IMG/VR virus record: IMGVR_UViG_3300046691_000084 | Span: 1 to 64,000 of that record | Direction: 5' to 3' (one strand) | Length of the DNA stretch: 64,000 bases | DNA from: a virus | Lineage: Duplodnaviria; Heunggongvirae; Uroviricota; Caudoviricetes | The notes under the pieces: model-generated | What the model saw: the letters and a program-made list of their open reading frames with translations, nothing else | Database searches by the model: none | What the model was told of the DNA's origin: nothing | Part shown: positions 1 to 64,000 of the stretch, in pieces | Numbering within the stretch: position 1 is the first letter of the stretch | Layout of the letters: each line of letters starts with the position of its first letter | Translations under genes and position numbers: made by a program

Positions 1-106
1 AGAGATCAGATTGGAGCGCATGAGCTGCTCTACTGGCTTGACGTTCAGGTAGGTACGGCCTTCGTGCTGGAAGTAGTTAGATACTGGAGTAGTCACAGAG
101 TTCACC

Positions 107-736
107 TTAGATTGCGAATGGAGTCGCTTTGATTTTCTTAATGAGAGTATAAGCCAAGAGGGCATATTGCTCTTCCGTCATTACTGAGCCGGTACAGTCA
201 AGGTCTGTCGCTTTGACATCACGAGGCATGTACATCGAAGTCTTTACGTCAGTATCGGCATACTGAACTAGACCAAGAACGCACTCTTCCGAGACGCGTA
301 ACGTGTGAATGTCTTGAGGCACCACACGGTAACTATTACAATCACCATTCGCCCAATACTGGCGAGATTCGATCGCTGTTAATGCTACACCAGGCTTGCG
401 ACGAGTGCTAAAGCCGACATCAGGATTGACATACTTCGTTTCAAGCTGGTCAACGTTCAGACGTAAGGCCGCTGGATTGACACCAAACTTGATGTGATCG
501 ATAACGCCTTTAAGAACATAGGTATCGAACATGTAACGATGATTATGCGGATGAATGAGAAAGCCGCTATTACTATTCTCAGCATTATCCGTGATATGGT
601 ACAACTTGACCGTCATTGCTTCGCTACGATGCAGACACAAATAGTGCATGCCAATAGCGTGATGGTCCATACGCGAATGCTGCGCGAGTACTTTTGGATC
701 TGCCTGAAGTAGCAGGTTCTTGAAGAGTTCGATCAT
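107..736 (-). CDS. hypothetical protein, 209 aa, His-rich segment (HPHNHRY); possible cupin/dioxygenase-like
   Basis: Long minus-strand ORF tightly packed with downstream genes; no confident family assignment. Confidence 0.45.
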   Translation of the reverse strand: MIELFKNLLLQADPKVLAQHSRMDHHAIGMHYLCLHRSEAMTVKLYHITDNAENSNSGFLIHPHNHRYMFDTYVLKGVIDHIKFGVNPAALRLNVDQLETKYVNPDVGFSTRRKPGVALTAIESRQYWANGDCNSYRVVPQDIHTLRVSEECVLGLVQYADTDVKTSMYMPRDVKATDLDCTGSVMTEEQYALLAYTLIKKIKATPFAI

Positions 737-942
737 GCTTGTTCCTTAGCTGCAGCAACCATGCGCTTAGCAAAGTCAGAATTGCCGCCGACGTAGTGTT
801 TAGTTTCGAGGTCATATACAGCGCTATCTCGTATCTCATTAGCCAGACGCATAGCGTTAGCCTTGTTCGAGTAACAGTGAGTGATTGGTGTGCCGTTTGC
901 TGCAGAGCCAGTCACTTTATAACGATTAACATTTGCCATCAC
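733..942 (-). CDS. hypothetical small protein, 69 aa
   Basis: Minus-strand ORF; 4-nt overlap with neighbour (ATGA-type coupling). Confidence 0.4.
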   Translation of the reverse strand: MMANVNRYKVTGSAANGTPITHCYSNKANAMRLANEIRDSAVYDLETKHYVGGNSDFAKRMVAAAKEQA

Positions 943-1165
943 AAGGGTCCTTACGAACTTTAAGAGGAGTCAACTCATAATGTGCTTGAACAATCCAGAT
1001 ATTACCTGGGCGGTACTTGTTACGGTCTTCGCAGACTTCTACAGCCTTTTCGATCTTAGAGATGCCTGTAGAATGGATCTCATTGCAGACTCCACCATCG
1101 CTCTTACGATAGCTGCGAACGACGTAGGTGATGTCAACCTTCTGGTTCATTTCAAATACCGGCAT
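926..1165 (-). CDS. hypothetical small protein, 79 aa
   Basis: Minus-strand ORF in operon-like packing. Confidence 0.4.
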   Translation of the reverse strand: MPVFEMNQKVDITYVVRSYRKSDGGVCNEIHSTGISKIEKAVEVCEDRNKYRPGNIWIVQAHYELTPLKVRKDPCDGKC

Positions 1166-1386
1166 TATTTAGCCTTCTCCACACCTTGAGGCATGCTTGC
1201 AAGAGGGTCGTCCTCGTACTTACTAAGGATGTACTGGACTTCACCTGAGGCATAGCCGTGGCCATGGAGAGGTGTTGCATGAGCTACGTGCCAGCCAGCA
1301 TCTAAAAGATCTTGTATAGCATTACGGCCCCGTTCTTCGTTCTGGAACACAGAAACAATCTTCTGCAAAATCATCCGAAGCTCCAT
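1165..1386 (-). CDS. hypothetical small protein, 73 aa
   Basis: Minus-strand ORF sharing a boundary nucleotide with 926..1165. Confidence 0.4.
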   Translation of the reverse strand: MELRMILQKIVSVFQNEERGRNAIQDLLDAGWHVAHATPLHGHGYASGEVQYILSKYEDDPLASMPQGVEKAK

Positions 1387-1414
1387 TTAAAAGGCCACCC
1401 AATTAAGGATGGCC
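1386..1414 (-). terminator. weak hairpin (GGCCA/TGGCC) followed by TTTTAAA on the minus strand, overlapping the start of 1165..1386
   Basis: Inverted repeat at 1393-1397 / 1410-1414 then a T/A run; overlaps the RBS/start so could be translational rather than transcriptional. Confidence 0.25.
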
Positions 1415-1423
1415 GGATTGTTC

Positions 1424-2290
1424 TTACTGTTTGCTCAGGAAAGGTATTGCAGCATTCGGAATCATGCTTGTAGGCAACACACCGTTCCAGGCAGCAGCTT
1501 TGGTATATTCAACCAATTGAGCGTTCGATGCCAGAGCAGCGGCTTTAGCACTGATTGCAGCGGCTTCAGCTTCACCGAGAGCGCGAATACCTTTGGCTTC
1601 AGCTTCTGCTTTCTTGAACTGTGAGTCAGCTTCAGCTTGAGCCTTTGCTACAGCCATTTTGTTGTCGATATCGGCAGCTTCTTTCTGTTGGCCTTTAGTG
1701 AGAACCAACTGAGTAGCAACCATCTTGTCAGAAATCGACTTCATGTATGTAGGGTTGAACACCACACGTTCAATCTGAACACTATCAATCAACAAAGCAC
1801 CAGCGGTAGCTTTCACCATACGCTCAGTCATTGTAGCGATAGGGCCGTTCGCATTCTGAGTTGCTGCAGTAGCAGTGTATTCACCAAAGGTATTCTTCAG
1901 CTCAGTAGGCACCACACGGTTGATCACACGACTGGTGACACCATCTACGTTCTTGTATTTCTTGTAGATGTTATCTACTGCGCCTGGATCGATGTGCCAT
2001 GATACAGATACCTTGACCACAGCAGGCTGAGTGTCATTGCTCAATACCGGCAGATCTTCGAAGGTGTTGGTAAAGCTCTGAACTGAGATTTCACGTACTG
2101 TGTCCACGAAAGGACGTTTCCAATGAAGACCAGGCTCAACGGTTTCTGTATAGGCACCGTTACGAAGAACAACCCCACGCTCTGTTTCATCGATAGTATA
2201 GAAGCTACCGAGGATGAGCATAATCAAGATCATGCCTACTGCGGCACTGATGATGGATTTGATAGGGTTCTTCAAGAATACTTCTTTCAT
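1424..2290 (-). CDS. SPFH/band-7 (prohibitin/HflK-like) domain membrane protein, 288 aa
   Basis: N-terminal TM helix, then ETERGVVLRNG...PGLHWKRPFVD...ISVQ stretch typical of the PHB/SPFH domain; Ala/Glu/Lys-rich coiled-coil C-terminus. Confidence 0.6.
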   Translation of the reverse strand: MKEVFLKNPIKSIISAAVGMILIMLILGSFYTIDETERGVVLRNGAYTETVEPGLHWKRPFVDTVREISVQSFTNTFEDLPVLSNDTQPAVVKVSVSWHIDPGAVDNIYKKYKNVDGVTSRVINRVVPTELKNTFGEYTATAATQNANGPIATMTERMVKATAGALLIDSVQIERVVFNPTYMKSISDKMVATQLVLTKGQQKEAADIDNKMAVAKAQAEADSQFKKAEAEAKGIRALGEAEAAAISAKAAALASNAQLVEYTKAAAWNGVLPTSMIPNAAIPFLSKQ

Positions 2291-2344
2291 TTCATGTCCT
2301 TAGAACGAAAAATAAATGGAGAGGTGAACCCTTTAAAGCCGGTT

Positions 2345-2360
2345 CAGGGCTATGTGAAAC
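2345..2360 (-). promoter_or_regulatory. recurrent motif C copy (GGCTATGTGAA on plus; TTCACATAGCC on coding strand)
   Basis: One of three near-identical intergenic copies (2345, 32281, 35896), each with a TTTAAA element nearby. Confidence 0.3.
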
Positions 2361-2400
2361 AATTTAAAAGGCCTCCCAAGAGCTACTCAGGAGGCCTTTC
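2361..2400 (-). terminator. rho-independent terminator (bidirectional-looking)
   Basis: Perfect 8-bp stem AGGCCTCC / GGAGGCCT (2369-2376 / 2390-2397) with a 13-nt loop, flanked by AAAA on plus, so TTTT follows the stem on the minus strand; lies after the stop of 2424..3017. Confidence 0.55.
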
Positions 2401-2423
2401 ATTTGTTACAGCAGAACTACTGA

Positions 2424-3017
2424 TTACTCAGCTTGTTCTTCTTCCGACTTGCCACCAGCGGCCAGAGCAGCTTTCTCGTCAGCTTTCTTTTGACGGTAAG
2501 CAGCCAGAGCATCCTGGGCTTTCGGGTTGACTTGGCGCTTTTCAACACCAGCCTTGTAGCTTTCCAGGATTGCATCTTTCTGAGCCAGGATCCAGTCAAC
2601 CAGTTCACCGTTATTTTCGGTGGCCAGCATCAGGGTATTGCGAGCAGCAACAGCCTTGGCTTCGTCGTCCATACGCTTAACCGAAGGCCAGCGGAACGAT
2701 TCTTTGACAGCATCAGCGCTTTCGATCAGGAACAGCAGATCTTTGTGAATACCTTTGTCCAGGCCTTTCAAAGCTTCGCAGGCTTTTTCCAAACGCTTGG
2801 TTTCAGATTTGGTCACACGGCGGATGGTGCCGGTTTCGAAGGCATTTTCCACGGTTTCCTGATTAGCCAACAGCCAATCGCCCAATTCAGCGCGACCGCC
2901 AGTCACAGCTTTCAGAGCAGCCAGGATCTTCGGACGGCGCAGGTGAGCCATAGCTTCTGCTTTGGTGGAGAAAGTTTGGCCGTCTGGAGTGGAGAATACT
3001 TGGCGAAGTTCGGTCAT
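2424..3017 (-). CDS. hypothetical protein, 197 aa, Ala/Glu/Lys-rich
   Basis: Minus ORF preceded ~75 nt upstream by motif B; followed by a terminator. Confidence 0.5.
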   Translation of the reverse strand: MTELRQVFSTPDGQTFSTKAEAMAHLRRPKILAALKAVTGGRAELGDWLLANQETVENAFETGTIRRVTKSETKRLEKACEALKGLDKGIHKDLLFLIESADAVKESFRWPSVKRMDDEAKAVAARNTLMLATENNGELVDWILAQKDAILESYKAGVEKRQVNPKAQDALAAYRQKKADEKAALAAGGKSEEEQAE

Positions 3018-3089
3018 TTTATATACTCTTTGAATTAGATCTGAAGATTAGATCTGAAATGATGATGAAAGGCTCTGGATAGAGCTCTT

Positions 3090-3114
3090 CCATATAAGAT
3101 ACCCATTTTCCCGC
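3090..3114 (-). promoter_or_regulatory. motif B copy 1 (plus: CCATATAAGATACCCATTTTCCCGC)
   Basis: About 25-nt element conserved at 3090, 16878 and 34796, each 30-75 nt upstream of a minus-strand gene start; candidate phage-RNAP promoter. Confidence 0.4.
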
Positions 3115-3268
3115 AGTGGGTTAAGCGCTGAAGCTTGCCTGACGACGTTGCTTACCGGACTTACCAGTCAGCGGGTGCTTACCCACGACGTGCTTATTCG
3201 GATGGAGCTTGGTCGGATGATCAGGCAGTACAAACGGAGCATGCTCTTTTGTCGCATCGTAGTAACGA
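3114..3268 (-). CDS. possible short ORF (~51 aa, MNRYYDATKEHAPFVLPDHPTKLHPNKHVVGKHPLTGKSGKQRRQASFSA) below the ORF-track cutoff
   Basis: Hand-translated from the minus strand; fills an otherwise 257-nt gap; basic C-terminus. Confidence 0.2.
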
Positions 3269-3274
3269 TTCATT

Positions 3275-3565
3275 TCAGGATACCTTTGCGCGGAAACGAT
3301 CTTCAGTCAGGAGGAAACCAAACAGCGGCCAGAGCTTACGGAAAGCGTCTTCACGAGAATACTTCTCGCCGAGAGCTTCATCAAAGTTCGCTGGATCGAC
3401 ACAAGCCGATTCGCCACGGACTTCGAACCCGTTGTCAATAGACAGCTGACAGATGGTTGCTGTGGTACCTGGCAATTGCCAGTAGACTGTCTTCACGATT
3501 CTTGCTTCGATAGCTTCAACGGTTACTTTATTAGGCAACGCAGATGTTTCTTGCATTTGGCTCAT
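3275..3565 (-). CDS. hypothetical protein, 96 aa
   Basis: Minus ORF; motif A lies 40 nt upstream of its start. Confidence 0.45.
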   Translation of the reverse strand: MSQMQETSALPNKVTVEAIEARIVKTVYWQLPGTTATICQLSIDNGFEVRGESACVDPANFDEALGEKYSREDAFRKLWPLFGFLLTEDRFRAKVS

Positions 3566-3604
3566 CGTCTCGAAAACTCACTGACCGGACGGGATGTCCT
3601 TTCA

Positions 3605-3624
3605 GGGTTAAGTTAACGGGCTTG
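3605..3624 (-). promoter_or_regulatory. motif A copy 1 (plus: GGGTTAAGTTAACGGGCTTG; coding strand CAAGCCCGTTAACTTAACCC)
   Basis: Identical 20-mer at 3605, 35872 and 56927, plus a close variant at 27426; all intergenic and all upstream of minus-strand genes. Confidence 0.45.
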
Positions 3625-3637
3625 CCGGTGCAAAAAT

Positions 3638-3937
3638 TCACGCTGCGCTCTGAGTCCTCCTACGGCCACGCATGTCGAGCGGTCGGCTGACACGGATGAC
3701 GGACGCCCGGACGGCGGCAGAACGCCCCTCATACGTGAGACTCAAGTGTCCCTCAAATACCAATTCGATGACGATAGGTGAAGTCGCTTTCACAACGCAA
3801 GATTCGCAGATCCATTGTTGTGTCTTCGGCCTATCGAGTACTGGAAGGTATAAGCCTAGCGGCTTCTGAGCTTGACGACATACAGCACACATACGTGTAC
3901 CATGTGGAGTGTGATAGCTGTTAGATGTTGCAGACAT
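3638..3937 (-). CDS. hypothetical Cys-rich protein, 99 aa (CxxC...CxxC; possible zinc ribbon)
   Basis: Minus ORF with two CxxC pairs. Confidence 0.4.
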   Translation of the reverse strand: MSATSNSYHTPHGTRMCAVCRQAQKPLGLYLPVLDRPKTQQWICESCVVKATSPIVIELVFEGHLSLTYEGRSAAVRASVIRVSRPLDMRGRRRTQSAA

Positions 3938-3946
3938 GATTAACCC

Positions 3947-4255
3947 TTATTTTAGGTTATTCCACAGCCCTGAGAAATGATCACCATTAATAGCGAACCG
4001 AGTCTTCAAGAAGTTTTGAGTTTGACGATCAAAGCAGAAAGCTGACATGAGCATCATTTCACGAGGCGAATTATTAATGGTCTGTGCCATGGCTCGTTTC
4101 AGATGATCAAGGTTCAGGAACACATAGCTCATCTCCTCAGTACGAACTACGACATGCTCTCGAAGATCAAGAACAAAACCGTACTCATTACCTACAGCAA
4201 AGAGATTTTCATAGCGTTCAATTGCATCGATTAGAGGTGTAGATGTGACTGTCAT
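3947..4255 (-). CDS. hypothetical protein, 102 aa
   Basis: Minus ORF, 2-nt gap to neighbour. Confidence 0.45.
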   Translation of the reverse strand: MTVTSTPLIDAIERYENLFAVGNEYGFVLDLREHVVVRTEEMSYVFLNLDHLKRAMAQTINNSPREMMLMSAFCFDRQTQNFLKTRFAINGDHFSGLWNNLK

Positions 4256-4256
4256 T

Positions 4257-5114
4257 TTAAACCCTTGCCAAAGTGTTGTTACGATCTACTTTGAAGCCTG
4301 CAGCGTTACGATGGCCGCCACCACCATAAAGCTTAGCAACTGCAGATACATCTTCTCCACTGTCATTCGATCGGAGCGAAAAAGCTCGTCCTGACTCAGT
4401 ATCAAAGTATGTAGCGGCGAAAGGCTTACCCTGAGAGAGTTTATTACCCACATCAGAGGCCAGCCATCCATTAGCGCATGCACAAGGTACCAAGTAACCA
4501 CCGATATTGACTTCACGAACACATTGGTCAATCACAGAGTCCACATCTTTCATGTGCTTCTCGAGCAGTGCGGTGCCCATTGCTAACACCAAATCTAGGT
4601 CTTTACGAACTGTAAAGATGGCTTCAGCAATGAATTCGAAGGTGAGCTCTTTGGAGAAGAACCACGCCATGATCGTCTTGGTGTCTTTGTGATAGAACTT
4701 CCACAGGTCGCGATCCTGGATATGCTCCAACAGTTGAGGCATTGCCTTGTATGGATGTACGTACTTCCAGGCGATAGCACAACCAGATTTCTCTGTGGTG
4801 CAATTCGTCATATTCATCTTCGGATGGTTAGCCAGAGGCGCCAGATCCTTAAGAGCACTTACATGGTGATCTAGCACTGTCACCTTGTTGGCAATCTTCA
4901 GAATGTCTTCCATGATGGCACGTGGAACAGAGAAGTCCAGGAAGTACACATCACGACCTTCATAGTTCTCCAGAGCACCTTGATAGATGCCGGGAACATA
5001 TTCCATCGCATTGCCATACGTGTGCCAAAAGACCCAAGCAGCAGCCATACCATCAGCACAATGAGCATGGTAAATCACAACAGGACGCAGATCCATCAGA
5101 AGCCTCTTTTCCAA
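4257..5114 (-). CDS. DHH/DHHA1-family phosphoesterase (NrnA/RecJ-like), 285 aa
   Basis: Motif I IYHAHCADG (H-x-H-x-x-D-G), motif III VLDHHV (DHH), and the C-terminal GGGH signature of DHHA1 (KLYGGGGHRNAAGF). Confidence 0.7.
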   Translation of the reverse strand: MEKRLLMDLRPVVIYHAHCADGMAAAWVFWHTYGNAMEYVPGIYQGALENYEGRDVYFLDFSVPRAIMEDILKIANKVTVLDHHVSALKDLAPLANHPKMNMTNCTTEKSGCAIAWKYVHPYKAMPQLLEHIQDRDLWKFYHKDTKTIMAWFFSKELTFEFIAEAIFTVRKDLDLVLAMGTALLEKHMKDVDSVIDQCVREVNIGGYLVPCACANGWLASDVGNKLSQGKPFAATYFDTESGRAFSLRSNDSGEDVSAVAKLYGGGGHRNAAGFKVDRNNTLARV

Positions 5115-5210
5115 GAATAATTTGTAATATCGTAGTCATGCGGGTGTTTTGAGTCTAAGTGGCAGCCATCAGTTGGATACCAACGAACTACACCATCTGA
5201 ATCAACTGTT

Positions 5211-5441
5211 CTAATTGACCGTATCAGGCCGTCCAGAAACAGTGTCACCTTGACATACGATTGGTCCCTTCTTCGGAACATTGCGCCGATGCTTTCTGCG
5301 CTTAGGAGCTTTTTGAGTGGCACTATTATTATCCTTCTTACAATCTGAACATTCGCGAGTGTAGCCAACATCCGCGCCTATGTAGCAAAGACATTGCGAA
5401 CAGTGTGAACCATCTGCTACGTTATCTTCGAAGAAACTCAT
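5211..5441 (-). CDS. hypothetical Cys-rich small protein, 76 aa (alternative to the overlapping 5096..5371 ORF)
   Basis: CSQCLC...ECSDC pattern; two mutually exclusive frames here and I cannot decide which is real. Confidence 0.3.
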   Translation of the reverse strand: MSFFEDNVADGSHCSQCLCYIGADVGYTRECSDCKKDNNSATQKAPKRRKHRRNVPKKGPIVCQGDTVSGRPDTVN

Positions 5442-5648
5442 GTGTATCCTTAGATCGGGTTGTACTGTTTCAAAGTCACCGCACCAGTATCTGTCTCGAT
5501 ATCAAACCACCATAGCACTGGATGATTTGGATCTTCAATCAGTTTATTCGAAGACCAATCCCAACGCCATACAGTACAGTCAATGAACGACGATACTGAG
5601 TAGAAACTGCAATCTGCTGCAATGTATGAGCAAGCAGGTGGTAAACGA

Positions 5649-6338
5649 CTACCAGCCTTCCATAGGGAATTCAAGGTAGACCTGAGCATTTCTTCTGTAT
5701 TCGTTTGTACAGGTACTAGCCCTTTCTGTGTCCCAGCTGACGCGACCAAACCACCGCCAGCCATTACTAATAGCTCGGGTTGCTTGATGAAAAGTTTGCC
5801 AATCGAAATGGACCAGAGTCCTATCAGGAGTAGAAACACTACTAAGCTCGCCAGTATCAACAGCACGCTGTATATGTCGATGCCACTCTTTGTAAATGAC
5901 AGCATCATCCGGTAGTCCAGGAAGCTCGATATCCCCAATAGCAAATTGAGTAGGAGCAGTCTCGGCATTGACAAGGCCAAGAATATGCGAAGACCGGTAA
6001 CGAGGGCTGTCATAATCAGGTTGTCCTGCTGTAGCAAAATGTTGACCAACTGGAATTGGCGGGCGTGGTACATCATCGTGGTGAAAACCAGGAATAGCTG
6101 GAAACCATCCAGGCATTAGCATATGAACACGGCTATCAAAGACAGCTGGCACATAATACAAATGTTTTGGTAAGTTCTCGATGAATGATCTGGTGATCGG
6201 GCCTCCGTTCTTATAAGCAAAGTCTAAGTTGGCATTGAAGAACATAGGCTCTTCTTTGATTTCTCTATTATCGACTCTTTGTGCAAAGGGCCTTAACGTC
6301 TCTATACGAGAGCTAAAGAAGTATTCTTTACAGTCCAT
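5649..6338 (-). CDS. hypothetical protein, 229 aa; possible 2OG-Fe(II) oxygenase-like (HHDD...H)
   Basis: Long minus ORF with diverse composition; GFHHDD and WHRH motifs loosely resemble an H-x-D...H facial triad. Confidence 0.5.
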   Translation of the reverse strand: MDCKEYFFSSRIETLRPFAQRVDNREIKEEPMFFNANLDFAYKNGGPITRSFIENLPKHLYYVPAVFDSRVHMLMPGWFPAIPGFHHDDVPRPPIPVGQHFATAGQPDYDSPRYRSSHILGLVNAETAPTQFAIGDIELPGLPDDAVIYKEWHRHIQRAVDTGELSSVSTPDRTLVHFDWQTFHQATRAISNGWRWFGRVSWDTERASTCTNEYRRNAQVYLEFPMEGW

Positions 6339-6339
6339 G

Positions 6340-6564
6340 CTATTCCTTAATGGTTAATTTTCCAAGAAGAGCTTGAGCTTCATCAATGCTCTTTAACGTA
6401 ATTAACTTCTGCTCATAGTCGCGATAGTCACCGCCGCCGTTCCCATAAGATGGGTCATACCATCTTTGACCACATTCTACAATGTCATAGACCACATATG
6501 GCTGCCTGAAGAACGGTTTCACCAAACGCGGGGATATCTTCAGAGTTGGTTCCATAGAGCACAT
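6340..6564 (-). CDS. hypothetical protein, 74 aa
   Basis: Minus ORF 2 nt downstream of the 5649..6338 start. Confidence 0.45.
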   Translation of the reverse strand: MCSMEPTLKISPRLVKPFFRQPYVVYDIVECGQRWYDPSYGNGGGDYRDYEQKLITLKSIDEAQALLGKLTIKE

Positions 6565-6576
6565 TAGAACTCCAAA

Positions 6577-6605
6577 GGCACCACAAAGAGCTATTTCATG
6601 GTGCC
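6577..6605 (-). terminator. possible hairpin terminator (GGCACCA / TGGTGCC, 7-bp stem)
   Basis: Inverted repeat after the stop of 6613..7632; weak T-tract (TTTGGAG). Confidence 0.3.
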
Positions 6606-6612
6606 GACATGA

Positions 6613-7632
6613 TTAGTCGAAGATTGTGTCTACGATCGAAGCAATATAAGTGCTATCAATCTTAGTGCCAGGCTCAGCAGCTGAAATCGCTTGAATCAGC
6701 TGGAACATGTATGCAGTATCCACACCAATAAGCTGTTCACGAAGTACTCTAGGATTCTTTAGATCAAGCTCATTGACTTGCCATACAATTTTGAGAATCT
6801 GCCCTGCCGTAATACTCCAGCCACGACGCATGAACTTCCGCATCCGAAACAAGGAACAGATGGGGTACAAGGAGCCACGATAGATAAGATTCTTCCCGAG
6901 GATGGACTCCATTGCTTCAGGATGCAAATTAAGCACATCTGCAGCGTAGTCGTACGAACACATTGAGTGAGCGTAGTCATAGTTTTTGTAGATCTCATCA
7001 GGCTCGCCATAGAAACGCATAACCATCTGGACACGGTCAGACAGTGTGATAGCATTGTCACTGAAGAATACAGGACGAAACTTTTTCTTATGCCCACGAA
7101 GATCTTGTTTTAGCTGTTCAGCATCGACCATTGGATCGGGGACATTAGTGTCCATGAACTCACTGGCAGATTGTTGTTCTGGATCCTGGTCACCATACTG
7201 CAATGATGCGGCAAAGTCTTCAGTATTCTGGCCTGCTTCGCCTTCAAAGTAGCGGTACTCAGTCTGCTCTTCACCCGCCACACCGGCGGATTTGATGTAG
7301 ATCACCACACGATTTTCCATCTCACCACGGATGTTAGGTGCAGTGATGATCTTGGCATATGGATTGCAACTCGCAATAGCCGTAGTCTTCAGCTGACCTT
7401 TAGTCTTGTTAAACTGCTCTGTATAATAATCAGCAACAGCCTTACAAGTATCCAAATCACGGAAATACAGATCGAAGTCCTTAGGACGTTCGTTCGATAG
7501 CATGCTGGCGATAGCACCACCACAGATCAGAAGATTCTTCTTCATCAGTTCTTGGACATTTGTGTCCTCAACCGACTCAATGATCTCTTTGACTTTTGCA
7601 CGCATTGCCATACGAATAGTGGACGATTTCAT
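6613..7632 (-). CDS. nucleotidyltransferase-fold (Pol-beta-type NTase) protein, 339 aa
   Basis: LLICGGAIASMLSNERPKDFDLYF matches G[GS]-x(9-13)-D-x-[DE] of Pol-beta superfamily NTases; the rest is unrecognised. Confidence 0.55.
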   Translation of the reverse strand: MKSSTIRMAMRAKVKEIIESVEDTNVQELMKKNLLICGGAIASMLSNERPKDFDLYFRDLDTCKAVADYYTEQFNKTKGQLKTTAIASCNPYAKIITAPNIRGEMENRVVIYIKSAGVAGEEQTEYRYFEGEAGQNTEDFAASLQYGDQDPEQQSASEFMDTNVPDPMVDAEQLKQDLRGHKKKFRPVFFSDNAITLSDRVQMVMRFYGEPDEIYKNYDYAHSMCSYDYAADVLNLHPEAMESILGKNLIYRGSLYPICSLFRMRKFMRRGWSITAGQILKIVWQVNELDLKNPRVLREQLIGVDTAYMFQLIQAISAAEPGTKIDSTYIASIVDTIFD

Positions 7633-7955
7633 TAACGCTTCCTGATTACTAGAGTTTTAGCGATTTGTTGTGAACTACCGCCGTAAGCCATTTTCATTAC
7701 GGCAATCTTAATATTGTCACGATTTGAGTGATGGAACTCAAAAGAATTACCACAGTACCACCAACGTCGTAGCCGTACTCTAGGTGTATATTGTGTACGA
7801 ACACAAGCTACATAACCGATTTTTAACAGGTCATCCCAAATATTAGTCTTTGGATTCGCCCAAGGGATTTTCTTAATATCCTCGCGCATTTGATCTACAG
7901 TCTCAACAGTTTGCTCATCGACCTTAGGCCAGTAAAACTTTCTGAGAAGTCCCAT
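7632..7955 (-). CDS. hypothetical protein (~108 aa if started at MGLLRKF)
   Basis: Track ORF 7632..8021; the internal ATG near 7955 gives an ATGA-type junction with the ligase stop at 7957. Confidence 0.45.
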   Translation of the reverse strand: MGLLRKFYWPKVDEQTVETVDQMREDIKKIPWANPKTNIWDDLLKIGYVACVRTQYTPRVRLRRWWYCGNSFEFHHSNRDNIKIAVMKMAYGGSSQQIAKTLVIRKR

Positions 7956-7956
7956 A

Positions 7957-8862
7957 TTACATATCCATCTTAGAGCGCCAACCAAGGGCGCGAGGGAAGC
8001 GTGGCAAATCTTTCGAGCCATGTAGAAAGAATCGGAACTTAAGGAGTTTGCCGAGGAATAGTTCTTGGTTCATCCAGATGTCCTCTAGTTCTGTATGCTT
8101 AAAGGACCCTGGGGCTACTTCAAGCGTCAGTCCATTCCATTCTACCAGGAACTTGCCGACCATATTCACCGGAGTCTTGCCCGCCTTGGCGGAGGACCTC
8201 TTGGCGAACCCTAGTTCATCCCGTTCCTGGACGTTGTTGTTAGCCATGCGCTGGACAAAGCCAACTACACGACCTTCAGTGTCCTGAAAGCGTTTCACCT
8301 TATAGATGATGCCTTCATTCATCGTCGCTCGACCTTGCTTATAGCGACCTACAGGGTCACGCAGCATGATTCCTTCGAAGCCCTTTTCGAGCTCACCATT
8401 CTCGAATTCAAGAAGTTCTTCCATGTTATTTAATTCGACATGGAGGACTGGGAAGTAGTCTTCTCGATTACGAATCAGACCGTGCGCATGTTCAAGGCGC
8501 TCATAGTACGGCTTGTCGATGATACCAGGGAGCACACAGTCGAACACATAGTAGCCTATGTCATGAGGCTTATCCTTTGACATGATGTGGCTTTGACTAC
8601 GGTTGTAGACATCAAAGTTATGTGGGTTACCAGCAATCAGTTCACCATCAAGCCCTATGATACTTGTGAAGTCTTCCTGAACCTGACGGCTTGGAATAGG
8701 TTTCCAGGTCCGAGACATGGCGCCATCTTCAGCTATAATCGAACGGATACCATCAAACTTTGAAGAACCGAGCAAAGGGAACTTCTTGGCGACGATATTA
8801 AAGAACTCAGGGTTCTTTTGCGGATCATCGATCGGGGACAGCAGGGGACGAAAGACACCCAT
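7957..8862 (-). CDS. ATP-dependent DNA ligase, 301 aa
   Basis: Adenylation motif I KFDGIRS (K-x-D-G-x-R); size and context as in T7-like ligases. Confidence 0.75.
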   Translation of the reverse strand: MGVFRPLLSPIDDPQKNPEFFNIVAKKFPLLGSSKFDGIRSIIAEDGAMSRTWKPIPSRQVQEDFTSIIGLDGELIAGNPHNFDVYNRSQSHIMSKDKPHDIGYYVFDCVLPGIIDKPYYERLEHAHGLIRNREDYFPVLHVELNNMEELLEFENGELEKGFEGIMLRDPVGRYKQGRATMNEGIIYKVKRFQDTEGRVVGFVQRMANNNVQERDELGFAKRSSAKAGKTPVNMVGKFLVEWNGLTLEVAPGSFKHTELEDIWMNQELFLGKLLKFRFFLHGSKDLPRFPRALGWRSKMDM

Positions 8863-9215
8863 TACAACTCTCCTACGCTTGCAAGCGCTTGTTCAGCCAT
8901 TTGGAAATCACGAATTGGGGCACTATCTCCTACTTCTGCTTGACTCACATAAGTCAACAACCGGCCATACTTCTGGTCCAGTGCGACTGCTTGAATCGGT
9001 GTATCGGCATGTAAGATGAACCACTGTTTACAGCTACCACATTTGTAAGCATCATGGCGCTTATCTGGGTAATCTCGGATGGTGCTCGCTACACCACCAC
9101 AGTTGCCTTGCCATGTATTACAATGCGGACATTGATTATCAAACCCGTACATGTTCATGAAAGCTTTGCGTTCTTGTTTCAGTGCCCAATTTTTGATCAG
9201 TTGTACAAGCTTCAT
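8862..9215 (-). CDS. hypothetical zinc-ribbon protein, 117 aa (CPHC...CGSC)
   Basis: Two CxxC pairs; shares a boundary nucleotide with the ligase. Confidence 0.5.
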   Translation of the reverse strand: MKLVQLIKNWALKQERKAFMNMYGFDNQCPHCNTWQGNCGGVASTIRDYPDKRHDAYKCGSCKQWFILHADTPIQAVALDQKYGRLLTYVSQAEVGDSAPIRDFQMAEQALASVGEL

Positions 9216-9335
9216 GATTCACTCTAATAGTTAGGAGCCGACGTCCTTGTCAGCGAGCTTCATTTCTTACGCTGTTCTTTCGCCTTGTTTAGCGCGATTG
9301 CGACAGCTTGTTTCTGACTCTTACCCGCAGCCTTT

Positions 9336-9734
9336 TCAGCTTTGATATTGTGGGCGATTGTCGCCTTGTCGGAACCCGGAAGTAATGGCATTGATCGTAT
9401 CCTCTAAGCGTTCGGCCGAAGCCTTTTCATGAGTTACCATCTCCACACGTTTTGCTATTTCATCATCCGTGAACAGGAAGAGGGGGTCCACAGAAACTTC
9501 CATGATGTACAACTCAGGAACTTTCGGACCACCATCGAAAACCTCCCGAATCGTAGCCATATAATCTGGCTTTGTAAGAAACACAGCATCGAACTCTCGT
9601 TTAGCAAGTTCTTCATACTCAAACAGCTTTGCTGCAGTGACCTTACGATCCCACAATGGCATGCTGCCTTTCGTTAAACTGGTGAAATAGCCAACATACT
9701 CTGGAAACTGCATTGCGATTACAAAAGCTCTCAT
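9336..9734 (-). CDS. hypothetical protein, 132 aa
   Basis: Minus ORF. Confidence 0.5.
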   Translation of the reverse strand: MRAFVIAMQFPEYVGYFTSLTKGSMPLWDRKVTAAKLFEYEELAKREFDAVFLTKPDYMATIREVFDGGPKVPELYIMEVSVDPLFLFTDDEIAKRVEMVTHEKASAERLEDTINAITSGFRQGDNRPQYQS

Positions 9735-10039
9735 TGCTTAGTCCTTCTTATAGTATCAAGAACAACATGTGTACGGTCGTAGATATCGCACACATGTAGC
9801 CAAGGCCCTGCACCTGCTTCAACCATGTCCAGCGAAGTATGCCGGTAACGTGGCAGCTTGTGTAAGGCGATCATGTTTGTAACGGCCGTCTGCTGATTAT
9901 AGACTTCTAAGAGTCTCTTCAATACATTCAGATGGTCCGACTGGCTCAACAGCATAATGAGCTCAGGTGTCGTCTTTGACAGGTAGCTATCCATATCTTG
10001 TACTTCACCCATGTTCACACTCCTTTCAATATGCATCAC
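9731..10039 (-). CDS. hypothetical protein, 102 aa
   Basis: Minus ORF, 4-nt overlap with neighbour. Confidence 0.45.
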   Translation of the reverse strand: MMHIERSVNMGEVQDMDSYLSKTTPELIMLLSQSDHLNVLKRLLEVYNQQTAVTNMIALHKLPRYRHTSLDMVEAGAGPWLHVCDIYDRTHVVLDTIRRTKQ

Positions 10040-10700
10040 TCAGTTTAACAAACTCCTCTTTCTTGTCCTTACGAAAGATCAAGTCACACGCATGCAACAA
10101 GAAATCTTGGGCAGCTTCCCGACGTGCAGCAAACATTGGCAACATGTTTACAGTCTTAAAGGTGACACCTTGGATCTGTACAGAAGGTAGTCCTTCCATA
10201 TTTACCATAGCCTTATCGAGCTTCTCGATGTCATTGATGACATTGACAATGGTCTCTTTTTGCTCAAGTGTGAAAGCTGCGAACTCATGAACGAACATGC
10301 ACTGAGATTTCCAAGCCAAGATACCACGCTCAGTGATGTCGTGCTTTACCTTGTTAGGGATCAACGCTACATGTGAGTTATCGATCCGCTTAGTAGAGGT
10401 GAACTTAGCACCAATACTATCCATCAGGTAAGCCGCCAGGGCGAACTGATCTGGACGCATTCGAATCGAAGTATCACCATGTACGTTCACAACAACAGGG
10501 CCGAGGAGTTCACGCATCTCACGGATGTGTTCTGCCTTCTTACCTCCAGCACGTTGTTGAAGGGCGTGGACCAGGTTGAAAGCATTGACAATGTAGCTGA
10601 CATTACAGTGCATTAGATTGTTCTCAGAAACTTGATGATGTCGTTGATGATGGTGCTGCGGCGCTCGCCAGCTGCTTTGAGTACGGTGTCTGTGTAGCAA
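10026..10700 (-). CDS. hypothetical protein (224 aa as given; real start probably internal, e.g. MHCNVS near 10616)
   Basis: The N-terminal His/Gln-rich part overlaps 10613..10879 in another frame, so the start is probably downstream. Confidence 0.45.
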   Translation of the reverse strand: MLHRHRTQSSWRAPQHHHQRHHQVSENNLMHCNVSYIVNAFNLVHALQQRAGGKKAEHIREMRELLGPVVVNVHGDTSIRMRPDQFALAAYLMDSIGAKFTSTKRIDNSHVALIPNKVKHDITERGILAWKSQCMFVHEFAAFTLEQKETIVNVINDIEKLDKAMVNMEGLPSVQIQGVTFKTVNMLPMFAARREAAQDFLLHACDLIFRKDKKEEFVKLSDAY

Positions 10701-10879
10701 ATAATGCCACCAAATTCCATAGTCTTGGCGTGATTTTCCTTATTCAGAAGATCATTACACCGAGAAAGCTCGTCGAGGGTCGGTTGAATCGTCATCATTA
10801 CTTCCGTAAGACGCTCAGCTTGTTCATCGGTAAATTGCTTTGTGCTTAGTAAAAGAGTTGGAATCATGGATAGGTCCAC
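10613..10879 (-). CDS. hypothetical protein, 88 aa
   Basis: Minus ORF. Confidence 0.4.
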   Translation of the reverse strand: MDLSMIPTLLLSTKQFTDEQAERLTEVMMTIQPTLDELSRCNDLLNKENHAKTMEFGGIICYTDTVLKAAGERRSTIINDIIKFLRTI

Positions 10880-11277
10880 TTGAAACGTCCTTTGATTGTA
10901 TTACCGATGAATACCACTGCTTGAGGTTCTGGTGCCAATAACACAGGCTTCTGCTGAAGCTCATACGTTACATCATCACCTTTGTTCTCAATGAAACCAG
11001 GTCGAATTGCCCTTAGCAGTACCGGCTCACCTTCCCAGCTCGGGATCGAGATGAGTAGTTCGCAGTCAACTGGTGGGAGGATCGATTCGTGGTTGAGGTG
11101 GAAATCTTCGGGGACACAGGAACCGGTTCGGCTGAAACCCGAATTTGTGCCCATGAAGGAATTGATGTCTGCTTTGCTTCCTGTTTTTCCAAATGACCTG
11201 AAAACAAGAACTCGTGGCATAGATTTGTCTGAACGACTGTGTTCTGCGAGAATGCAGAGAGATAATTTTTTAGACAT
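10864..11277 (-). CDS. hypothetical protein, 137 aa
   Basis: Minus ORF; its start ATGTCTAA overlaps the stop of the frame-shifted upstream gene. Confidence 0.45.
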   Translation of the reverse strand: MSKKLSLCILAEHSRSDKSMPRVLVFRSFGKTGSKADINSFMGTNSGFSRTGSCVPEDFHLNHESILPPVDCELLISIPSWEGEPVLLRAIRPGFIENKGDDVTYELQQKPVLLAPEPQAVVFIGNTIKGRFKWTYP

Positions 11278-11936
11278 TCTTGTTCCGCTCGATACGACGT
11301 TGACGTTTCTTCTCGGCTGCTGCTAGACGTTCCAAATCTTGTACGGATGGCTTCCGTGATGTGGTTCGTTCTTGGCGTGAAGGAATGGCCAATTGTGCCA
11401 ATGTTGACGTCTTCTTTGCAGTACCAGAGAAAGTCTTTCTTTGCGAGGGAGTCCCACTCGTCGAAAACAAAGAGAGGCTTGATTTGATCAGCTTTGAAAT
11501 CCAGGTGAAATTTAGAAAGTTCATGCTCTCTTCTCTTTAAAATATTAAGCGTTTGTGTCATACCGGGGAGCAACCCACGGCTTGTAAATGACGGCCAGAT
11601 TGCCATTGATGCAAACATTGCATCGCGCTCTTGCTGATACCAACTCAGATCCATGACGTCGTGCATGCTGCGCGGCGTGCTCGCGATGACCGTCACATTG
11701 GCCGTCTTGCACTTTTCGCGCAGGTGTTGCCATAGCTCCAGAGAGGCTATCTCTCCGTCAACTACCATGACCTTCGACGGACCTGGGTGGTTATGATCAA
11801 TTGGCACAGCCCTTCTAAAACCACTTGTATATAGTTCTTCATAGAAAGGATCATGGACCACACGTCGCCAATTACTTTCCAAATCGAAGTAATGCTTATT
11901 GTCCGACATATCCGGCAGGTTCCTTGGTAGTGTCAT
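11270..11936 (-). pseudogene. hypothetical gene apparently split across two frames (11936 to ~11350 in one frame, ~11350 to 11270 in another)
   Basis: The 307-aa track ORF 11013..11936 runs out of frame into 10864..11277 with a Ser/Thr-rich tail, while a second frame ends naturally (…DLERLAAAEKKRQRRIERNKNV) with a coupled ATGTCTAA junction; suggests an indel or recoding near 11340-11400. Confidence 0.35.
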
Positions 11937-12489
11937 GTCCTAATTTAGGGCAACTTTGACAGAAGCCTCCAAGACCACATTGACCGCCATCACAAAGAGC
12001 TTCATCTGACTCTTTAGTGTGAATCATGTGACCTTGCCAACCTTCAAACATGTGTTGCGTCCGATCTTGTTTATAGACACGGAAACTATTCGGGCATTGT
12101 GTTGGAGTCAACAGCGCATTTTGCCCTCTTGCGAACTCTTCAAAGGCATCTTTACCTTCGAATTTAGTCACAGTAGGAAACTTCAATAGTGCTCGCAATG
12201 CACCATTTTGTTCTTGTAATTTGACAATCTCCTGCTTATAACGAGAAGAACCGCCATAGGCCTTAGAACGTTCAATCCCCTTTATGATCGCATTGACGCG
12301 TCGTTGTAGCGGTGAGGGGACACCTACTTGAAGAACATCTTGAAGTGTTTCAATCCAACCAGATTTTCTGATGGACTGCTTCTCAGAACCTGGAGAGGTT
12401 ACTTCAATCAGATAGTTGTGGATATCAACCAGCTGAGCTTCAAGGTATGCGATGTAAGCTTCATCGGAAGCAAATTCATTACGTGACAA
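11896..12489 (-). CDS. hypothetical protein, 197 aa
   Basis: Minus ORF. Confidence 0.5.
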   Translation of the reverse strand: MSRNEFASDEAYIAYLEAQLVDIHNYLIEVTSPGSEKQSIRKSGWIETLQDVLQVGVPSPLQRRVNAIIKGIERSKAYGGSSRYKQEIVKLQEQNGALRALLKFPTVTKFEGKDAFEEFARGQNALLTPTQCPNSFRVYKQDRTQHMFEGWQGHMIHTKESDEALCDGGQCGLGGFCQSCPKLGHDTTKEPAGYVGQ

Positions 12490-12490
12490 T

Positions 12491-12895
12491 TCAAGCTCTC
12501 CTTAGTTCTGCTGTATATTCTAGAATAGCTGCCATAGCCTTCTCAGGATGGTGCTTAGGGTCACCAGACAACCATTTCGAGTAAGAGTATCTAATCCCTT
12601 TTCTCGCAAATGAATTATCATGATACTGTTGTGCAAGACCTAACACCATGGAGTCTAAATCAGACATTGCAGGTATCAGGTTGACTAGAGAACCGCCTGG
12701 CCGGCCTTCTAGTTCGACTGTATATTGATCATCTGGGATTAGTGCACCGATCGCACACATACAACCGCCAGGGCTACGATAAAGACAACCAAAGCTGGCA
12801 CCTAGCTTACCAACAGATCGCTTCTTCTGTGTAACTAGATGGCTGACAATCTTCTTTGCAGCCTCATCATTGGTATAACGAAACTGGTGGGTCAT
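12491..12895 (-). CDS. paralog-array member 7 (134 aa): HLxxQK / CxYRxxxGxMCAIGxLIPD / YHD / WxxGxxxHHP family
   Basis: Shares all four conserved blocks with the six genes immediately upstream. Confidence 0.6.
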   Translation of the reverse strand: MTHQFRYTNDEAAKKIVSHLVTQKKRSVGKLGASFGCLYRSPGGCMCAIGALIPDDQYTVELEGRPGGSLVNLIPAMSDLDSMVLGLAQQYHDNSFARKGIRYSYSKWLSGDPKHHPEKAMAAILEYTAELRRA

Positions 12896-13368
12896 ATATT
12901 AATCTTCTTTGTCAGTCGCAGCTCATTCATAAGCAAGTCAGCCATCACTCTCGGATGATGCGCTTCATTACCATTGACCCACTCTTCATAACTGAGCCTT
13001 TGATGTTCTTTAGGAACAGCGCCATCATGATAGTATTGCATCATCTGTAGAGCATTGATGTTGACATTCTTTAGAGCAGGGATAGTCCATACAACTTGAT
13101 CAGCAGAGAAGCACTCCATCATCGGATCGTAGTCAACATCAGGAATGAGCACACCTAGCGCGCACATCCGGCCTGATACACCACGATACTTACACTCGTT
13201 TTTAGCATCAAGTGAAAGGGCTTTCTGTTTAACAAGATGAGTTATAACCACATTAAGCGCTTGTTCTGTGGTATAATAGCCTTTATAAACTTCGACCTTT
13301 GTTCCAACGGGCGTGGGCGGCTTCAGCGGCGGTAATGAAAAGGTTGGGGTGATGTTCATCATTTCCAT
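12892..13368 (-). CDS. paralog-array member 6 (158 aa as given; the N-terminal 85 nt overlap member 5, so the start is uncertain)
   Basis: Same conserved blocks (HLVKQK, CKYRGVSGRMCALGVLIPD, YHD, WVNGNEAHHP). Confidence 0.55.
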   Translation of the reverse strand: MEMMNITPTFSLPPLKPPTPVGTKVEVYKGYYTTEQALNVVITHLVKQKALSLDAKNECKYRGVSGRMCALGVLIPDVDYDPMMECFSADQVVWTIPALKNVNINALQMMQYYHDGAVPKEHQRLSYEEWVNGNEAHHPRVMADLLMNELRLTKKINI

Positions 13369-13702
13369 CTAACCACTTTTGGTAAGAGAAGGCAAAGCCA
13401 TTTAATAGAGCTTCACTATCATGATAGTACATACACATGCCTAGTACGTTTGCAGGTACATTAACAAGGATATCTATTAGCATGCTACGAATATATGTTA
13501 CAGCCATACCTTCGAGGTGAACTGTATAATGAGCATCAGGAATCAATACCCCTACAGCGCACATTAGCCCATCTGGCGATCGAAACTTGCAGGAATCACC
13601 ATTGACGCCCAATGAACGTGATCGCTGGTTTACCAGATGAAGACGTATCTTCTCAAGTACTTCTAGTACTGTCAATGCTTCAGACAATTCCATACTCCTC
13701 AC
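13283..13702 (-). CDS. paralog-array member 5 (139 aa)
   Basis: HLVNQRS, CKFRSPDGLMCAVGVLIPD, YHD, WLDGNDEHHP. Confidence 0.6.
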   Translation of the reverse strand: MRSMELSEALTVLEVLEKIRLHLVNQRSRSLGVNGDSCKFRSPDGLMCAVGVLIPDAHYTVHLEGMAVTYIRSMLIDILVNVPANVLGMCMYYHDSEALLNGFAFSYQKWLDGNDEHHPNLFITAAEAAHARWNKGRSL

Positions 13703-14063
13703 GGATGTGTACCATTAGCCTTTCAGGATGGTGGGCGTCGTCCCCGCCGATCCATTTCTTATAACCAAAAGAAGGTCCACCACGTAGCTTGGACGTATAA
13801 GTACCATCATGATACATCTGGGTTGCCCGCATAGCATCCAGGTGTAGCTCTTTAAAGGTATTTCCAGATACCGCGACGATCCAAGATATCGGCTTAAATT
13901 CCAAACCTTCGTTGTAAAGGTCATCTGGAATCAGAGCACCAAAGGCGCACATTCGGCCATCTTCACAACGATATTGGCAAACACCGCTAACTTCATTAAT
14001 TGAGATAGCTTTCTGTTTGATCAAGTGGGCTTCAATTATATTCAATGCATCGGAAGTGTTCAT
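13680..14063 (-). CDS. paralog-array member 4 (127 aa)
   Basis: HLIKQK, CQYRCEDGRMCAFGALIPD, YHD, WIGGDDAHHP. Confidence 0.6.
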   Translation of the reverse strand: MNTSDALNIIEAHLIKQKAISINEVSGVCQYRCEDGRMCAFGALIPDDLYNEGLEFKPISWIVAVSGNTFKELHLDAMRATQMYHDGTYTSKLRGGPSFGYKKWIGGDDAHHPERLMVHIREEYGIV

Positions 14064-14458
14064 ACGATTCCGTATTCCTCGCGGATAGCAGCAAAGGCCA
14101 AGTCAGGATGATGATTTACATCACCTTCAATCCATTTCATGTAGCAGTAGCCTTCAGGCCGTTTCGATCGACTACCAAACAAGACACCATCATGGTAAGA
14201 TAAGGTCAACTGAATCGGGCCTAGGTCAAGATCTTTGTCAAACAGATTCGGCCATCGCATACGAAGTGTATTGGCTGAGCTAGCCTCCATCGAAGAATCA
14301 TAGAGCTCATCTGGAATAATAGAGCCTACTGCACACTTCAAACCACATTCAGTACGCAATCGACAGGCACCTGCCCGGCCTTCGCTAATCGCCTGAGCCT
14401 TCTGTGTAATCAAGTGAGCTTGGATCTTACCCAATGTTTCGAGGGTCACTTGATTCAT
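14060..14458 (-). CDS. paralog-array member 3 (132 aa)
   Basis: HLITQK, CRLRTECGLKCAVGSIIPD, YHD, WIEGDVNHHP; ATGA overlap with neighbours. Confidence 0.6.
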   Translation of the reverse strand: MNQVTLETLGKIQAHLITQKAQAISEGRAGACRLRTECGLKCAVGSIIPDELYDSSMEASSANTLRMRWPNLFDKDLDLGPIQLTLSYHDGVLFGSRSKRPEGYCYMKWIEGDVNHHPDLAFAAIREEYGIV

Positions 14459-14880
14459 ACTGTGGTCTCCAACGCGGGGGTAGACTTGGTCATTTCAGAG
14501 TCCCATTTCTTATGATACTCTTCAATAGCTTTGAAGGCTAAGTCTGGATGGTGTAATTCATCGCCTTGGATCCATTTGTAGTAAGAATAATCAAAGCCAG
14601 GCACATGGAAGACTGCATCATGATACCGCTGTGCCATATGCAACTGCTTCAGATTTAAACCTTCGAAGACTGTAGGCAGCAACGTCACAAGTCTAACTAC
14701 AGCTGTATGCTCATGTTCATAAGCATTGTAAAGATCTTCTGGAATCAAAGGTCCTATTGCACACATCAGACCATTATAGCGATACTTGCACGCCCCATGG
14801 CATTCAGAGCGCGCTTTCTGCTTGATCAAATGTTCACGAGAAATGATCAAAGCTTGTTCATTAGTATACATAGCAGCCAT
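14455..14880 (-). CDS. paralog-array member 2 (141 aa)
   Basis: HLIKQK, CKYRYNGLMCAIGPLIPED, YHD, WIQGDELHHP. Confidence 0.6.
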   Translation of the reverse strand: MAAMYTNEQALIISREHLIKQKARSECHGACKYRYNGLMCAIGPLIPEDLYNAYEHEHTAVVRLVTLLPTVFEGLNLKQLHMAQRYHDAVFHVPGFDYSYYKWIQGDELHHPDLAFKAIEEYHKKWDSEMTKSTPALETTV

Positions 14881-15332
14881 TACATAGCTCCCAAGTGGTG
14901 TTTCATTGCTAATGCGCTCATGAGCCGTTCTGGTGAGCTTCGTTCAGCGCCTGCAAGCCAAGCAGCATAACTGTATGCCTCGTGACTAGCAGTGACGGCA
15001 TTGTCATGGTAAGACTGGAGGTCATTTAAAAGATCAGTTTTGAGATGCTTAAATATCTCGCTAACAGGATCCTGGTACTTAAGTCTGTAAATCGAGCCAC
15101 CTTCAAGACACTCGTGGTACATAGTATCAGGTATCAGCACACCGATTGCACACATGCAATTCTCAGGACCACGATACAAGCAACCATTATCGCCACGGGA
15201 TTGCTTTTTCTGAGTAGTCAAGTGATCGATGATTCGTACTAGAGCCGCTCGAGTGGCTTCCAAGTCAAAACCACTACGTGTGTTTGCAAGAGTCATAATA
15301 TTTCCAAGAAAAAATAAGTAGAGAAGGCCCAC
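14880..15332 (-). CDS. paralog-array member 1 (track start at 15332 is a GTG inside the terminator hairpin; probable ATG start at 15296, about 138 aa)
   Basis: HLTTQKK, CLYRGPENCMCAIGVLIPD, YHD, WLAGAERSSP. Confidence 0.55.
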   Translation of the reverse strand: MGLLYLFFLGNIMTLANTRSGFDLEATRAALVRIIDHLTTQKKQSRGDNGCLYRGPENCMCAIGVLIPDTMYHECLEGGSIYRLKYQDPVSEIFKHLKTDLLNDLQSYHDNAVTASHEAYSYAAWLAGAERSSPERLMSALAMKHHLGAM

Positions 15333-15347
15333 CCCGAAGGGTGAGCC
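15305..15347 (-). terminator. rho-independent terminator with UUCG tetraloop
   Basis: Minus-strand RNA GGCUCACCC-UUCG-GGGUGGGCC (9-bp stem, one G-U) at 15326-15347, followed by a U-rich run; lies after the stop of 15350..15673. Confidence 0.5.
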
Positions 15348-15349
15348 AT

Positions 15350-15673
15350 TTATGGGTGTTCTCTGTAAATCCAGTCTTGGATGCTAGCAATATGCCTTAG
15401 TTCCATCCCAAGAATTTTAAGCAATTCACCAAGTTCTTCCTTTTGAACACTAAACCAGCTAGCTTGAACCAAGCAATCATAACGACCTGAGTGTGTCAGG
15501 CAATTGTAGATCTTCTGGTATGCAGGTCTGTATGCACTGAACCTATCAATTATCTTTTCAAAGTCAATTTGATTTGGAACATTCTCAACATCGCATAGCA
15601 ATGAGATATGCTCTGCCTCACACGCATCCCAGCCATATGGCCCTTTCAGCAACAACATCTTTAGAAGTCCCAT
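15350..15673 (-). CDS. hypothetical protein, 107 aa
   Basis: Minus ORF. Confidence 0.5.
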   Translation of the reverse strand: MGLLKMLLLKGPYGWDACEAEHISLLCDVENVPNQIDFEKIIDRFSAYRPAYQKIYNCLTHSGRYDCLVQASWFSVQKEELGELLKILGMELRHIASIQDWIYREHP

Positions 15674-15886
15674 GGATTAGAATATTGAATATGATCCGCT
15701 AGGCCATATGCAATAAACATTGTTACGGCTATTACAATTACTTTTCCAACTTCAAGAGCTTTCTTATTATTACACATGTCCACACCCCTGCTTCTTTTAC
15801 GGGCTGTCGAATGAATTGTTCAGGAGACACTACAGATGCCTTCTGAATGAGTTCACCCAACGTTGCAGCTGTATATTCAATGTACA

Positions 15887-16123
15887 TCAGACTACCATAT
15901 GTTGCCGTGGCGTAATTTGAAACACACTGCGATAGCCATTATCATGACTTGCTACAGCATGCCCTACTGCAAGCTCGACTTCAAAAGTCTGACCTGCGAG
16001 CAGGAGGTTGTGGATTCTATGGACATGCCCAGTACCAACACGAGAGTGCGTTCTGATGTATTCCACCATGTCGTCTAAAGTGTCGAATCCCAAACACTTT
16101 CCGTTAAGCTGGAGCTGAGCCAT
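15887..16123 (-). CDS. hypothetical protein, 78 aa
   Basis: Minus ORF; two further sub-60-aa coupled ORFs (about 15750-15895 and 15662-15778) probably fill the gap to 15673. Confidence 0.4.
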   Translation of the reverse strand: MAQLQLNGKCLGFDTLDDMVEYIRTHSRVGTGHVHRIHNLLLAGQTFEVELAVGHAVASHDNGYRSVFQITPRQHMVV

Positions 16124-16502
16124 ACATCCTCACTCCTTTGTTAGCTGCAAAGATATCAAGGGCCTGTGACGGTAAGATACTACCAATCATAGAACCTGCT
16201 ATTGTTGCTGCGAGTGCAATTACATTGAAGCGTAAGTCTTTATCCATAGCCATATCAGAGTACGGTGGGCAGATCGCTAGAATGCCCTTCTGATTTATGA
16301 CATGAACTTCTTTCTTCTGCTCTACAAACAGGATTTCGATCTTTGCAGACTTCATCAATCGACTTGCACACTCATTCTGACTCAAGGGCGTCCAGGTGCA
16401 TTGAAGCTTCATCGACTCAATATCCATTTCAATGGACGATGCGGCTGAGGTCAGGAGTTGCTCAGCACGGCTTTGTTCAACATTCGTCATTAAGCTTCTC
16501 AT
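16104..16502 (-). CDS. hypothetical protein, 132 aa
   Basis: Minus ORF. Confidence 0.45.
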   Translation of the reverse strand: MRSLMTNVEQSRAEQLLTSAASSIEMDIESMKLQCTWTPLSQNECASRLMKSAKIEILFVEQKKEVHVINQKGILAICPPYSDMAMDKDLRFNVIALAATIAGSMIGSILPSQALDIFAANKGVRMYGSAPA

Positions 16503-16824
16503 CTTCAGGGCAGCTGTCTAGGATTGCCCAGACTTTGAGGTTGTTCTTTGTTGCAATCTTCTTGGCTTCAATCTCACCAATCAAACGAGATATGGTAGGG
16601 ACTGTGCATTCAAAGATTTCCGTGATACCAGATACAGATCCTTTTACGATCTTCCTCACTGACATACGGACGTACCAGCCTTGGGTAATCGCTGTTTCTT
16701 TGGCTGTTTTGCGAAAGTGGGATACACTTTTTGCAAGAGTCTCTTCAACCTTAGTATTCAGGCCGAGAGCTTTACGCATTTCTACTTCGATATCGTGATC
16801 AAAAGTCATAGTTATTTCACCCAT
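16477..16824 (-). CDS. hypothetical protein, 115 aa (or start at MTFDH, 16809)
   Basis: Minus ORF preceded by motif B and a UUCG hairpin. Confidence 0.45.
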   Translation of the reverse strand: MGEITMTFDHDIEVEMRKALGLNTKVEETLAKSVSHFRKTAKETAITQGWYVRMSVRKIVKGSVSGITEIFECTVPTISRLIGEIEAKKIATKNNLKVWAILDSCPEDEKLNDEC

Positions 16825-16837
16825 TGGTGTCAGTTAT

Positions 16838-16869
16838 AATTTTAAAGGGAAGCCCCGAAGGACCTCCCT
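16838..16869 (-). terminator. hairpin with UUCG tetraloop (GGGAGGUCC-UUCG-GGGCUUCCC) followed by UUUAAAAUU
   Basis: 9-bp stem including G-U pairs at 16847-16868; sits between motif B and the next start codon. Confidence 0.5.
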
Positions 16870-16877
16870 ATTTGTTT

Positions 16878-16902
16878 TCATATAAGATACCAAATTCCCC
16901 GC
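16878..16902 (-). promoter_or_regulatory. motif B copy 2 (plus: TCATATAAGATACCAAATTCCCCGC)
   Basis: See the copy at 3090; located after the NrdB stop. Confidence 0.4.
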
Positions 16903-16920
16903 TATGGGATTTTCAGTCTC

Positions 16921-17961
16921 TTACGCCAACGTTCCGTCTGCTTTTACACCACGGAATTTACCCCACACATCAGACCACGAACCACTGACAGCACCTTTGG
17001 CGTACGATGTGGCACGCGTTTCAAAGAAGTTCTCATGGTTCTGGCTGGCGATCATTTCATCAACCCATAGCAACGGGTTCTTCTTGACACCGTGAATGCC
17101 TTTCAGACCTAGGCGAATAAGACGACGATCCACAATATATTGGATATACAGCTTCAAGTCTTTCTTCTTCAGCCCACGGAACTCGTCTTCATCGCCATAT
17201 GCTTCATCGATGTAGTCGAATTCTAGTTCAGTCATGAAGTCGGCAGTCGCATAAATCTCTTGTTGAGACTCAGCGGTGTCCCACAGAGGGTTCTCCTCGA
17301 TGATGGTATCGAAGATTTTGGAGAGCCCTTCCACGTGCTTTTGTTCATCCAGGATTGACCAGGATACAATCTGACCCATACCTTTCATAACGCCCGAACG
17401 TGGGTACGTCAGGAGCATGACGAAGGTGGAGAACAGAAACATACCTTCGGTGAACGCCGAGATCCCTGCAATTTGAATCGGCAGAGCTTCTTTCTTGGTC
17501 GAGCTATTAACGATGCTCTCGAAGAAGTCATGCTTAGCCTTCATCACAGGGATTTCAAGGAATTTAGCGTAGAAGCTATCATCCTTACCAAGCGTCTCGA
17601 TCAGGTACGAGTAGGCGTCGATATGAAGCGCTTCACGGGCGGCAAAGCCCAAGAGCATCATACGGATTTCTGGTGCAGGGAAGTGTGGCAGGTAGTCCTT
17701 GATGTAACCATTAGCCACATCAACATCACCCTGGGTAAACAACAAGAAGTTGTTAGTCAGGAATTGCCGGTCCTTCTCTGTAAGCTTGCGGCTCCAATCA
17801 CGGATGTCTTCGTGAAGGGCAACCTCACGTGACAGCCAATGCATCTGTTCGTGTTCCAACCAAGCATCGTACGCCCATGGATATTGAAAGGGCTTGAAGA
17901 CGGTACGCTCTTGGAAGATTGGTGACAGCTTTTGTTTGGCTTTCATTCGCATGCTAGGCAA
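16921..17961 (-). CDS. nrdB: ribonucleotide reductase class I small subunit (NrdB-like), 346 aa
   Basis: Di-iron ligand pairs E-x-x-H (FAAREALHIDAYS and LDEQKHVEG); ferritin-like helical composition; adjacent to the large subunit. Confidence 0.75.
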   Translation of the reverse strand: MPSMRMKAKQKLSPIFQERTVFKPFQYPWAYDAWLEHEQMHWLSREVALHEDIRDWSRKLTEKDRQFLTNNFLLFTQGDVDVANGYIKDYLPHFPAPEIRMMLLGFAAREALHIDAYSYLIETLGKDDSFYAKFLEIPVMKAKHDFFESIVNSSTKKEALPIQIAGISAFTEGMFLFSTFVMLLTYPRSGVMKGMGQIVSWSILDEQKHVEGLSKIFDTIIEENPLWDTAESQQEIYATADFMTELEFDYIDEAYGDEDEFRGLKKKDLKLYIQYIVDRRLIRLGLKGIHGVKKNPLLWVDEMIASQNHENFFETRATSYAKGAVSGSWSDVWGKFRGVKADGTLA

Positions 17962-19763
17962 CCTTCGACTTCGAGTGTTTTATACGCTACTGTGGATTTA
18001 CGACGACGACTCGCGACAGCCTTGTTCATGGATTCACCATGATAGATCTTCTCGGAGCGGAAGTAGTATAGAGTCTTCTGACGACGTTTCTTGCCATCAC
18101 CTTTCCATGCCCGGTAGTGATCTAGGTGAATAACACCAAGCTCCTCGGTAGGCTTGTAACAAAGGTTTACAGACTGGGCTTGATCGATAAACGGAGCACG
18201 ATCGTTGGCGTGTTGAATCACCCAAGCCTGTTTGATTTCAGCAAACGTCTTGAAGACATCTTTCTCGTAGTCACTAAGGAATTTCAATCCTTGTGCCGAG
18301 CCAGCAGACGCAATTACAGTCGACCAAGCTTCATTATAGTCATCGTCGTTTGCACAACGCTCTGTAATGATCTTGTCAAGGAATTGGTTGCGATTCATGT
18401 AGCTACCAGACAGAGTATCCTGACGGTAACCATTGTTGCGGAATGGTTCAATGCTCGGTGAAGTGTTCCCCATGATGATCGAGGAAGACGCATTAGGAGC
18501 AATTGCGATCATATGACTGAAGCGTTTCATGACACCAGCAGATGCAGCATCTGGGCATGGACCACGCTCTACAGCAAGCTCATAGTTCACTTCATCCAGA
18601 TGCTTACGCATGCCGGAGAAGATCTGCATATTGATGGAGACAGCGAGCGCCGATTCGAAAGGGATCATTTTCGATTGGAGATACGCATGGAAACCTAAAG
18701 TACCAATACCAATGGCACGTTCACGCATTGCAGAGTAGACGGCGCGCTTGATCTTCCTTGGAGCCTTCTTGATGAAGATAGTGAGGGCATTATCCAGGAG
18801 TTCAGCGACGTCACGGTAGAACTGATGATTGTCCTTCCATTGGTCTCTGTATACGAGATTGAGCGAAGCAAGGCAGCATACGGCAGTACGATCTTTATCT
18901 GTGGCCAGGGTGATTTCTGTACAGATGTTCGACTGACATACTTCTAGACCGAGAGCCTTCTGATAATCAGGAAGATTCTCGTTAGAACGGTCCACAAAGT
19001 GCATGAACGGTTCGCCAGTACGGATACGGGTAGCGATGATCAGCTCCCATAGCATACGAGCAGATACAACTTCACGGACTTCACCGGAGTGCGGATCGAT
19101 CAACGGCCAATCATCATTCGCGTCTTCATCAAGCATACAGCGCTCGATAATCTCCATGAATGCATCAGGGATATTGACACCATGGTGAAGCTCTTGGCAA
19201 CGTTGATGCTGGTCGCCAGTAGGTTTCCGCATCTCAATGTGCGGGATAATGTTAGGGTGCCCAATGCCCAAGTAGGTAGCAAAGGAGCCACGACGAGTCT
19301 TACCTTGCCGATAAGCCAACGAGATTGCCTCGTAGACCTTATTGTGTGGCATTACACCAACAGACTTCTCATCTTCTGCACGAATGCCCATCCCAAGACC
19401 AACACCACCACCCATCATCGAGAGGTATGCCACTTCTTGCATGGTGTGAACCAGACCATCAGCGTCATCAGGGATATACGACAGATAACAACTGATCGGC
19501 AGCGCACGTTTGTTCAGACCGTACGACAGAATCGGCGTACTAAAGCTGAGCCAATGCATACTGGCATAATCATAAATTCGTTGTGCATGGGCCGGATTAG
19601 AAGCCAATGCGCGTGCTACATAAGAGTAACGATCTTGTGGAGATTTCTCCTCTTTACGCATATACGAATCTTTGAGGCGTCGCATCCCCATTTCATCGAA
19701 TAGTGCATCACGGGAGTAATCTACTTTAACTGCTGATTTAGGGATCATAATACGTCCGATCAA
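17943..19763 (-). CDS. nrdA: ribonucleotide reductase class I large subunit (short NrdA-like), 606 aa
   Basis: Active-site SNICTEI (N-x-C-x-E), CLASLNL cysteine, and a C-terminal CLAC redox tail. Confidence 0.75.
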   Translation of the reverse strand: MIGRIMIPKSAVKVDYSRDALFDEMGMRRLKDSYMRKEEKSPQDRYSYVARALASNPAHAQRIYDYASMHWLSFSTPILSYGLNKRALPISCYLSYIPDDADGLVHTMQEVAYLSMMGGGVGLGMGIRAEDEKSVGVMPHNKVYEAISLAYRQGKTRRGSFATYLGIGHPNIIPHIEMRKPTGDQHQRCQELHHGVNIPDAFMEIIERCMLDEDANDDWPLIDPHSGEVREVVSARMLWELIIATRIRTGEPFMHFVDRSNENLPDYQKALGLEVCQSNICTEITLATDKDRTAVCCLASLNLVYRDQWKDNHQFYRDVAELLDNALTIFIKKAPRKIKRAVYSAMRERAIGIGTLGFHAYLQSKMIPFESALAVSINMQIFSGMRKHLDEVNYELAVERGPCPDAASAGVMKRFSHMIAIAPNASSSIIMGNTSPSIEPFRNNGYRQDTLSGSYMNRNQFLDKIITERCANDDDYNEAWSTVIASAGSAQGLKFLSDYEKDVFKTFAEIKQAWVIQHANDRAPFIDQAQSVNLCYKPTEELGVIHLDHYRAWKGDGKKRRQKTLYYFRSEKIYHGESMNKAVASRRRKSTVAYKTLEVEGCLACE

Positions 19764-21514
19764 CCGATTGATGTGAAGTCGTCTTCACCGCCGTAGATGT
19801 GCTCTGAGGCTAGTAAACGACCTGTGTCGTAGTTGTACTTAGCACCTGGTACTGTACCTGTGAGGCCAGTATACCGGGACTTCAGTACGCGCATGAGGAT
19901 AGTGTTACGAACATCCTCAGACTCTGCTGTAAGGTCACGTGCAAAGCTGATGATATCGAAGCTGATCTGCTTGATAGAGCCAGAGCCACGAATGTCATCG
20001 ATAGATGGCAGCTTACCCTCTTCAAAGGATTTGCCGTTACTTGGTGCTTTACGCAAATGAGATACAAGCCCAATCCAAACTGGATATTTCTTAACGAGAC
20101 GGAGAAGGTCATTCATTACCTTATCTTGTGCTTCGTTACCAGTTAGATTCTCGACACCTTCTGACACCATGATAGTAATGTGGTCAACGAACAGATAACG
20201 ACATCCGCTGAGACACATATACTCTAGTTGATCAATAATCCGGTTGTCACTGACTGAGCCCTGGTGATCGAGCAATACAACTCGATCGGAACCAAAGACG
20301 GCATCAAATCCAATCTTAAGCTGGTCCAGAGGTATTTCTTCCTTCGCGGGGTTAATGCCAAGGTGCATACCAGCAAGTTTCCTTGCCGTTTCTGCTGGTG
20401 CTTCTTCAAGACTCACCACACCGACACGAACGTCATCTGGAGTTGTCTCAAGGATATTGAGCATTTCTTCCCGGAGGATGGTGGACTTACCACTACCTGT
20501 ACCCGATATAAGCAATGCGATTTCACCATATCGCTTGCCTTTCAGCTTGGTATTAATACCTGCCAATGCAGCTGAATACGGGTGAGACTCGATCTGGTTA
20601 TAATTTATCAGAGCTTCCCAGAGAGCATCTTTGCCGATGATACCGTCAGGGATATGGCGTTCAGCATCAAATACCGCCTGCATGAGAAGGCTGACACCTT
20701 CGCCATCTTCACCACCAACGCCCATGTACATTTCATTGACGTCGTTGAACTTACCAAGGCGGCTAATCTTTACCTTGTCAGCACCGATGATCTTAATAGC
20801 TTCTTTCGTCGCCTTATCACCAGCATCATCTTGGTCGAACATCAGAACAACTTCAGTGAATGTCCTGATCCAATCACGGTTCTTCAGCAATGATTTAGAC
20901 ATGACAGACGATGACAGGCCTACTGTTGGGTAGATCTTGTTGTACTTCAGGAGGCTGACCTGAGCCATTGTCAGAGTGTCAATCTCACCTTCGCAGATGA
21001 CTAGACGCTTACCACCACCTGTGAAGTGCTCACGACCGAAGAGATCATCAGACTTGCCATACCACTCAAAGTCCTTAGATGCAACTTTACGGACCTTGTA
21101 GGCATCGCCTTTCTCATATGGGTAATAGTGGTTCTGAACACCACCTGCTGTTGTGAAACTCGCCTTGACACCATAAAACTCGGTGACAGCTTTACGAACA
21201 CCACGCTCTCTGAAACCCGTAGAGCGTAGCTCTCTGACCTTATCAAGCTTAGCTTTTAGCTTCGCTCCCGTACCACCGCCACTACTTTGTGCAGGACCGC
21301 TAACTTCGTCTGTGTCGACTTCTTCAAAATTATCATCGCCGTTACTACTCACAGAACTAGAGCCCTCTTCTACACGATAGTCGTTGTCATCGAAATGACC
21401 TTTCTTAAACCAGCCTGTGCAAGAGAAGCAGAAGGAAGTGCCATCTGCATACAACCTCCGTGCGTCACTTGAGCCACATTCACAGCGGTGTTTCCCGCTT
21501 AGAATCTGAGCCAT
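19760..21514 (-). CDS. T7 gp4-like bifunctional primase-helicase, 584 aa
   Basis: N-terminal Cys4 zinc motif CECGSSD...CFSC, TOPRIM-like acidic residues, Walker A GTGSGKST, DnaB-family architecture. Confidence 0.85.
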   Translation of the reverse strand: MAQILSGKHRCECGSSDARRLYADGTSFCFSCTGWFKKGHFDDNDYRVEEGSSSVSSNGDDNFEEVDTDEVSGPAQSSGGGTGAKLKAKLDKVRELRSTGFRERGVRKAVTEFYGVKASFTTAGGVQNHYYPYEKGDAYKVRKVASKDFEWYGKSDDLFGREHFTGGGKRLVICEGEIDTLTMAQVSLLKYNKIYPTVGLSSSVMSKSLLKNRDWIRTFTEVVLMFDQDDAGDKATKEAIKIIGADKVKISRLGKFNDVNEMYMGVGGEDGEGVSLLMQAVFDAERHIPDGIIGKDALWEALINYNQIESHPYSAALAGINTKLKGKRYGEIALLISGTGSGKSTILREEMLNILETTPDDVRVGVVSLEEAPAETARKLAGMHLGINPAKEEIPLDQLKIGFDAVFGSDRVVLLDHQGSVSDNRIIDQLEYMCLSGCRYLFVDHITIMVSEGVENLTGNEAQDKVMNDLLRLVKKYPVWIGLVSHLRKAPSNGKSFEEGKLPSIDDIRGSGSIKQISFDIISFARDLTAESEDVRNTILMRVLKSRYTGLTGTVPGAKYNYDTGRLLASEHIYGGEDDFTSIG

Positions 21515-21732
21515 CAGGCCTTACCTTCAGTCACTTCTTTTGGTGGCTGTGCTTTGACTTTGTCACGCTGTGTAGCGATGGTTGCCATGAGGAACAACAG
21601 CAGAGCCAGGTTCAAGCAGTCCGTCTGAGTCAACGGTTGACCAGTAAACACCATAGCTGCAGACATATAGACGCCATAGATCAGAAGACCAAAGGCTACA
21701 ATGACAGCAATTGCAATAAATAAACTTCTCAT
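21514..21732 (-). CDS. small membrane protein, 72 aa
   Basis: Two hydrophobic helices; ATGA overlap with the primase-helicase. Confidence 0.4.
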   Translation of the reverse strand: MRSLFIAIAVIVAFGLLIYGVYMSAAMVFTGQPLTQTDCLNLALLLFLMATIATQRDKVKAQPPKEVTEGKA

Positions 21733-22226
21733 AAACGCTCCTTAAATTGCTCAAAAGCACGGATACGTTGCAAACGATCCTTGTGCCGTTCACTTATAGG
21801 CTCCTTGACACGCCAAGAAACCTTTTCTACGAGGTGATTATACCACAGATCACTCGTTGGAGCTTCTACTAAGCATAGAGACCAAGTCTCAGAATACGAC
21901 AGAGTGCCTTTGGTTTTGTATTGCTCAAGGACGATGAAGTCGAATTCTTCCTTTGGCCTCTCTGCAAACATCTCCTTCAACAGATTCGAAGATGACATGT
22001 ATTTACGCCAGTTCGATTCCACACCCTTGTTAAGCTTTCCTGCACCAAAGTAAGACTTCTTACCAAGATAGAAACGATTCAATACAGTGTCACGAATGAC
22101 ATAGATGAATCCAGCATAAGCCTTACCGCCCATCTGTTCTGGGAAGTGCCAATGCCCATTATCGAATCGCGGAAGAACAAGTTGATTCTTGCTCTCCACT
22201 TTCGGAATTGAACCAGCGTAAATCAT
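21729..22226 (-). CDS. GIY-YIG nuclease-domain protein (possible homing or structure-specific endonuclease), 165 aa
   Basis: GFIYVIRD...NRFYLGKK matches GIY-x(10-11)-YIG spacing. Confidence 0.5.
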   Translation of the reverse strand: MIYAGSIPKVESKNQLVLPRFDNGHWHFPEQMGGKAYAGFIYVIRDTVLNRFYLGKKSYFGAGKLNKGVESNWRKYMSSSNLLKEMFAERPKEEFDFIVLEQYKTKGTLSYSETWSLCLVEAPTSDLWYNHLVEKVSWRVKEPISERHKDRLQRIRAFEQFKERL

Positions 22227-23059
22227 TACCGTCCTAGCAGTTCGTTTGCCAGCGGCCAGCTCTTCAAATTGAAGTAGTCATTGTAATGCTCCTGGATATG
22301 GATCATCTTTCCATTGCTCAAGAGTTGATTGCTCCAATCTTCTTCACCATAAGAGGCAAGGTAGTTAGCAATGACAACTTCTTGACACTCTTCGTGGGTG
22401 CTGGCGAATTGCACCATGCGCTCAGAGTGAATAGGGCCGATTCCAGGGAGCCCTGGGATGTTATCTACCTGGTCACCACACAATATCTGTGCATAATAGT
22501 GGCGCATTGCTTGGAGCTCACCAACTTCAATGAGCTCCTTTTCCTTCATGCGGTAATGAAGACCTGGGATGCAGAGGAGGTCTTTATCGATCGATGCAAT
22601 GATCGGTTCATAGCCGTGCATGCGAGCTTCATTAGCCCAGATGCGAAGGTAATCATCAGCCTCACGTTCGACAGCTTCCAGCGCCATGCCACCTTGGATT
22701 GCCAGCTTACGGATGTGAGGGACGAAGTTAGCCATTTCTTTGTGATACTTGTTGGCGCTACGCTTCTGCTTGTATTCGTCGTAGATATCATCGCGAAAGT
22801 TGTTAGGGCCTTTCACTGCCATGATATATTCGTCGATGAAGAGTTTCTCACAGAGCTCTTCGACATCCTTCTGGAAGTTATCCCAGGAGTCCATCAAGTA
22901 CTGTGCATTCTCCTCTTTGGTATACTCCAGCGGAACTTTTACGCCTTCATCATCGATGCTTACAAAACCATTCAAACCCTTCTTCTTGGTCTGCCAACGA
23001 GGACGGCACGCTTTATAAGCAAATACATCACCATCGCAGATTAGGATTCGTTTAGTCAT
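22226..23059 (-). CDS. 5'-3' exonuclease / flap endonuclease (Pol I N-terminal-domain-like), 277 aa
   Basis: N-terminal ILICDGDVFAYKA resembles the LLLIDGNSLAYRA motif of 5' nucleases; acidic clusters downstream. Confidence 0.55.
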   Translation of the reverse strand: MTKRILICDGDVFAYKACRPRWQTKKKGLNGFVSIDDEGVKVPLEYTKEENAQYLMDSWDNFQKDVEELCEKLFIDEYIMAVKGPNNFRDDIYDEYKQKRSANKYHKEMANFVPHIRKLAIQGGMALEAVEREADDYLRIWANEARMHGYEPIIASIDKDLLCIPGLHYRMKEKELIEVGELQAMRHYYAQILCGDQVDNIPGLPGIGPIHSERMVQFASTHEECQEVVIANYLASYGEEDWSNQLLSNGKMIHIQEHYNDYFNLKSWPLANELLGR

Positions 23060-23354
23060 TCTTCAAGGTTCCCAATTCAGCCGCCCATCCGAAAGACGTA
23101 GCAGTACGCTCGATCTTGTCTTTGACACGATCTTGAAAAGTAGTCGATGTCATGTCAATCTTAACACCAGCTGAATCAAGTAGCGCTACAATAGCGTGCA
23201 AGTCCGCAATCTCTTCAGTAAGCTTCTGGATATTGGGTTTGTGAGAGACCGGGCAGATATGGTTTGGTGTGAACCGCAAGCATTTACCTACTTCCTGACC
23301 GATTTCAGAAGCCTCTTCACCGAGGCAAGCAAGCAGGTATTCTTTAAGATTCAT
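23052..23354 (-). CDS. possible MazG-like nucleotide pyrophosphohydrolase (~100 aa from MNLKEY)
   Basis: LACLGEEASEIGQEVGK resembles the E-E-x-x-E helix of MazG/HisE NTP-PPases; track ORF extends to 23441 but overlaps the upstream gene. Confidence 0.4.
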   Translation of the reverse strand: MNLKEYLLACLGEEASEIGQEVGKCLRFTPNHICPVSHKPNIQKLTEEIADLHAIVALLDSAGVKIDMTSTTFQDRVKDKIERTATSFGWAAELGTLKND

Positions 23355-23901
23355 ATCGTTTCCTATTGAAGAAGAGAACCAGGATAAGACGATCTGTATC
23401 GCACTTAGCTGGGTGACGTTGGTGATAATAGCAGCCATCATAGATGAAGAGACGATTGGCGACTGCTTCGGCTTTGAATGTCATCCTCCATCGACCATCG
23501 TCGACTTCAAATACACGCTTACCGCCACCTCTTTCAAATTCACCATGAGAAGGGTGACTGAAGAGGGCTGTTCCACTTTCGTGGTCGTTGATGTAGAACA
23601 CTGCAGCCATGTCACACACTTGACCATTGATTAGACCGTCAGAGTGAATTCTGAAGCCTTTATCGGTCCAATAGCTGTTTACTCTGAAGCAACTGTCTAG
23701 CAGTTCGAGCTCCATTTCAGCAGTATGTTCCACTTCAGACACCAGAGTCTTTACAAGCCAATCTGGAACCTTTGCAGCATGCATCTTGACACCACGCCCT
23801 AATGGTACATCTCCGTAAGCTGCTTCAAACGCTTCGATACGGGCGGTAGCAAACAACCCATACGGAAGCACATTATCACGGATAATCGGATTGATATTCA
23901 T
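23344..23901 (-). CDS. 2OG-Fe(II) oxygenase superfamily protein, 185 aa
   Basis: H-x-D...H triad context (RIHSDG ... HPSHGEF) plus a basic residue after it; size typical of phage P4H-like oxygenases. Confidence 0.55.
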   Translation of the reverse strand: MNINPIIRDNVLPYGLFATARIEAFEAAYGDVPLGRGVKMHAAKVPDWLVKTLVSEVEHTAEMELELLDSCFRVNSYWTDKGFRIHSDGLINGQVCDMAAVFYINDHESGTALFSHPSHGEFERGGGKRVFEVDDGRWRMTFKAEAVANRLFIYDGCYYHQRHPAKCDTDRLILVLFFNRKRYES

Positions 23902-25793
23902 TAATGGACATCATACCATGTATGGCCAATCTTAGCATCACCATCCATGATGGTAATACCGAACTTTTCAGGACCAATCTTGAAGGCGTTCTTACCGATC
24001 TCTGCAGCACGTTCAGCATGCTCTTCAGGAACCATGAAGTCAATTTCATCATGGTAGTAGATGCAAGGGATGTAAGGAATACCCTCTGCTTCGAACGTCT
24101 CCATAGTCACCATAAGTGCAGTTGAACAAGTAGCTTTCTCACAGGCCTGAAGAAGATAAACAAGTAGCTTGTGAGGGGAGTCAACATAGATACGGTTACC
24201 GGCAATGGAGGGAATATAGCCATCCCCGACTTTCCTCGTAGAGCCCCAGATTCGCTCAAGCTTATCAATCAACTCTTGGAACCCTGGTACCGCCTTAAGG
24301 AAGCCTTTCTTGAGTTTATTACCTAGCTTTGGAGAGATAGTACCAAAGATATAACTCCAGAGTTTACCACCAGAAGCACCAAACAAGAAAGCGTAGAGAA
24401 TTCGCTTAGCTTGAGAGCGCTTAACAACATAGTCGATACCCATACCTTTGAGAACATTGGTTAGAGCATCCGCGTTGTACTGGTGAATATCACCATTGAG
24501 AAGAGTGTCGATGAATTGTTCATTCTTCAAATAGTGAGCCAGACCACGAGCCTGGTTACCTGCGGAGTCACAGCCAATCAGTTTCCAACCTGGCTTACAA
24601 GCGAAGAGCTTACGCATCTCTTTGCCCCATGGCGCATCAGCACCAGGAACGTTTACAATGATCGAGTGGCGTGCACGCATAGAAGGCGTACCGATCAACA
24701 TGCAATCACCGTGAAGATTGCCATCCTCATCGATGTTCTCAAGCCATGTCTTTAGAATACCGAAGCGAGACTTAGTGGTCAAGAAGTCGAGGTACAATTT
24801 ACCGTTAGATCCCATGAACTCGAGAGAGTCTTCAGTGATCTTCGGAGTTGTATTCTCCATCTTACCAGTGTCTTCGTTACGCTTCATATTCCATTCAGTA
24901 GGCTGCCAGTCATTCCGATAGAGGAAGACCTTAACATCCTGTACAGAGTCAAGGCTTAGCGGCTCAAACAGCACACGGCTGTAAGGGCCATCGACGATAC
25001 GCTCTTCGCCTTCAAAACCCGACCACGGATCTACACCAAACCACTTAGCTGTATGTGAATCATAGCAACCTGCTAGAGTCCACTTAGGCATTTTGTGAGG
25101 GACGATACCTTTGGCCTTGTCAACAGGGATTACTTTGAGACCTAAGATCTGGTTCAGAGCATCATATGCAATGTCCATCTCTGTCTCGAACTGTGCCTTA
25201 AGTGCAATAGCGCCTTCGACATCGAACGGCCAACCATGAAGAGAAGCCTTGGCACACCACTTCGCTGCAGCTTGTTCAGCCAACAGGTAAGTCTTGATCT
25301 GAGGAGCCTTCTCAGACAGCTGCTGAAGTTCATCCAGAAGTTCTTCGTAGACCTTGAAGTTAAGATGCACGTCTCGGCGGCAATAGACCAGCATCTCAGG
25401 AGTGTATTTGCTGAAGTCATTGAAGTCAATCTTAGGTAGACCGAGGTATTCACCCCAAGCTTCCAGCGAATGTTTCGGAAAGCCAAAGCGACGATAGTTG
25501 AGGATCTGGCTAAGGATCAGCGTATCGTGCATACGGACAGACTTCGGTGGACGGTATCCGAACATCTTCTCAAGTGCTGGCAAATCATAGCCGAGGATGT
25601 TATGGCCCACAAGGAGCTTTGCGTCATCCATTACTTCTTTCCAGCCCATTTCACCAGGCAAGAATTCCAGCATTTCGCCAGTATCGATGTTGTACATCAG
25701 GACGAGCCAGAGCTGAGTCACCTTATGCAGCAGGTTGTCAGCTTCAATGTCGAATACCCAACGACCTTGCGGATAGCGCTTAGCTTCACTCAT
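23901..25793 (-). CDS. family A DNA polymerase with 3'-5' exonuclease domain (T7 gp5-like, compact), 630 aa
   Basis: Exo I FDIEAD, Exo II HNILGYD; Pol motif A region LIGCDSAGNQARGLAHYL, motif B RSQAKRILYAFLFGASG (R-x-x-x-K...Y-G), motif C YYHDEI. Confidence 0.85.
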   Translation of the reverse strand: MSEAKRYPQGRWVFDIEADNLLHKVTQLWLVLMYNIDTGEMLEFLPGEMGWKEVMDDAKLLVGHNILGYDLPALEKMFGYRPPKSVRMHDTLILSQILNYRRFGFPKHSLEAWGEYLGLPKIDFNDFSKYTPEMLVYCRRDVHLNFKVYEELLDELQQLSEKAPQIKTYLLAEQAAAKWCAKASLHGWPFDVEGAIALKAQFETEMDIAYDALNQILGLKVIPVDKAKGIVPHKMPKWTLAGCYDSHTAKWFGVDPWSGFEGEERIVDGPYSRVLFEPLSLDSVQDVKVFLYRNDWQPTEWNMKRNEDTGKMENTTPKITEDSLEFMGSNGKLYLDFLTTKSRFGILKTWLENIDEDGNLHGDCMLIGTPSMRARHSIIVNVPGADAPWGKEMRKLFACKPGWKLIGCDSAGNQARGLAHYLKNEQFIDTLLNGDIHQYNADALTNVLKGMGIDYVVKRSQAKRILYAFLFGASGGKLWSYIFGTISPKLGNKLKKGFLKAVPGFQELIDKLERIWGSTRKVGDGYIPSIAGNRIYVDSPHKLLVYLLQACEKATCSTALMVTMETFEAEGIPYIPCIYYHDEIDFMVPEEHAERAAEIGKNAFKIGPEKFGITIMDGDAKIGHTWYDVH

Positions 25794-26752
25794 TAATTAG
25801 CACCTACCAAACGAGTGTGAACATCGGCAGCTTTGATTGGATTGCAACCATTCTCCTTGTACATTATCAGGTAGGTCAGATAGAACTGAGCTTTCTTGAG
25901 CTCTTGGATGGTCGAGTCTTTGCCACCATTCCGGTCCAGGTACTTACGGATCTGCAGTTCAACAGCAGCTTCAAACTTAACAGGATCGCGCAGAGTAGGG
26001 ATCTGGCTCATCGCATCAAGCCATTGCATGTCGCCGATGTAGCCTTTGTAGTGGCTTGGATCGACAGCGGATGCAACCTTGTCGATAGGTTTAGGTGGCT
26101 GAACAGGGCCATCAGCAACTTCTAGAAGGATCTTACTAGCTTTTATTTGTTCTTGATTCGGTTGAGCCACAGAAGATACCTTCAATTCACCCTTACGACG
26201 GAGCTCTTTAAGATCGCGAAGAGCCACATAGAAGTAGTCTCGGAACACCCGAGAGTTGATCTCGAAATTCCAATCCCAACCGCTGACACGAGACACACCA
26301 GCAAACGACGGAGCATCCATTACGTCAAGCAACGGAGTGCCTTTGGTCTGATCCCCCTGGCATGCTTTGATCTGATCGACAGGTACATGCATCATGTGAT
26401 GAACCATCAGATGCCACTGATGGCGCTGAGCGAGGTATGGCTTCAGCAGCTTGTTCTCAGGGAACCCATCGATATCACAAGCAGTGTTGAAGTCCTTGAT
26501 TAAGTCAGGGAGTTGTTTCGGATTCAAGCTAAGCCAGACACGACGATTATTTGCTTCCATGAAGTCTTCAAAAGCATCAATAGCTTTGAAGATCCACTCT
26601 TTACCCATCCGCATCGAGCGAATTCGTGTTGCACCATAGTACAGGTGAAATACGGGACCTGTAACACCAAAGTTGATCTTCGTTTCTCTTAGTTCTTCTG
26701 GAGAGAAGGTAACATAACGGTTATCTTTGACGGCAACAATAATAAAGGACAT
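25793..26752 (-). CDS. hypothetical protein with C-terminal DUF3310-like segment (DPSHYKG...), 319 aa
   Basis: The PSHY-containing C-terminal region recalls phage DUF3310 from memory; the N-terminal 250 aa are unrecognised. Confidence 0.45.
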   Translation of the reverse strand: MSFIIVAVKDNRYVTFSPEELRETKINFGVTGPVFHLYYGATRIRSMRMGKEWIFKAIDAFEDFMEANNRRVWLSLNPKQLPDLIKDFNTACDIDGFPENKLLKPYLAQRHQWHLMVHHMMHVPVDQIKACQGDQTKGTPLLDVMDAPSFAGVSRVSGWDWNFEINSRVFRDYFYVALRDLKELRRKGELKVSSVAQPNQEQIKASKILLEVADGPVQPPKPIDKVASAVDPSHYKGYIGDMQWLDAMSQIPTLRDPVKFEAAVELQIRKYLDRNGGKDSTIQELKKAQFYLTYLIMYKENGCNPIKAADVHTRLVGAN

Positions 26753-26772
26753 TCGTAATCTCTTCAGGGATT

Positions 26773-26805
26773 TGATTTAAAAGGGCCACCTTGATGGTAG
26801 CCCTC
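26773..26805 (-). terminator. rho-independent terminator after the SSB-like gene
   Basis: Minus RNA GGGCUACC-AUCAA-GGUGGCCC (8-bp stem with one G-U) then UUUUAAAUC. Confidence 0.5.
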
Positions 26806-26817
26806 CCAAACTACAAC

Positions 26818-27381
26818 TTAGTACTCGTCGTCAACCTTTGGAGCAGGGTTGCTCAAAGAGTCGTCGTCAGCGCTAGAGCTCGATTCGCCCTTGCTGCCTT
26901 CTTCGAACGCTTCATCATCCTCGTCCATTTCCTGCATATCGAAGCCGTCTTCACTTTCAGTAGGCTCGTACTTGATGTGCTTGGTGACTTGCAGAGCCAT
27001 CAAAACGGTAGCCAAACCTTCTTCACCGTCGTTGGTGAATTTGTACTGGAAGATTCGGATGTTGGCAATGGAACCGTTACCCAGGGTGCGCGGATCGATA
27101 GCTTCCAAACGACCATTGACAACGTCAACAGGATCGGACTTCTCGCCGCTAGCCTTGATTGTACGACGACGCAGGTTAATACGGAAGTACAACAGTTCAG
27201 CAGTTTCTTCATCCAGTACTGGCTTCGGCTTCAGACCGAGAGCTTCCCAGGACTTCTTGACCTTAACATCTTTCGTACGTACTTGAACGTCCCAGGTAGG
27301 GTTCTTTTTGTTGTACTTAGAGTTCGGGCGTTTTGGGTCCAGTTTAGGGAACCAGATTTCGCAAGCTTTCAGAATAGCCAT
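26818..27381 (-). CDS. ssDNA-binding protein-like (T7 gp2.5-type), 187 aa, acidic C-terminal tail
   Basis: Basic N-terminal half, strongly acidic tail (...ADDDSLSNPAPKVDDEY) ending in an aromatic residue; motif A promoter-like element 45 nt upstream. Confidence 0.5.
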   Translation of the reverse strand: MAILKACEIWFPKLDPKRPNSKYNKKNPTWDVQVRTKDVKVKKSWEALGLKPKPVLDEETAELLYFRINLRRRTIKASGEKSDPVDVVNGRLEAIDPRTLGNGSIANIRIFQYKFTNDGEEGLATVLMALQVTKHIKYEPTESEDGFDMQEMDEDDEAFEEGSKGESSSSADDDSLSNPAPKVDDEY

Positions 27382-27425
27382 GGAGAATAAACCTTAATAT
27401 TGAAGATGGAGAAAGAGCCCTGGAA

Positions 27426-27447
27426 GGGTTAAGTCAACGGGCTCTTG
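27426..27447 (-). promoter_or_regulatory. motif A variant copy (plus: GGGTTAAGTCAACGGGCTCTTG), inside a 7-bp stem (AGAGCCC 27414-27420 / GGGCTCT 27439-27445)
   Basis: Differs from the consensus at 2-3 positions; upstream of the SSB-like gene. Confidence 0.4.
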
Positions 27448-27467
27448 TAAGCGGAAGTGCGTAGATC

Positions 27468-27896
27468 TTAGAACGGGATGTCATCATCGAACTCGTCGAA
27501 ATCCGGCGCTGGCGGTGTTGGCTCGCCTAGCACTAACGGATCTTCCCATGGCAGAACCGGAGCTACCGGTGTAAGGCTAGGGATTGACATCTTTGGAACC
27601 GGGATTGGTGCACATATGGGTGGTGGCTCCTCGACCATTTCAAATTGCTCACTAGCTGGCGCTTGATGTTCTGGCGCATGAATATCAGCTTGTGTGGTCT
27701 TTGAAACGATTTGTGACTTGAACATAACACGGACATCGAGGGGTGCTTGTTCAGCAGCCCATGTGGATTTGCCTGAGCTAATATCAACACGCTTCATATT
27801 CAGTAACGCATCCATCGCCTCGAAAGAAAATGGAATCGAGATATGATGGAGACTGTTAATGCTAAATACGATTACCTTCTCTTTTGAATCAAGCAA
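27468..27896 (-). CDS. hypothetical protein, 142 aa, with Pro-rich linker and acidic C-terminus ending in Phe (DFDEFDDDIPF)
   Basis: Acidic Phe-ending tails are the polymerase-interaction module in T7 gp2.5/gp4; here on a separate small protein. Confidence 0.45.
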   Translation of the reverse strand: MLDSKEKVIVFSINSLHHISIPFSFEAMDALLNMKRVDISSGKSTWAAEQAPLDVRVMFKSQIVSKTTQADIHAPEHQAPASEQFEMVEEPPPICAPIPVPKMSIPSLTPVAPVLPWEDPLVLGEPTPPAPDFDEFDDDIPF

Positions 27897-28080
27897 AGGC
27901 GGCCTCCCATTCTTCTTTTGTGGCGCCTGTCATCAAGAACTCACGCTCATCCGGAGTCAGATGTGGCATAGCATCTTGGATCAACATACCACTGCGCCAT
28001 TTATCAAGCTGCTCTTGTGTGATGTCGAGGTGCATGTTATGAGTCACGCCAGTCAACTGGCTTGTTTTATTGATCAGCAT
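27889..28080 (-). CDS. hypothetical small protein, 63 aa
   Basis: Fills the gap between neighbours with short overlaps. Confidence 0.35.
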   Translation of the reverse strand: MLINKTSQLTGVTHNMHLDITQEQLDKWRSGMLIQDAMPHLTPDEREFLMTGATKEEWEAAFA

Positions 28081-28534
28081 GTTCGGTCTCTTCCAAGGTT
28101 TCGTATTCTTTAAGAGTGACCATGAACAGCTGGTCAGACTCAGCTACTAGCTTTGGCACATACGCCATAAAGTTACCACCGTCTCCGCGATAGAGTACAA
28201 ATACACATGCACCAATATCATTACCGCCAAGAACAGTCTCATCGAACATCATCGCCATGGATGTGAAGTTGTACTGCGAGAATTGATCTCGCATACCTTG
28301 CACTTCAGCAGTCGACTCGATGAACACCAAAGGTCCGCCGAGAATGTGGTTCAAGACGGCCGGGTCTTTCATGTAGCCCGCTTCTTTCTCCAACATGTTC
28401 TCAGCACAATACTTCTCGGTGTAGTCAAGAGTATGACGATATATTTTCTGGAGAGCTGCTGCCTTAGTCGGGTTGTCCAGACCAGTCAAAGAGGCTTCGT
28501 GCAGAATCTGATACAGCGTCTTAAGTACAATCAT
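28067..28534 (-). CDS. hypothetical protein, 155 aa; paralog of 28531..29013
   Basis: Shared KDP...VLN..LGGP motif with the adjacent gene. Confidence 0.5.
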   Translation of the reverse strand: MIVLKTLYQILHEASLTGLDNPTKAAALQKIYRHTLDYTEKYCAENMLEKEAGYMKDPAVLNHILGGPLVFIESTAEVQGMRDQFSQYNFTSMAMMFDETVLGGNDIGACVFVLYRGDGGNFMAYVPKLVAESDQLFMVTLKEYETLEETEHADQ

Positions 28535-29013
28535 TCTGCAGCCTCGTTTTTATTCTTGATCGACTGGTTGAATGTAGCATCAACAGCAGCCTGAACTTCA
28601 CGCTGGGAGGTCTGAAGTGCTTCAATAGCATCCATCAAAGACATCGACGTAGCCATAACATGACCTGGAATGTAGTAACGAGTACCAGTCGGACCGCATA
28701 CATAGTGCAGATCGATCAGGTCATAGAAGAAGTACGCAGCAACGCAATACTCATCCTGTGCCAGATGAAGACCCATCAGAAGTGCCAGATCATCACCCTC
28801 TTCACAGACATGGATCGGACCGCCCAAAGTCTTATTCAAAACCTCGGCGGATGTCATTGCGAACAGAGGATCTTTGTGTGCAGCCAGGATGGTCGGTTTC
28901 CAGCCCTGATAAATGCAGTCTAAGGTTTGTTCGTCACGAAGGACATGAGGTCGTGCATTGCGAGCTTCTTGGATGCCGACGAATACTGCTTGGAGAGTAG
29001 TGAAAGTTTTCAT
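28531..29013 (-). CDS. hypothetical protein, 160 aa; paralog of 28067..28534
   Basis: HKDPLFAMTSAEVLNKTLGGPIHV aligns with MKDPAVLNHILGGPLVF. Confidence 0.5.
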   Translation of the reverse strand: MKTFTTLQAVFVGIQEARNARPHVLRDEQTLDCIYQGWKPTILAAHKDPLFAMTSAEVLNKTLGGPIHVCEEGDDLALLMGLHLAQDEYCVAAYFFYDLIDLHYVCGPTGTRYYIPGHVMATSMSLMDAIEALQTSQREVQAAVDATFNQSIKNKNEAAE

Positions 29014-29022
29014 TGTTGTTCC

Positions 29023-29376
29023 TTATTTAGTTGTGCAAAAGAATACAAAACCACCACCATCATTGACGGCGTAGTAATGCATTGCGAGATCGGAGGTGAT
29101 CTCTTCGCTGATTTCAAGGGAGCCGCCCTTGGTGATTTCTGGGATTTGTTCTTCATCACCAGACTCAGTCAGCAAGTACACGCCTAAGATACCAAGATTT
29201 TCTTCGAAGGTATTCAGGCTTGTTTCGTAATCAGCAGGCAGCTCTGTATAAGTGCCACTGATTTGTTGATGCAGCGTATCTGTGAGCCAATCCAGGATTG
29301 CACTCAGATGTGAAGAATCCACTGCAGTTTCAATAGCCTGCTCAATACTCTTGAATGTTTGCAATTGTAACATCAA
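29023..29376 (-). CDS. highly acidic small protein, 117 aa
   Basis: About 20% Asp+Glu with no Arg; second gene after the RNAP. Confidence 0.5.
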   Translation of the reverse strand: MMLQLQTFKSIEQAIETAVDSSHLSAILDWLTDTLHQQISGTYTELPADYETSLNTFEENLGILGVYLLTESGDEEQIPEITKGGSLEISEEITSDLAMHYYAVNDGGGFVFFCTTK

Positions 29377-29717
29377 GATCTTCCTTTCAATTCAAGGTAT
29401 GTTCGGACATTTGCTTGGATAGTTCCAGGCTTGATACTCAACAACTGTGGAACATCAAAGCGCATGGATGGTGGAAGTTTACCATCACGATGCCGGCGGT
29501 GATACCAGTAGGCATCCGCATGGTATGCATCAAGGTACTCAGCACCACCTCGGTCAGCTTGCATGTAGCGAACCTGGATAGCGATCCCGAGTAAAGTGTC
29601 ACTTGGTATACGGACACTATTGACACGTGCTAGTGTCTTACAAACGCCGGTAAATACTATGGCAAAACGGCCATGTGTATCTTTGACCATTCTTGCAATA
29701 TGTTCTTCTTTTGTCAT
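29373..29717 (-). CDS. hypothetical protein, 114 aa
   Basis: ATGA-coupled to the RNAP stop. Confidence 0.5.
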   Translation of the reverse strand: MTKEEHIARMVKDTHGRFAIVFTGVCKTLARVNSVRIPSDTLLGIAIQVRYMQADRGGAEYLDAYHADAYWYHRRHRDGKLPPSMRFDVPQLLSIKPGTIQANVRTYLELKGRS

Positions 29718-31990
29718 GAGAAGCCATACTCCGAATTTAGGAACTCACTGATATCCAGATTGCCGATCTGAACACGATTCATATCACCACCGATTTGTAC
29801 CATCAGTTTGGCAAGAGGATCGTGGCTATAAAGCTCAACGAAAGATTCACGTGTAATACGGTACAACTCAGGCATATCACCTAAGAGGCACCCGAACGAG
29901 TCATGAATAGTCGTGATAGAGAATGGACAGTTCCAGACGGTCAACATCAAGTGCGCGGCGTCAAGGCTGTGGATACAGTTTGGACTTGCACCAGAGGCCT
30001 GCTTACCCTTCGATGGGATAGACTTCTCAATGAAGCAAATCTGTAGCTGCAACGTGTTAGCATAATAGCCCGTCGATTGGCGCTCGCCAGCCGGTGGACC
30101 ATATTGCACCCATACTTTTTTGACTTCCCCTTCGGTATAGTGTTGCACCACAGGGAATCCTGTTGCGGGTACAATCCAACTGAGAAACTCACCTCTCGAT
30201 TCAGCCGCTGCGCCAGCATCTTCAAAGATGGAGAGAAGTTGCATAGGCCGCTTGAGATGACGGCGACACGTCTCATAGACCTCTCGTCCAAGATAAGCAC
30301 CCCATTTATGTTCCAGGAAGAGAAGCAATTCAATGCCATGCTTCTTCGAGTCATCGATAATCTGTTGACCTAAGCCATAAGATGTCCCTCCGTACGGCAG
30401 CGTCATCACGTTTCGCTTGACGATCTTACGCTTGTGTTTAGCATCTGTGACTTGGAGCCAATAGATTACACCAGCTTTAGCTAGTTGCTCTATGTTCTCA
30501 GTCTTGAATGCTCTAATCTGATCAGCCAAGGCCATGCGCTTCTCACTCCGAGGCTCTGATCTTTGGATCTGACGTTTTAGTTCAATTAGTTGGAGGATGA
30601 GTGATTCGCACAGTTCGATATCTTGTTGTGTGTAGTCAGATGCAATTTCAACAAGCCTATTCCAAACATGATCACCAACGAACTTATACAGATCACCAGG
30701 ATATTCCGAAGCCACAAGATTGACATGGGGTGCTGTTTCCTCATCTTTCGTAAGTGCTGCGAGGTGTTGTGATCCATTATTTGAACCATCGATATAAGCC
30801 TCAAAGGAAGACACATAACTGAAGTCCTCAAAGAATGCCCACGGCTCAAGTTCTAGTTCTCTTGCTTTAGCCATTTGCCAAAGACGCAGATTCCTTAACT
30901 CAAAGCATGCTGCAAGGAATTGCCAGGGTACATCTGCTTGCATCCAACCTTGGTTCTGCTTAGGCGACTCTGCGTAACCTATGAAAGTCTCTTCATGGTC
31001 TAGTGCCCAATCTGCACGGGCCTTGAGAGGGATTTTGTCAGTCTTGAGACCGTCGGTCCGTCCAGCATCACCCGCCCATCCACTCGCCAGAGATACGAGT
31101 AGCCAGAAGAAGCCACCCTCACCCATACCCTTGCCTTCAACACGGCGTATGAGGGCGCGCGAAAGATCTGAGCCTTGTTCATGGAGATACGCGGTATTCG
31201 GATATTTGCGGCCACGGAAGTCAAAGTAGTACCGATGGTAATACTGTTTGTGGAGAAAGCGTTTAGCAATACCTCCGATTGCTTTAGCTTCCCGAAGTTT
31301 AGTCGCCTTTGCTTCAGGATTTGATTGCTCCCAGATGTCCGCAAAGGCATCTGTTTTATTCTTAAGAGCCCATGCTTGGATGTCGTAAATTTCTTTGTTA
31401 ACACGCCATGCTACCTTCTGCGCTTCGTTTACACAATGGAAGACAATCGGGTGTTGCCCGATGTTCAATGCGTCTAAAACACTCTTGTCGTTAGTCTTGA
31501 CAAGCTTAGTGCCATCTGTATGGCGACCTTGGGTCCACTCTGGATAAGCAACTTCAGACGGCAACTTCTCGGCCTTAGTCTGAGGTACACTCTCCCACAG
31601 CTTTACAATTGCATCGTCATTCAGAACTCTTACGAGATATCCAGCATGGCCATTTGAGACAGGCCCTAGGATCACTTCAAGCAATTCAGCTTCTTCGAAG
31701 GTATATAAGATGAACCCTCCAGTTTTAGCTGCTAGTGCTGAATCTCGTTTCTGTTTCAACTTGTTACGAATCATATGACCGAGCGAGGAAATCAACTCAG
31801 GCATAGGCACTTCTACCGCTACACTCCGGCCTGTCTTAGTAGGCCTTGTGAAACCGTGGATGACTTCAATCACAGAGTCGATATAATCGGCTGCTGAGAT
31901 CGGCTTCAAGTACTTCAGAGGCGACTGCCCTGAGATCTCCAGGATCAAACGCTCTTCAAGGGATGTGACAAGCTTCTTCTTCAAGGACAT
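29714..31990 (-). CDS. T7-like single-subunit DNA-dependent RNA polymerase, compact (758 aa)
   Basis: DFRGR motif (RYYFDFRGRKY), motif A DGSNNGSQH, motif B KRNVMTLPYGG (K-x3-M-T-x2-YG), motif C IHDSFG. Confidence 0.85.
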   Translation of the reverse strand: MSLKKKLVTSLEERLILEISGQSPLKYLKPISAADYIDSVIEVIHGFTRPTKTGRSVAVEVPMPELISSLGHMIRNKLKQKRDSALAAKTGGFILYTFEEAELLEVILGPVSNGHAGYLVRVLNDDAIVKLWESVPQTKAEKLPSEVAYPEWTQGRHTDGTKLVKTNDKSVLDALNIGQHPIVFHCVNEAQKVAWRVNKEIYDIQAWALKNKTDAFADIWEQSNPEAKATKLREAKAIGGIAKRFLHKQYYHRYYFDFRGRKYPNTAYLHEQGSDLSRALIRRVEGKGMGEGGFFWLLVSLASGWAGDAGRTDGLKTDKIPLKARADWALDHEETFIGYAESPKQNQGWMQADVPWQFLAACFELRNLRLWQMAKARELELEPWAFFEDFSYVSSFEAYIDGSNNGSQHLAALTKDEETAPHVNLVASEYPGDLYKFVGDHVWNRLVEIASDYTQQDIELCESLILQLIELKRQIQRSEPRSEKRMALADQIRAFKTENIEQLAKAGVIYWLQVTDAKHKRKIVKRNVMTLPYGGTSYGLGQQIIDDSKKHGIELLLFLEHKWGAYLGREVYETCRRHLKRPMQLLSIFEDAGAAAESRGEFLSWIVPATGFPVVQHYTEGEVKKVWVQYGPPAGERQSTGYYANTLQLQICFIEKSIPSKGKQASGASPNCIHSLDAAHLMLTVWNCPFSITTIHDSFGCLLGDMPELYRITRESFVELYSHDPLAKLMVQIGGDMNRVQIGNLDISEFLNSEYGFS

Positions 31991-32237
31991 TATTTAACAA
32001 ACCTGACGGCAAGAATTGCTGAGCCAAAGATAAAGATTAATGGAAGACACTTAGCCATAACTCCTAAAATGATGAGGGAGAGACACGCTTGGCTAATTGA
32101 CATTCACATTACCTTTCTTCGTTATGTTTCCTTGTGTTTATGGTTGTGCTTTGAGGTTGAGCGACCGTCTCGACGAAAGGATAGATAGCGCTCAAGGCGT
32201 CTATAAGTGATGGTGAAAGTACTCCTTGTGTTGTTTG

Positions 32238-32270
32238 AAAAAAAAAAAAATAAGGGAGCTTGGCCCTTTT
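32238..32270 (-). terminator. possible terminator: short stem (AAGGG / CCCUU, 7-nt loop) followed by U13
   Basis: Plus strand shows A13 at 32238-32250 then TAAGGGAGCTTGGCCCTT; sits after the stop of 32294..32551 in the 303-nt non-coding region upstream of the RNAP. Confidence 0.35.
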
Positions 32271-32280
32271 AGAGCCGGCC

Positions 32281-32294
32281 AGGGCTGTGTGAAT
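32281..32294 (-). promoter_or_regulatory. motif C copy (GGCTGTGTGAA)
   Basis: See 2345 and 35896. Confidence 0.3.
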
Positions 32295-32551
32295 TACAAA
32301 GGGTTTAAAGCATCGTCAACTACCTGGCGGGCATCTAACTCTTGACGGATCCGGTTAGCACGCACCTTACGAGTCATGAAGCGAACAACAAAGAACGCGG
32401 GGATGAGCATAGCTATTGCTATCACCATGGACTTGGATATAAGAAAGGTTAATCCACCAATTACGAAGTAGTAGATAGTGACCTTAGGCAGCAAGACCCA
32501 GATAAGCATCTGTGCAGCAAGTGTACCGAGTACCGAGAGTAGGATAATCAT
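32294..32551 (-). CDS. small membrane protein, 85 aa
   Basis: Two TM helices and a basic C-terminus; first of a run of eight small membrane or secreted genes. Confidence 0.45.
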   Translation of the reverse strand: MIILLSVLGTLAAQMLIWVLLPKVTIYYFVIGGLTFLISKSMVIAIAMLIPAFFVVRFMTRKVRANRIRQELDARQVVDDALNPL

Positions 32552-32601
32552 TTGAGACTCCTTGGAGCCTTTTAATGCCTTGCTCAGGGCTATAAATGGA
32601 T

Positions 32602-33093
32602 TTATTTCTTGGTGTGAACTTGAGTTGATATAGTTTCTTCAAACTCTTGCAATGCTTCGTCTTTTGTAGTAACTTTTCTCGCGTCATAGACACGTTTAAT
32701 ACCTACGAGGCCCAACAGTGAGATGAATACAATAGCTGTGATCTGATAGCAGATATAGATAGATCCTAGGCTGACTACATAGAAGCCAAACCGAGGGGTA
32801 CCTGTAAATACAGTCACAACAACAGCCGCAAAGAACGTGATCACCGACACGTAGGCGATGGCGTTAATTTGCGATTGGAACGACGACTTCTTTACAGCTT
32901 CTACAGTTTTCATTGTTGTTTCCTCACATTGAGAGATAGCTTTCTTAGTGCCCTTCATGAGCCTTAATATGAAGCGGAGTAGCAGTAGCAGTACCACCAT
33001 ACCAGCAAGTAGCAAACTTGCGGATGTTATAGCCATCGATGCCAATACTAGCGCAACAACGTCCAACAGTGTAAACAACATAATGCGTATCAT
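32602..33093 (-). CDS. membrane protein, 163 aa (about 4 TM helices)
   Basis: Hydrophobic helices throughout. Confidence 0.45.
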   Translation of the reverse strand: MIRIMLFTLLDVVALVLASMAITSASLLLAGMVVLLLLLRFILRLMKGTKKAISQCEETTMKTVEAVKKSSFQSQINAIAYVSVITFFAAVVVTVFTGTPRFGFYVVSLGSIYICYQITAIVFISLLGLVGIKRVYDARKVTTKDEALQEFEETISTQVHTKK

Positions 33094-33350
33094 TTCTTAT
33101 TCCTTCTGATGATGTCTTCAAGCAATGTCAATCTGTCTTCAAATTCACGTATCTGAGCGCTCACATCGAACGTCATCCACATGACAAACAGCCCTAATGC
33201 AACCAATAGCCACGCTGGCGCATTTCCTGTGTTTCTTATGATCAGCAATAGGAGCGTGAAACCTATTGAGATCGTCAACGATTTAAATCGAAGTTTAGTC
33301 ATAGGTCTCATTTCTTTTTCCGCCGCTCTAGTTTCCTCACTACTGACCAT
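33090..33350 (-). CDS. small membrane protein, 86 aa
   Basis: Two TM helices; ATGA overlap. Confidence 0.45.
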   Translation of the reverse strand: MVSSEETRAAEKEMRPMTKLRFKSLTISIGFTLLLLIIRNTGNAPAWLLVALGLFVMWMTFDVSAQIREFEDRLTLLEDIIRRNKK

Positions 33351-33538
33351 ATACCAAGAACTGCGCCAATCAATATAGCCATGATAGGCATTGGGATTAA
33401 CATGCCTACTCGAATTATGAACAACGCCAGTTGGAGAAATGCTATAATCCCCAGCGTTGAACAGAATAGTTTAAACATCTGAACTCTCCAACGCTGGGTA
33501 CAACTAAGGTTTACCCTTGTGTTGCTTATTCCGGGCAC
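33308..33538 (-). CDS. small membrane protein, 76 aa
   Basis: Two TM helices and a basic C-terminus. Confidence 0.4.
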   Translation of the reverse strand: MPGISNTRVNLSCTQRWRVQMFKLFCSTLGIIAFLQLALFIIRVGMLIPMPIMAILIGAVLGIWSVVRKLERRKKK

Positions 33539-33833
33539 CCGCTCTACGTGGGTTTGCCGGCTGTATATCTACTACATTATCGCCCGTGCTCTTTGCCACT
33601 ACAGCTTCCAGCTTTTGAATTTGGTCGGCTTCTTCTTGAAGGCCAGCCTCTTTCGCGAACTCCCGAAGTACTTCTGTACTGGATGCAAACTTCACGTCGA
33701 TATCATCAAGACTTGCCCCCATCTTACCCCAGATCTTACCGCCGATAATGATCTGCATAGCAGACTTTACGATGAAGAGAACTAGCGCAATGATGCCCAA
33801 GAACATAATGATTCGAACTGCCATGTGAAACAC
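33504..33833 (-). CDS. small membrane protein, 109 aa
   Basis: N-terminal TM helices and a charged C-terminal helix. Confidence 0.45.
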   Translation of the reverse strand: MFHMAVRIIMFLGIIALVLFIVKSAMQIIIGGKIWGKMGASLDDIDVKFASSTEVLREFAKEAGLQEEADQIQKLEAVVAKSTGDNVVDIQPANPRRAGARNKQHKGKP

Positions 33834-33852
33834 CCCAAGTTTGAATAGCTTA

Positions 33853-34065
33853 TTATTTCTTCTTTATGACCAAAGAAGGTTTTTGGTATTGCGTCTGCCC
33901 ATACTTGTTTACTGTCTGTGCCTTATTATCCTTAATTTTGATGTAGCCTTTCTGGTACTGCGTTTGCCCGTATTTATTGACTTGATAAATACGAACCTCT
34001 TCACCCGCGTGTGCGAATTTCGAACCGACAACAAAACACATTATTGCAAAGAAAACCCATTTCAT
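33853..34065 (-). CDS. secreted/signal-peptide protein, 70 aa, with internal direct repeat (VNKYGQTQYQK twice)
   Basis: N-terminal signal-like helix ending ...AHAG; 11-aa repeat. Confidence 0.45.
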   Translation of the reverse strand: MKWVFFAIMCFVVGSKFAHAGEEVRIYQVNKYGQTQYQKGYIKIKDNKAQTVNKYGQTQYQKPSLVIKKK

Positions 34066-34076
34066 AGCGATACTCC

Positions 34077-34325
34077 TTATACTTCGTGATGGTCAGTCTT
34101 TTGAAACTCATATGCTTCACGCATACGTTTTGCATCTGTTGGGAAGTGCTTAGCGAGGTGTTTGTGTGCCTCGTAAAATGACTTATCCAACGCCTTGCGC
34201 TTTTCCCGGAGAGTGTAATCCCTGTAGAAATCTCTGACATATCCAACTATCAGTAACACTAGTGCTGTGATAACCATTAACGCTGCAAACATTGTCCTCT
34301 CCTTATTTCTTCTTAAACAGATCAA
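34077..34325 (-). CDS. small membrane protein, 82 aa
   Basis: Single N-terminal TM helix, basic cytoplasmic tail. Confidence 0.45.
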   Translation of the reverse strand: MICLRRNKERTMFAALMVITALVLLIVGYVRDFYRDYTLREKRKALDKSFYEAHKHLAKHFPTDAKRMREAYEFQKTDHHEV

Positions 34326-34535
34326 ACAACCACATAAAGAACAGTATATAAAGCAATTTCTTAATCATTTAAGCCCACCCATACCATCATTATTAAAAGA
34401 ATAGCAACCATTGTTGCCACCATTGCTACTGTGAAGCCAGGATTCATACGATACCACCATTGAGTGCCGCTAACAAACAATACAGGATAGCAAATCCTGC
34501 TAAAGTAGCAAGTATAAAAGCCACTATGATTTTCA

Positions 34536-34763
34536 TCATGTGTATACCAGTAAGTAGTACGAGGCTTTGAACACCATGCGCGCCATTAAGCAACCGACTA
34601 TCAGCGCAAGTGCCATTGCTAAGCCTAAGACCAACAGTAATGCTGGACCCTTACCTTCACGCACTGAGCTTACGAAAGCAAGTTTCATTACGCCATAGAT
34701 ATAGAAGCAAATGGTAAAACTAGCCACCATAAGTACGAGCCACATAACGAGCATTATATTCAT
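34536..34763 (-). CDS. small membrane protein (~76 aa from MNIMLV; the track ORF to 34811 overlaps motif B)
   Basis: Two TM helices; motif B about 33 nt upstream. Confidence 0.4.
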   Translation of the reverse strand: MNIMLVMWLVLMVASFTICFYIYGVMKLAFVSSVREGKGPALLLVLGLAMALALIVGCLMARMVFKASYYLLVYT

Positions 34764-34795
34764 AAAGCACCTTTTATGGTTATCCTTTCGGACTT

Positions 34796-34820
34796 TCATA
34801 TAAGATACCATATTTTCCGC
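34796..34820 (-). promoter_or_regulatory. motif B copy 3 (plus: TCATATAAGATACCATATTTTCCGC)
   Basis: Immediately downstream, on the coding strand, of the endolysin terminator. Confidence 0.4.
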
Positions 34821-34858
34821 AATTAAAAACCCTCTCTAAGGTCGATCAGAGAGGGCTT
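34821..34858 (-). terminator. rho-independent terminator after the endolysin gene
   Basis: Perfect 8-bp stem CCCTCTCT / AGAGAGGG (34830-34837 / 34848-34855), 10-nt loop, followed on the minus strand by TTTTTAATT. Confidence 0.6.
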
Positions 34859-34863
34859 CTTTG

Positions 34864-35196
34864 TCAAACAGTGCGCTGGAAGTGAGGCTTGTCTTTAAAA
34901 GTTTTCCAATGTCCACCCCATTGATTGAGTAGATTGAGAGACTCCCAATAAGTGCCAACTTCTTCTGGATAAACCAGGACACCATCTTTGGTGATGTTCA
35001 GGTCAGCAGCACACTTCTTCAGATGCATGCTATTCATAGTGGTAGAGCGACCGGTCTTTACATAGATCGCTTGCTGTTCATCAGTACGAAGGCATTCACC
35101 CATACGAACTTCATAGCCAAGCTCAAAGCATTTAGACAAGAGCTTGCAGAGATCGCGGGAAAAGGCTTCTTGGTGTTGACCGAGAGTAAGGGCCAT
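34864..35196 (-). CDS. endolysin, peptidase M15 (zinc D-Ala-D-Ala carboxypeptidase / L-Ala-D-Glu peptidase fold), 110 aa
   Basis: ECLRTDEQQAIY ... GRSTTMNSMHLKKCAADL: H/D/H zinc-ligand pattern and size typical of small M15 endolysins; shares a boundary nucleotide with the holin-like gene. Confidence 0.6.
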   Translation of the reverse strand: MALTLGQHQEAFSRDLCKLLSKCFELGYEVRMGECLRTDEQQAIYVKTGRSTTMNSMHLKKCAADLNITKDGVLVYPEEVGTYWESLNLLNQWGGHWKTFKDKPHFQRTV

Positions 35197-35735
35197 TATG
35201 GAGTACCTCTTTCATTGATAGCCTTGGAGATCGCATCACTCTTCGCTTTGGAGGAATGGCTGGAACCAAAGAAGAAATTGAGCACCTGGCACATGATCGT
35301 ACCTAAGAGAACACCCAAGATAGTATCAGCAAATCTGACGTTCTCAGGCGGAATGGTGCCGAAAGTGATTGCAGTGATATAACCCATCGCGAAGATAGTC
35401 CATACAATAGCAAACCAGTAGATGAAGTCTTTGGCAAACTTGCTATCACTCGCTAAGGCTACACCTTGCATCGTACGCGCAGATTGTACATCTTGGAGAT
35501 ACATAGCATCAATTTGTTGTAGCAGTTGATTATCTGCTTGCTTGATCTTAAGTAATTCTTCTTCGTGGTCCATCTGAAACTGTTGTAGCTTCACGAAGTC
35601 TTCTGAAGTAAGTTGAGGCTTATCGAGATCAATGCCTGTTTTATCACTCAGCCATTCTTTGCCTTTTGCAAGACCAGCGTTAGCTAAGAGGTCCATCCCT
35701 TGTTGAAGCAATGGAAGTATGAAAGCTGGTAACAT
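35196..35735 (-). CDS. holin-like membrane protein, 179 aa
   Basis: Two C-terminal TM helices, charged N-terminal coiled segment, immediately upstream of the endolysin. Confidence 0.45.
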   Translation of the reverse strand: MLPAFILPLLQQGMDLLANAGLAKGKEWLSDKTGIDLDKPQLTSEDFVKLQQFQMDHEEELLKIKQADNQLLQQIDAMYLQDVQSARTMQGVALASDSKFAKDFIYWFAIVWTIFAMGYITAITFGTIPPENVRFADTILGVLLGTIMCQVLNFFFGSSHSSKAKSDAISKAINERGTP

Positions 35736-35804
35736 AAGAAATCTCCAGGTTATTAGATCATCTCTGACCTCTTCCTACCCTCTTTATTATCCTTCTATAT
35801 TGTT

Positions 35805-35852
35805 ATAGGATACTAGTAACAACAATGGTACACTACCATTACATTATCCTAT
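35805..35852 (-). promoter_or_regulatory. nested inverted repeats (outer ATAGGATA/TATCCTAT, inner AATGGTA-cac-TACCATT) followed by a C-rich tract (G-rich on plus, 35856-35875)
   Basis: Seen directly in the sequence within the 313-nt non-coding region upstream of the lysis cassette. Confidence 0.35.
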
Positions 35853-35871
35853 ATAGGGGGGCGGCGGTAGG

Positions 35872-35891
35872 GGGTTAAGTTAACGGGCTTG
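35872..35891 (-). promoter_or_regulatory. motif A copy (exact) with motif C (35896-35909) adjacent
   Basis: Identical 20-mer; 137 nt upstream of the holin-like gene start. Confidence 0.45.
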
Positions 35892-36048
35892 CCCTAAGGC
35901 TGTGTGAAGATTTGATTAAAGCAGCCCACGAACGATATTTATTTCTTTGGGACGAAAAAAGTCCACAAATAAGGGCGCAAATAAGTCTGCAACCCTTACT
36001 GCGGTACGGCCTAACGACAACAGCCTTTACTCAATATCACCCTGGCCT

Positions 36049-36516
36049 TTACCGAATGGTTCGTCGAGCTTCTACTTCTAGCCTACGCTGTGCAAGGTAT
36101 CCAGAACGTTCCCAACCATCTTTCTCTAAGATTCGTACGAAGGTGTTATCAGAGTCCATGTGAGAGCCAGGACTTTGAATCAAGCCAATGCCTCTTCGAG
36201 TAGCATACTCTATCATATCACGATGGGCGGCTCTAACAGCTTTGGCTGCTGAAAATCCTTTAAGATTTGTGCAGTAATATTCTTGGAGGAGACGATACTC
36301 AGGCGAATGCTTGGAAGCACAATAGATCGCCGCAATAAAACCAACGATCTGACCTTCATGCCAAATCACACGAATGTAATTCTTCTGACGCCAATAATCT
36401 AGGATCTGCTTGTGAGCCCATCTTTCATCTACTTTCAAGAAATCATTGTTGTAGCTGATATAAATGTCAGCACATGCCAGCAGCTCTTGAGGTGATTTAG
36501 GTTGTAAGATTTGCAT
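36049..36516 (-). CDS. possible GNAT-family acetyltransferase (~155 aa from MQILQPK)
   Basis: Weak motif-A-like KGFSAAKAV...RRGIGL; GGAG SD 8 nt upstream of this ATG; the track ORF extends to 36597. Confidence 0.35.
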   Translation of the reverse strand: MQILQPKSPQELLACADIYISYNNDFLKVDERWAHKQILDYWRQKNYIRVIWHEGQIVGFIAAIYCASKHSPEYRLLQEYYCTNLKGFSAAKAVRAAHRDMIEYATRRGIGLIQSPGSHMDSDNTFVRILEKDGWERSGYLAQRRLEVEARRTIR

Positions 36517-36677
36517 CAGGTTACTCCGATTTTGGGATTTTATCTTTAACCTGTTTGATAGTCGAATAAAATGGTTCAGCCTTTGGCATGGTACCATTAT
36601 TCATCGCATGCCATATCATATCCAGCTGATCTTCTATCCCAGGGTATTGGGCTTGTCGGCTCTTCCGATAATCGCCC

Positions 36678-37040
36678 TTATGTTGAATATTCAATCTTTG
36701 TACTCCAATCTAAATAAGGCCACAACGAGACCGATAAGATGTATGTGCCAGGATGGTCAAAGGTAAGGGTGATATCGCTGCCATCTGCCATGTAAGTATC
36801 AGTGTCTATCTTTAGTTGTGCGCCATCCGGGACTCCAATGAGCGTATTACCGCTCAATACTACAGGCAGTTCGACTCGATGCACAACTTCACCATCTACA
36901 ACACGATCATAGAACGGCTTGGCTAATACATCCTTGAGGATACCAGCACCTTCTGGACATATCGATTCAGGCTCACACGTAGTACCTGAGCTGAGAACCA
37001 CACCTGTTTTAAGGTCATAGAAAGTAATTGTCTCAATCAT
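36678..37040 (-). CDS. hypothetical tail-associated protein, 120 aa
   Basis: ATGA-coupled downstream of the J-like fibre gene. Confidence 0.45.
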
Positions 37041-40000
37041 CGTTTTATTCCCATAGCAAATATAGCTGTAGCAGAAACAGTACGTGTACTATCAGCAAAA
37101 TCAATAAGCCCAGTACAGTAATGAGTGCCAGCAGGCAGCCAAAATGTACCAAAGGCTACTGCAGAAGTAGAAGACCCCTGTGGTGCTGTAACTCTCACTT
37201 GTGGGCCAACGTACGCAGCATCTACAAATACTCTCAAGAAACAGCTAGCCGCACCAGCACCAGACTCGGCGATAAAGTTAGCCATTATAGTTACAGATAT
37301 CATGCCGGGTTGATCTAAGATGACTACTGCAGTCGGTATCGAGCCCCACCCCTCCATACCGACAGGGACAGTTACAGCATTACCTTTAATCTTAAGTGTA
37401 TCCACTGCTAGATCTTGAATCTTGGCAGTAGTGATGGTTGCATCTTGAATCTTAGCTGTATCAATAGCAGCATTTTGAATCTTGGCATTAGTGATAGCAG
37501 CATTTTGAATCTTGGCATTAGTGATAGCAGCATCAACGATCTTGGCAGTGACAATACTAGCATCTTTGATCTGAGCAGTATCAATCGCCGCATCGGCAAT
37601 CTTGGCAGTAATTACAGATAGATCAGCAATCTTAGCAGAATCGACAGCAAGGTTGGCAATCATTGCATTACTAATAGCACCATCAGCAACAGCCAGAGAA
37701 CCTGCTACAATGGCACCTGCAGCAAGTTTACCTGCAGTAATAGCACCAGCAGAAATCGCAGCTGCAGTAATAGCATTAGCAGCAATAGCAGAGGCTGTCA
37801 CAGCATTAGCGGCAATCTCAGCAGCTGTAATAGCATTGGCAGCAATCTTTGCAGTTGTGACAGCATCGTCTGTAATCTGAGTGCTAGTGATCTGACCGAC
37901 CATTGCTTGAGCATTGATGACACTCACATAGGCAGGCGTAGGGAGTGTTATATCCCACTTGTACAAATTACCCAACCAGCTGATTGTCTTGCCATAGTTA
38001 GTAGTAGGAAGCTCTGTGTCAGTACGGAATACAATAGCTTCAAGACCAGGCACCAACTCAGCATTAGAGATCGAACCATTGGCAATATTATTAGCTGTAA
38101 TGATATCAGCGCCTAGATCAGAGTTACCAATAAGACCAGTTTGTGCTACAGAAGGCCCAGCAAAGGCTGTAGAGATACCACCACCAACAGACATTTCTTT
38201 AACCCAGAATACAAAACGCTTTCCGAGTACAGTAGGGTAAACCCAGCCATAAATGTTATCTGTAGATGCAATCAAGAAAGCTTCTTGGAAAGCTGGTTGT
38301 GGTCCAGAATCCCATGGAGTAGCATAGATCAATACTGCTTTGTGGCCACCGCCGATCGTAAATGCAGGGACAGTCCAGTACAACTGAATAGTAGAGAAAG
38401 CAGCTGTCGCAGAGAAGTTGTATGGTGCCGGTGGCGGTGTCAGATCGAGTTTCTGTTGCCAGAAATCCATTGTCTGTGTCACCACCTGAGAAGCATTACC
38501 AACAACTGCTCTTGTGGATTGTAATCGAACTTGGTATTCAAGGACACCATACTCAGTTGGCGTATCAATATAATAGCCAATTGTTGTCTGACCGATAAGT
38601 ACCCACGTAGGCGCACCTTGCTTGCGACGGTAGACATTTGTAGTGTAATGGTCATTATAAGGTGATCCGTCTGCCCTTGTCAAAGGCATGAGCCAAGAGA
38701 CTTTTACAGACTCATTATGATCGCCTGCCAATGTCGCAGAAAGGCCTGTTGCAGTAGGTGGTGTTGGATACACGATTGTAATCGTATCACTCAACCCTAG
38801 TGCGGACACTGCACCAAGTCGTGATACAGAACATATGCCAATAACTACGTTCGTTGTTTCAAGACCATCGACAACAAAGCTATTATCTGTAGTGGAGCCC
38901 ACAGCAGACCAAATAGGATTGAAGTTTACATCAACATTACCTACTTTCCATACATAGATGTTGTAGTATGCGATGCGATCATCATTCGGTTTAGTCCATG
39001 TCACTGTCCCTGACTTATTCAGCAAGGCAGTTACATTAGTCGACCAGGTGACATTTGTCGGTGCTGGCAATACGTTGATTGCAATTGGGACAGATGTCGA
39101 AGGTGATGCTGCTCGGCCTTGTGGATAGAACGCTTGAACGGTAAACTCATACGCACCCGCCTTAAGTGAAAAGATCTCAAGGCTAGTAGACATTGTATTA
39201 CCAATGTAAGTCCACTCATTCGTACCTATTTTACGCACATTCACTGTATAATAAGCGGGTGAATTATTAGCAGGTTGATCCCACTTCAAAATGCCCAATG
39301 CTTCTGATAGGGCATTCGCTGATGATGCTACAAATATGATCGAGTTAGGATTGACAGCTGCAATAGTGAAATCGTAGTTGTTACGTGGAGGTACAATTTC
39401 ATTATCCTTGGCGTTCCATGCTAACTGCCGGTAATCATATTTAGTCGCTGTAATCTTTGCAGTACTTTGGTCTGTGACTTCCATTTCAGTGATCATCATA
39501 TACTCATTCACAATGACTGCAGCTTCACTGTTTACGAGGACAATATCACCAGCTTCAAGGAATGCGCCATCCAGATTCACACTGAATTTATAGACAACTT
39601 CACTACGGGAAATACGGACCAATTCCTCTGCTTTTGCCAAAGCATGATAACTTGATACAATACCTGACTCAGAGAAGTTCTTCTCCAAAGGTACCATACT
39701 ATCCTCGGCCAAGAACGTCTGGTGAATAGCGCTACCACGTGGTGGCCATGTTGCAGAGTTTTCTTTAAAATCATTGGCTTCATCTGCATATTTTATTGTG
39801 CAGATATTAGCACGTTCTGATGCAGTAGGGTAAGTAATGTCAATACTCTCACGAATGAGGATACTATCATCAATGACCTTTGATACAACAATTTCACTAT
39901 TGGATGTTGGGTATTGTAACTGCAGTTTATACTTACCTGCTGACCAGATAAGATCTGCATCACCCATGCATGAAAGAATATCAATGATGTTCTCACGAAT

Positions 40001-40885
40001 AGGCCGGCTAGTATCTACGATCATGTTACATTCATAGAGAGGTAAATCACGCCAGAGCATCCCGTGCGCACCCCAGATGCGTCCACCACAACCTACACCT
40101 TCTTGTACAATCTTAGTACATACAAGGTGTGCATCATAGAATGACTTCAAGTCAATTGCAGACACTGCCAGACCACGGCCATACTCAGTATCCAAGAGGT
40201 AATCTAGGAGGCACAGTGCAGGACTAGTAGTATAGCTATACGTCGAGGATAGATAGTAGGTGTTATCCCAATTCTTAACAACAGATCGCACCGGTGCACC
40301 CTCTACATAGAAGGCGCATTCAGGTACACCACCATACTGAGGATCATCGCGGTTCAATCGAAATGCCATAGATACATACGGGACACGCGTAAATACCGCA
40401 ATCGCACGATCTGCAAAGTTCCAGGCAATCATTGGATCTACAGTGTTGCCATATGGGTATAAATTCAGACGATAGCCATACTGGAGCTTAGGCTCCGAGA
40501 GCTCCATATTATCGATGGTGGCACCAAGGATAGCATTCAACCGTCCTTGACACAAAGCTTGTTGTACGTATAGAAATTCATTCTTAGAGCCGCCTATTGT
40601 ACTTGACATGCCGGCTTGAAAGTATGCGCCAGAGGATGCATCACCATGTACATAATCATTTCTGATGTTATGATAGACACGTGCACCTGTGACTCGGTTC
40701 CTGCCATAAATGACGGGAAGATCCATTGACTCGCCTTCTACTGAAACTTCAAAGCCTTTACGAGCTTCGTCAGCAGCTTTAGCATTCTTTCTGGCAGCTG
40801 CCTTTGCCTTACGTTGCTGGGTAGCAGAATAGGCGGCAGATGCAACAGCGAGACCGATAGATACAAATGTAGAAATAGCTGCCAT
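37037..40885 (-). CDS. central tail fibre / host-specificity protein (lambda J-like N-terminal region with C-terminal tail-fibre repeat array), 1282 aa
   Basis: Gene order after TMP and distal tail proteins, and size; more than 20 tandem 7-8-aa units (AITxAKIxD...) resembling phage tail-fibre repeats; FN3-like segments. Confidence 0.7.
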
Positions 40886-41478
40886 TATGTTTTACCCCAG
40901 TTATAGCTAATACTTCCAGAGCCTTGAAAGACTCTATTGAAGCAGATGTCATTAGGGTCTCGTGTGATCATAGAATCTGAGTTGGTCTTAAAAGAACGCA
41001 CCATGTCAAGATCAGCCATCGGGCTGGCACATTCGATCACAGCCGTAACTTCGCCTTGTCCAAAGTCAATGTTATAATTCTGCCCATCTACTACACCACT
41101 GTACACAATCATTGTGTTAGCAAGTTGTGGGAAGAACAAATCAGGAGCCACTCCGCCAACAGTATGGCCTAGTGTATTAAAGAAGCCAATACGAACTACG
41201 ACAGGGTCACCAACAGCACCTGTCTCAAAGTAACTTTTTAACAGCATACCACTGTCAGCAAAAGAAATCTTATAGGATGCTCTATCTACTACTGAGCTAA
41301 TTCTTGGCGGTTCTACGCCTATAAGGCCACTATCGGCAACATAGGTGATACCATCATCCATTGTCACATTATAGGGAGCGCTAGTGTAAAATTTATTTGC
41401 TCCTAACTTGACTAGATAGAAGAAGTTGAGCGAAGGGCTCACCAGAAGAGCTTGTACTGTTGCCGATAGTTGGATCAT
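40885..41478 (-). CDS. distal/minor tail protein, 197 aa
   Basis: Position between TMP and the J-like gene; overlapping junctions. Confidence 0.5.
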
Positions 41479-42065
41479 AAGGCCTCCACAAATTTGACAG
41501 ATCCTGGGTCTGCCAGAATGCCATCAATATATTTAATACCCAACGCAGTTGTGGGATCATAACGAACTTGCATACTCACACTGGTATCGGTTAGGATAAT
41601 AGTACCACCAGGCACAGCAGTGATAAGTGCAGGATAGATATCAAGTTGCCCGCTATTCTTTAATGACTTTCGGACAGTATATATTTTGTTGTGATTCATG
41701 AAACGAATGAATTCACCTTGTGCAACCTGACCAACCAAATTAGCAGCAATACTATTTGCGCCTTTTAAGTAGTCTTGAGCGGTTTGTAGATTTGTAACTT
41801 TTGTTGCCCCAGGTGCTCTATAAATTTGAGGCATCTGAATAAGAAAGACTGCGTCATACCCATTTGTGATACTGTGAATGAAGAATTCAGCAGAATCATT
41901 TGAGGGTTCCAAGTTGGTCGTAATCTCCCACCTTTGAGCCTTTTGCCTTGCAACCTGTTGTCGTAGGTTCAAAGCATCGGAAACAAAGGCGGGCTGATTA
42001 CTAATGACCTGGAGAGGGGCTACGAAGCCAACCTTCACCATGCCATCAATAATAAGACCCGCCAT
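41475..42065 (-). CDS. distal/minor tail protein, 196 aa
   Basis: Immediately downstream of the TMP. Confidence 0.5.
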   Translation of the reverse strand: MAGLIIDGMVKVGFVAPLQVISNQPAFVSDALNLRQQVARQKAQRWEITTNLEPSNDSAEFFIHSITNGYDAVFLIQMPQIYRAPGATKVTNLQTAQDYLKGANSIAANLVGQVAQGEFIRFMNHNKIYTVRKSLKNSGQLDIYPALITAVPGGTIILTDTSVSMQVRYDPTTALGIKYIDGILADPGSVKFVEAL

Positions 42066-42070
42066 ATAAG

Positions 42071-45000
42071 TTAACCTCTAAAGTTCTTTTCGCGGTTATG
42101 TTGATTCACGCCCGTTGCAATCTGTGGAAGCATGCGCAGGACTTCTTGTTTAGTCTGACGACTAATATCACCAGTAATGTGGATGTTGAACTCTTGAGTA
42201 GTTCCCATATTACCACGCGCCAAAGGCGTTGGAGTGGAACCAATCATAGGAGACGAACTACGAGTAGATACCAGACCGCCATCTGCGAAATGACCAATGC
42301 TACGGCCATTGTTAATTGCATTTAGCAAACCAGCATGACGCTTAGTAGCTGCTGCATTGACAATGAATTCGCCGTTAGAGATCATTGCAGGAATGGCATC
42401 AGAACGGCCACCACCAGGTCCAGAGACCATACCACCATCAGCGAAGAAGCTGGCTGCCGAGGCAAACGCACCAGCCCAATTGAAACTACCAATGCTGCTA
42501 GCAATACCACCGAAATCAAGCTTACCTAGCATACCGCCTAAGCCAGACAAACCATCCATGAAGGTAGTGCCAATACTTGCAAAGCCATCACTGAATACAC
42601 TAGTAATGCTATCCAATGCACCTACAGTTGCGGCAGTACCCTCTTTGACAGTATCAGCAGTCTTATCACCGCCACCACCGCCAAACAGATTAGAAATACC
42701 ACCAGCTGCAGCTTGACCTACAGGATTGATACCACCATAGACCATTTCACCTAGCTTAGCAAGACCAGCTGTCAGAATGCCATTATCACCAGTCAATGGG
42801 TCCAGGAGACCTTTTGTGAAAGCATCCAAGATAGAGTTGGTGACATTGTCTAAGATCGAGTCCAGGAAAGTCCCCAATACAGTGTTGTTATCATCAGCCT
42901 TACCTTTAAGGAGATTAGTAAAAGCCTCATTAAAGTTAGATGTGATACTAGCTGCAAAGGACTTACCGGCATCATGCATTGCCGCAGCGGAGGCGCCAAT
43001 ACCATCAGACAGCTCTTTAAGAGCAGCTTGGTAATCATCTACTTGTTGCTGGATGGCAGCCGTAGGATCACCCTTCTGAATAGCCATGTTCAAGTCTATA
43101 GTGGATTGCTTGACCTTATTAGCGAGATCGAGCATAGACAACAACTGAGCTTTGTTAGCTAGATTGATGGCTTTATTATCCACTAGGCCTTTCCCTGTAC
43201 CACCGAGAGCTGCCTTAACCTGGTCTGCAAGAGACTTAGCACCTTTCTGTGACAAGTCTTGGCCTACGCCAGCAAGCTTAGCACGTTCGGTGTCGAAGCG
43301 CCGGAATGCCTCAAGAGTAGGGCGAGCAGAGCCGCTCAGAGCGCCTGTGCCAGTTGCCGTACCACCGGCGCCGCCAGCCTTGCCGCCATTCTGCGTCACA
43401 CCTGCGAGGTTATCAATTGACTTTCTCAAATCATCTTGAGACATAATCAACTGTTGCGTAGGCGTAGTAAATGCAGAACCCAACGAACCACCCAATGAGG
43501 TATTAAACTCATCGAGGATCTGCTGAATGGGCTTATCCACTTGGTCCAAAATGCCTGCCAATTCAGGAGTCAACCCAGGAAGATTCAATGCTTTCTGATA
43601 AGCATCCAATGCAACTGCTTGCTCTGAGTAAGCCTGTGATAGCTTATCAGGGATCATAGCAAATGCTTCAAAGTCAGGAGCAAGGTCACCAAGGATTTGG
43701 CTCAGAGAATCAAATGCAGTCTTAGCACCATTGGTCAGTGCATCTTCCATATTCTTAGCAACATCTGCAAAGAATGCAATAGCTTGACCGGTACGAGCGG
43801 CAGCACGCATCTTGATGAAAATCTCACCTACAGATTCGCCAGAGGCCGAAAGACCATTATGGATAGCGTCTTCCAACGCATCCTTCAGAACAGACGCTTG
43901 CACTGTCAGTTGGCGGATTACATCACCACCCATGCGTGCCATGCCTTGCTCATCCAGCCCTGTAGCAAATACATCATTGATAGTCTGTACTTGGGCTGTG
44001 AAGTTATGAGATGCATTACGAACGGCGCGTGCAGTTGCTCGTTCTAGATCAGATACACGTTTAATAGCAGTGACATACCCATCTAGGTCAGAAGTGTCAT
44101 TCAGTGTGAGTTTGGCCAGGGTTAATTGCTTATCCAGACCTAACAAAACTTGTATACGCTCCTTAGCGATCCCTGCAATATCTTGCATATCACTCAAGCC
44201 AATGCGACCTAGACCTTCAGTGATACCTGCACCAGTGGCATGCAAAGCACTTACGATAAGCATACGAGCTTGTTTCAACAGAGCTTCACGTTTTGCCATG
44301 ACAGCTGTGAGGCTTTCACCGACAACACCAGTCGCAGCACCAACATTGAGATGCTTGGATAATGCCTCGAGTTGTACACCAATACCAGCGACAGACTTTT
44401 GAACTTGAGCAGGTAGCCGCGAGAAGCCGAGATCAGAGATATTTAAACCAGTCTCTTGCAACTTGCTAATCAGGCTATCGAACGACAGTACAGAGGTATC
44501 AGTGACAGCATCGAGTTGCGTCTGGAGATTAACCAGCTGAGCACCTAAAGCAGCCATCTGAGATTCACTACCCTCAGCACCCTTATCGATCTCACCGTTA
44601 AGCTCTTTCTGCTTAGCCGCCATAGCAATCTGGATGATCGCCCATTGCAACATAGCAGACTTGCTCTTACGGATACCCTCAGGCATCTCGACACCAAGTG
44701 CTTGAGCTACACCATAGGCCTTTGTGACATTCCCGAGAGACTTGTTATCTACAAACCCTTGCGCATTAGAGATCTTCTGCGCCTGAGTAATGCCAAGCAT
44801 CGTCTTTTGCTTATCTTCGATTTGCTTCAGAAGTGCAGCTTGGGCAGCTTGAGAGCCACCAGTCTTGTACAGATCCTGCAGCTCACCTTTAGCAATACCG
44901 ATTTGTTTGCTCAACGCACTGATGTTCATCAGAGACGAATCGGACAGCGAACCGAACAGCTTACCACTAATGGCAGTACCACCAGAGGCTTGCAAGGCAT

Positions 45001-48000
45001 TGTTGATTTGGTCAAATGATGTCATTAACGGGAGATTAGCAGCAACCACACCCCGAAGTTCCTGCATCTTAGTGATAAGACGCTGGATCTCGGATACAGG
45101 CGTGTCAGCATTGATGTTATCAAACTGAGTCTGCAGCTTGCCGTATTCGATCGTCACACCCGACAACGAATTGTAGGTTGCTGGATCAATATAGAACAGA
45201 CGCTTCAAGTCGTCAGCTGATGCAACATCAGGAACCATCTTGGTCTTGATTTCGACATCTTTAGCGATAGACATACTCGCTTGAACACGATTCCAAAGTT
45301 CCTTAGCCTGGTCACCGATATCATCAATGTTGAGTGTGATTTTACGACGCTCAGCCAGATCGTAAGTGGTCTTCAGTTGCTCTTTAAAGCCACGAACACC
45401 TTCAATGTAAGCCTTCATTGCAGCAAGGTCTTGATCACTACCTACGAACTTCGCACCATCAGTACCCATGTCGATTTCAAACAGCTGCTTAGCATCACCA
45501 GCCATCTTAGAAATCTGAGTGGTGATATCTTTAGTACGACCGAGAGCTTCCGCATACCAACCATACTGATCCGTCAGTCGCTTCAGGTTGACATAGTTGT
45601 TAGCATATTCGACGTTTGCTGCTTGAAGTTTCTTGGTGAAATCTTCAAGGTTATCCGAGTTACGTGCCCGAGCGCCTTCTTCAATCAAGGTTGTCCAACG
45701 CTCAGCAGAGTCAGCCGTAGCATCATAAGCCTTACGCAGTTCATCTTGGGCTTCAGTAGAGAGGTTCGAAGCGTACTGTGGTAAGGTGCCGATCATTTTG
45801 TTAATGCCGACTGTCTGTTCGATCTTGAGTGGCGACGTCTTATTGCTATTCGCAGCTACCCAGTCATCAAATGATTTGGAGATATTGTCAGCCATATTGG
45901 AGACGCCATCACCAATTTTCTTACCAACTTGCTCGATATGTTTGACAAAGGCTGTATCCATGATCCAATTGCCAAACCCAACAATTGCAGACTTGAGACC
46001 GTCAAACGCAGCAGACAGCAAAGCACCTAGAGACGCACCCACAATAGCACCGAGAGGCCCAAAGAAAGCACCAATAGCACCACCAATCAAAGCTGGGATT
46101 GAGGTATACCTGTCAATAATATAACTAACGGCAGAGCCGCTTGCCATGAACACCTCTTCCAGGGCACTAAAGGATTTTGCAACCCAATCTGTACTATCTT
46201 GAATGGTGCCCATAATAGGGCTTAGACCTACCCAATTACGCAGAACATCCCACATCGAAGTGGAGACACTCAGCATAGACAAGTTGAAAGCATCTGAAGC
46301 GCCAGCAAGAGTCTGGGTAGCATCATGAGGGAGGCGAGTGAACACTTCCTTCATTTCCTTCTGAAGACGACTGAGGTCATCCAAGTTCTCTTGAGTCCAA
46401 CCGCCTTGTTTGATGTAAGCTTCGTTCAGATTAGCAAGCCCTTCTTTAGTGGCTGCAGATGTTTCTTGAACGACTTTAAACTGAGCATCAGACAGTTTCG
46501 AGAAGTCAACACTACGGATATCAGATGCGAAGGAAACCTTACGATCACCAATAGCTTGAGTACCGCCAATGTTATTATTGACTTCTTCTCTACGACCACT
46601 TTTCGTGGTTGCTTGGAGACCCATGATGCTACGGATCTTATCATGCGCCCATTCAAGGTTGTCGATGAACGAAGTACCTGGTCCAAAGAAGTGCAAGGAC
46701 AGAAGACCGACGCCAGAAACAACAGCACCGATGATACCACCTTTCAACAGGAACGGCATAACTTTCGAGAAGACTTTAGAGACCAGACCGCCAAGTTTAG
46801 CGAATGCAGTACCAGCACCTTCAAGGAAACCACCGAAAGCACTCTTAACATTCAACTTCTTCAGCGACTTGAATACACCAGTGAATAGACCACCGAGACC
46901 ACCAGCGATGTCACCCAAGCCGCCAATGGTGCTGGAGACAGCTGTGGTTAGCTTCAGATCCTTGATTGACTTCAGAGCAGATACCAACTTTGTAGTGCCT
47001 TCAACCATCAGAGCAATCGCAGCAGGGTTGACGCTGAAGGTGGTCTCCAGAGTCTTACGCAGCGAGTTGCCAATAGAAGTAGAACCACTTTCGCCAGTCA
47101 TGATCTTCTTGATCTTGGCCATAGAAGTCTTAGTGGTGCGTTCTATACCACGGAATACATCAGAGAAGTATCCACTTAAACCTACAAAGCCAGCAGTGAA
47201 TGAGCTATTGCTAGCTGCAATCTTAGCTAGACGTGCTTGTTTGGTAGCGAACTGTGCTTCAAACTCAACCAATTCAGTCAACTCTGTAGCAGCACGTGCT
47301 TTCATGAAACCATCACGTACAGATGCAACTTTGCTTTCAGTAGCTTTCTGGAGGCCTAGCTGAGTAGCTAGACGTTCAGCTTCAGTAGCAAAGACAGACT
47401 TCTTCATTACTTCACGAGCTTTCTTATCCAACCCTGTACGAGTAACAGCAACAAGGTCAGCAAGCTCGGCTTCAGCAGACACAGCCTTCTTCTTACGGAA
47501 AGCAGCAAGGTCTACATCATGCTCTGGAGCTACGAAAGTACCTGCCTTCATGCTCTTGAACGTTGCGCTCGCAGCATTGAAAGCATTATAGACACGGAAT
47601 GCAACACCCATTGCAGCGAAGCCAACAGTCAGCTTCTCTACAACATCCAGAAGAGACTGGCTATTAGTGGTCATTACGCCGATTGCGGAGGATGCATCAG
47701 AAGCGGCAAATGCAGTTGAACCTAGCCCAAGAGCCAAGACAGCAAACAAGGCATAGCGGTTCAGAATGATACCAAAAAGACCTTTCAAGCCATCTGCCAA
47801 GAGGCTTAGACCTGCAACAATCGCAGACCAGCCTTTTGTCATGATCTTGCTGACAGTATTCTTGAAGTTCTGAAGGAACACAGTAAATCGACCGAAGCCG
47901 ACCATTGCCTGTCCAATCATAGCATTCACAACACCGCCAAGCGTCTTACCGCCACCTATAGAGACAGCACTGAAAGCATCCAGAATACCATTGAAGGATT

Positions 48001-51000
48001 TCTGAATATCCAGACGAGTCTTAGTTGTGCCGCCAGAGCCCATGCCAGAAGACTTAGAGCCTACAAGGAACATGTCCATGAAGCCTATCTTACCAGCATT
48101 GTACTTAGAGGCGTTGGCACGCATGTTGTCAGCAGCTGTATGAACATCAGACCACATAGCAGCAAAAGCATCACCAATAGGGCCACGTTGTTTTGCGCTA
48201 ACACGGGAAGCTAGTCCACGAGGTGCATCGAACAGCTTGTAGATGATCGATTCAGTACCCGAAACTTTAGCAAGAGCAGCTAAGCCACCTAGGTATGCTG
48301 CTTTGGCAATGTGACCGGTTACATTCACTGCTTGAGTTGCCAAACGACCGCCACCATCCTTACCGAGCAGAGCAAAAGCCAACAGAGGTAGACCGATTTC
48401 AGCAGCCTCGATGAGTGATACACTCTCTAACAGAGATGAAGACAAGGCAACAGCGCCTGCAATAGCCAGCTTCTTGCTTGCGAAGATCTTATCAATAAGC
48501 GAGACGCCAACATTCGAAGTATCACGACCGAGCATTGCACCGACGTAATCAACCAGACCATCCTTTTTACCAGTTATGACGCCTGCTTTGTTCTTCTTAC
48601 CTTCTTTACCAGCGAGGAGTTCCCAGATAGAGCCTCGAGCGCCTTTGCTAAAGATTGCAAGCAGACCAGCAGCAGCAACACCAGCAGTTACCAGGTTGTT
48701 AGATACCAATGGCAACCAGCTAAAAGCCGTTACCATAGTGTCTGCAAATGGCGCAAAGCTGCCCAACAGCCCGTCTACGAGCGATGGAGCCAGCTGAATA
48801 AACGAATCCAAAGCGCTACGGAAAGCTTCGACAGAATGGTGAACTAGTGTGACCAAGACATGACCTGCAGCTTCACCTAATGCTGGGGCAAACACATCGA
48901 AAGCCGTGTTCAAAGCACCATTCAGCAGAGTAGAGAAGTAGCTAAGTGCAACAAGCTTCGCACGTGCGCCACCAAAGGCCAACAGAAGAGCAGACACAAT
49001 AGCTGTCTCAGAGTTCTTACGAAGTACTGAGAAGAAGTTGCCCATGTCAACATTAGACAGACGGATGGTGAAGTCAGCAATCACGCCACCAGCTTGAAGA
49101 CCGTAGCGCTGCATCATTGCGAAGAAGCCTTTGAAAGCATTCATCACAGCTTTGCCGAAACGTTGAATGGTGCTTTCCGATTCAAATAACTTCTCGGTAT
49201 AAGCATTCACTTCATCAACAAGGTCTGGCCAGTACGAGTGACCTACAACAGCATCATAGACTTCGAAGAAGATGCTCTTGATGGACTCGCCAAACTTGTA
49301 AACCATATCGCGAGCTTTGGAAGACAACTCTGCAGTCTTGTCTACAATACGCTGATACATCGCTACAATGTAGTTAACACCTGTTTCAAGGGAAGAGCTA
49401 TCAATACCGAACTTCGAAACAAAGTTCAAGCCTTGGAAGTGCTTAGAAAGAGCAGCCCAGCCGCGAGCAACAGCATCAGTCAACTTGGTGAATGAAATTA
49501 CAAATGCAGCCTTGATCCGGTCAAAGGCATCTGAGAATGCTTCAGAAGAGATACCATGACTTACACGTGTCCAGAGCTCAACGAAGAAGCCTTGGATAAA
49601 CTGACCGAAGTCAAGCATAGTAGCTTTAGTCTTCGACCATAGCGAACTGTCTTGTTTGCCACCAAAGAGCTTATCCCATATCGAGACAGACTCAAGGTGA
49701 TCCCAGGCACGGAACAATGACATTGCGCCATCAAGCATACCATCGAAGAACGAATCGGCAATGCTTTTACCGGTACCTTGGTTGAACATGTCACTGATTG
49801 CGTCCAAGAACGCGCTAGAGATGTTCTCAATATTGACTAGGAGGCCGAACACAATTGGTTCAATCGTAGTAGCAAAAACGTCTTGGTAGACACGTTTGGT
49901 CACACGACCGATATCTGCCACATACTTGCCGACACGATCAAGACGCGAATCTCGAATGTGCAACAGTTTGTTGTCCATCAAACCAAGCTGAATCAGAACG
50001 TCCTGTACATCATACGATGCACCACGAATGTTACGAAGCATTTCAGCGCCAAAGAATGTTTTATCATCCCAACGAATCTGCTTACGTACACGATTCAGCT
50101 CATTAAGGTTACCAATGAATGCATCGATGTTAGTGGACTTGAAGAGGTTTACCCAAGCTCGTTCAACCTTGTTATCTCCAATGGAGAACAAAGTCATCTC
50201 CTGAGCGAAGGCTTCTATAGCACGGGATGCAGGAATGATCGCTTGGTACAACCAGGCATCAACGTTGAAACGGATCTTACGGAGACTGTTAGTGATGGTA
50301 GTGCTGAGGTCTACGAAAGGTGTCTGGATAACAGGTACCAAACGTCGCAGATTGTAGGCAGTAGCATCGAGTGAGCCAACGAGACCTTTACCAAGGCTTT
50401 TCAGACGGCTAACGAGAACAGAGAACCCAGATGCGTTTGCATCAATGCCACTGACCTGAGGTTCGAGGCCAGTCAGCGTAACACCACCAGTATCTACAGT
50501 GAGATTTGGTTTTGTCTTGAAGAAATCTTTAACAGATGACATTGCATGTTTTGCAGCAGAGTAGAACTTGTACTTTTCAATCACATCCATCGGCGTGATA
50601 TTGAATTTCATAGCTGCTTTAAGCGTTAGCTCAGTTGCGCTATATAAGTTCAAACCATCGATGAAGTTTTGAGCGTTCTGTCGAACCAGATAAGCTTCAG
50701 CACCGATCAGCTGACTGGCTTCAGAGAAATAATTTGCTAAACTGAGAATACGTTTACCATACTTCTCAGATGCTCCGAATCGTTGGTTTAATTCACCGAA
50801 GAATAGAGACATCGATTGACCGAGCTGATTGGTAGCATCAGTAGCAGTAATCATTGTCCTTGCAAAGTCTTTATCAGCGCTTGCAGCCATGTCCTCCAAA
50901 GCCGCGAGAACACGCTTAGGCTCCAAGGAGCCCGCAGCACCCATAGCTCGAAGTTCACCAGTAGTGACCTTGAGAGACTTAGCGATACCTTGACCAATGT

Positions 51001-51706
51001 AAGGGATTTGCTCCAATACAGAGTTCAATTCTTCACCACGAAGAGTACCCGACGAGATACCCTGACCCAGCTGTACGAAAGCAGCCGAAGCAGATTCAGC
51101 AGAGGAACCAGAGAGAGCTACACCCTTCTGCAAGGTGTTGACGACCTTGATTACACGTTCCGAAGAGACACCAGAAGACTGGAGCGACTTAGCAAATGTA
51201 GCATACAATGATGCTGTGTCTTTAAAGGAAGCACGAGCATCTTGAGAGGATGCAAACAATTTGTTCTGAGTGATCAGAAGCTCTTCAGTGGACTTCGTAA
51301 CCAGCCGCAGCTTGTTCTGAAGGTTCGTGAGGTTGTCGCCTGCTTTGTTGAAGCTGTTCACACTAGAGAAAGCTGCGAATGCTGCAACCAGACCTACAAC
51401 ACCTTTCTTGATCGAGTCGATGGTGTCAGAAGTCTTTGCTGCTGATCTCTCCAAATTCTGGAAAGTATCAGTAGATGTACCTTTGAAACGTTTCATGATG
51501 TCGTCAGTCTTTTTGACATCATACTGAACGTTCTTGAATACCTTTGGGTTGATTCTGTCGATAGCGTTGCCAGACAATTTTGAAGACTGTGCCAAGGCTT
51601 TCATACCTTGAGACAACTTGTCTAGATCTTTCTTCGCGCCTTCTCCCCGTAGGCTTACATCAATTTCAATACCAGACATGGCAGTACTCCTGATTTTAAA
51701 GCCCAC
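42071..51706 (-). CDS. tape-measure protein, 3211 aa
   Basis: Giant Ala/Gly/Ser/Leu-rich ORF located between the G/GT chaperones and the distal tail genes; no polymerase motifs found. Confidence 0.7.
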   Translation of the reverse strand: MGFKIRSTAMSGIEIDVSLRGEGAKKDLDKLSQGMKALAQSSKLSGNAIDRINPKVFKNVQYDVKKTDDIMKRFKGTSTDTFQNLERSAAKTSDTIDSIKKGVVGLVAAFAAFSSVNSFNKAGDNLTNLQNKLRLVTKSTEELLITQNKLFASSQDARASFKDTASLYATFAKSLQSSGVSSERVIKVVNTLQKGVALSGSSAESASAAFVQLGQGISSGTLRGEELNSVLEQIPYIGQGIAKSLKVTTGELRAMGAAGSLEPKRVLAALEDMAASADKDFARTMITATDATNQLGQSMSLFFGELNQRFGASEKYGKRILSLANYFSEASQLIGAEAYLVRQNAQNFIDGLNLYSATELTLKAAMKFNITPMDVIEKYKFYSAAKHAMSSVKDFFKTKPNLTVDTGGVTLTGLEPQVSGIDANASGFSVLVSRLKSLGKGLVGSLDATAYNLRRLVPVIQTPFVDLSTTITNSLRKIRFNVDAWLYQAIIPASRAIEAFAQEMTLFSIGDNKVERAWVNLFKSTNIDAFIGNLNELNRVRKQIRWDDKTFFGAEMLRNIRGASYDVQDVLIQLGLMDNKLLHIRDSRLDRVGKYVADIGRVTKRVYQDVFATTIEPIVFGLLVNIENISSAFLDAISDMFNQGTGKSIADSFFDGMLDGAMSLFRAWDHLESVSIWDKLFGGKQDSSLWSKTKATMLDFGQFIQGFFVELWTRVSHGISSEAFSDAFDRIKAAFVISFTKLTDAVARGWAALSKHFQGLNFVSKFGIDSSSLETGVNYIVAMYQRIVDKTAELSSKARDMVYKFGESIKSIFFEVYDAVVGHSYWPDLVDEVNAYTEKLFESESTIQRFGKAVMNAFKGFFAMMQRYGLQAGGVIADFTIRLSNVDMGNFFSVLRKNSETAIVSALLLAFGGARAKLVALSYFSTLLNGALNTAFDVFAPALGEAAGHVLVTLVHHSVEAFRSALDSFIQLAPSLVDGLLGSFAPFADTMVTAFSWLPLVSNNLVTAGVAAAGLLAIFSKGARGSIWELLAGKEGKKNKAGVITGKKDGLVDYVGAMLGRDTSNVGVSLIDKIFASKKLAIAGAVALSSSLLESVSLIEAAEIGLPLLAFALLGKDGGGRLATQAVNVTGHIAKAAYLGGLAALAKVSGTESIIYKLFDAPRGLASRVSAKQRGPIGDAFAAMWSDVHTAADNMRANASKYNAGKIGFMDMFLVGSKSSGMGSGGTTKTRLDIQKSFNGILDAFSAVSIGGGKTLGGVVNAMIGQAMVGFGRFTVFLQNFKNTVSKIMTKGWSAIVAGLSLLADGLKGLFGIILNRYALFAVLALGLGSTAFAASDASSAIGVMTTNSQSLLDVVEKLTVGFAAMGVAFRVYNAFNAASATFKSMKAGTFVAPEHDVDLAAFRKKKAVSAEAELADLVAVTRTGLDKKAREVMKKSVFATEAERLATQLGLQKATESKVASVRDGFMKARAATELTELVEFEAQFATKQARLAKIAASNSSFTAGFVGLSGYFSDVFRGIERTTKTSMAKIKKIMTGESGSTSIGNSLRKTLETTFSVNPAAIALMVEGTTKLVSALKSIKDLKLTTAVSSTIGGLGDIAGGLGGLFTGVFKSLKKLNVKSAFGGFLEGAGTAFAKLGGLVSKVFSKVMPFLLKGGIIGAVVSGVGLLSLHFFGPGTSFIDNLEWAHDKIRSIMGLQATTKSGRREEVNNNIGGTQAIGDRKVSFASDIRSVDFSKLSDAQFKVVQETSAATKEGLANLNEAYIKQGGWTQENLDDLSRLQKEMKEVFTRLPHDATQTLAGASDAFNLSMLSVSTSMWDVLRNWVGLSPIMGTIQDSTDWVAKSFSALEEVFMASGSAVSYIIDRYTSIPALIGGAIGAFFGPLGAIVGASLGALLSAAFDGLKSAIVGFGNWIMDTAFVKHIEQVGKKIGDGVSNMADNISKSFDDWVAANSNKTSPLKIEQTVGINKMIGTLPQYASNLSTEAQDELRKAYDATADSAERWTTLIEEGARARNSDNLEDFTKKLQAANVEYANNYVNLKRLTDQYGWYAEALGRTKDITTQISKMAGDAKQLFEIDMGTDGAKFVGSDQDLAAMKAYIEGVRGFKEQLKTTYDLAERRKITLNIDDIGDQAKELWNRVQASMSIAKDVEIKTKMVPDVASADDLKRLFYIDPATYNSLSGVTIEYGKLQTQFDNINADTPVSEIQRLITKMQELRGVVAANLPLMTSFDQINNALQASGGTAISGKLFGSLSDSSLMNISALSKQIGIAKGELQDLYKTGGSQAAQAALLKQIEDKQKTMLGITQAQKISNAQGFVDNKSLGNVTKAYGVAQALGVEMPEGIRKSKSAMLQWAIIQIAMAAKQKELNGEIDKGAEGSESQMAALGAQLVNLQTQLDAVTDTSVLSFDSLISKLQETGLNISDLGFSRLPAQVQKSVAGIGVQLEALSKHLNVGAATGVVGESLTAVMAKREALLKQARMLIVSALHATGAGITEGLGRIGLSDMQDIAGIAKERIQVLLGLDKQLTLAKLTLNDTSDLDGYVTAIKRVSDLERATARAVRNASHNFTAQVQTINDVFATGLDEQGMARMGGDVIRQLTVQASVLKDALEDAIHNGLSASGESVGEIFIKMRAAARTGQAIAFFADVAKNMEDALTNGAKTAFDSLSQILGDLAPDFEAFAMIPDKLSQAYSEQAVALDAYQKALNLPGLTPELAGILDQVDKPIQQILDEFNTSLGGSLGSAFTTPTQQLIMSQDDLRKSIDNLAGVTQNGGKAGGAGGTATGTGALSGSARPTLEAFRRFDTERAKLAGVGQDLSQKGAKSLADQVKAALGGTGKGLVDNKAINLANKAQLLSMLDLANKVKQSTIDLNMAIQKGDPTAAIQQQVDDYQAALKELSDGIGASAAAMHDAGKSFAASITSNFNEAFTNLLKGKADDNNTVLGTFLDSILDNVTNSILDAFTKGLLDPLTGDNGILTAGLAKLGEMVYGGINPVGQAAAGGISNLFGGGGGDKTADTVKEGTAATVGALDSITSVFSDGFASIGTTFMDGLSGLGGMLGKLDFGGIASSIGSFNWAGAFASAASFFADGGMVSGPGGGRSDAIPAMISNGEFIVNAAATKRHAGLLNAINNGRSIGHFADGGLVSTRSSSPMIGSTPTPLARGNMGTTQEFNIHITGDISRQTKQEVLRMLPQIATGVNQHNREKNFRG

Positions 51707-51733
51707 CAGAGGATTAGTCTAGTGGGCTCACGG

Positions 51734-52027
51734 TCAATAACGCCGGATTATCGTACCACTCGGATGAACTCCGGGAAGGGACAATACAGTTTTCTCGATG
51801 AAATGAGCGGGCGCTTGTTCAGAATGCCCTCCATTTAGATCGTCAATGTAGTCGGCATCGTTGGTGATTTTCACACCGTCATGTTGCCAACGGCTTTCAG
51901 CATAACCAGTATCTACTGGTGTTGCATCTTGCAGCTTCTCGACGATCTTATCGAGTAGTTTAGGAGTCTTTGCTTTAACCTGAGCATCGAACTCCTTCTG
52001 GAGATTGTTCTTAAGATTAATCTTCAT
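51734..52027 (-). CDS. hypothetical tail-module protein, 97 aa
   Basis: Between GT and the TMP. Confidence 0.45.
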   Translation of the reverse strand: MKINLKNNLQKEFDAQVKAKTPKLLDKIVEKLQDATPVDTGYAESRWQHDGVKITNDADYIDDLNGGHSEQAPAHFIEKTVLSLPGVHPSGTIIRRY

Positions 52028-52721
52028 AGGTCTAACGTGTCGCCTCCGCTTGCTTTAGTCATCCAGTTGAACACTTGGGAACCTCTCAGCGTATTCATGT
52101 TCGTACCAACCGCATTGGTTGCGGTCAGGTCACCATAAATTGCCTGAAGACTTGGGAACAAAGCTGTAGACTTCTCTTTGACACCTTGTGCCTGGATAAG
52201 TTTAGCTGCACGATCATCGTCACGCCATCCTACAGGACGTTTGGCAAAGTATGCCTGCCACCCTAAGAACTGCTCATACGGCATCTCTAGAACTTCCTCT
52301 AGAGGCATCTTGAGCTGATAAGCTAGGTCAAATATCGCTAGCTCTTCGTCGCTTAAGATTAGTTTCCCGCTTCATCGGCCTTCTTAGCGCCAACGCCGGA
52401 ATAGTCCATGATGGCTGCCGACAGTTCAGACAGGTCATCGAGGGCGAAGGTACTGAAGTCTTCATCAGTCAGATCTGCAGCACCTTCGGCGGCACTACGG
52501 ATGACCAGCTTCATCACGTTCATAGAGGCGTTTTCATCGCCTTCAGCCGATTTGGCCAATTCCTGAATCTTAGTAACATCACCAAGACTCAGTTTCTGAA
52601 TTTTCATCTCACCGTCCATGAAAGGAATGGACTTGAGAACTTTCTTACCAACCAGAGATTTCATACCGGACATGCTATTCACCTTTAGTGATGGGATTTT
52701 GAGATTGTCAACCATGATCAT
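52024..52721 (-). CDS. tail assembly chaperones G (52359..52721, 120 aa) and GT fusion (via -1 frameshift into the frame of 52024..52308)
   Basis: Acidic G-like ORF ends ...GCG GGA AAC TAA; the downstream ORF lies in the -1 frame and is open back to 52373, overlapping the G end. Confidence 0.6.
52362..52368 (-). other. programmed -1 ribosomal frameshift slippery heptamer G-GGA-AAC (X XXY YYZ)
   Basis: Plus strand shows GTTTCCC at 52362-52368, which is GGGAAAC on the coding strand two codons before the G stop; compare lambda G-T GGGAAAG. Confidence 0.55.
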
Positions 52722-52960
52722 TCGCCTTTGAAGACATCAGCGTAAGCAGCTTGGAATTCATCCAGCTGGCGCTTCATCTGATGCAACAGGGATAGTGCTT
52801 GGAAACATTCGTTAGACTTTTCAGGGTCATTTTCGAATTCCTTAGCACGATCGAAAGTTTTCTGAATGCTGATATCCACGCTACGCCGCATGTGCTTAGC
52901 AGTGGTTCGCAACACATAACCTTTCGTAAAAGGTACAGCTGCTTTTTCTTGATTAGCCAT
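52718..52960 (-). CDS. hypothetical protein, 80 aa (tail module)
   Basis: ATGA-coupled upstream of G. Confidence 0.45.
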   Translation of the reverse strand: MANQEKAAVPFTKGYVLRTTAKHMRRSVDISIQKTFDRAKEFENDPEKSNECFQALSLLHQMKRQLDEFQAAYADVFKGE

Positions 52961-52974
52961 GATAGGCTCCTAAA

Positions 52975-53004
52975 TAGGCAAGAATGACCCTCCCGAAGAA
53001 GGGC
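52975..53004 (-). terminator. attenuator-type hairpin with UUCG tetraloop after the major tail protein gene (CCCUUC-UUCG-GGAGGG)
   Basis: 6-bp stem with a G-U at 52988-53003, U-rich tail. Confidence 0.4.
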
Positions 53005-53085
53005 TATTCTCGAATCACCAATAGAGGCATGCTGAGGTGGCCGCATGTTAAAGAGACTTAGCCAAGGCCTCCCTCTATAGTAGAC

Positions 53086-53685
53086 TTAGATGGTATAAGC
53101 ACCATAGAAGTTCGACTGGATGGTGATGGTGACGGTCGCAGTAGTAGCGTCAGTCAGCTGAGGGGTAACTTGCAGTGCTTCGATCTTACCAATCCAGTAG
53201 TATTGGCTGTTTTGAACAGTACCAAGACCAGCAGAAGTGGAAGCATAAGCAGTTGCACCTGCGGCAGTCGGCAGACTGTTCATCAGGGTGAATCGGAAGA
53301 CGTATTGGTTACCGTCACCGACCATGTTACCTAGTACGTTACCGACATCTCGCGACCAGTCAGCAGGTACGAAGTTCAGAGTGATTTCCATCGAAGGAGC
53401 ATCAGACTGACCTTGGATCTGACGGGAAGTCGAAGAACCGTAGGTAGGTACGTTTACAACGTTAGCAGGAGTACCGACAGCTGGGAACTCACGAACGTTC
53501 ATGATACGAACGAAGGTGTTAGCTGCTTTGGTACCGCCAACAGTGGCGATCTCGGTAGCAAACAGAGCTTGGAACTCTGCAGCAGTATCGAGAGCAGCCA
53601 GAGCCGATGGGGACAGCGGAGCTACCGGAGTAGATACCGCCAAGTCCGAGAACATCGAAGCGCCGATCGAAGTGATATGTGGCAT
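53086..53685 (-). CDS. major tail protein, 199 aa
   Basis: Position just upstream of G/GT; Ala/Thr/Ser/Gly-rich beta-type composition. Confidence 0.55.
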   Translation of the reverse strand: MPHITSIGASMFSDLAVSTPVAPLSPSALAALDTAAEFQALFATEIATVGGTKAANTFVRIMNVREFPAVGTPANVVNVPTYGSSTSRQIQGQSDAPSMEITLNFVPADWSRDVGNVLGNMVGDGNQYVFRFTLMNSLPTAAGATAYASTSAGLGTVQNSQYYWIGKIEALQVTPQLTDATTATVTITIQSNFYGAYTI

Positions 53686-54092
53686 TATGAAACTCCGTAG
53701 TACTTGAATGGAATTGTGTAACTGGAACGGAACAATGTAGCGTTCGCCTTATCTGTCCCTATGGGAGTCAGACTACCACCTTGAAATTGTGTAGTACACC
53801 CTTCCACGGTCTGTAAGCTCTTGAACGCTAGATATTGCTCCAGCTTATCCGCAATCACACTGGCTGGTCTAGGACCGTCACCAGATGGCGTGAATATGTC
53901 AATGATAAGCATGCCAGATACTGACATCTTATTTACACCAGGACCATTGGCCAGGACACTCACACGGATGTAAGTTGTCCAAGCTTGTGGAGAAATATAG
54001 TTCGAGGGTTGAGTCTCGATTAACTCACTTCTCCATGCTCCAGATGCGAATACTGAGAAAATGTCGTCCTCAGCTGCTGTGAATTTACCCAT
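53685..54092 (-). CDS. tail completion / head-tail joining protein, 135 aa
   Basis: Position and size. Confidence 0.45.
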   Translation of the reverse strand: MGKFTAAEDDIFSVFASGAWRSELIETQPSNYISPQAWTTYIRVSVLANGPGVNKMSVSGMLIIDIFTPSGDGPRPASVIADKLEQYLAFKSLQTVEGCTTQFQGGSLTPIGTDKANATLFRSSYTIPFKYYGVS

Positions 54093-54094
54093 GA

Positions 54095-54451
54095 TTAGCC
54101 ACCCGCGCGGTAGGCCTCGGCAACATAAATGAAGCCAGTGCCTTTAACGATTGGGCCAACGCTCCAAGTCTGTCCATCGAAAGTTATTTTGTCAATGCCG
54201 CTAAGATCAGGCACATCCTTGGCGTGAACCATGAATGTCTTTTTAATGACTTTAGAGTCAGCCTTCTGCTTCTCACCATCAAACACAACAATCTTCGCAG
54301 TAATAGATTGACCAAGGAAATCCTCAGGCACCTTAGAACCGAAATTGAACGAACCTGCAATCTTCACTTGGAAGACAGCATCCAGTGCCAGGTCTTTTAC
54401 TTGTCTGAAAGCCTGTTTCAATTGGCTATCAATAAGTGCGGCGTAGGCCAT
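54095..54451 (-). CDS. head-tail adaptor protein, 118 aa
   Basis: Position and size. Confidence 0.45.
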   Translation of the reverse strand: MAYAALIDSQLKQAFRQVKDLALDAVFQVKIAGSFNFGSKVPEDFLGQSITAKIVVFDGEKQKADSKVIKKTFMVHAKDVPDLSGIDKITFDGQTWSVGPIVKGTGFIYVAEAYRAGG

Positions 54452-54927
54452 TAGTTAGCCCTCCACCAAGACTGAGCACCATTATTGATGAGCATTGGAC
54501 GAATGAAGTCCAGAACATACTTAGGAATCTTAGGAGCCGCTCCGATGTCGGTAAGAGTGATCGTACCGAGTTGCAGAGACTTTACAGATCCAGTGTTATC
54601 CAGAAGTCCATCGTTATTGAGCAAGTGATAAGCAAGCTCATAGGTCGCCTGAACCAAGCGGTAAGGCGGGGTGTCCCCAAAGGAAACCTCACGCCCCAAC
54701 CTAGGATCAAAGTAACGACCACACCGAGGGAAAGCCATCAATTGGGTCTCGCTCACAGCGTAACCGGACCAAGTACGATTATCTAGCAGCATTGATGCGG
54801 TGACCAATGACTGCTCTTTCTGCGTACTAGGTGCATCAGTCCATGCAGCAACGTCAAGACGATCAGCGAAATAGAGATCCGCTTCGTCAACAGTTGCATA
54901 CGCGTTAACGCCTTTTTGGATAGCCAT
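54451..54927 (-). CDS. head-tail connector/adaptor protein, 158 aa
   Basis: Position immediately after the capsid gene. Confidence 0.45.
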   Translation of the reverse strand: MAIQKGVNAYATVDEADLYFADRLDVAAWTDAPSTQKEQSLVTASMLLDNRTWSGYAVSETQLMAFPRCGRYFDPRLGREVSFGDTPPYRLVQATYELAYHLLNNDGLLDNTGSVKSLQLGTITLTDIGAAPKIPKYVLDFIRPMLINNGAQSWWRAN

Positions 54928-54945
54928 GAGCGAATCCTCCAGTTA

Positions 54946-56124
54946 TCAGCTATGGAAGACAGGCAAGATGCCCAGGGACAGAGCCGAAGCAGACTTACGA
55001 GCCCAAGTACCAACGGAAGCGTCAGCAGCGGTAGCTGCAGTAAGAGCCTTCGGAACACCACCTTCGATAACGCCTTTGTAGTCAGCATCACTCGGGAAAG
55101 CTTCTGTAGCACCCGCCCAGTTGTAACCAGCAGGAGCCAATACATAGCCCCAGCGATGCCAGATAGTGGTAGTACCACCACCTTTGTAGGCAGCTGCGCG
55201 ACGTTCGATTTCAACTTCTTCCGGTACAGACAGGTTCTCCATTGCGAGAGCACCAGGCAGCACGATGAAGGAAGTCTTGGTACCGACGATGTCAACACCG
55301 CCACCACCATTGATCTTAGCCAGTTCAGCAGAGCTCAGAGACTGAGTAGCACGAGTCTGGATCAGACGGAACTTACCCTGGAAGATAGTATCGAACTTGA
55401 TATTACCATCCTGCACTTTATCTTGGTCTACCAGGTTGGCAGAACGCAGAGAAGCGAAGGTCTCAGGAGATACAACCAGGTAGGCGTATTCTGGTTCATG
55501 GTCTTTGTAAGCCATACCGAAGGCTTGCAGGAAGGCTTCAGCACGCTGAGCGCCTTGAGCAGCAGCAGTAGCGGCGATGACAGGCTTCGCAGTACCGATA
55601 TCAACATAGAAGCCATAACGCTTGTCAGTTGGATCGTTGTCGAAGTTCTGACCACCAAGACCAGCTTGACCGCTAGCAGCGGCAGCACCCATCAGGGCTT
55701 CAGAGATTGCTACACCTTTCAGCACAGCCAGGATACCGTTGTGTTCGTCCTGAGCACGGTGCTCAGCGAAGTCACGACCGATTTTAGACAGGCCATCTTG
55801 TTGGGTAACAACTTGTTGCAGGTTTACTTTCTTACCACCGTAGGTACGTACCGACTTGATGTAAGTCAGGTAGTCCGATGCGTAGTCAGAAGTAGTACCA
55901 TCGGTTGCATCTGTCAGAGATGCAACGTTGATGGTAGGGTTCATCGGTTTGAACCAACGAACTTGACCAATGAAGCTCTCGGTGGCCACGTCGATATCAG
56001 GGTTAGAACCTACGATACCAGTCGAGGACAGCTTACGAGCATTGGTGTACTCTTCATCGCGGTACGCAGTAATAGCAGCCTGCAGAATGAAGTTCGAAGC
56101 ACCAGCTGGAGAGGTGTTAGACAT
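54946..56124 (-). CDS. major capsid protein, 392 aa
   Basis: Follows a coiled-coil scaffold gene; size and Ala/Gly/Thr-rich composition. Confidence 0.6.
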   Translation of the reverse strand: MSNTSPAGASNFILQAAITAYRDEEYTNARKLSSTGIVGSNPDIDVATESFIGQVRWFKPMNPTINVASLTDATDGTTSDYASDYLTYIKSVRTYGGKKVNLQQVVTQQDGLSKIGRDFAEHRAQDEHNGILAVLKGVAISEALMGAAAASGQAGLGGQNFDNDPTDKRYGFYVDIGTAKPVIAATAAAQGAQRAEAFLQAFGMAYKDHEPEYAYLVVSPETFASLRSANLVDQDKVQDGNIKFDTIFQGKFRLIQTRATQSLSSAELAKINGGGGVDIVGTKTSFIVLPGALAMENLSVPEEVEIERRAAAYKGGGTTTIWHRWGYVLAPAGYNWAGATEAFPSDADYKGVIEGGVPKALTAATAADASVGTWARKSASALSLGILPVFHS

Positions 56125-56140
56125 TTATGTCACCTGTTCA

Positions 56141-56821
56141 TTATCGGCGGCCAGGTAATTTACCTTCCGCAGCGAGTTTCAGTACTTCCGCTTGAGACAA
56201 CTCTGAGAGTTTCTTAGGAGTCGTATTAGAGGAGTTGGAATTTGTAGTGCCCAAACCAGAACCAGACGATTGCTTCGCTTTGAAAAGGAACGCATTGTCT
56301 TCGATTTCAGCAAACGCTTTGACGAAATCTTTGATGGCCACACCAGTCTTGTGGACCCATTGACCTTGCTCGTTCTGAACCAGTTCGGCTACGATTTCCC
56401 GACGAGCCATTTCAAGGCTACGATCATTGCGGAAAGGCATTGCTGCCAAAGCGGCTGTCAGTACATTATCACGGCTCAGAGCAGTGTTATTGGACTTCAG
56501 CTCGTTGTTCTCGCGTTCCAGTTCTTGTACACGCAGATCATAGGCTTCACGATGCTTGCCTTCATCTTCGAGTCGCTTGATCTCGGCTTCACGTTCTTTC
56601 TTCTTGAAGCTGTCGACAGTCCCCAGAGCCTCGTCGCGGGCTTTGTAGGCTTTGTCGAGCTTTTCTTTCAGACCCTTCAACTCAGTACCAGTCGCAGCGT
56701 TGATCAGCGCTTCCAACTCTTCCTTCGTTTGTGGGAGTTTCAGCTCATTAGCAGCTTTTGCAGCCGCTTCTTGTGCCTTCTGCTCATCGGTCTTGTTGTC
56801 ATCATTGGTTTCGGTAGTCAT
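56141..56821 (-). CDS. scaffolding protein, 226 aa
   Basis: Glu/Lys/Ala/Leu-rich predicted coiled coil directly upstream of the capsid gene; motif A promoter-like element 106 nt upstream. Confidence 0.55.
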   Translation of the reverse strand: MTTETNDDNKTDEQKAQEAAAKAANELKLPQTKEELEALINAATGTELKGLKEKLDKAYKARDEALGTVDSFKKKEREAEIKRLEDEGKHREAYDLRVQELERENNELKSNNTALSRDNVLTAALAAMPFRNDRSLEMARREIVAELVQNEQGQWVHKTGVAIKDFVKAFAEIEDNAFLFKAKQSSGSGLGTTNSNSSNTTPKKLSELSQAEVLKLAAEGKLPGRR

Positions 56822-56926
56822 TTTCTTTCCTCATGAGTACGACTCATAAGACACATATCACAGATATGTCTCAGTAAGCTCAGAAATAGGCGCACCCGAG
56901 TATGACAACGCGAAGTTACCATACAA

Positions 56927-56946
56927 GGGTTAAGTTAACGGGCTTG
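56927..56946 (-). promoter_or_regulatory. motif A copy (exact), 3 nt after the stop of the MuF-RNAP gene
   Basis: Identical 20-mer. Confidence 0.45.
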
Positions 56947-56948
56947 GG

Positions 56949-59900
56949 CTAGCCAACTCCGTACCACCCGTAATCAGTCTTGAAGCCTTCAGGGACTGAT
57001 TGTAAGATGTCTTTCTCAGTCAGAATATCCTCAACTCTGAGAATCTTCCCACCAACACGAGAGCGACCAACAACTGGAACAAGTCCAATGTCAATTGCTT
57101 CGTTCAAGAATTTGTCATACAGATCCTGTGGAAAACCACGTCCTTTCATCTCTTCAAGCGTCATCAGGATGATATTGTTTTTGAGCATATCAGCATAGAT
57201 CTCACGAAGAGCTTGCCGACCAGCTAGCATGTCTGCCGCATTGGCAAAGAAGGCGTCATGGATAGTCGAAGTGGGAATATTGTTGGCCTTACCCCATAGA
57301 TGGAAACGTTTCACGATCACTGCGTCATTGGAGTGGTTACCGTTTACTGCAAAAGCTGTACGAGCTTTCGTAGCATCAGCAATGTCGTTAATCTTTCCAT
57401 CTTCGTTCATCAGTTGATCCCACCAGCTTGCTTCAGTCTTTTGAGCAACTTGCAAGATGTTGGTAGACCAATGTCCAAATTTATCTTTGTACATCAGCTT
57501 CTCTTCGAACGATTGTGTGAAGTTCTGCTCGATCGTCTTACCGTCAAAGTTAACCCAAGGGACGTTTGTCCAGGACTTGGGCAGCTTGTTAGCAGTGCCA
57601 ATCTTAAGGTCAAAGAGCTTGATCTTTTTCTCGATCTTCGCGCCAGCGATTGTGATACTTGGCTTCAGCTCGATCTTGAAGACCGAACCGCCAGCACGAC
57701 GATTGTCTGGAGCTTTGACACCTAGAAGCATATCAGCAAGGTTATTGCCAGGGTTGAAGAATGAGAATCTCTTAATCAACTTTTCGGTAACTGGTTCACC
57801 GGCTTTAAGCCCCAACAAGCGACTGACGTAGTCGGGCAATACAAAGCCCTTCTTACGATCACCTCTCAGTTGAGTCTCGAGAACGGTCATCCAATCCCAA
57901 CCAGCTTTTGAAGGCTTCGCGTTGCTCAAGAATGCTTCTGCAAGGCGCCCAAAGTACTTGGTGAAGTCTTTCAGGATAGGCACTTGCTCAGCAAGATACT
58001 CACTCATAATCTTTGCAATGGTGCTGAAGTCATCAGGTGTCACGACCTTGTCATAGTTCAAGGACATCTTTTCGACCAACTCACGGGTCTTCGGATCAAG
58101 GAACCATAGCTGTTCCAAAATGTCATCACCAGGATCGATACCTTTGTTGAATACATCTTTGACATCCTGCCTGAGCTGCTTGAGCATTTCAGCGCCTTCA
58201 GGATCATATCTTTCAACTCGGGCGAAACGTGCACTGATTTCGTTCAGTACAGTGTCTCTATCGGAAGCCTTCACAACGAGCGTAGAGGTGTCTTTGCCAA
58301 GCACTTTGGCCAGCTTACCTTCAACGTTCATGATACCAGTGCGTTCACCAGCACCATAGAAGGTCACCATATTCTGAGCCTTTGCGGCCTTACGTAAGTC
58401 CTTTTCAGACAAACCAAGTTTAAGATTCAACTCACGGAAACGGGGATCATTGTATGTAGATGCAGCAATCTCATCGTACAGACGACGTTTCTGATTCGTT
58501 GGCACCACATTAGATAACTCTGCTAGCTGCTTGTTACGTGTAGTCAGGGCGATGATCTGAGCACCAGATGAGGACGCATCCTGCTCAAGAGCTACAGCAA
58601 TCTTATAGTCCTTGAGTGTCTCTAGAGCAGCTGTTGAATAGTCACCCACAAGGTGTTTATCAATCTTTGCAGTTTCAAGTGCGAATCGGAAGAACTTACC
58701 AAGCTCTTCACCATCAACTTCAGCGGCAAGAGGATGTTTCAGAACGAACCGCAGATCATTAGGCTTATTGCGAATCATCGCATTGCCAATAGCTACCATG
58801 TCCTGACGCCACTTCTCAGCGATCTTCTGACGGCCTGTGATGGTCAGGGAATTAAAACGACCTTCAAGCTTATCACTCAAACCACCAAGAAAGGCACCAA
58901 TCTGATCTTGGAAGTCAAGGAACTCAGCAGAGCTAAAGTTCTTAGCCTCGGCAGTATTCAGGAAGGGACGGAAAGTCTCACCCGATTGAGGACTAATAAG
59001 ACCACGATCGTAAATACGAGCACGATGGTCCACAAAAGCATGGTTACTGAAAGCAGCGTCTTTGCCACGCAACCACTCCATCGTTTTAAAGCGTTCATAA
59101 GCATCACCCCTGGAAATGATATATTTCCGATACTCATTCAAACCGTTATACAGCTTGGCTTGACCTTTATCATCTTCGAAGTTCAGCAGTCTGTTGGTGA
59201 AATCGTAGAAGTCAGGATCGACTTTGTACTGAGTCTTGGAAGCCCATGTCAGTGCATCTACAATGTCCTTGTCAACAAACTCAACAGGGAAGTCACCAAA
59301 GGAGTTCGTTGAGGTGATTGGAATGCGAGTATCCTCAAGACCAAGCGCTCCACGATCAATCCAGTAGGTCTTGTAACCTTCACGGAAGATCAATTTGTTC
59401 TTTGGTTCTGTAACAGCAACACGGAGGCCGATGTCCACCATCCTCTGAAGACGTGCATACTTCTGGATCCGAGGATCAACGATACGGATGTTATAAGCAA
59501 GGGTATCGTAGTATGGACCAAAGTACTGGCTGCTTAGACGAGACTTCATGCGACGCTTCTGAACACCAAATGTCTCTACTTCGTAAATCTTGTCAACATT
59601 GGGTGATTCCAGAATAGACATGCCAAGATCATACCAAGCACGCCTCGCACCGTTTCTGTTAGCGAGATTATAAAGATCCCTACCCAAAGCCACTGCCAGT
59701 TGGTCTCTGTCAGGAGTGTCAGCGAGACTGAGCCTATTGGCGAACTTAAGGTAAAACTGCCTGATTTGACTTTCGCTAAGACGACCATAAATGAGAGGAG
59801 CAGTGGCGGCAAGACGAGCATCAAGAGTCCCACGGAGCTCATCAGCAATCTTTGGCGCGACCGTGTCTTCCCAATTATTACGTTCAAGAATGTTCGGAAT

Positions 59901-61619
59901 GAAGTTGTCATGGAGATCCTGCAATTGAACTGAACCCAATACAGGGTCGATGTAGTTGTCTTGTAGTAGCTTCTTTAAGACATCAGAGTCCTTACGGATG
60001 TTCGTCTCAATAGCATCTGAGATGTTCATCACATCAAACTTGATTTGAGCTTGGTTGACTGCCTTATAGTTAGTCCAGAGCTCGCCATTCTGACGCTGAC
60101 GCCCAAAGGTAATACGGAGGTTATCCGTGATCACTGCTCGTTCGTTAGCACCGAGACGTTCATCCAGGTTGCCTACAAAGTTAGCAATAAACTCCTTATC
60201 CCTGGGTAGCAACAGATCACTCTGCTCTACTAATCGAAGTTGGTTATTCAACACAGTCACGTTAGGCTGATATAAACGGACATCATCATATCGGCCAGTT
60301 ACAGGGTTGAACTTCATGTGCTCTTCTTTCGGAGGGATAGTCAACACACGGTTCTTGGTAGCCTTCTTGTTGCCAATTAAGGCACCACGGTAGTTCGTCA
60401 AGCTCAACGTGCCGTTCAAGTCGGTAGCTTGCAGGATATAGTAGTCGGTCAATGTCTGAGCCAACTCCTTGTTCCGAATGAAGTCGTCAGGCGTAGTAGC
60501 CCAAAGCTGCATTGCATCAAGTTTCTCTTTTGCTACGGCGAACTTCCTGGTGTTATTGGGAATCGCGTATCCAGCATCTGTCAAAGAACGGAGTTCACGG
60601 ATGCCGAGTGAGTTGCCCTCAGGGTTGGTGAACTGGTCGAGTGTGAGCTGTCCGCTTCTAAAAAGTTCAACCTTTTGATAGTCACCCAAGTGCCGAAGCT
60701 GAATGTCACCTGGCTGTTTAGCGAGCCAGTCATTGTAAGACTCTCGCAACGGCGTCTGACCATCGTAGAAAGCGACCTGCTTAGGCGTTAGCTTAGCAAT
60801 GTTCTCACGACGCACGTTAGCAACACCCTCAAGAGCAGCCATATCTGACCAGGATTTGAAGACTGGAACAGTAGTAGAGCGGCACCCATAGTGAGCAGGA
60901 GGCAACATGTCAACTTGGGAGATTGCATAAATTTTACCATCCCGATAGACACAAATTGGAGTTGTACGGCTATCTAGAACAGAAACATATTGCCAACCTA
61001 CTATCGCTTTCTCGTTAGCCTTGTACACAGCATGGTCAGCTTGAGTAGCGACGGAAGTGATACCAGTCGTAACGAGCGTTTTCGATTGAGCCCTGGAGAT
61101 AGTGTGTACATTTCCTTTGCGGACTTCCAAGGCGATGTCGTCGACTGTCTTGTTAGCAGCGACCCCACGACGGATGACTTGCTCAATACGGATTCGTTCT
61201 CCAGTTGAGACACCAGCCCAACCGGCAGCCATATTCTTGTTGCCGAACAGTGGCTTGTTGAGGACGAACTCTTCTGCGACAGCTTTGGACGGCCGCTCAG
61301 GATTCCAGATCTTGCCAACGGCAGCTTCAACGTTTTGATACGCATAAGAGACCTGATCTCCAAATAGATCCAACAAAGACTTCTTGTGGATATTGTAAGT
61401 ATTGCTATAAGTCTTGAAGACCTCTTGATCAACTTCCTTTAAGAGTTGTTTCTGGCCATAAGGCGTTAGATTACTCTTCCTAAGAAGCTCATCAAGACGC
61501 ACAGCATGACCATCAAGCTCCAACTCCACTTTGCTTTGCACACGTCGCTCATACAGACGAAGCATTGCAGCCCGGTCTACGACTTTATCATAAATCTGAG
61601 TGTTAGCGTTGATAGTCAT
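56949..61619 (-). CDS. MuF-like head-morphogenesis domain fused to a single-subunit (T7/N4-type) RNA polymerase domain, 1556 aa; putative virion-packaged RNAP
   Basis: aa ~130-255: LDSRTTPICVYRDGKIY...PPAHYGCRSTTVP (Phage_Mu_F/SPP1 gp7 signature). aa ~860-1556: D-x-R-x-R-[IV]-Y motif (FVDHRARIYDRGLISPQSG), motif A ALEQDASSSGAQ, motif B RKAAKAQNMVTFYGAG (R-x3-K-x3-M-x-T-x-YG), motif C TIHDAFF. Sits between portal and scaffold. Confidence 0.8.
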   Translation of the reverse strand: MTINANTQIYDKVVDRAAMLRLYERRVQSKVELELDGHAVRLDELLRKSNLTPYGQKQLLKEVDQEVFKTYSNTYNIHKKSLLDLFGDQVSYAYQNVEAAVGKIWNPERPSKAVAEEFVLNKPLFGNKNMAAGWAGVSTGERIRIEQVIRRGVAANKTVDDIALEVRKGNVHTISRAQSKTLVTTGITSVATQADHAVYKANEKAIVGWQYVSVLDSRTTPICVYRDGKIYAISQVDMLPPAHYGCRSTTVPVFKSWSDMAALEGVANVRRENIAKLTPKQVAFYDGQTPLRESYNDWLAKQPGDIQLRHLGDYQKVELFRSGQLTLDQFTNPEGNSLGIRELRSLTDAGYAIPNNTRKFAVAKEKLDAMQLWATTPDDFIRNKELAQTLTDYYILQATDLNGTLSLTNYRGALIGNKKATKNRVLTIPPKEEHMKFNPVTGRYDDVRLYQPNVTVLNNQLRLVEQSDLLLPRDKEFIANFVGNLDERLGANERAVITDNLRITFGRQRQNGELWTNYKAVNQAQIKFDVMNISDAIETNIRKDSDVLKKLLQDNYIDPVLGSVQLQDLHDNFIPNILERNNWEDTVAPKIADELRGTLDARLAATAPLIYGRLSESQIRQFYLKFANRLSLADTPDRDQLAVALGRDLYNLANRNGARRAWYDLGMSILESPNVDKIYEVETFGVQKRRMKSRLSSQYFGPYYDTLAYNIRIVDPRIQKYARLQRMVDIGLRVAVTEPKNKLIFREGYKTYWIDRGALGLEDTRIPITSTNSFGDFPVEFVDKDIVDALTWASKTQYKVDPDFYDFTNRLLNFEDDKGQAKLYNGLNEYRKYIISRGDAYERFKTMEWLRGKDAAFSNHAFVDHRARIYDRGLISPQSGETFRPFLNTAEAKNFSSAEFLDFQDQIGAFLGGLSDKLEGRFNSLTITGRQKIAEKWRQDMVAIGNAMIRNKPNDLRFVLKHPLAAEVDGEELGKFFRFALETAKIDKHLVGDYSTAALETLKDYKIAVALEQDASSSGAQIIALTTRNKQLAELSNVVPTNQKRRLYDEIAASTYNDPRFRELNLKLGLSEKDLRKAAKAQNMVTFYGAGERTGIMNVEGKLAKVLGKDTSTLVVKASDRDTVLNEISARFARVERYDPEGAEMLKQLRQDVKDVFNKGIDPGDDILEQLWFLDPKTRELVEKMSLNYDKVVTPDDFSTIAKIMSEYLAEQVPILKDFTKYFGRLAEAFLSNAKPSKAGWDWMTVLETQLRGDRKKGFVLPDYVSRLLGLKAGEPVTEKLIKRFSFFNPGNNLADMLLGVKAPDNRRAGGSVFKIELKPSITIAGAKIEKKIKLFDLKIGTANKLPKSWTNVPWVNFDGKTIEQNFTQSFEEKLMYKDKFGHWSTNILQVAQKTEASWWDQLMNEDGKINDIADATKARTAFAVNGNHSNDAVIVKRFHLWGKANNIPTSTIHDAFFANAADMLAGRQALREIYADMLKNNIILMTLEEMKGRGFPQDLYDKFLNEAIDIGLVPVVGRSRVGGKILRVEDILTEKDILQSVPEGFKTDYGWYGVG

Positions 61620-61634
61620 GCTATACCTTCTTGT

Positions 61635-62093
61635 TTAACGTTTATTCTTTCGGACAGAGCGCTTACCGAAAGCTTGACCGCCTTTAGCGCCGATGTAGCC
61701 AGCAGCAGCACCGATGGCAAGACCAGGAGCAGCGCCTCTTGCAGCACCTTTCAGAGCACTTGGGAGATCGCCGTGGATGCCACCCTGGACAAGATAGCCA
61801 ACAGCCGCGCCATAAGCTGCAGTACTCAGGGCACTGCCAATGACAGAGCCTGTGGTATGACGCTTCTGAGCAGTCTTCGATTTGAGTGCGCCTGCATGAG
61901 CACCGGTAGCAGCTGCACCAGCCATGCCAAATAGAGCACCACCAGCAGCACCAGAACGGAAGCCACGTTGATCAGACAGATGCTTACCCATAGGCTTGAG
62001 GCCACCGCCATGAGCCGCGTTATGGTTACCCTTCATAGCTGCTGACCGTTCAGGATCCTTAGCAGCGACACCACCTTTCTTTTTAACTGCCAT
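61635..62093 (-). CDS. Gly/Ala-rich basic protein, 152 aa (glycine-zipper-like)
   Basis: Between portal and MuF-RNAP; low complexity. Confidence 0.45.
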   Translation of the reverse strand: MAVKKKGGVAAKDPERSAAMKGNHNAAHGGGLKPMGKHLSDQRGFRSGAAGGALFGMAGAAATGAHAGALKSKTAQKRHTTGSVIGSALSTAAYGAAVGYLVQGGIHGDLPSALKGAARGAAPGLAIGAAAGYIGAKGGQAFGKRSVRKNKR

Positions 62094-62095
62094 AA

Positions 62096-63715
62096 CTACG
62101 CTCCAGGCTTCTTAGCCGGTTGTTGGTTCTGCATTTCCATTTGCTGCTGCAGCTGGCCATTCTGCATTACCGATGCAAAGTCAGCACCAAAGCCCTGATT
62201 CTGCATCAGAAGCTCTTGATCTTTAGTGATCTCTTCTTGGCCTTTCTTGTCATCGTAATCTGGTTCAAGCATGTCGTTATGTTTCAGGACATTCAGCCAG
62301 ATAGACCGAGGGATGAGCCCAGACTGGTACCATTCAGTAGCCAGACGGAGCCAATCAGCACCAAGAGGAGTAGGATTGAAATCCGTCGACAGGCTAAAGT
62401 TGACATCGTTCACCGTCAATTCAAGTTCATAACGCCAGTTGATCATGAAGCAGATAACTGCAGCCATGGTCGAGCTGACCTTACTGTTGAGCGTACCCAA
62501 CTGAGCCGTCTGAGAAGCATTACGAAGCTGCAATGCAACACCCGATTGATCAGTCTCAGGCGACAGCATCCGGATACCCAACTTCGCCATTTCTTCAATA
62601 GACGAAGCGATTGCCCTATCCATATCAGCAAGAGCTTCAGTAGGTGTCTTGAGGATGTCAGCTTTGTCTTCCTTACCGAGTCGGATCCAAGAGCCAAGAC
62701 CTTTGTTGACAACTTCATCGAAATCTGTATCACTCATGTCAGTGCAGATGATCGGCGTGTACGTAGCAGCACCATAGAGCAAATGGTTACGGCGGCTGAT
62801 TTTGTTGTACAAGCTGACTTCTTTATCAACAATTGGTGCAATGATTGGAGTGATCGGTGTGACCGAACCATTCAAAGGCCAAGCAGGGATGAACGTAGCA
62901 CGCTCACCATTGATCAGGATCGCCTCATTAGTATCAACGAGTTCAAAGATATTACCATGAGCAGATGCTTGTTCATTAGTTCGACCAGCAGTCACTTCGA
63001 CATTTGTAGCTGGTGCTTGAACCTTGTAAGTACGGATCTGGTAGAAACCGCCAACAATCTCATGAACCCAAACAGTTGGGATGAGTGTAGGGTGAAACTC
63101 ACCTTCAAGATATTCTTCAGAGAGGCCAGATGTAATGACCATCGTCAGAGTATCAAGACCGAGGGAATTCTTGGACATCCGCCAGTTGATAACAAAGTCG
63201 GAATCCCAGAGGACAGGAAATGGCTTATGTTTCTTCGCTATCTCAGGGTCTTCATCTTCTTTTACAATCGGATAGTCAACATAGACCCATGCACGGCTGG
63301 ACTGGATCTCTTCCCACAAGGCAGCATCTAGAAAGTTCATCAAGGACGAATCATCATGACCAAACTGGTTGATGATCCATTCATGAGCTTCTTTCGGGAC
63401 ACCATCAGGAAGAGTCAATTGGGGCTTCTTCCGAAGAAGGCCACCTACAAGCATACGCGAGTATTGTGCACAAATACCAGGCAATTCAGCTTCCGCTTTG
63501 AAGAAATTGAATTGCGATTGAGTCATACTCGGCGAGAAAGGGATCAATAGATTCGAGAATGCTAGTACGTCAACGTAGGAATCATGGTCTTTAACCGCAC
63601 GCTCCCCGTTACATACAACTCGGCATCGATCCCAGATCTCTTTGATGGATTCGTATGCAGCACACGGATCATTTACCTTCTTGACCTTCGACTGGGCAGC
63701 GTTAACGGTAGACAT
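62096..63715 (-). CDS. portal protein, 539 aa
   Basis: Size and position directly upstream of the MuF-domain gene; acidic Gln-rich C-terminus. Confidence 0.55.
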   Translation of the reverse strand: MSTVNAAQSKVKKVNDPCAAYESIKEIWDRCRVVCNGERAVKDHDSYVDVLAFSNLLIPFSPSMTQSQFNFFKAEAELPGICAQYSRMLVGGLLRKKPQLTLPDGVPKEAHEWIINQFGHDDSSLMNFLDAALWEEIQSSRAWVYVDYPIVKEDEDPEIAKKHKPFPVLWDSDFVINWRMSKNSLGLDTLTMVITSGLSEEYLEGEFHPTLIPTVWVHEIVGGFYQIRTYKVQAPATNVEVTAGRTNEQASAHGNIFELVDTNEAILINGERATFIPAWPLNGSVTPITPIIAPIVDKEVSLYNKISRRNHLLYGAATYTPIICTDMSDTDFDEVVNKGLGSWIRLGKEDKADILKTPTEALADMDRAIASSIEEMAKLGIRMLSPETDQSGVALQLRNASQTAQLGTLNSKVSSTMAAVICFMINWRYELELTVNDVNFSLSTDFNPTPLGADWLRLATEWYQSGLIPRSIWLNVLKHNDMLEPDYDDKKGQEEITKDQELLMQNQGFGADFASVMQNGQLQQQMEMQNQQPAKKPGA

Positions 63716-63718
63716 AGA

Positions 63719-64000
63719 TTAGCCTCGCAGAAGACGTTTCAACTCAGCACGGGACATCTCAGTCTCTTTGCTGGTTGGGATATGACGAACAAGCAACATA
63801 TCGCCTTCGCCAGCCATGATATGCAGATCGCACGGACGGATTTCAAAATCAGGGCCACTAGTTTCGCCATTTCCAGTGCGCGCTTCTTGAGGCGCCGGTT
63901 CAGGGGCAAGCTCTGGTGTCGGCACAACTGGCGTTTCGACCAGAGGCACCACAGGCGCGACGACAGGGGCAATCTGCGTGATCGGCGCGATGTCGCCCTG
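63719..64000 (-). CDS. 3' end of an upstream gene running off the window (possibly terminase large subunit C-terminus)
   Basis: Open frame continuing past the window end; identity is not determinable from about 80 codons. Confidence 0.25.
   Translation of the reverse strand, partial: QGDIAPITQIAPVVAPVVPLVETPVVPTPELAPEPAPQEARTGNGETSGPDFEIRPCDLHIMAGEGDMLLVRHIPTSKETEMSRAELKRLLRG

Follow-up and report, generated by a model that had tools for sequence, protein, structure and literature searches.

An intergenic 20-nucleotide motif is a candidate promoter for a phage-encoded single-subunit RNA polymerase in an uncultured siphovirus

Promoters of the T7 group of phages (T7, T3, SP6, and K11) are contiguous blocks of about 20 bp on the transcribed strand, each with a cognate T7-like polymerase in the genome, an AT-rich stretch just upstream of a GGG start, and stem-loops at the 5′ ends of the transcripts. 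In T7, the positions before the SSB and scaffold/capsid genes are held by promoters phi2.5, phi9, and phi10. Most characterized phage polymerases (T7, T3, and SP6) start with G. Compact promoters of 15 to 18 bp with GC-rich recognition cores have been defined biochemically for Syn5 (a cyanophage), KP34 (Klebsiella), and VSW-3 (Pseudomonas). Phages with two polymerases (N4, phiKZ, and P23-45) carry one enzyme in a virion protein and one free enzyme and have two unrelated promoter classes; the promoters of the N4 virion polymerase are DNA hairpins. To our knowledge, the virion enzyme makes the early RNA in every such phage (N4 and phiKZ). For P23-45, early transcripts are likewise reported to come from the virion enzyme. 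The published description of the Naomviridae does not mention an RNA polymerase, and promoter control appears there solely in connection with a self-splicing intron. In the literature searched, we found no description of the motif reported here, of the repeated motifs of DSS3_VP1 (Naomviridae) and Kolga described below, or of the MuF-polymerase fusion, transcription, or promoters in this phage family.

The stretch analyzed (64,000 nucleotides, hereafter the window) comes from an uncultured siphovirus to which EBPR siphovirus 1 and the Naomviridae are distant relatives. A nucleotide search of a phage collection returned no close annotated relative at the DNA level; the nearest phages by protein were EBPR siphovirus 1, the dU-DNA roseophages DSS3_VP1 and DSS3_PM1 (Naomviridae), and the Pelagibacter phages Kolga and Aegir. 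In the direction of transcription, the genes run from portal, a 1556-aa MuF-polymerase, scaffold, major capsid, tape measure, and tail proteins, through a 179-aa putative holin, an M15 peptidase, a small-gene cluster, and a 758-aa T7-like RNA polymerase, to a gp2.5-like SSB, a family A DNA polymerase, a primase-helicase, ribonucleotide reductase, and many further small genes. An N4-like phage had been suspected from a 3211-aa open reading frame but was rejected; this frame encodes the tape measure protein (PF20155), and neither of the two motifs described below can form a hairpin promoter. A tape measure of this length points to a very long tail. One tail protein (1282 aa) contains a series of 30-nt (10-aa) tandem repeats, and elsewhere six tandem paralogous genes (about 130 to 160 aa; repeat family D2) have a conserved N-terminal segment in common (Table 1).

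Two single-subunit RNA polymerases are encoded, as originally predicted. The 758-aa enzyme is only about 25 to 30% identical to those of the T7 group (883 aa in T7). It has more than 440 strong metagenome homologues, many on contigs of 70 to 80 kb, one of which (76,943 bp) carries an identical polymerase; 458 IMG/VR stretches matched the polymerase. The second enzyme is the polymerase part (roughly residues 650 to 1556) of the 1556-aa protein, in which a MuF head domain comes first. This part is a divergent single-subunit RNA polymerase that retains the three catalytic motifs, A (DASSSGAQ), B (KAQNMVTFYGAG), and C (TIHDAF); by sequence, the 1556-aa protein matched no solved structure. The fusion is conserved in EBPR siphovirus 1, where it is 56% identical and split by an HNH gene, and in the Naomviridae, of which DSS3_VP1 and DSS3_PM1 have homologues of the two polymerases at 33% and 29% identity. 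It is probably packaged in the capsid and delivered with the DNA.

A search of the window found three exact copies of the 20-mer CAAGCCCGTTAACTTAACCC (motif A) and one variant with three mismatches, all on the minus strand and intergenic (Table 1). Every substantial open reading frame of the window is also on the minus strand, so motif A lies on the coding strand. No match occurred in 100 dinucleotide-preserving shuffles of the window. The three exact copies of the original prediction were thus found again at the same positions, as was their coding-strand placement upstream of gene starts; the variant is present with its mismatches, but it spans 27426 to 27445, not 27426 to 27447. Of those mismatches, two affect the pair of 5′ bases, where the family shows no conservation, and one a variable position; against the family core CCGTTnnnTTAACCC, this copy is therefore free of mismatches. 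With a position weight matrix built from relatives and applied to both strands, the four sites scored 26 to 30 bits, and no other position in the window rose above −3.4; weaker or degraded copies are therefore absent from the coding sequence of the window. Copies inside coding regions, which would have spoken against a promoter, were sought by exact search, mismatch search, and weight matrix, and none was found in the window.

Copy 1 precedes a 96-aa gene of the N4 gp49/Sf6 gp66 family (PF13876), and the orthologous class of site in relatives lies upstream of a 197-aa gene; the 96-aa gene had been called early, a timing for which we found no support. Copy 2 precedes the SSB gene at the head of the replication block, copy 3 the lysis pair, and copy 4 the scaffold gene, after which the major capsid and tail genes follow.

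Table 1. Positions of motif A, motif B, and associated features in the window
Feature	Position	Strand	Remarks
Motif B copy	3088..3120	-	Upstream of 197-aa gene
Motif A copy 1, exact	3605..3624	-	13 nt past stop of 99-aa ORF; 39 nt before ATG of 96-aa gene; 29.5 bits
Six tandem paralogous genes (repeat family D2)	12491..15332	-	
Motif B copy	16876..16908	-	Heads small-gene cluster after ribonucleotide reductase genes
gp2.5-like SSB gene	26818..27381	-	
Stem enclosing motif A copy 2, AAGAGCCC with GGGCTCTT	27413..27446		8 bp; -12.8 kcal/mol; z -2.9
Short hairpin CCCT/AGGG from 3′ CCC of motif A copy 2	27418..27428	-	-3.9 kcal/mol; predicted 5′-terminal stem of SSB transcript
Motif A copy 2, variant AGAGCCCGTTGACTTAACCC	27426..27445	-	22 nt past preceding stop; 44 nt before ATG of gp2.5-like SSB gene; 27.2 bits
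758-aa T7-like single-subunit RNA polymerase	29714..31990	-	PF00940, 2e-62; T7 RNAP, 4e-39
Third repeated element	~32260-32310, 32560-32612, 2340-2433	-	
Motif B copy	34794..34826	-	After endolysin gene and hairpin/T-run; heads small-gene cluster ending in RNAP gene
M15 peptidase endolysin	34864..35196	-	
179-aa putative holin	35196..35735	-	
C-rich stretch and AT box	35850..35871	-	
Motif A copy 3, exact	35872..35891	-	157 nt past preceding stop; 136 nt before 179-aa putative holin; 26.3 bits
30-nt tandem repeats in 1282-aa tail protein	37352..37681	-	
Tape measure protein	42071..51706	-	3211 aa
Scaffold gene	56141..56821	-	
Hairpin at scaffold gene RBS	~56836-56850	-	
Stem-loop opening at ACCC of motif A copy 4	56894..56930	-	-15.6 kcal/mol; z -2.8; predicted 5′-terminal
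Motif A copy 4, exact	56927..56946	-	2 nt past MuF-RNAP stop; 105 nt before scaffold gene; 30.3 bits
1556-aa MuF head protein fused to divergent single-subunit RNA polymerase	56949..61619	-	N-terminal MuF, C-terminal PF00940

Motif A is conserved among related phages while the DNA around it is not. A syntenic relative (IMGVR_UViG_3300042868_003052), with coding DNA 64 to 73% identical to that of the window, keeps AAGCCCGTTAACTTAACCC exactly at three sites within intergenic DNA that cannot be aligned. In a comparative set of 80 loci centered on the polymerase gene (1,395,761 bases, 1.4 Mb), exact matches to the core CCGTTnnnTTAACCC numbered 87 on the coding strand and 0 on the other; the corresponding counts were 17 and 1 with one mismatch and 32 and 31 with two, the last being background level. 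The family consensus is GAaCCCGTTAAATTAACCCt, in full (G)A(a)CCCGTTAAATTAACCCt, and the window copies depart from it solely at positions that vary in the family. Over 87 unique sites, the information profile holds 1 to 2 bits across about 19 to 20 contiguous positions and drops to about 0.1 bit in the flanks. The exact 16-mer consensus occurs in at least 120 IMG/VR stretches, and the motif is invariant among phages from many different metagenome samples. It can also be used, with very high specificity, to recognize members of the family in metagenomes; EBPR sludge and freshwater samples are rich in them. Diverged versions, CCGTT(GAA/ACA/ATT)TTAACCC, are found in EBPR siphovirus 1, one directly after the MuF-polymerase gene, where copy 4 stands in the window, and one before the terminase block (position 14131).

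For 141 unique motif A sites, we recorded the first downstream homologue among the window proteins. The SSB was the commonest (47/141), followed by scaffold (40/141), the 179-aa gene or endolysin (13/141), and the 197-aa gene (9/141); none was found for the remaining sites, and no window gene outside these four classes came up as the first downstream homologue. The classes match the four positions in the window itself, so each of the four copies has positional orthologues across the family. In many relatives, two copies stand about 114 nt apart before the scaffold gene (e.g., L090:8622 and 8736; L102:2417 and 2531), where the window has one.

The leaders downstream of motif A point to where RNA might begin. 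At SSB-type sites, the end of the motif lies 28 to 58 nt (median, 42) from the first aligned SSB residue, with a ribosome-binding site between them. RNAalifold returned no consensus structure for these leaders, because loop lengths vary and the MAFFT alignment had no gaps, and it was replaced by a per-sequence stem test. With this test, a hairpin of at least 4 bp with the motif's own CCC as its 5′ arm (e.g., ACCCTCAaaaTGAGGGT) was found at 23 of 41 unique SSB-type sites, versus 1.6% of shuffles; the next pair varies between T-A, A-T, and G-C, and the loop differs in length. Over all sites, the CCC is paired at 49 of 87, versus 27% of shuffles. In the window, copies 2 and 4 have such stems (Table 1), and the copy at 3605 also pairs from AACC. 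The longer stem that had been described around the variant copy is real, with 8 bp, but peculiar to that copy; it is absent in relatives, in which the conserved feature is the shorter hairpin from the 3′ CCC of the motif.

As the stems begin at the terminal CCC, the RNA likely starts within TTAACCC, just upstream of the CCC. By analogy with DSS3_VP1, where CGTTAAAGA is followed by GGGG, we predict a start at the AA. A search with the conserved scaffold leader as the query found no metagenome contigs that begin at this position. A T3-like reading of the SSB sites, with AATTAACCCTCA....GGG and a start at the GGG, was rejected because CCC and GGG are separated by a variable 4 to 9 nt and because co-variation links the arms, as in a hairpin.

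Other elements of the leaders were noted in passing. Lysis-type sites and the first copy of tandem pairs are followed by a conserved C-rich stretch and AT box, GACGyCCCC..TATATTAT, in place of a hairpin (Table 1; in relatives, e.g., L012:6747, L032:6563, and L090:8638). In the window and in loci L090 to L252, the scaffold gene has a small conserved hairpin, GAGTYGTACTC, directly next to its ribosome-binding site. At this element, an exact 18-mer, TGAGTTGTACTCAAAGGA, lies 53 to 90 nt past motif A in more than 20 independent metagenome contigs, and the element may be a translational operator.

A second intergenic motif, TGCGGnAAAnnnGGTATCTTATATGR (motif B; GGTATCTTATATG, also TGCGGnAAA..GGTATCTTATATGR), is conserved equally to motif A, with 75 exact cores on the coding strand and 0 on the other in the 80 related loci. 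A hairpin starting at the G of its ATG follows it, and a hairpin with a T-run often precedes it. The order in the family is constant: the lysis-site copy of motif A, one to three copies of motif B, the polymerase gene, and the next motif A 0.4 to 3 kb further on; no motif B was found within 10 kb downstream of the polymerase gene in the related loci. As motif B stands before small-gene clusters and the polymerase gene and motif A before replication, morphogenesis, and lysis genes, motif B is probably an early promoter class, and motif A looks like a middle/late class.

Taken with the 758-aa enzyme, these properties make motif A a likely promoter of a phage-encoded single-subunit polymerase. 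The original prediction had proposed a promoter class for such an enzyme from the length of the repeat; the block of about 20 bp with sharp edges and one direction, its orthologous positions, and the layout of hairpin, ribosome-binding site, and ATG lend support to it. As in the T7 group, a contiguous block on the transcribed strand accompanies an encoded T7-like polymerase, and its directional intergenic copies head gene blocks, those before the SSB and scaffold/capsid genes having counterparts in T7. The AT-rich stretch just upstream of the predicted start and the stem-loops predicted at the 5′ ends of transcripts are further likenesses. In contrast, motif A does not resemble the T7, T3, or SP6 consensus overall, RNA is predicted to start with an A followed by CCC where theirs starts with GGG, which is unusual, the polymerase is 758 aa rather than 883 aa, and the phage is a siphovirus, not a podovirus. 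The 3′ part of motif A, AATTAACCCT, equals positions −17 to −8 of the T3 promoter, which form the upstream binding region there and not the start; this likeness and the one to Syn5 that follows are no more than leads. The promoters of Syn5, KP34, and VSW-3 resemble motif A in their compactness and GC-rich cores, and the Syn5 core contains CACCCGTAA, which resembles GCCCGTTAA of motif A; past a short CCCGT(T)AA, the sequences are unalignable, and those promoters were defined biochemically, whereas motif A was defined by comparative genomics alone. We therefore regard motif A as probably of the T7-type phage polymerase kind, with a new sequence that is not known to have overall similarity to the promoters of T7, T3, SP6, K11, Syn5, KP34, and VSW-3.

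If motif A is a promoter, gene order favors the 758-aa T7-like enzyme as its reader. The virion enzyme is the early one in known two-polymerase phages (see above), which would assign motif A to the 758-aa enzyme and motif B to the MuF fusion; this assignment is somewhat more likely than not, as the gene order in Kolga and the look of motif B (see below) weaken it. The geometry agrees: motif A spans about −15 to +5 around the predicted start, which fits the T7 type better than the longer span of motif B (about −27 to +4). The 758-aa polymerase would bind a duplex of about 20 bp, (G)A(a)CCCGTTAA(a/c)TTAACCC(t); the AT-rich TTAA stretch would melt, and RNA synthesis would start at the AA/AC of TTAACCC to give transcripts beginning (A)ACCC. 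Four units would be transcribed in this way: SSB, DNA polymerase, primase-helicase, and ribonucleotide reductase; scaffold, capsid, and tail genes; holin and endolysin; and the block of the 96-aa gene. The MuF-fused polymerase, probably delivered with the DNA, would read motif B for early genes, start the infection, and then hand over to the free 758-aa enzyme. The whole two-enzyme program of a large and wholly uncultured family of long-tailed phages, with a packaged MuF-polymerase reading motif B early and an A-initiating 758-aa enzyme reading motif A for replication, morphogenesis, and lysis, is put forward tentatively, with about as much to be said against it as for it.

This arrangement is like that of N4, phiKZ, and P23-45 in having one polymerase in a (putative) virion protein and one free, and two unrelated promoter classes, of which the putative early one precedes the gene of the free polymerase. 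Unlike N4, neither motif can form a hairpin promoter, and the polymerase is fused to a MuF head protein rather than contained in a 3500-aa ejection protein; in P23-45, the fusion is reported to be to the tape measure. Both enzymes here are single-subunit, and no late step by the host polymerase is evident, which sets this phage apart from the two-polymerase phages. If the program holds, it would be the first case of a virion polymerase delivered by MuF and would provide two new orthogonal promoter-polymerase pairs.

The opposite pairing, in which motif A is the promoter of the MuF-fused polymerase and motif B that of the T7-like enzyme, is unlikely. The 1556-aa protein does retain all three catalytic motifs, and by eye motif B is nearer than motif A to the T7/SP6 consensus (an A-rich upstream part, then CTTATAT and G), which could argue for this pairing. 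Conserved positions of both motifs are essentially invariant across polymerases of 51 to 64% identity, and the variable triplet differs between sites within one genome, so motif and polymerase show no usable covariation. It counts against the swapped pairing that the promoter in front of the polymerase gene would depend on the product of that gene; read-through from the lysis-site motif A could reach the gene, and Kolga, which has the T7-like polymerase only, without a MuF fusion, carries a repeated motif upstream of its own polymerase cluster, so a promoter upstream of a polymerase gene need not belong to a different enzyme. Against it stands also that capsid, tail, lysis, and replication genes would be the first transcribed after infection, contrary to the early role of the virion enzyme in N4, phiKZ, and, as reported, P23-45, and that the shorter span of motif A, not that of motif B, has T7-type geometry.

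Binding by a phage DNA-binding regulator, or by host RNA polymerase redirected by a phage factor, is very improbable. With GTTAAnTTAAC as its core, motif A contains a perfect palindrome (5+1+5), as would be apt for binding by a dimeric protein, and many small neighboring proteins are without an assigned function. However, the conserved flanks are asymmetric (CCC on both sides, not CCC and GGG), the orientation is strictly one-way (87 to 0), and variation at one position of the palindrome is not accompanied by co-variation at its partner. A sigma-70 scan of 25000 to 37500 placed no site, and thus no −35/−10 pair spaced by 16 to 18 bp, on the copies at 27426 and 35872 and found fewer sites than in shuffles; a Pfam scan of 20 neighboring proteins detected no sigma factor, helix-turn-helix protein, or other regulator. 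The invariance of motif A across metagenome samples also speaks against this reading. Nor does the palindrome have the form of an N4-type hairpin promoter (a stem of 5 to 7 bp and a 3-nt loop), as its center is 1 nt, CCC lies on both flanks, and no such hairpin is conserved.

That motif A instead acts in RNA, as a processing site, a stability element, or a sequence-specific terminator/pause site between operons, is the least probable reading, for although three of the four copies lie 2 to 22 nt past stop codons and hairpins follow, a minority of them with T-runs (e.g., L060 and L078), the motif itself cannot fold, most downstream hairpins have no T-run and so do not resemble intrinsic terminators, Rfam gave 0 matches over the whole window at the gathering score, and two features are more in keeping with a start signal than with a stop: at SSB sites, the ribosome-binding site and ATG follow at a short, constant spacing, and relatives carry tandem copies before the scaffold-capsid genes, which are highly expressed.

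The reading of motif A as a polymerase promoter gains support from a similar repeated motif in a distant relative. In DSS3_VP1 (L008/L009), aATAGGkTrCGTTAAAGAGGGG is found at least nine times on the coding strand; the copies fall into two sub-variants, and a hairpin comes after each. Its genome architecture, the coding-strand placement, the CGTTAAA core, the hairpins after the motif, and copies just after the polymerase gene are as in the window; the bases of the upstream and start regions differ, with GGGG in place of AACCC. In Kolga (L007), AAGRCACYCTTACAGA occurs three times, two of the copies forming a divergent pair in its large intergenic region, and a phylogenetic profile placed this motif clearly with neither motif A nor motif B. 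The repeated motifs of both phages are likely promoters of their own polymerases. If confirmed, motif A would be the promoter for a compact T7-like enzyme (758 aa) that hundreds of environmental phage genomes encode, and the two could serve as an orthogonal transcription pair, possibly A-initiating, for synthetic biology or RNA production. Together, motifs A and B give a testable transcription map of an uncultured phage family; among cultured phages, the dU-DNA Naomviridae are closest to it.

A third repeated element, TTCACAnAGCCCTG..GGC.TTAAAAGG, occurs in the window and is absent from the 80 relatives (Table 1). The copy just 5′ of the polymerase gene leads into a hairpin and a tract of 13 T. 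Possible roles for the element are those of a host-type promoter, an attenuator, or a structured RNA.

Follow-up and report, generated by a model that had tools for sequence, protein, structure and literature searches.

Tandem arrays of paralogous genes are as such common in phages, and several groups of small phage proteins provide points of comparison for the array described here. Phages use the small accessory proteins Tad1, Tad2, Acb1, Acb2, Apyc1, and AcrIII-1 to bind or destroy immune signals derived from nucleotides. HD-domain phosphohydrolases, often found among phage nucleotide-metabolism genes, are helical and harbor a conserved His followed by a metal-binding His-Asp doublet. Pfam DUF6197 (PF19698), a domain of unknown function, covers small proteins of phages or prophages in which an N-terminal helix is followed by C-x-C-x-V-G-x-L and, further on, by N-D-H. 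PHROG 17693, likewise of unknown function, is entered without a description of function, structure, or motif. A literature search on the PHROG identifiers, DUF6197, and tandem paralogs in combination with anti-defence returned nothing on the present family.

The DNA analyzed here is a 64,000-nucleotide stretch from a marine phage (hereafter the window), in which seven back-to-back minus-strand ORFs at 12491-15296 are diverged paralogs, denoted g1 to g7. A syntenic contig from a sister phage, L082, was used for comparison. The features of the array and its upstream region, in the direction of transcription, are as follows.

16876..16908, minus strand: repeated motif CCCAYWGCGGGRAAWTKGGTATCTTATATG (family D5), ending in the start codon of gene 16483-16881; conserved in L082.
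15326..15347, minus strand: stable hairpin GGCUCACCC-UUCG-GGGUGGGCC, immediately past the stop codon of gene 15350-15673.
15297..15325, minus strand: T-rich spacer UUCUCUACUUAUUUUUUCUUGGAAAUAUU between the hairpin and the g1 start codon; conserved in L082.
14880..15296, minus strand: g1, paralog 1, 138 aa from ATG 15296; S-S-P where the others have H-H-P; missing in L082.
14455..14880, minus strand: g2, paralog 2, 141 aa; start overlaps the g1 stop (TAATG); missing in L082.
14060..14458, minus strand: g3, paralog 3, 132 aa; ATGA overlap with g2; C-terminal ...REEYGIV; L082 ortholog 68% identical.
13680..14063, minus strand: g4, paralog 4, 127 aa; ATGA overlap with g3; C-terminal ...REEYGIV; missing in L082; the copy modeled with AlphaFold2.
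13283..13693, minus strand: g5, paralog 5, 136 aa from ATG 13693; GAGGAG ribosome-binding site 5′ of it; 14-nt overlap with the g4 stop; L082 ortholog 70% identical.
12892..13368, minus strand: g6, paralog 6, 158 aa; ATG 13368 lies within the W-L-D-G-N codons of g5 (86-nt overlap); L082 keeps the ATG and the open frame.
12491..12895, minus strand: g7, paralog 7, 134 aa, pI 9.0; ATGA overlap with g6; L082 ortholog 64% identical.
11896..12489, minus strand: downstream gene of the same operon, 197 aa, not a family member; TTG start 1 nt past the g7 stop; L082 ortholog 72% identical.

The translational coupling proposed in a first-pass annotation of this DNA is borne out by the junctions, which comprise shared start and stop codons (TAATG at g1/g2; ATGA at g2/g3, g3/g4, and g6/g7), the 14-nt (g4/g5) and 86-nt (g5/g6) overlaps, and the 1-nt gap from g7 to the downstream gene, for which no family assignment was obtained. 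The seven genes are one translationally coupled operon within the DNA-metabolism module of the phage. The same annotation had placed the start of g1 at GTG 15332; that codon lies in the 3′ arm of the hairpin, and g1 most likely starts at ATG 15296, just as g5 most likely starts at the ATG that follows GAGGAG. The hairpin itself, with a 9-bp stem, a UUCG loop, a predicted dG of -20.9 kcal/mol, and a z-score of -4.3 (RNA fold), is near-identical in L082, where it runs straight into the g3 ortholog, and it marks the fixed 5′ boundary of the array. It had been described as a terminator; the structure is real, but its T-tract is interrupted, which is why an intrinsic-terminator scan made no call, and it may act as a terminator, an attenuator, or a processing site. 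Scanning IMG/VR with the exact hairpin sequence returned only three unrelated hairpins. Further upstream, the core of CCCAYWGCGGGRAAWTKGGTATCTTATATG occurs in three exact copies in the window, and we infer that this motif is the nearest candidate phage promoter or leader 5′ of the array-bearing operon.

All seven copies align over their whole length with pairwise identities of 28-43% (mean 35%) and 20 invariant columns (H, L, Q, C, R, C, A, G, I, P, Y, E, Y-H-D, Y, W, G, P). A family HMM matches every copy at E 1e-19 to 1e-27 and detects no eighth copy elsewhere in the window. This combination of full-length alignment, identity, HMM scores, and confinement to the array places the paralogy far beyond chance and supports the view, already taken in the first-pass annotation, that the seven consecutive genes are true, old, and diversified paralogs. 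The motif core on which that view was based survives proper alignment, but several of its blocks are not strict: g3 has C-R-L-R (no [YF]), g5 has Q-R for Q-K, and g1 has S-S-P for H-H-P. Furthermore, g2 carries a one-residue deletion in the C...C loop that results in C-x8-C spacing.

We scored conservation in the wider family over 434 non-redundant domain sequences, with g4 numbering used for the variable segments. C39, G42, H85, and D86 are 100% conserved in these domains, followed by C29 and A40 (99%), Q82 (98%), Y31, I45, and Y50 (97%), Q17 (96%), R32 (95%), D47 and E55 (91%), and H13 (87%). The resulting signature (alignment A4) consists of an invariant C-x(9)-C-A-x-G and Q-x-x-H-D, with near-invariant Q17, Y31, R32, D47, Y50, and E55. 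C29, C39, A40, G42, H85, D86, Q17, R32, Y50, and E55 are present in all seven copies, which places them in this wider C...C/H-D family; the deviations are a Leu at the Y31 position of g3 and a Glu at that of D47 in g2. Within the seven copies, residues 29-55 form the most conserved stretch (mean majority fraction 0.67), and residues 56-77 (0.38) and 87-100 (0.34) are the most variable. The suggestion that a Cys/His signature marks a metal-binding fold stands in part. Across the family, both Cys and the His-Asp pair are invariant, which is compatible with a metal site, but the first His (H13) reaches only 87% and HHP is not conserved, being limited to a subfamily insertion (Y-x-Y-x-x-W-x-x-G-x-x-x-H-x-P) and missing from g1; thus, just part of the originally proposed signature can be essential. 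The nearly invariant Cys, His, and Asp and the further polar residues have the appearance of an active or metal-binding site; alternatively, the conserved Cys, His, and Asp could serve structure alone, as a zinc site or by stapling the hairpin.

Database searches place the array in a family that the first-pass annotation had not recognized and for which we find no curated entry. The sole match of the copies to a cataloged family is PHROG 17693, hit by 7/7 copies at E 4e-13 to 3.5e-5; the array copies and this PHROG are the same protein family. The PHROG profile spans 259 positions, of which the copies cover ≈11-107, corresponding to the first repeat, and its length fits a two-domain member. 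PHROG 31716 is a weak match. None of the Pfam, NCBIfam, and PADLOC scans of the seven copies produced a meaningful assignment; bpX2, PDZ_1, and PhnZ were weak, isolated matches of single sequences below cut-off. When 142 relatives were scanned against Pfam, no family was matched by more than one member. No PADLOC HMM matched the seven copies or two neighboring genes at E ≤ 0.1, so that none is assigned to a defence component. A profile search retrieved 17,298 representatives at E ≤ 1e-3 and 3,519 at 1e-10 (the >17,000 family clusters being clustered at 50% identity), and a second search gave 688 matches, all "hypothetical" and none with Pfam domains.

This very large family is found almost only in phages and is functionally uncharacterized. 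We confirmed 110 stretches carrying it in IMG/VR, compared with only 13 loci in 185,579 species genomes by a strict pattern; the one bacterial context examined, a separately found Mesorhizobium locus, is a prophage. Carriers include podoviruses, T4-like and jumbo phages, and prophages. Homologs in cultured phages, detected by tblastn at E down to 6e-28, are found in Pseudomonas phage pf16 (gp169, gp170, and gp226), Caulobacter phage Cr30, Ralstonia phage phiRSL1, Sinorhizobium phages phiM7, phiM12, and phiN3 (gp135), and Vibrio phage VpV262 (ORF16). Close relatives are limited to two Logan contigs, L082 and L083. Megablast of the array region against 50,697 phage records gave no match, and metagenome scans gave no match for the downstream gene and, for the array profile, distant relatives only (≤47% identity in the best-ranked matches; 56% over one short fragment).

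Expansion and fusion are habits of this family. Two or more copies are found in 24 of the 77 viral loci of ≥8 kb (≈30%), with up to six in locus L051 and eight in L139; of the 82 pairs of successive domains, 59 are direct neighbors on one strand. The closest relative of a given copy lies in the same array for 7/7 copies here, 7/8 in L139, and 6/6 in L051. This pattern marks the seven genes as a tandem expansion, specific to this lineage, of one single-domain family, which different phage lineages have amplified independently. Genes inside the eight-copy array of L139 have no Pfam matches. Two- or three-domain fusions account for 38 of the 282 top matches; all domains of the fused proteins retain the invariant residues, and none of these fusions carries a domain of another kind.

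Copy number changes between related phages. The sister contig carries orthologs of g3, g5, g6, and g7 only, and individual copies are therefore dispensable, which fits an accessory role as judged from these two genomes. The common ...REEYGIV 3′ end of g3 and g4 provides a substrate for unequal crossing-over. Comparison of the orthologs between the window and L082, one of the checks suggested at the outset, gave pN of 0.19-0.23 and pS of 0.62-0.82 (saturated), similar to flanking genes (a comparison that leaves out the gene 16483 pair). With dN far below dS, the retained copies are under purifying selection; because dS is saturated, small surface patches may still be under positive selection.

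Structure prediction, also suggested at the outset, yielded a confident AlphaFold2 model of g4 (pLDDT 96.4; pTM 0.89) that has no solved relative. Foldseek against the PDB returned nothing below E 4.5, and PDB sequence searches with two profiles gave nothing better than E ≈1, including a chance-level match to arylamine N-acetyltransferase domain III (E ≈1). A BFVD search retrieved uncharacterized phage proteins only, with a TM-score of 0.79 to pf16 A0A1S5R3U5. The fusion protein P0026 was also modeled (pLDDT 93; pTM 0.80), and since such natural two- and three-domain fusions are predicted to form a packed unit, neighboring paralogs may work as pairs or higher oligomers; the pTM of this single fusion bears only indirectly on whether separate paralogs interact. 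Fold and HMM evidence argues against papain-like, NlpC/P60, and transglutaminase-type Cys-His-Asp hydrolases (nucleophilic Cys at the start of a helix, packed on a β-sheet bearing the His and Asp), secreted or prokaryotic phospholipase A2 (His-Asp dyad; C-C-x-x-H-D-x-C-Y with a Gly/Cys-rich calcium loop), the HD domain, PD-(D/E)xK (P-D...E), the QueD/PTPS triad, and ZAS anti-sigma factors. The solved anti-defence proteins (Ocr, ArdA, KlcA/ArdB, Tad1/2, Acb1/2, Apyc1, AcrIII-1, and anti-CRISPRs) show neither sequence nor fold similarity to the array copies.

Our leading reading, to which we assign a probability of roughly 35%, is that the family encodes a small metal- or ligand-binding, possibly catalytic domain, with paralogs that differ in specificity. 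Each copy would be a compact, loop-rich helical domain of ≈115-130 aa with a β-hairpin flanked by the two invariant Cys. C29, C39-A-x-G42, and H85-D86, ringed by Q17, Y31, R32, D47, Y50, E55, and Q82, would then form one metal-assisted binding or catalytic center. Its ligand would probably be a small anionic molecule, with a nucleotide or a nucleotide derivative as the most plausible candidate. All paralogs would keep this center and vary in g4 residues 56-77 and 87-100 and in the C-terminal helix, such that the array would offer the same chemistry with several specificities; candidate roles include manipulating nucleotide pools or neutralizing nucleotide-based host signals. Some 11 polar residues that are 91-100% conserved, together with dN far below dS, look more like a ligand or catalytic center than a fast-evolving decoy.

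A somewhat less probable reading, closer to the arms-race role first proposed, is that the copies are anti-defence or host-takeover binders, in which a scaffold with a structural metal site presents a variable surface that in each copy inhibits a different host protein (defence systems or host-factor variants), with the conserved residues structural only. The dispensability of individual copies and the varying copy number in sister phages speak for such binders, as do the independent tandem expansions that recur in many phage lineages, the position of the genes among small accessory genes in pf16 and the Mesorhizobium prophage, the small, soluble, mildly acidic nature of the proteins, and the concentration of variable segments at 56-77 and 87-100. 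However, eleven polar residues at 91-100% across >400 diverse domains exceed what a structural metal site needs and are unusual for inhibitor families, and the occurrence of the family in widely differing phages and hosts points to a universal target. The low dN relative to dS in orthologs, the lack of any PADLOC match, and the lack of a fold match to solved anti-defence proteins also count against binders.

The genomic neighborhood, which also counts toward the leading reading, bears on a third and unlikely one, namely that these are small replication-module proteins that bind or process DNA or RNA. Such a protein could be a minimal nuclease, an accessory factor for repair or recombination, or a regulator of the phage polymerases, and the paralogs would recognize different sequences or structures. 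The array has ribonucleotide reductase (16921-19763) on one side and DNA ligase (7957-8862) on the other. The early/accessory region initially assigned to it is not a classical early region but part of the DNA-metabolism module; the accessory label fits the four of seven copies found in L082. In 24 other loci a family-A DNA polymerase is encoded on the same strand no more than 8 kb away, and in eight a primase/helicase is close by on the same strand; in VpV262 the family gene is directly upstream of primase, in phiM7 it adjoins a deoxyribonucleotidase, and in pf16 the copies have small hypothetical genes as neighbors. Neighbor clustering identifies replication genes as the sole recurrent neighbors and no conserved functional partner gene; this proximity may merely reflect where phages keep accessory genes. 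The conserved His-Asp and Glu/Asp residues could bind a catalytic divalent metal, but the family is mostly acidic (median pI 5.5; 5.8-6.5 for six of the seven copies here), matches no nuclease, helix-turn-helix, or zinc-finger model, and has no fold likeness to known nucleases or DNA-binding domains.

Finally, it is very improbable that the copies are highly divergent members of DUF6197 or of the HD-domain phosphohydrolases (H...HD...D on the HD helical fold), in which case fold and chemistry would not be new: a DUF6197 gene of similar layout (helix, C-x-V-G-x-L, N-D or H-D) lies ≈0.85 kb from the copies in the Mesorhizobium prophage, one of 142 relatives matches DUF6197 at E 0.0086, and g1 has a weak NCBIfam match to the HD-domain oxygenase PhnZ (E 0.13), but none of the seven copies matches either in Pfam at E ≤ 1, hhalign against DUF6197 gives E 0.29 with 0.2% probability over 12 aligned columns, and the HD pair is followed by no conserved Asp and preceded by a His that is just 87% conserved.

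If the center of the leading reading, a small ligand-binding or catalytic domain, does bind or convert a small molecule, the family would bring both a fold and a chemistry that are new to phage biology, with the arrays serving as natural libraries of specificities. A more ambitious extension, which we regard as rather doubtful, is that these proteins form a hitherto unrecognized class of small enzymes or sponges of phages, with a novel structure around a Cys/His-Asp center, acting on nucleotide-derived molecules (for example, immune second messengers or dNTP-pool intermediates) and repeatedly amplified and diversified into arrays, or fused, to cover several ligands; such a class would amount to a modular, multi-specific counter-defence or metabolic-takeover toolkit in thousands of phages. 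The window is a good test set for these ideas, with seven diverged copies in one operon, a sister phage with only four, and the cultured phages pf16, Cr30, VpV262, and phiM12 carrying the family.

Compared with what is described elsewhere, the protein family and its fold have no characterized relative, although the family itself already has a PHROG entry of unknown function. The PHROG 17693 entry records neither a seven-copy array, nor the subfamily insertion, the invariant center, or the tendency to expand. The cultured phages carry one to three copies each, all annotated as hypothetical and ≤34% identical to those in the window; pf16, like the window array, has adjacent copies and also harbors a two-domain fusion. 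Compared with the zinc ribbon, treble clef, and ZAS classes, only two Cys and the His-Asp are invariant here, with no CxxC knuckles, Pfam zinc-finger match, or fold match. The resemblance to HD-domain phosphohydrolases is a functional analogy only. By a similar analogy, a role of the type played by Tad1, Tad2, Acb1, Acb2, Apyc1, and AcrIII-1 would suit the Arg, Tyr, Trp, and acidic residues of the center in the array family.

The seven consecutive ORFs between 12491 and 15332 can be aligned over their full length, with 20 columns invariant, and are exactly the family HMM matches in the window (E 1e-19 to 1e-27), which bears out the tandem paralogs proposed in the first-pass annotation; their pairwise identity, put there at roughly 25–35%, was measured at 28–43% (mean 35%). 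Named g1 (high-coordinate end) to g7 on the minus strand, the genes are translationally coupled as claimed, with junctions TAATG, ATGA, ATGA, a 14-nt overlap, an 86-nt overlap and ATGA in order, and the TTG start of the next gene lies 1 nt past the last array stop codon. The unusual 86-nt g5/g6 overlap is real, since the g6 ATG, located inside the W-L-D-G-N codons of g5, and its open frame are both kept in a syntenic sister phage (Logan contig L082). The g1 start had been placed at GTG 15332, which falls in the 3' arm of a hairpin (15326–15347), and is reassigned to ATG 15296; the g5 start is reassigned to ATG 13693, preceded by a GAGGAG ribosome-binding site. The shared Cys/His motifs are present but less strict than described, as g3 has C-R-L-R, g2 a one-residue deletion and g5 Q-R. 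H-H-P, said to be in all copies, reads S-S-P in g1, and the block W-x-x-G-x-x-x-H-H-P is a subfamily-specific insertion, also present in the relatives P0142 and P0148–P0157, rather than a general signature of the family.

The array belongs to a huge phage-borne family. Building a profile from the seven copies, a check proposed earlier, and scoring it against 1.84 billion cluster representatives retrieved 17,298 proteins with E≤1e-3, a number that falls to 3,519 with E≤1e-10. A word-indexed search found 25 with this profile versus 688 with a broader one, and these 688 are all annotated "hypothetical," with none carrying a precomputed Pfam domain. Pfam, NCBIfam and PADLOC returned nothing for the seven copies or for 142 relatives; the one family that all seven match is PHROG 17693, of unknown function, and PHROG 31716 is a weak match. 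The family is mainly viral: IMG/VR contributes 110 confirmed stretches, on contigs between 7 and 350 kb long, and members also occur in cultured phages that infect Pseudomonas, Caulobacter, Ralstonia, Sinorhizobium, Burkholderia, Vibrio, Xanthomonas and Synechococcus. Under the strict pattern used, 185,579 species genomes yielded only 13 loci; a Mesorhizobium example (locus L081) lies within a prophage.

The family is prone to tandem amplification. At least two copies occur at 24 of the 77 IMG/VR loci of ≥8 kb, and in 59 of 82 pairs of successive domains the two are same-strand neighbors. The largest arrays elsewhere hold eight copies in 6.3 kb (L139, metagenome contig Ga0194128_10003145, 1736–8000) and six copies (L051, a 350-kb jumbo-phage contig, 2690–10015). 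In the sample analyzed, copies in the large arrays (the window, L139, L051 and a further locus, L057) almost always have their nearest relative within the same array (7/8 in L139, 6/6 in L051), and the expansions are therefore independent and lineage specific. Natural two- or three-domain fusions without any other domain make up 38 of 282 top matches and keep the invariant residues in every fused domain. One of these, P0026, is modeled with confidence as one packed unit (pLDDT 93, pTM 0.80), hinting that separately encoded neighboring paralogs may also pair.

The sole close relative found, L082 with its fragment L083, is syntenic over window 10053–16881, and most flanking proteins are 61–88% identical. 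Its array has four members, orthologs of g3 (68%), g5 (70%), g6 (63%) and g7 (64%). Since the absent g1, g2 and g4 are as diverged as the remaining copies, loss in L082, or recombinational exchange, is favored over a recent gain in the window. The common 3' end of g3 and g4 (...REEYGIV), together with the direct continuation of L082 g3 (...RKEYGIV) into g5, is the footprint expected of unequal crossing-over. In ortholog pairs pN (0.19–0.23) is well below pS (0.62–0.82), as in flanking genes, so that every retained copy is under purifying selection. The array is thus a real, old, lineage-specific paralog set whose copies are individually dispensable and, where retained, selectively maintained. 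Two translationally coupled genes without family assignment follow it:

11896–12489, minus strand: gene 72% conserved in L082
11013–11936, minus strand: gene with an L082 counterpart at ~35–38% and an apparently elevated dN/dS (~0.75), and thus evolving much faster than its neighbors

A hairpin with a UUCG loop and a T-rich spacer (window 15297–15347, minus strand) is almost identical in L082 (1836–1890), where it runs directly into the g3 ortholog. With synonymous sites saturated in the flanking genes, this near-identity implies a functional RNA or DNA element in its own right, putatively a terminator, processing site or promoter. Two further repeated elements occur:

3605–3629, 27426–27450, 35872–35896 and 56927–56951, coding (minus) strand: intergenic copies of GGCAAGCCCGTTAACTTAACCC, candidate promoters for a phage-encoded RNA polymerase, or terminators
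3088–3120, 16876–16908 (at the head of the array-containing operon) and 34794–34826: copies of CCCAYWGCGGGRAAWTKGGTATCTTATATG, which terminates in the start codon of the gene downstream, is conserved in L082 (275–303) and may serve near-leaderless genes as a promoter or leader

Structure prediction of one member, also proposed earlier, gave a highly confident AlphaFold2 model of g4 from a 142-sequence alignment (pLDDT 96.4, pTM 0.89). An N-terminal helix leads into an extended, conserved loop-rich segment in which the two Cys flank a small hairpin; then come short helices, a helix ending in Q-x-x-H-D, a β-hairpin (the subfamily insertion) and, at the C terminus, another helix. Foldseek against 350,542 PDB chains gave no match below E 4.5, profile searches of PDB sequences reached a best E of about 1, and the fold is thus unrelated to any solved structure (April 2026 PDB copy); BFVD matches are uncharacterized phage proteins only, three from pf16.

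Residue conservation in 434 non-redundant domains (g4 numbering)
C39, G42, H85, D86: 100%
C29, A40: 99%
Q82: 98%
Y31, I45, Y50: 97%
Q17: 96%
R32: 95%
D47, E55: 91%
H13: 87%

Eleven polar residues are thus 91–100% conserved in a ~90-residue core whose mean column identity is roughly 21%, and they concentrate in the loop-rich segment, from which we infer a ligand, metal or catalytic center, and these residues are predicted to cluster in space. The mix (two Cys, His-Asp, Arg, two Tyr, two Gln, Asp and Glu, with Trp in most members) would fit a metal-assisted site whose ligand is small and anionic, e.g., a nucleotide. Variation is concentrated in residues 56–77, 87–100 and the C-terminal helix, which could set specificity or partner choice, and the wide range of phage types points to a universal target. 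We tentatively favor (probability about 0.35) a small domain that binds a metal or a ligand and may be catalytic, with its paralogs providing several specificities. The anti-defense idea of the first-pass annotation, in which structural-metal scaffolds would inhibit different host proteins, is possible but somewhat less probable, as the conserved polar center is unlike a fast-evolving inhibitor surface.

Nearly all genes in the window, a segment of a phage genome, are minus-strand genes, and their transcription order is portal, MuF/RNA-polymerase fusion, capsid, a 3,211-aa protein, tail-fiber-like genes, T7-type RNA polymerase, family-A DNA polymerase, primase/helicase, ribonucleotide reductase, small ORFs, the array, further unknown genes and DNA ligase. 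The array is placed within the DNA-metabolism module, with the reductase on one side and the ligase on the other. Elsewhere, a family-A DNA polymerase lies ≤8 kb away on the same strand at 24 family loci and a primase/helicase at eight; in VpV262 the family gene is immediately upstream of the primase, in phiM7 it follows a deoxyribonucleotidase, and in pf16 the copies lie amid small hypothetical genes. No further conserved partner gene or informative fusion was found among the family loci and hits examined. The window primase/helicase shares 46% identity with its counterpart in Roseobacter phage CRP-7 and 42% with the one in DSS3_VP1, and no DNA-level relative was found among 50,697 phage records. 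Other features of this genome are as follows:

56949–61619, minus strand: 1,556-aa protein, two genes (~0.5 kb) downstream of the portal gene, with a Phage_Mu_F head-morphogenesis domain (residues 145–250, E 4e-11), a PHROG 414 match (residues 861–1099) and a single-subunit RNA polymerase domain (PF00940, residues 1401–1494, E 2e-10); possibly an RNA polymerase that is packaged in the virion and ejected
29714–31990: separate T7-type RNA polymerase (758 aa)
42071–51706, minus strand: giant 3,211-aa ORF with an N-terminal TMP_3 tape-measure domain (residues 119–308, E 1e-48), in a genome with T7-supergroup- or podovirus-like replication genes
37352–37681, minus strand: about eleven tandem 30-nt (10-aa) repeats within a tail-fiber-like gene (37037–40885, 1,282 aa)

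A replication accessory function directed at nucleic acid is unlikely, and cryptic membership of DUF6197 or the HD superfamily is improbable. In the Mesorhizobium prophage, a DUF6197 gene (L081 8839–9156) lies ~0.85 kb upstream of a pair of adjacent family copies and has a C-x-V-G-x-L motif and overall layout in common with the family; the comparison made gave no statistical support for a relationship. The remaining probability goes to something else. The metal- or ligand-binding domain that we favor is a predicted mechanism for what is well-defined, widespread dark matter that offers both an active-site-like signature and a natural library of specificities. The family had gone unrecognized in the first-pass annotation, and indeed no characterized family is similar by sequence or fold, the nearest named entity being a PHROG of unknown function. 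In themselves, arrays of paralogs are common among phages; this protein family and its fold lie far from every known kind, and the function could be a familiar one on a new fold.

Follow-up and report, generated by a model that had tools for sequence, protein, structure and literature searches.

Only a handful of phage groups are known to deliver RNA polymerases (RNAPs) from the virion: N4-like podoviruses, phages of the crAss-like and phiKZ-like jumbo types, and Thermus phage P23-45. The virion RNAP of coliphage N4 (Schitoviridae), gp50, is a giant of about 3500 residues with its own injection and encapsidation domains, and Iyer et al. (2017) found N4-like virion RNAPs confined to N4-like phages (PMC5512222). 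The Thermus siphovirus P23-45 makes two RNAPs: gp96, a virion enzyme fused to the tail tape measure; and gp64, which is not a virion component (PMC10770324). In the published model, the virion enzyme transcribes the pre-early genes, including the gene for the free RNAP, and there are two promoter classes (PMC10770324).

MuF proteins are head components, and the MuF module is fused to varied enzymatic domains believed to enter the host cell as effectors (PMC5512222). The minor capsid protein gp44 of staphylococcal phage 80alpha, present at about two copies per capsid, has been characterised as an ejection protein that protects the genome ends and acts after ejection (PMC7290940). The cargos listed for MuF fusions are toxins, RNases, ADP-ribosyltransferases, RelA/SpoT, and similar domains, and the literature searched makes no mention of RNA polymerase among them.

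The window (the whole 64,000-nucleotide stretch of phage DNA analysed) encodes a protein with the layout of a MuF carrier, an N-terminal MuF module followed by a C-terminal enzymatic cargo domain, in which the cargo is instead an RNAP (Table 1). At about 1200 residues this cargo is far larger than its carrier. Full-text literature searches found no paper describing a MuF-RNAP fusion, in agreement with the original prediction that the architecture was undescribed. The combination does appear when precomputed Pfam annotations are consulted, in hundreds of proteins already in databases, and so is unrecognised rather than unseen.

Table 1. Positions of the fusion gene, its domains and motifs, and other features of the window
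Feature	Residues	Coordinates	Strand	Remarks
MuF-RNAP fusion ORF		56949..61619	minus	1556 aa plus stop; continuous from ATG to stop
MuF / SPP1 gp7-type minor head (head morphogenesis) module	1-350	60570..61619	minus	phrog_241 over aa 1-347, E=2e-59
Pfam Phage_Mu_F core	145-250	60870..61187	minus	includes LDSRTTPIC and most of PPAHYGCRSTTVP
Complete single-subunit (T7/mitochondrial-type) RNAP fold	380-1556	56952..60482	minus	model
DHRARIY	864-870	59010..59030	minus	T7 D421-W-R-G-R-V-Y427 (T/DxxGR region)
Motif A, DASSSGAQ	1014-1021	58557..58580	minus	D1014 = T7 D537, catalytic Mg2+ ligand
Motif B, RKAAKAQNMVTFYG	1076-1089	58353..58394	minus	register T7 R627...K631...M635...Y639-G640
Clade-specific insertion, fingers/palm	1236-1348	57576..57914	minus	pLDDT <50; BLAST alignments break at 1241/1352
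HSND	1429-1432	57324..57335	minus	T7 H784-S-Q-D787
Motif C, IHDAFF	1453-1458	57246..57263	minus	H1454-D1455 = T7 H811-D812
Portal protein gene		62096..63715	minus	upstream neighbour; phrog_145 E=2e-43, and DUF4055
Glycine-rich 152-aa ORF		61635..62093		between portal and fusion genes
Scaffolding protein gene		56141..56821	minus	downstream neighbour; phrog_206 E=6e-8
Major capsid protein gene		54946..56124
Free T7-like RNAP		29714..31990	minus	758 aa; presumed non-virion partner; PF00940 E=2e-62
Motif-1, CAAGCCCGTTAACTTAACCC (coding strand)		56927..56946	minus	2 nt past fusion stop, about 105 nt upstream of scaffold ATG

The MuF and polymerase domains

Both domain assignments are supported by profile, profile-profile, and structure-based tests. 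The N-terminal MuF/SPP1 gp7 signature had been predicted from short strings, all of which were located (LDSRTTPIC at residues 215-223, PPAHYGCRSTTVP at 240-252), and the PHROG match is joined by one to Pfam Phage_Mu_F (PF04233; 44 bits against a cut-off of 29.6, E=4e-11), covering profile positions 3-111 of 112. In an alignment of 38 sequences, the invariant residues of the Cys...PPxHxxCRS signature are C223, P241, H243, C246, R247, and S248; a looser form, C...PxxHxxCR, is found in 247 of 251 homologues. The AlphaFold2 model of residues 1-480 has a pLDDT of 83.5, with a sole weak stretch at residues 350-356. A structural search with the MuF model gave no significant match in the PDB.

With phmmer, the whole protein as a single sequence retrieved only one spurious match from the PDB, and a family profile was needed for the polymerase. 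That profile finds T7 RNAP at E=1.6e-8, with the DxRxRxY motif, motif A, and motif C in register; hhalign to T7 RNAP gives a probability of 96.9%. Library searches return RNA_pol (PF00940; 40.6 bits against a cut-off of 22) and the RNA polymerase family phrog_414 (E=3e-20). The AlphaFold2 polymerase model (pLDDT 80) has a right-hand RNAP fold that resembles family A DNA polymerases less closely than it does RNAPs, and each of the top 50 Foldseek matches is an RNAP of T7 or mitochondrial origin (best E=9e-17). Thus the searches assign the C-terminal half exclusively to the T7-type RNAP family, which bears out the prediction of a polymerase. The domain is larger than first thought: the fold spans about 1100 residues (from about 380/470 to 1556), not about 700.

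The fused enzyme resembles T7 RNAP in its fold and in its catalytic motifs, which follow the order D421xRxRxY, D537, R627/K631/Y639, H784, and H811-D812. It differs in overall sequence (about 17% identity), in its large insertions, in a spacing from motif B to motif C that is roughly doubled, in its fusion to an N-terminal virion protein, and in having its gene in the head module rather than in an early region. The claim that the motifs keep the order and spacing of T7 therefore stands for the order, and only in part for the spacing: motif B and HxxD lie 353 residues apart, against 157 in T7, because of insertions. The insertion at residues 1236-1348 is absent from Naomviridae-type homologues.

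The residues that matter for catalysis are retained. By both sequence and profile alignment, D1014 and D1455 are in register with T7 D537 and D812. Across the 38 aligned sequences (29-92% identity), D864, R866, R868, Y870, D1014, H1429, D1432, H1454, and D1455 are invariant, as are the motif B residues K1077, K1080, M1084, Y1088, and G1089, with K1080 and Y1088 corresponding to T7 K631 and Y639. R1076, the counterpart of T7 R627, is present in the window protein and is not invariant across the set. Judged from sequence, a catalytic site whose residues are kept over this range of identity is under selection.

The original prediction spoke of a T7/N4-type enzyme. The first part of that label is apt and the second is not: the enzyme is T7/mitochondrial-like, and hhalign rejects homology to the mini-vRNAP domain of N4 gp50. 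The analogy with N4 is therefore functional only. The proteins also differ in build, the fusion having 1556 residues and a MuF module at its N terminus in place of the giant N4 protein's dedicated domains.

Spread of the fusion, its gene neighbourhood, and a second polymerase

Two database searches returned 402 and 154 protein clusters (more than 500), nearly all with both PF04233 and PF00940. An exhaustive single-sequence scan of 1.84 billion representative proteins gave only 162 matches. In every full-length match the alignment starts at residue 350 or later of the matched protein, so each has an N-terminal extension, and the six most divergent full-length matches all have an N-terminal MuF. 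Among these scan matches, including the most divergent, no full-length family member without a MuF part was seen. Of 251 full-length homologues, 234 retain the Cys/His motif of MuF together with the complete set of RNAP motifs; a pattern search left a few very divergent relatives without recognisable motifs. The fusion is thus one polypeptide, kept across a large and deep clade of siphovirus-like genomes of 60-90 kb.

Its carriers include hundreds of uncultured phages, the roseophages DSS3_VP1 and DSS3_PM1 (Naomviridae; 29% identity to the window protein), and EBPR siphovirus 1 (56%). In these named phages the gene product (QGH74596.1 in DSS3_VP1) bears no label beyond 'minor head protein-like protein', 'head morphogenesis', or 'head protein'. 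The homologue in EBPR siphovirus 1 is annotated as two genes, gp47 and gp49, with an HNH endonuclease gene between them. Homologues of about 1690 residues carry insertions of 110-240 residues at about positions 990 and 1110. Inteins at the active site were considered and rejected: there are no intein termini and the positions are loops, so these are inserted domains. Pelagibacter phage Kolga is a relative through its MuF domain and its free RNAP; its MuF protein has 633 residues with no detectable RNAP part, and the fusion is therefore not indispensable in this type of phage.

The gene order in the window is portal, 152-aa ORF, MuF-RNAP fusion, scaffold, and major capsid protein. The single 1556-aa ORF and its two named neighbours are as predicted; the 152-aa ORF, however, intervenes on the portal side, and the strand, previously unstated, is minus. 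In the relatives L004 and L006 the fusion gene directly adjoins the portal gene, with the scaffold next, and in DSS3_VP1 and EBPR siphovirus 1 it likewise directly follows the portal gene and precedes the scaffold. The gene for 80alpha gp44 occupies the same interval between portal and scaffold, and the two proteins have their N-terminal Pfam domain in common. MuF-carried polymorphic toxins typically pair a toxic or host-modifying cargo with an immunity gene alongside; here the cargo is an RNAP, and the gene next downstream of the fusion is the scaffold gene. The 3211-aa tape measure in the window matches only tape-measure families in PHROG, and no polymerase family.

The free T7-like RNAP of 758 residues noted at the outset is borne out by its PF00940 match, and a counterpart exists in DSS3_VP1, the nearest cultured relative. 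Among phage proteins its best match is to the 'RNA polymerase' of DSS3_VP1, and the gene is conserved and syntenic there. The free enzyme is highly divergent and has only motif-level similarity to the fused RNAP, which rules it out as a recent duplicate of the fused enzyme. In the window its gene is placed after a block of small genes.

Comparison of the window with DSS3_VP1, a cultured phage of Ruegeria pomeroyi, gave 21 ORF matches at 24-52% identity, with syntenic structural and replication modules; the scaffold is 49% identical to the product of the DSS3_VP1 gene at the equivalent position. On these alignments, the gene sharing shows relatedness, not necessarily membership of the same family. 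Naomviridae are reported to be abundant in seawater and nearly invisible to metagenomics (PMC12669031), and the family description nowhere mentions RNA polymerase. DSS3_VP1 has a dCTP deaminase of the dU-DNA pathway, with no homologue in the window, beyond which lie about 14 kb of the roughly 78 kb genome, its ends included. Pfam scans of 20 candidate window ORFs yielded neither a zinc-dependent dCTP deaminase nor an HD-family dTMP phosphatase, so a dU-DNA lifestyle like that of DSS3_VP1, as the reason for needing a virion RNAP, is unsupported in the window.

A proposed role in the virion

A MuF protein, of the kind packaged in capsids, is here joined to a complete T7-type RNAP; the phage therefore probably injects its own transcription enzyme along with its DNA. 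We consider it fairly likely that the gene product is a virion RNA polymerase on a MuF carrier, ejected for early transcription. From MuF biology and from the position of the gene we infer that it would be both packaged and ejected.

In outline, the fusion protein would be made late, alongside the structural proteins. Its MuF module would dock it at the portal or the procapsid interior, and a few copies would be packaged with the DNA. At infection it would leave through the tail with the genome or just before it, necessarily in an unfolded or extended form; by analogy with N4, the passage of a protein of about 175 kDa through a siphovirus tail channel is plausible. Once refolded, it would use phage-specific promoters to transcribe whichever genes enter first, with no need of host RNA polymerase. 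Among those genes, or switched on through them, would be the one for the free RNAP, and that enzyme would then take over middle and late transcription. The ejected enzyme, as it transcribes, may also help to draw the genome into the cell.

This two-polymerase logic would have its direct precedent in P23-45 (PMC10770324). Each phage is a siphovirus with an RNAP fused to a structural protein and a second, free phage RNAP. However, the P23-45 enzymes are two-barrel RNAPs of the cellular type and the carrier is the tape measure, whereas both window enzymes are T7-type right-hand RNAPs and the carrier is MuF. On balance, we lean towards regarding the fusion as a third, independently evolved class of virion RNAP, of T7/mitochondrial type and carried by MuF, in a widespread clade of siphoviruses, the Naomviridae among them, that would be independent of the host for transcription from the start; the loops near residues 990 and 1110 would then be slots for extra co-delivered domains.

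An alternative is that the polymerase is never delivered and works only in the producing cell, with the MuF module keeping it at the portal or procapsid during the late stage of infection. Its task there might be to transcribe the late operon, starting at the neighbouring motif-1, or to link transcription, or a pause in it, to the maturation and packaging of DNA; Zhang & Studier are said to have described, in 2004, a role of this kind for T7 RNAP at the concatemer junction. The fusion gene does lie within the late structural operon, with motif-1 immediately downstream of it and ahead of the scaffold and capsid genes, and no early promoter class has been linked to the fusion polymerase. Against this, a dedicated free RNAP already serves intracellular transcription; MuF-type proteins whose genes lie between those for portal and scaffold belong to the capsid, and one of them, 80alpha gp44, acts after ejection; and a soluble role in late transcription poorly explains why no full-length member without MuF was seen. 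Such confinement to the producing cell is unlikely.

RNAPs of the T7 type draw DNA into the cell and supply primers for T7 replication. Another possibility is that the fusion protein is delivered with a main job other than promoter-specific mRNA synthesis: a DNA-import motor, a maker of replication primers, or a protector of genome ends. Delivered primases are common among the polyvalent proteins of mobile elements (PMC5512222), 80alpha gp44 offers a case of end protection (PMC7290940), and no early promoter was identified in the window. We give this reading a rather small chance, a little below that of an undelivered polymerase.

That the polymerase domain is a catalytically dead relic, kept in a structural head protein only for its bulk or to bind DNA, is very improbable. 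The modest PF00940 score (40.6 bits), the large insertions, and the few divergent relatives in which the pattern search found no motifs could be read this way; a dead domain, however, would have lost the metal- and NTP-binding residues, which are invariant at 29-92% identity and kept in 234 of 251 homologues. That assembly error or a sequencing frameshift joined two adjacent genes, as the two-gene annotation in EBPR siphovirus 1 might hint, can be dismissed almost entirely, given that the ORF is continuous, that hundreds of contigs obtained independently from a range of sources share the fusion, as do the complete DSS3_VP1 and DSS3_PM1 genomes, and that the EBPR split falls inside the polymerase, at about residue 1110, away from the MuF/RNAP junction.

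If the fusion protein is indeed an ejected RNAP, it represents a new solution to virion transcription assembled from two very familiar parts, and shows that a MuF module is able to bear some 1200 residues of cargo. It would also provide a testable account of how gene expression begins in abundant and poorly understood environmental siphoviruses; a possible source of orthogonal polymerase/promoter pairs for biotechnology; and a corrected annotation for hundreds of entries labelled head morphogenesis only. The existence of a cultured member, DSS3_VP1, makes the prediction directly testable.

Candidate promoters

Two motifs stand out in the window: motif-1, CAAGCCCGTTAACTTAACCC; and motif-2, TGGTATCTTATATG. 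Window motif scans found no tie of either to the fused or the free RNAP, and no conserved motif was found within 300 nt ahead of the free RNAP gene, where motif-1 and motif-2 are both absent. Promoters of the sigma-70 type appear depleted among the structural genes, with 4 found where shuffled sequence gave 13.5 +/- 3.5, consensus scans of this kind being only weakly informative. Motif-1, the clearer of the two, precedes late genes, those for scaffold and capsid. It is 20 nt long and intergenic; the window has three exact copies of it and a single variant, where chance alone would give 0.01. Its position just after the fusion gene is conserved in L006, L004, and L001, with drift in its sequence, which makes it a candidate phage-RNAP promoter for the scaffold/capsid operon.

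A MuF domain and an RNA polymerase in one gene

Nearly all plausible genes of the window (46% GC) lie on the minus strand. The original prediction of a single 1556-aa ORF is borne out, and every signature string quoted from its product was located (see table). The gene had been placed between the portal and scaffold genes: both flank it, but a 152-aa glycine/alanine-rich ORF intervenes on the portal side. This small ORF has no homologue at the related loci, where portal abuts the fusion gene directly.

The N-terminal part is, as proposed, a MuF domain: Phage_Mu_F is found at aa 145-250 (Pfam; 44 bits, cut-off 29.6), and aa 1-347 match "head morphogenesis" (PHROGs; E=2e-59). Four sequence comparisons agree with the predicted T7-type RNA polymerase (RNAP) in the C-terminal part: Pfam RNA_pol PF00940 (40.6 bits, cut-off 22); PHROGs "RNA polymerase" at aa 861-1099 (E=3e-20); T7 RNAP in the PDB, matched by a profile of 38 fusion-family members (E=1.6e-8); and hhalign, at 96.9% probability to T7 RNAP over 449 columns. 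The predicted motif A and motif C aspartates align with the T7 motifs (family/T7: DsRgRvY/DWRGRVY, DASsSgaQ/DGSCSGIQ, HsnDA...iHDAf/HSQDG...IHDSF). The likeness had been drawn to T7 and N4 enzymes alike; only the T7 half stands, since N4 mini-vRNAP scores 0.15% against the same profile, as an hhalign probability, and membership in the N4 gp50 family is rejected. Pfam matches assign the protein to PF04233 at its N-terminus and PF00940 at its C-terminus.

Structure prediction, proposed as a check, points the same way. AlphaFold2 models aa 380-1556 with confidence (pLDDT 80, pTM 0.75), and the model's top 50 PDB matches in Foldseek are all T7 or mitochondrial RNAPs (best E=9e-17). Together, the profile and model matches argue that the C-terminal three quarters form a full T7/mitochondrial-type RNAP, beyond the catalytic core alone. 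A model of aa 1-480 reaches pLDDT 83.5, and the sole weak stretch between the parts is 7 residues (aa 350-356). As modelled, the two parts make a single unbroken chain hinged at a short stretch, rather than a pair of proteins joined by a long linker.

Invariance was counted over 38 sequences (29-92% identity), with T7 residue numbers verified by an alignment check. R1076, which matches T7 R627, is found in this protein but is not invariant across the set. The MuF Cys/His signature and every polymerase motif are kept in 234 of 251 full-length homologues. Motif order equals that of T7, as claimed, but the spacing agrees only in part: motif B to HxxD spans 353 aa versus 157 in T7, an excess explained in part by a clade-specific, poorly modelled insertion (aa 1236-1348).

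Positions of genes, protein motifs and other elements (L, related loci; P, homologous fusion proteins)
Feature	Position	Strand	Remarks
Portal gene	62096..63715	-	upstream in transcription direction
152-aa ORF	61635..62093	-	between portal and MuF-RNAP genes; weak Gly-zipper match
MuF-RNAP fusion ORF	56949..61619	-	ATG start, 1556 codons
LDSRTTPIC	aa 215-223		
PPAHYGCRSTTVP	aa 240-252		
DHRARIY	aa 864-870		invariant D864, R866, R868, Y870 (T7 D421, R423, R425, Y427)
DASSSGAQ	aa 1014-1021		invariant D1014 (T7 D537)
RKAAKAQNMVTFYG	aa 1076-1089		invariant K1080, M1084, Y1088, G1089 (T7 K631, M635, Y639, G640)
HxxD			invariant H1429, D1432 (T7 H784, D787)
IHDAFF	aa 1453-1458		invariant H1454, D1455 (T7 H811, D812)
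Inserted domain	after aa ~990		P0025, P0037, P0069, P0074, P0109
Inserted domain	after aa ~1110		P0096
Listed with insertion hot-spot cases	L001 9359-10039		
Scaffold gene	56141..56821	-	downstream of fusion gene
Major capsid protein gene	54946..56124	-	downstream of fusion gene
Tape measure protein, 3211 aa	42071-51706	-	both ends match tape-measure profiles
Motif-1 copies	3605-3624, 27426-27445, 35872-35891, 56927-56946	-	
Motif-1 counterparts	L006 13925-13940, L004 ~14698-14713, L001 ~11510-11526		after MuF-RNAP stop
Motif-2 (GCGGGRAAWWTGGTATCTTATATGRAA), three copies	3088-3120, 16876-16908, 34794-34826	-	
Scaffold-RBS hairpin	~56833-56850	-	
Same hairpin in relatives	L004 ~14800-14815, L002 ~10445-10460		

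Relatives and the second polymerase

Separate searches of a 5.8-billion-protein collection returned 402 and 154 fusion-family clusters, nearly all of 1450-1700 aa with both PF04233 and PF00940, from contigs reaching 60-90 kb. When 1.84 billion cluster representatives were scanned exhaustively with phmmer, only 162 matched; in every full-length match the alignment starts at least 350 residues into the protein. All six of the most divergent full-length matches carry an N-terminal MuF, and no full-length member without one was seen in the scan or among these six. The database name, if any, is "SPP1 gp7 family putative phage head morphogenesis protein". Just three phages of 50,697 deposited phage genomes carry the gene: EBPR siphovirus 1 (56% identity), and the roseophages DSS3_VP1 and DSS3_PM1 (Naomviridae; 29%).

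Some relatives have extra domains of 110-240 aa at two polymerase loop hot spots. One resembles ParB/sulfiredoxin (DGLHR), and the same type occurs at either hot spot in different proteins; an intein identity was rejected. An HNH endonuclease gene interrupts the EBPR siphovirus 1 homologue at about aa 1110, the second hot spot.

The whole structural and replication modules are syntenic with DSS3_VP1 (identity 24-52%), in the order portal, fusion, scaffold, capsid, connectors, tape measure, small genes, free RNAP, SSB, DNA polymerase, exonuclease, primase/helicase and ribonucleotide reductase (RNR). The order includes the second, free T7-like RNAP claimed for this genome. Its best relatives are the DSS3_VP1/PM1 "RNA polymerase" and that of the Pelagibacter siphoviruses Kolga and Aegir; in the 633-aa MuF protein of Kolga a polymerase part is not detectable. 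About 250 nt before this free RNAP gene begins, a strong terminator-like hairpin is followed by T13 (32240-32268, minus strand); from there to the gene (region 31991-32293, minus strand) there is no recognisable conserved motif.

The architecture had been thought undescribed, and a full-text literature search, with coverage short of all journals, found no account of a MuF-RNAP fusion; prior mention is possible. The domain pair is already visible in precomputed Pfam annotations. RNA polymerase is never mentioned in the Naomiviridae paper, nor in 2025 papers on Naomiviridae and dU-DNA. Iyer et al. (PMC5512222) state that only N4-like phages have N4-like virion RNAPs.

Proposed virion delivery and its rivals

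MuF proteins are head components known to carry enzymatic cargo (PMC5512222). The 80alpha gp44 gene lies between portal and scaffold; its product, of which each capsid has about two copies, functions once it has been ejected (PMC7290940). Thermus siphovirus P23-45 has a virion RNAP fused to the tape measure, a second, non-virion RNAP among its pre-early genes, and two promoter classes (PMC10770324). These analogies suggest virion delivery and an early-transcription function: the fusion protein would be expressed late, brought into the procapsid by its MuF module, and ejected along with the DNA; it would transcribe early genes independently of host RNAP, and then hand over to the free RNAP. In proposed function it would resemble P23-45 gp96 and N4 vRNAP, though not in gp50 family membership. 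Polyvalent and polymorphic-toxin proteins share the "MuF plus cargo" architecture but differ in cargo type. From the sequence, the recurrent motifs described below count as support for this scheme, as does the scarcity of sigma-70-type promoter-like sites in the structural module (51000-64000; 4 versus 13.5 +/- 3.5 in shuffles).

A purely intracellular role, in late transcription or packaging-coupled activity, is possible; given the free RNAP, it leaves the absence of MuF-less full-length members unexplained. Alternatively, the protein might be delivered yet act as motor, primase or end-protector, a reading that overlaps with delivery for early transcription. A dead polymerase domain is contradicted by the invariant active-site residues, and an assembly artefact is excluded by hundreds of independent contigs bearing the fusion. 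For a phage-transcription specialist the fusion should be surprising; it is widespread, and its probable function, suggested by analogy, is directly testable in cultured phage.

Candidate promoters and other elements

Motif-1 (20 nt; CAAGCCCGTTAACTTAACCC, coding strand) occurs intergenically in three exact copies and one variant (0.01 expected by chance), upstream of the scaffold gene, the SSB gene, the 35735 gene block and the 3565 gene. One copy begins 2 nt past the MuF-RNAP stop codon; that position is taken by CCCGTTAACTTAACCC, CCCGTTAAATTAACCC and ACCGTTATTTTAACCC in relatives whose proteins are 92%, 74% and 56% identical, respectively. Conserved place with drifting sequence is the pattern of a co-evolving phage promoter, making motif-1 a candidate phage-RNAP promoter. 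The second conserved motif, motif-2 (TGGTATCTTATATG, also written GCGGGRAAWWTGGTATCTTATATGRAA), occurs three times in the window, and a partial motif-1 copy at 3125 adjoins it. Motif-2 might represent another class of promoter, or else a host promoter of the extended -10-like type; its copy at 34794 has a hairpin plus T-run upstream, and the other two a short CCC..GGG inverted repeat. Neither motif is assignable to the fusion RNAP or the free RNAP, and neither precedes the free RNAP gene.

A perfect hairpin (ATGAGTCGTACTCAT), which may serve in RNA processing or in the control of translation, directly precedes the scaffold ribosome-binding site. It is kept in relatives, and the DSS3_VP1 version (GTAAGTTGTACTTAC) differs by compensatory changes.

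The tape measure (3281 aa in a relative) implies an unusually long tail; its PHROG matches are tape-measure families only, with no polymerase family among them. DSS3_VP1 encodes a dCTP deaminase two genes upstream of its DNA polymerase; the gene just upstream of the window's DNA polymerase encodes a 319-aa DUF3310/nucleotide-kinase-like protein (25793-26752). The window yielded neither a deaminase nor an HD phosphatase, and so gives no sign of a dU-DNA pathway.

About six small paralogous genes form an array (12700-15350, minus strand) with a period of roughly 390-430 nt, broken by a single gap of 804 nt; they have a conserved segment of 29 nt in common, and no member tested matches a Pfam family. 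Between the exonuclease and primase/helicase genes lies a SegE-type GIY-YIG homing endonuclease gene (21729-22226, minus strand) with a homologue in DSS3_VP1. Finally, a 1282-aa tail fibre-like gene contains a tandem array of 30-nt (10-aa) repeats (37352-37844, minus strand).
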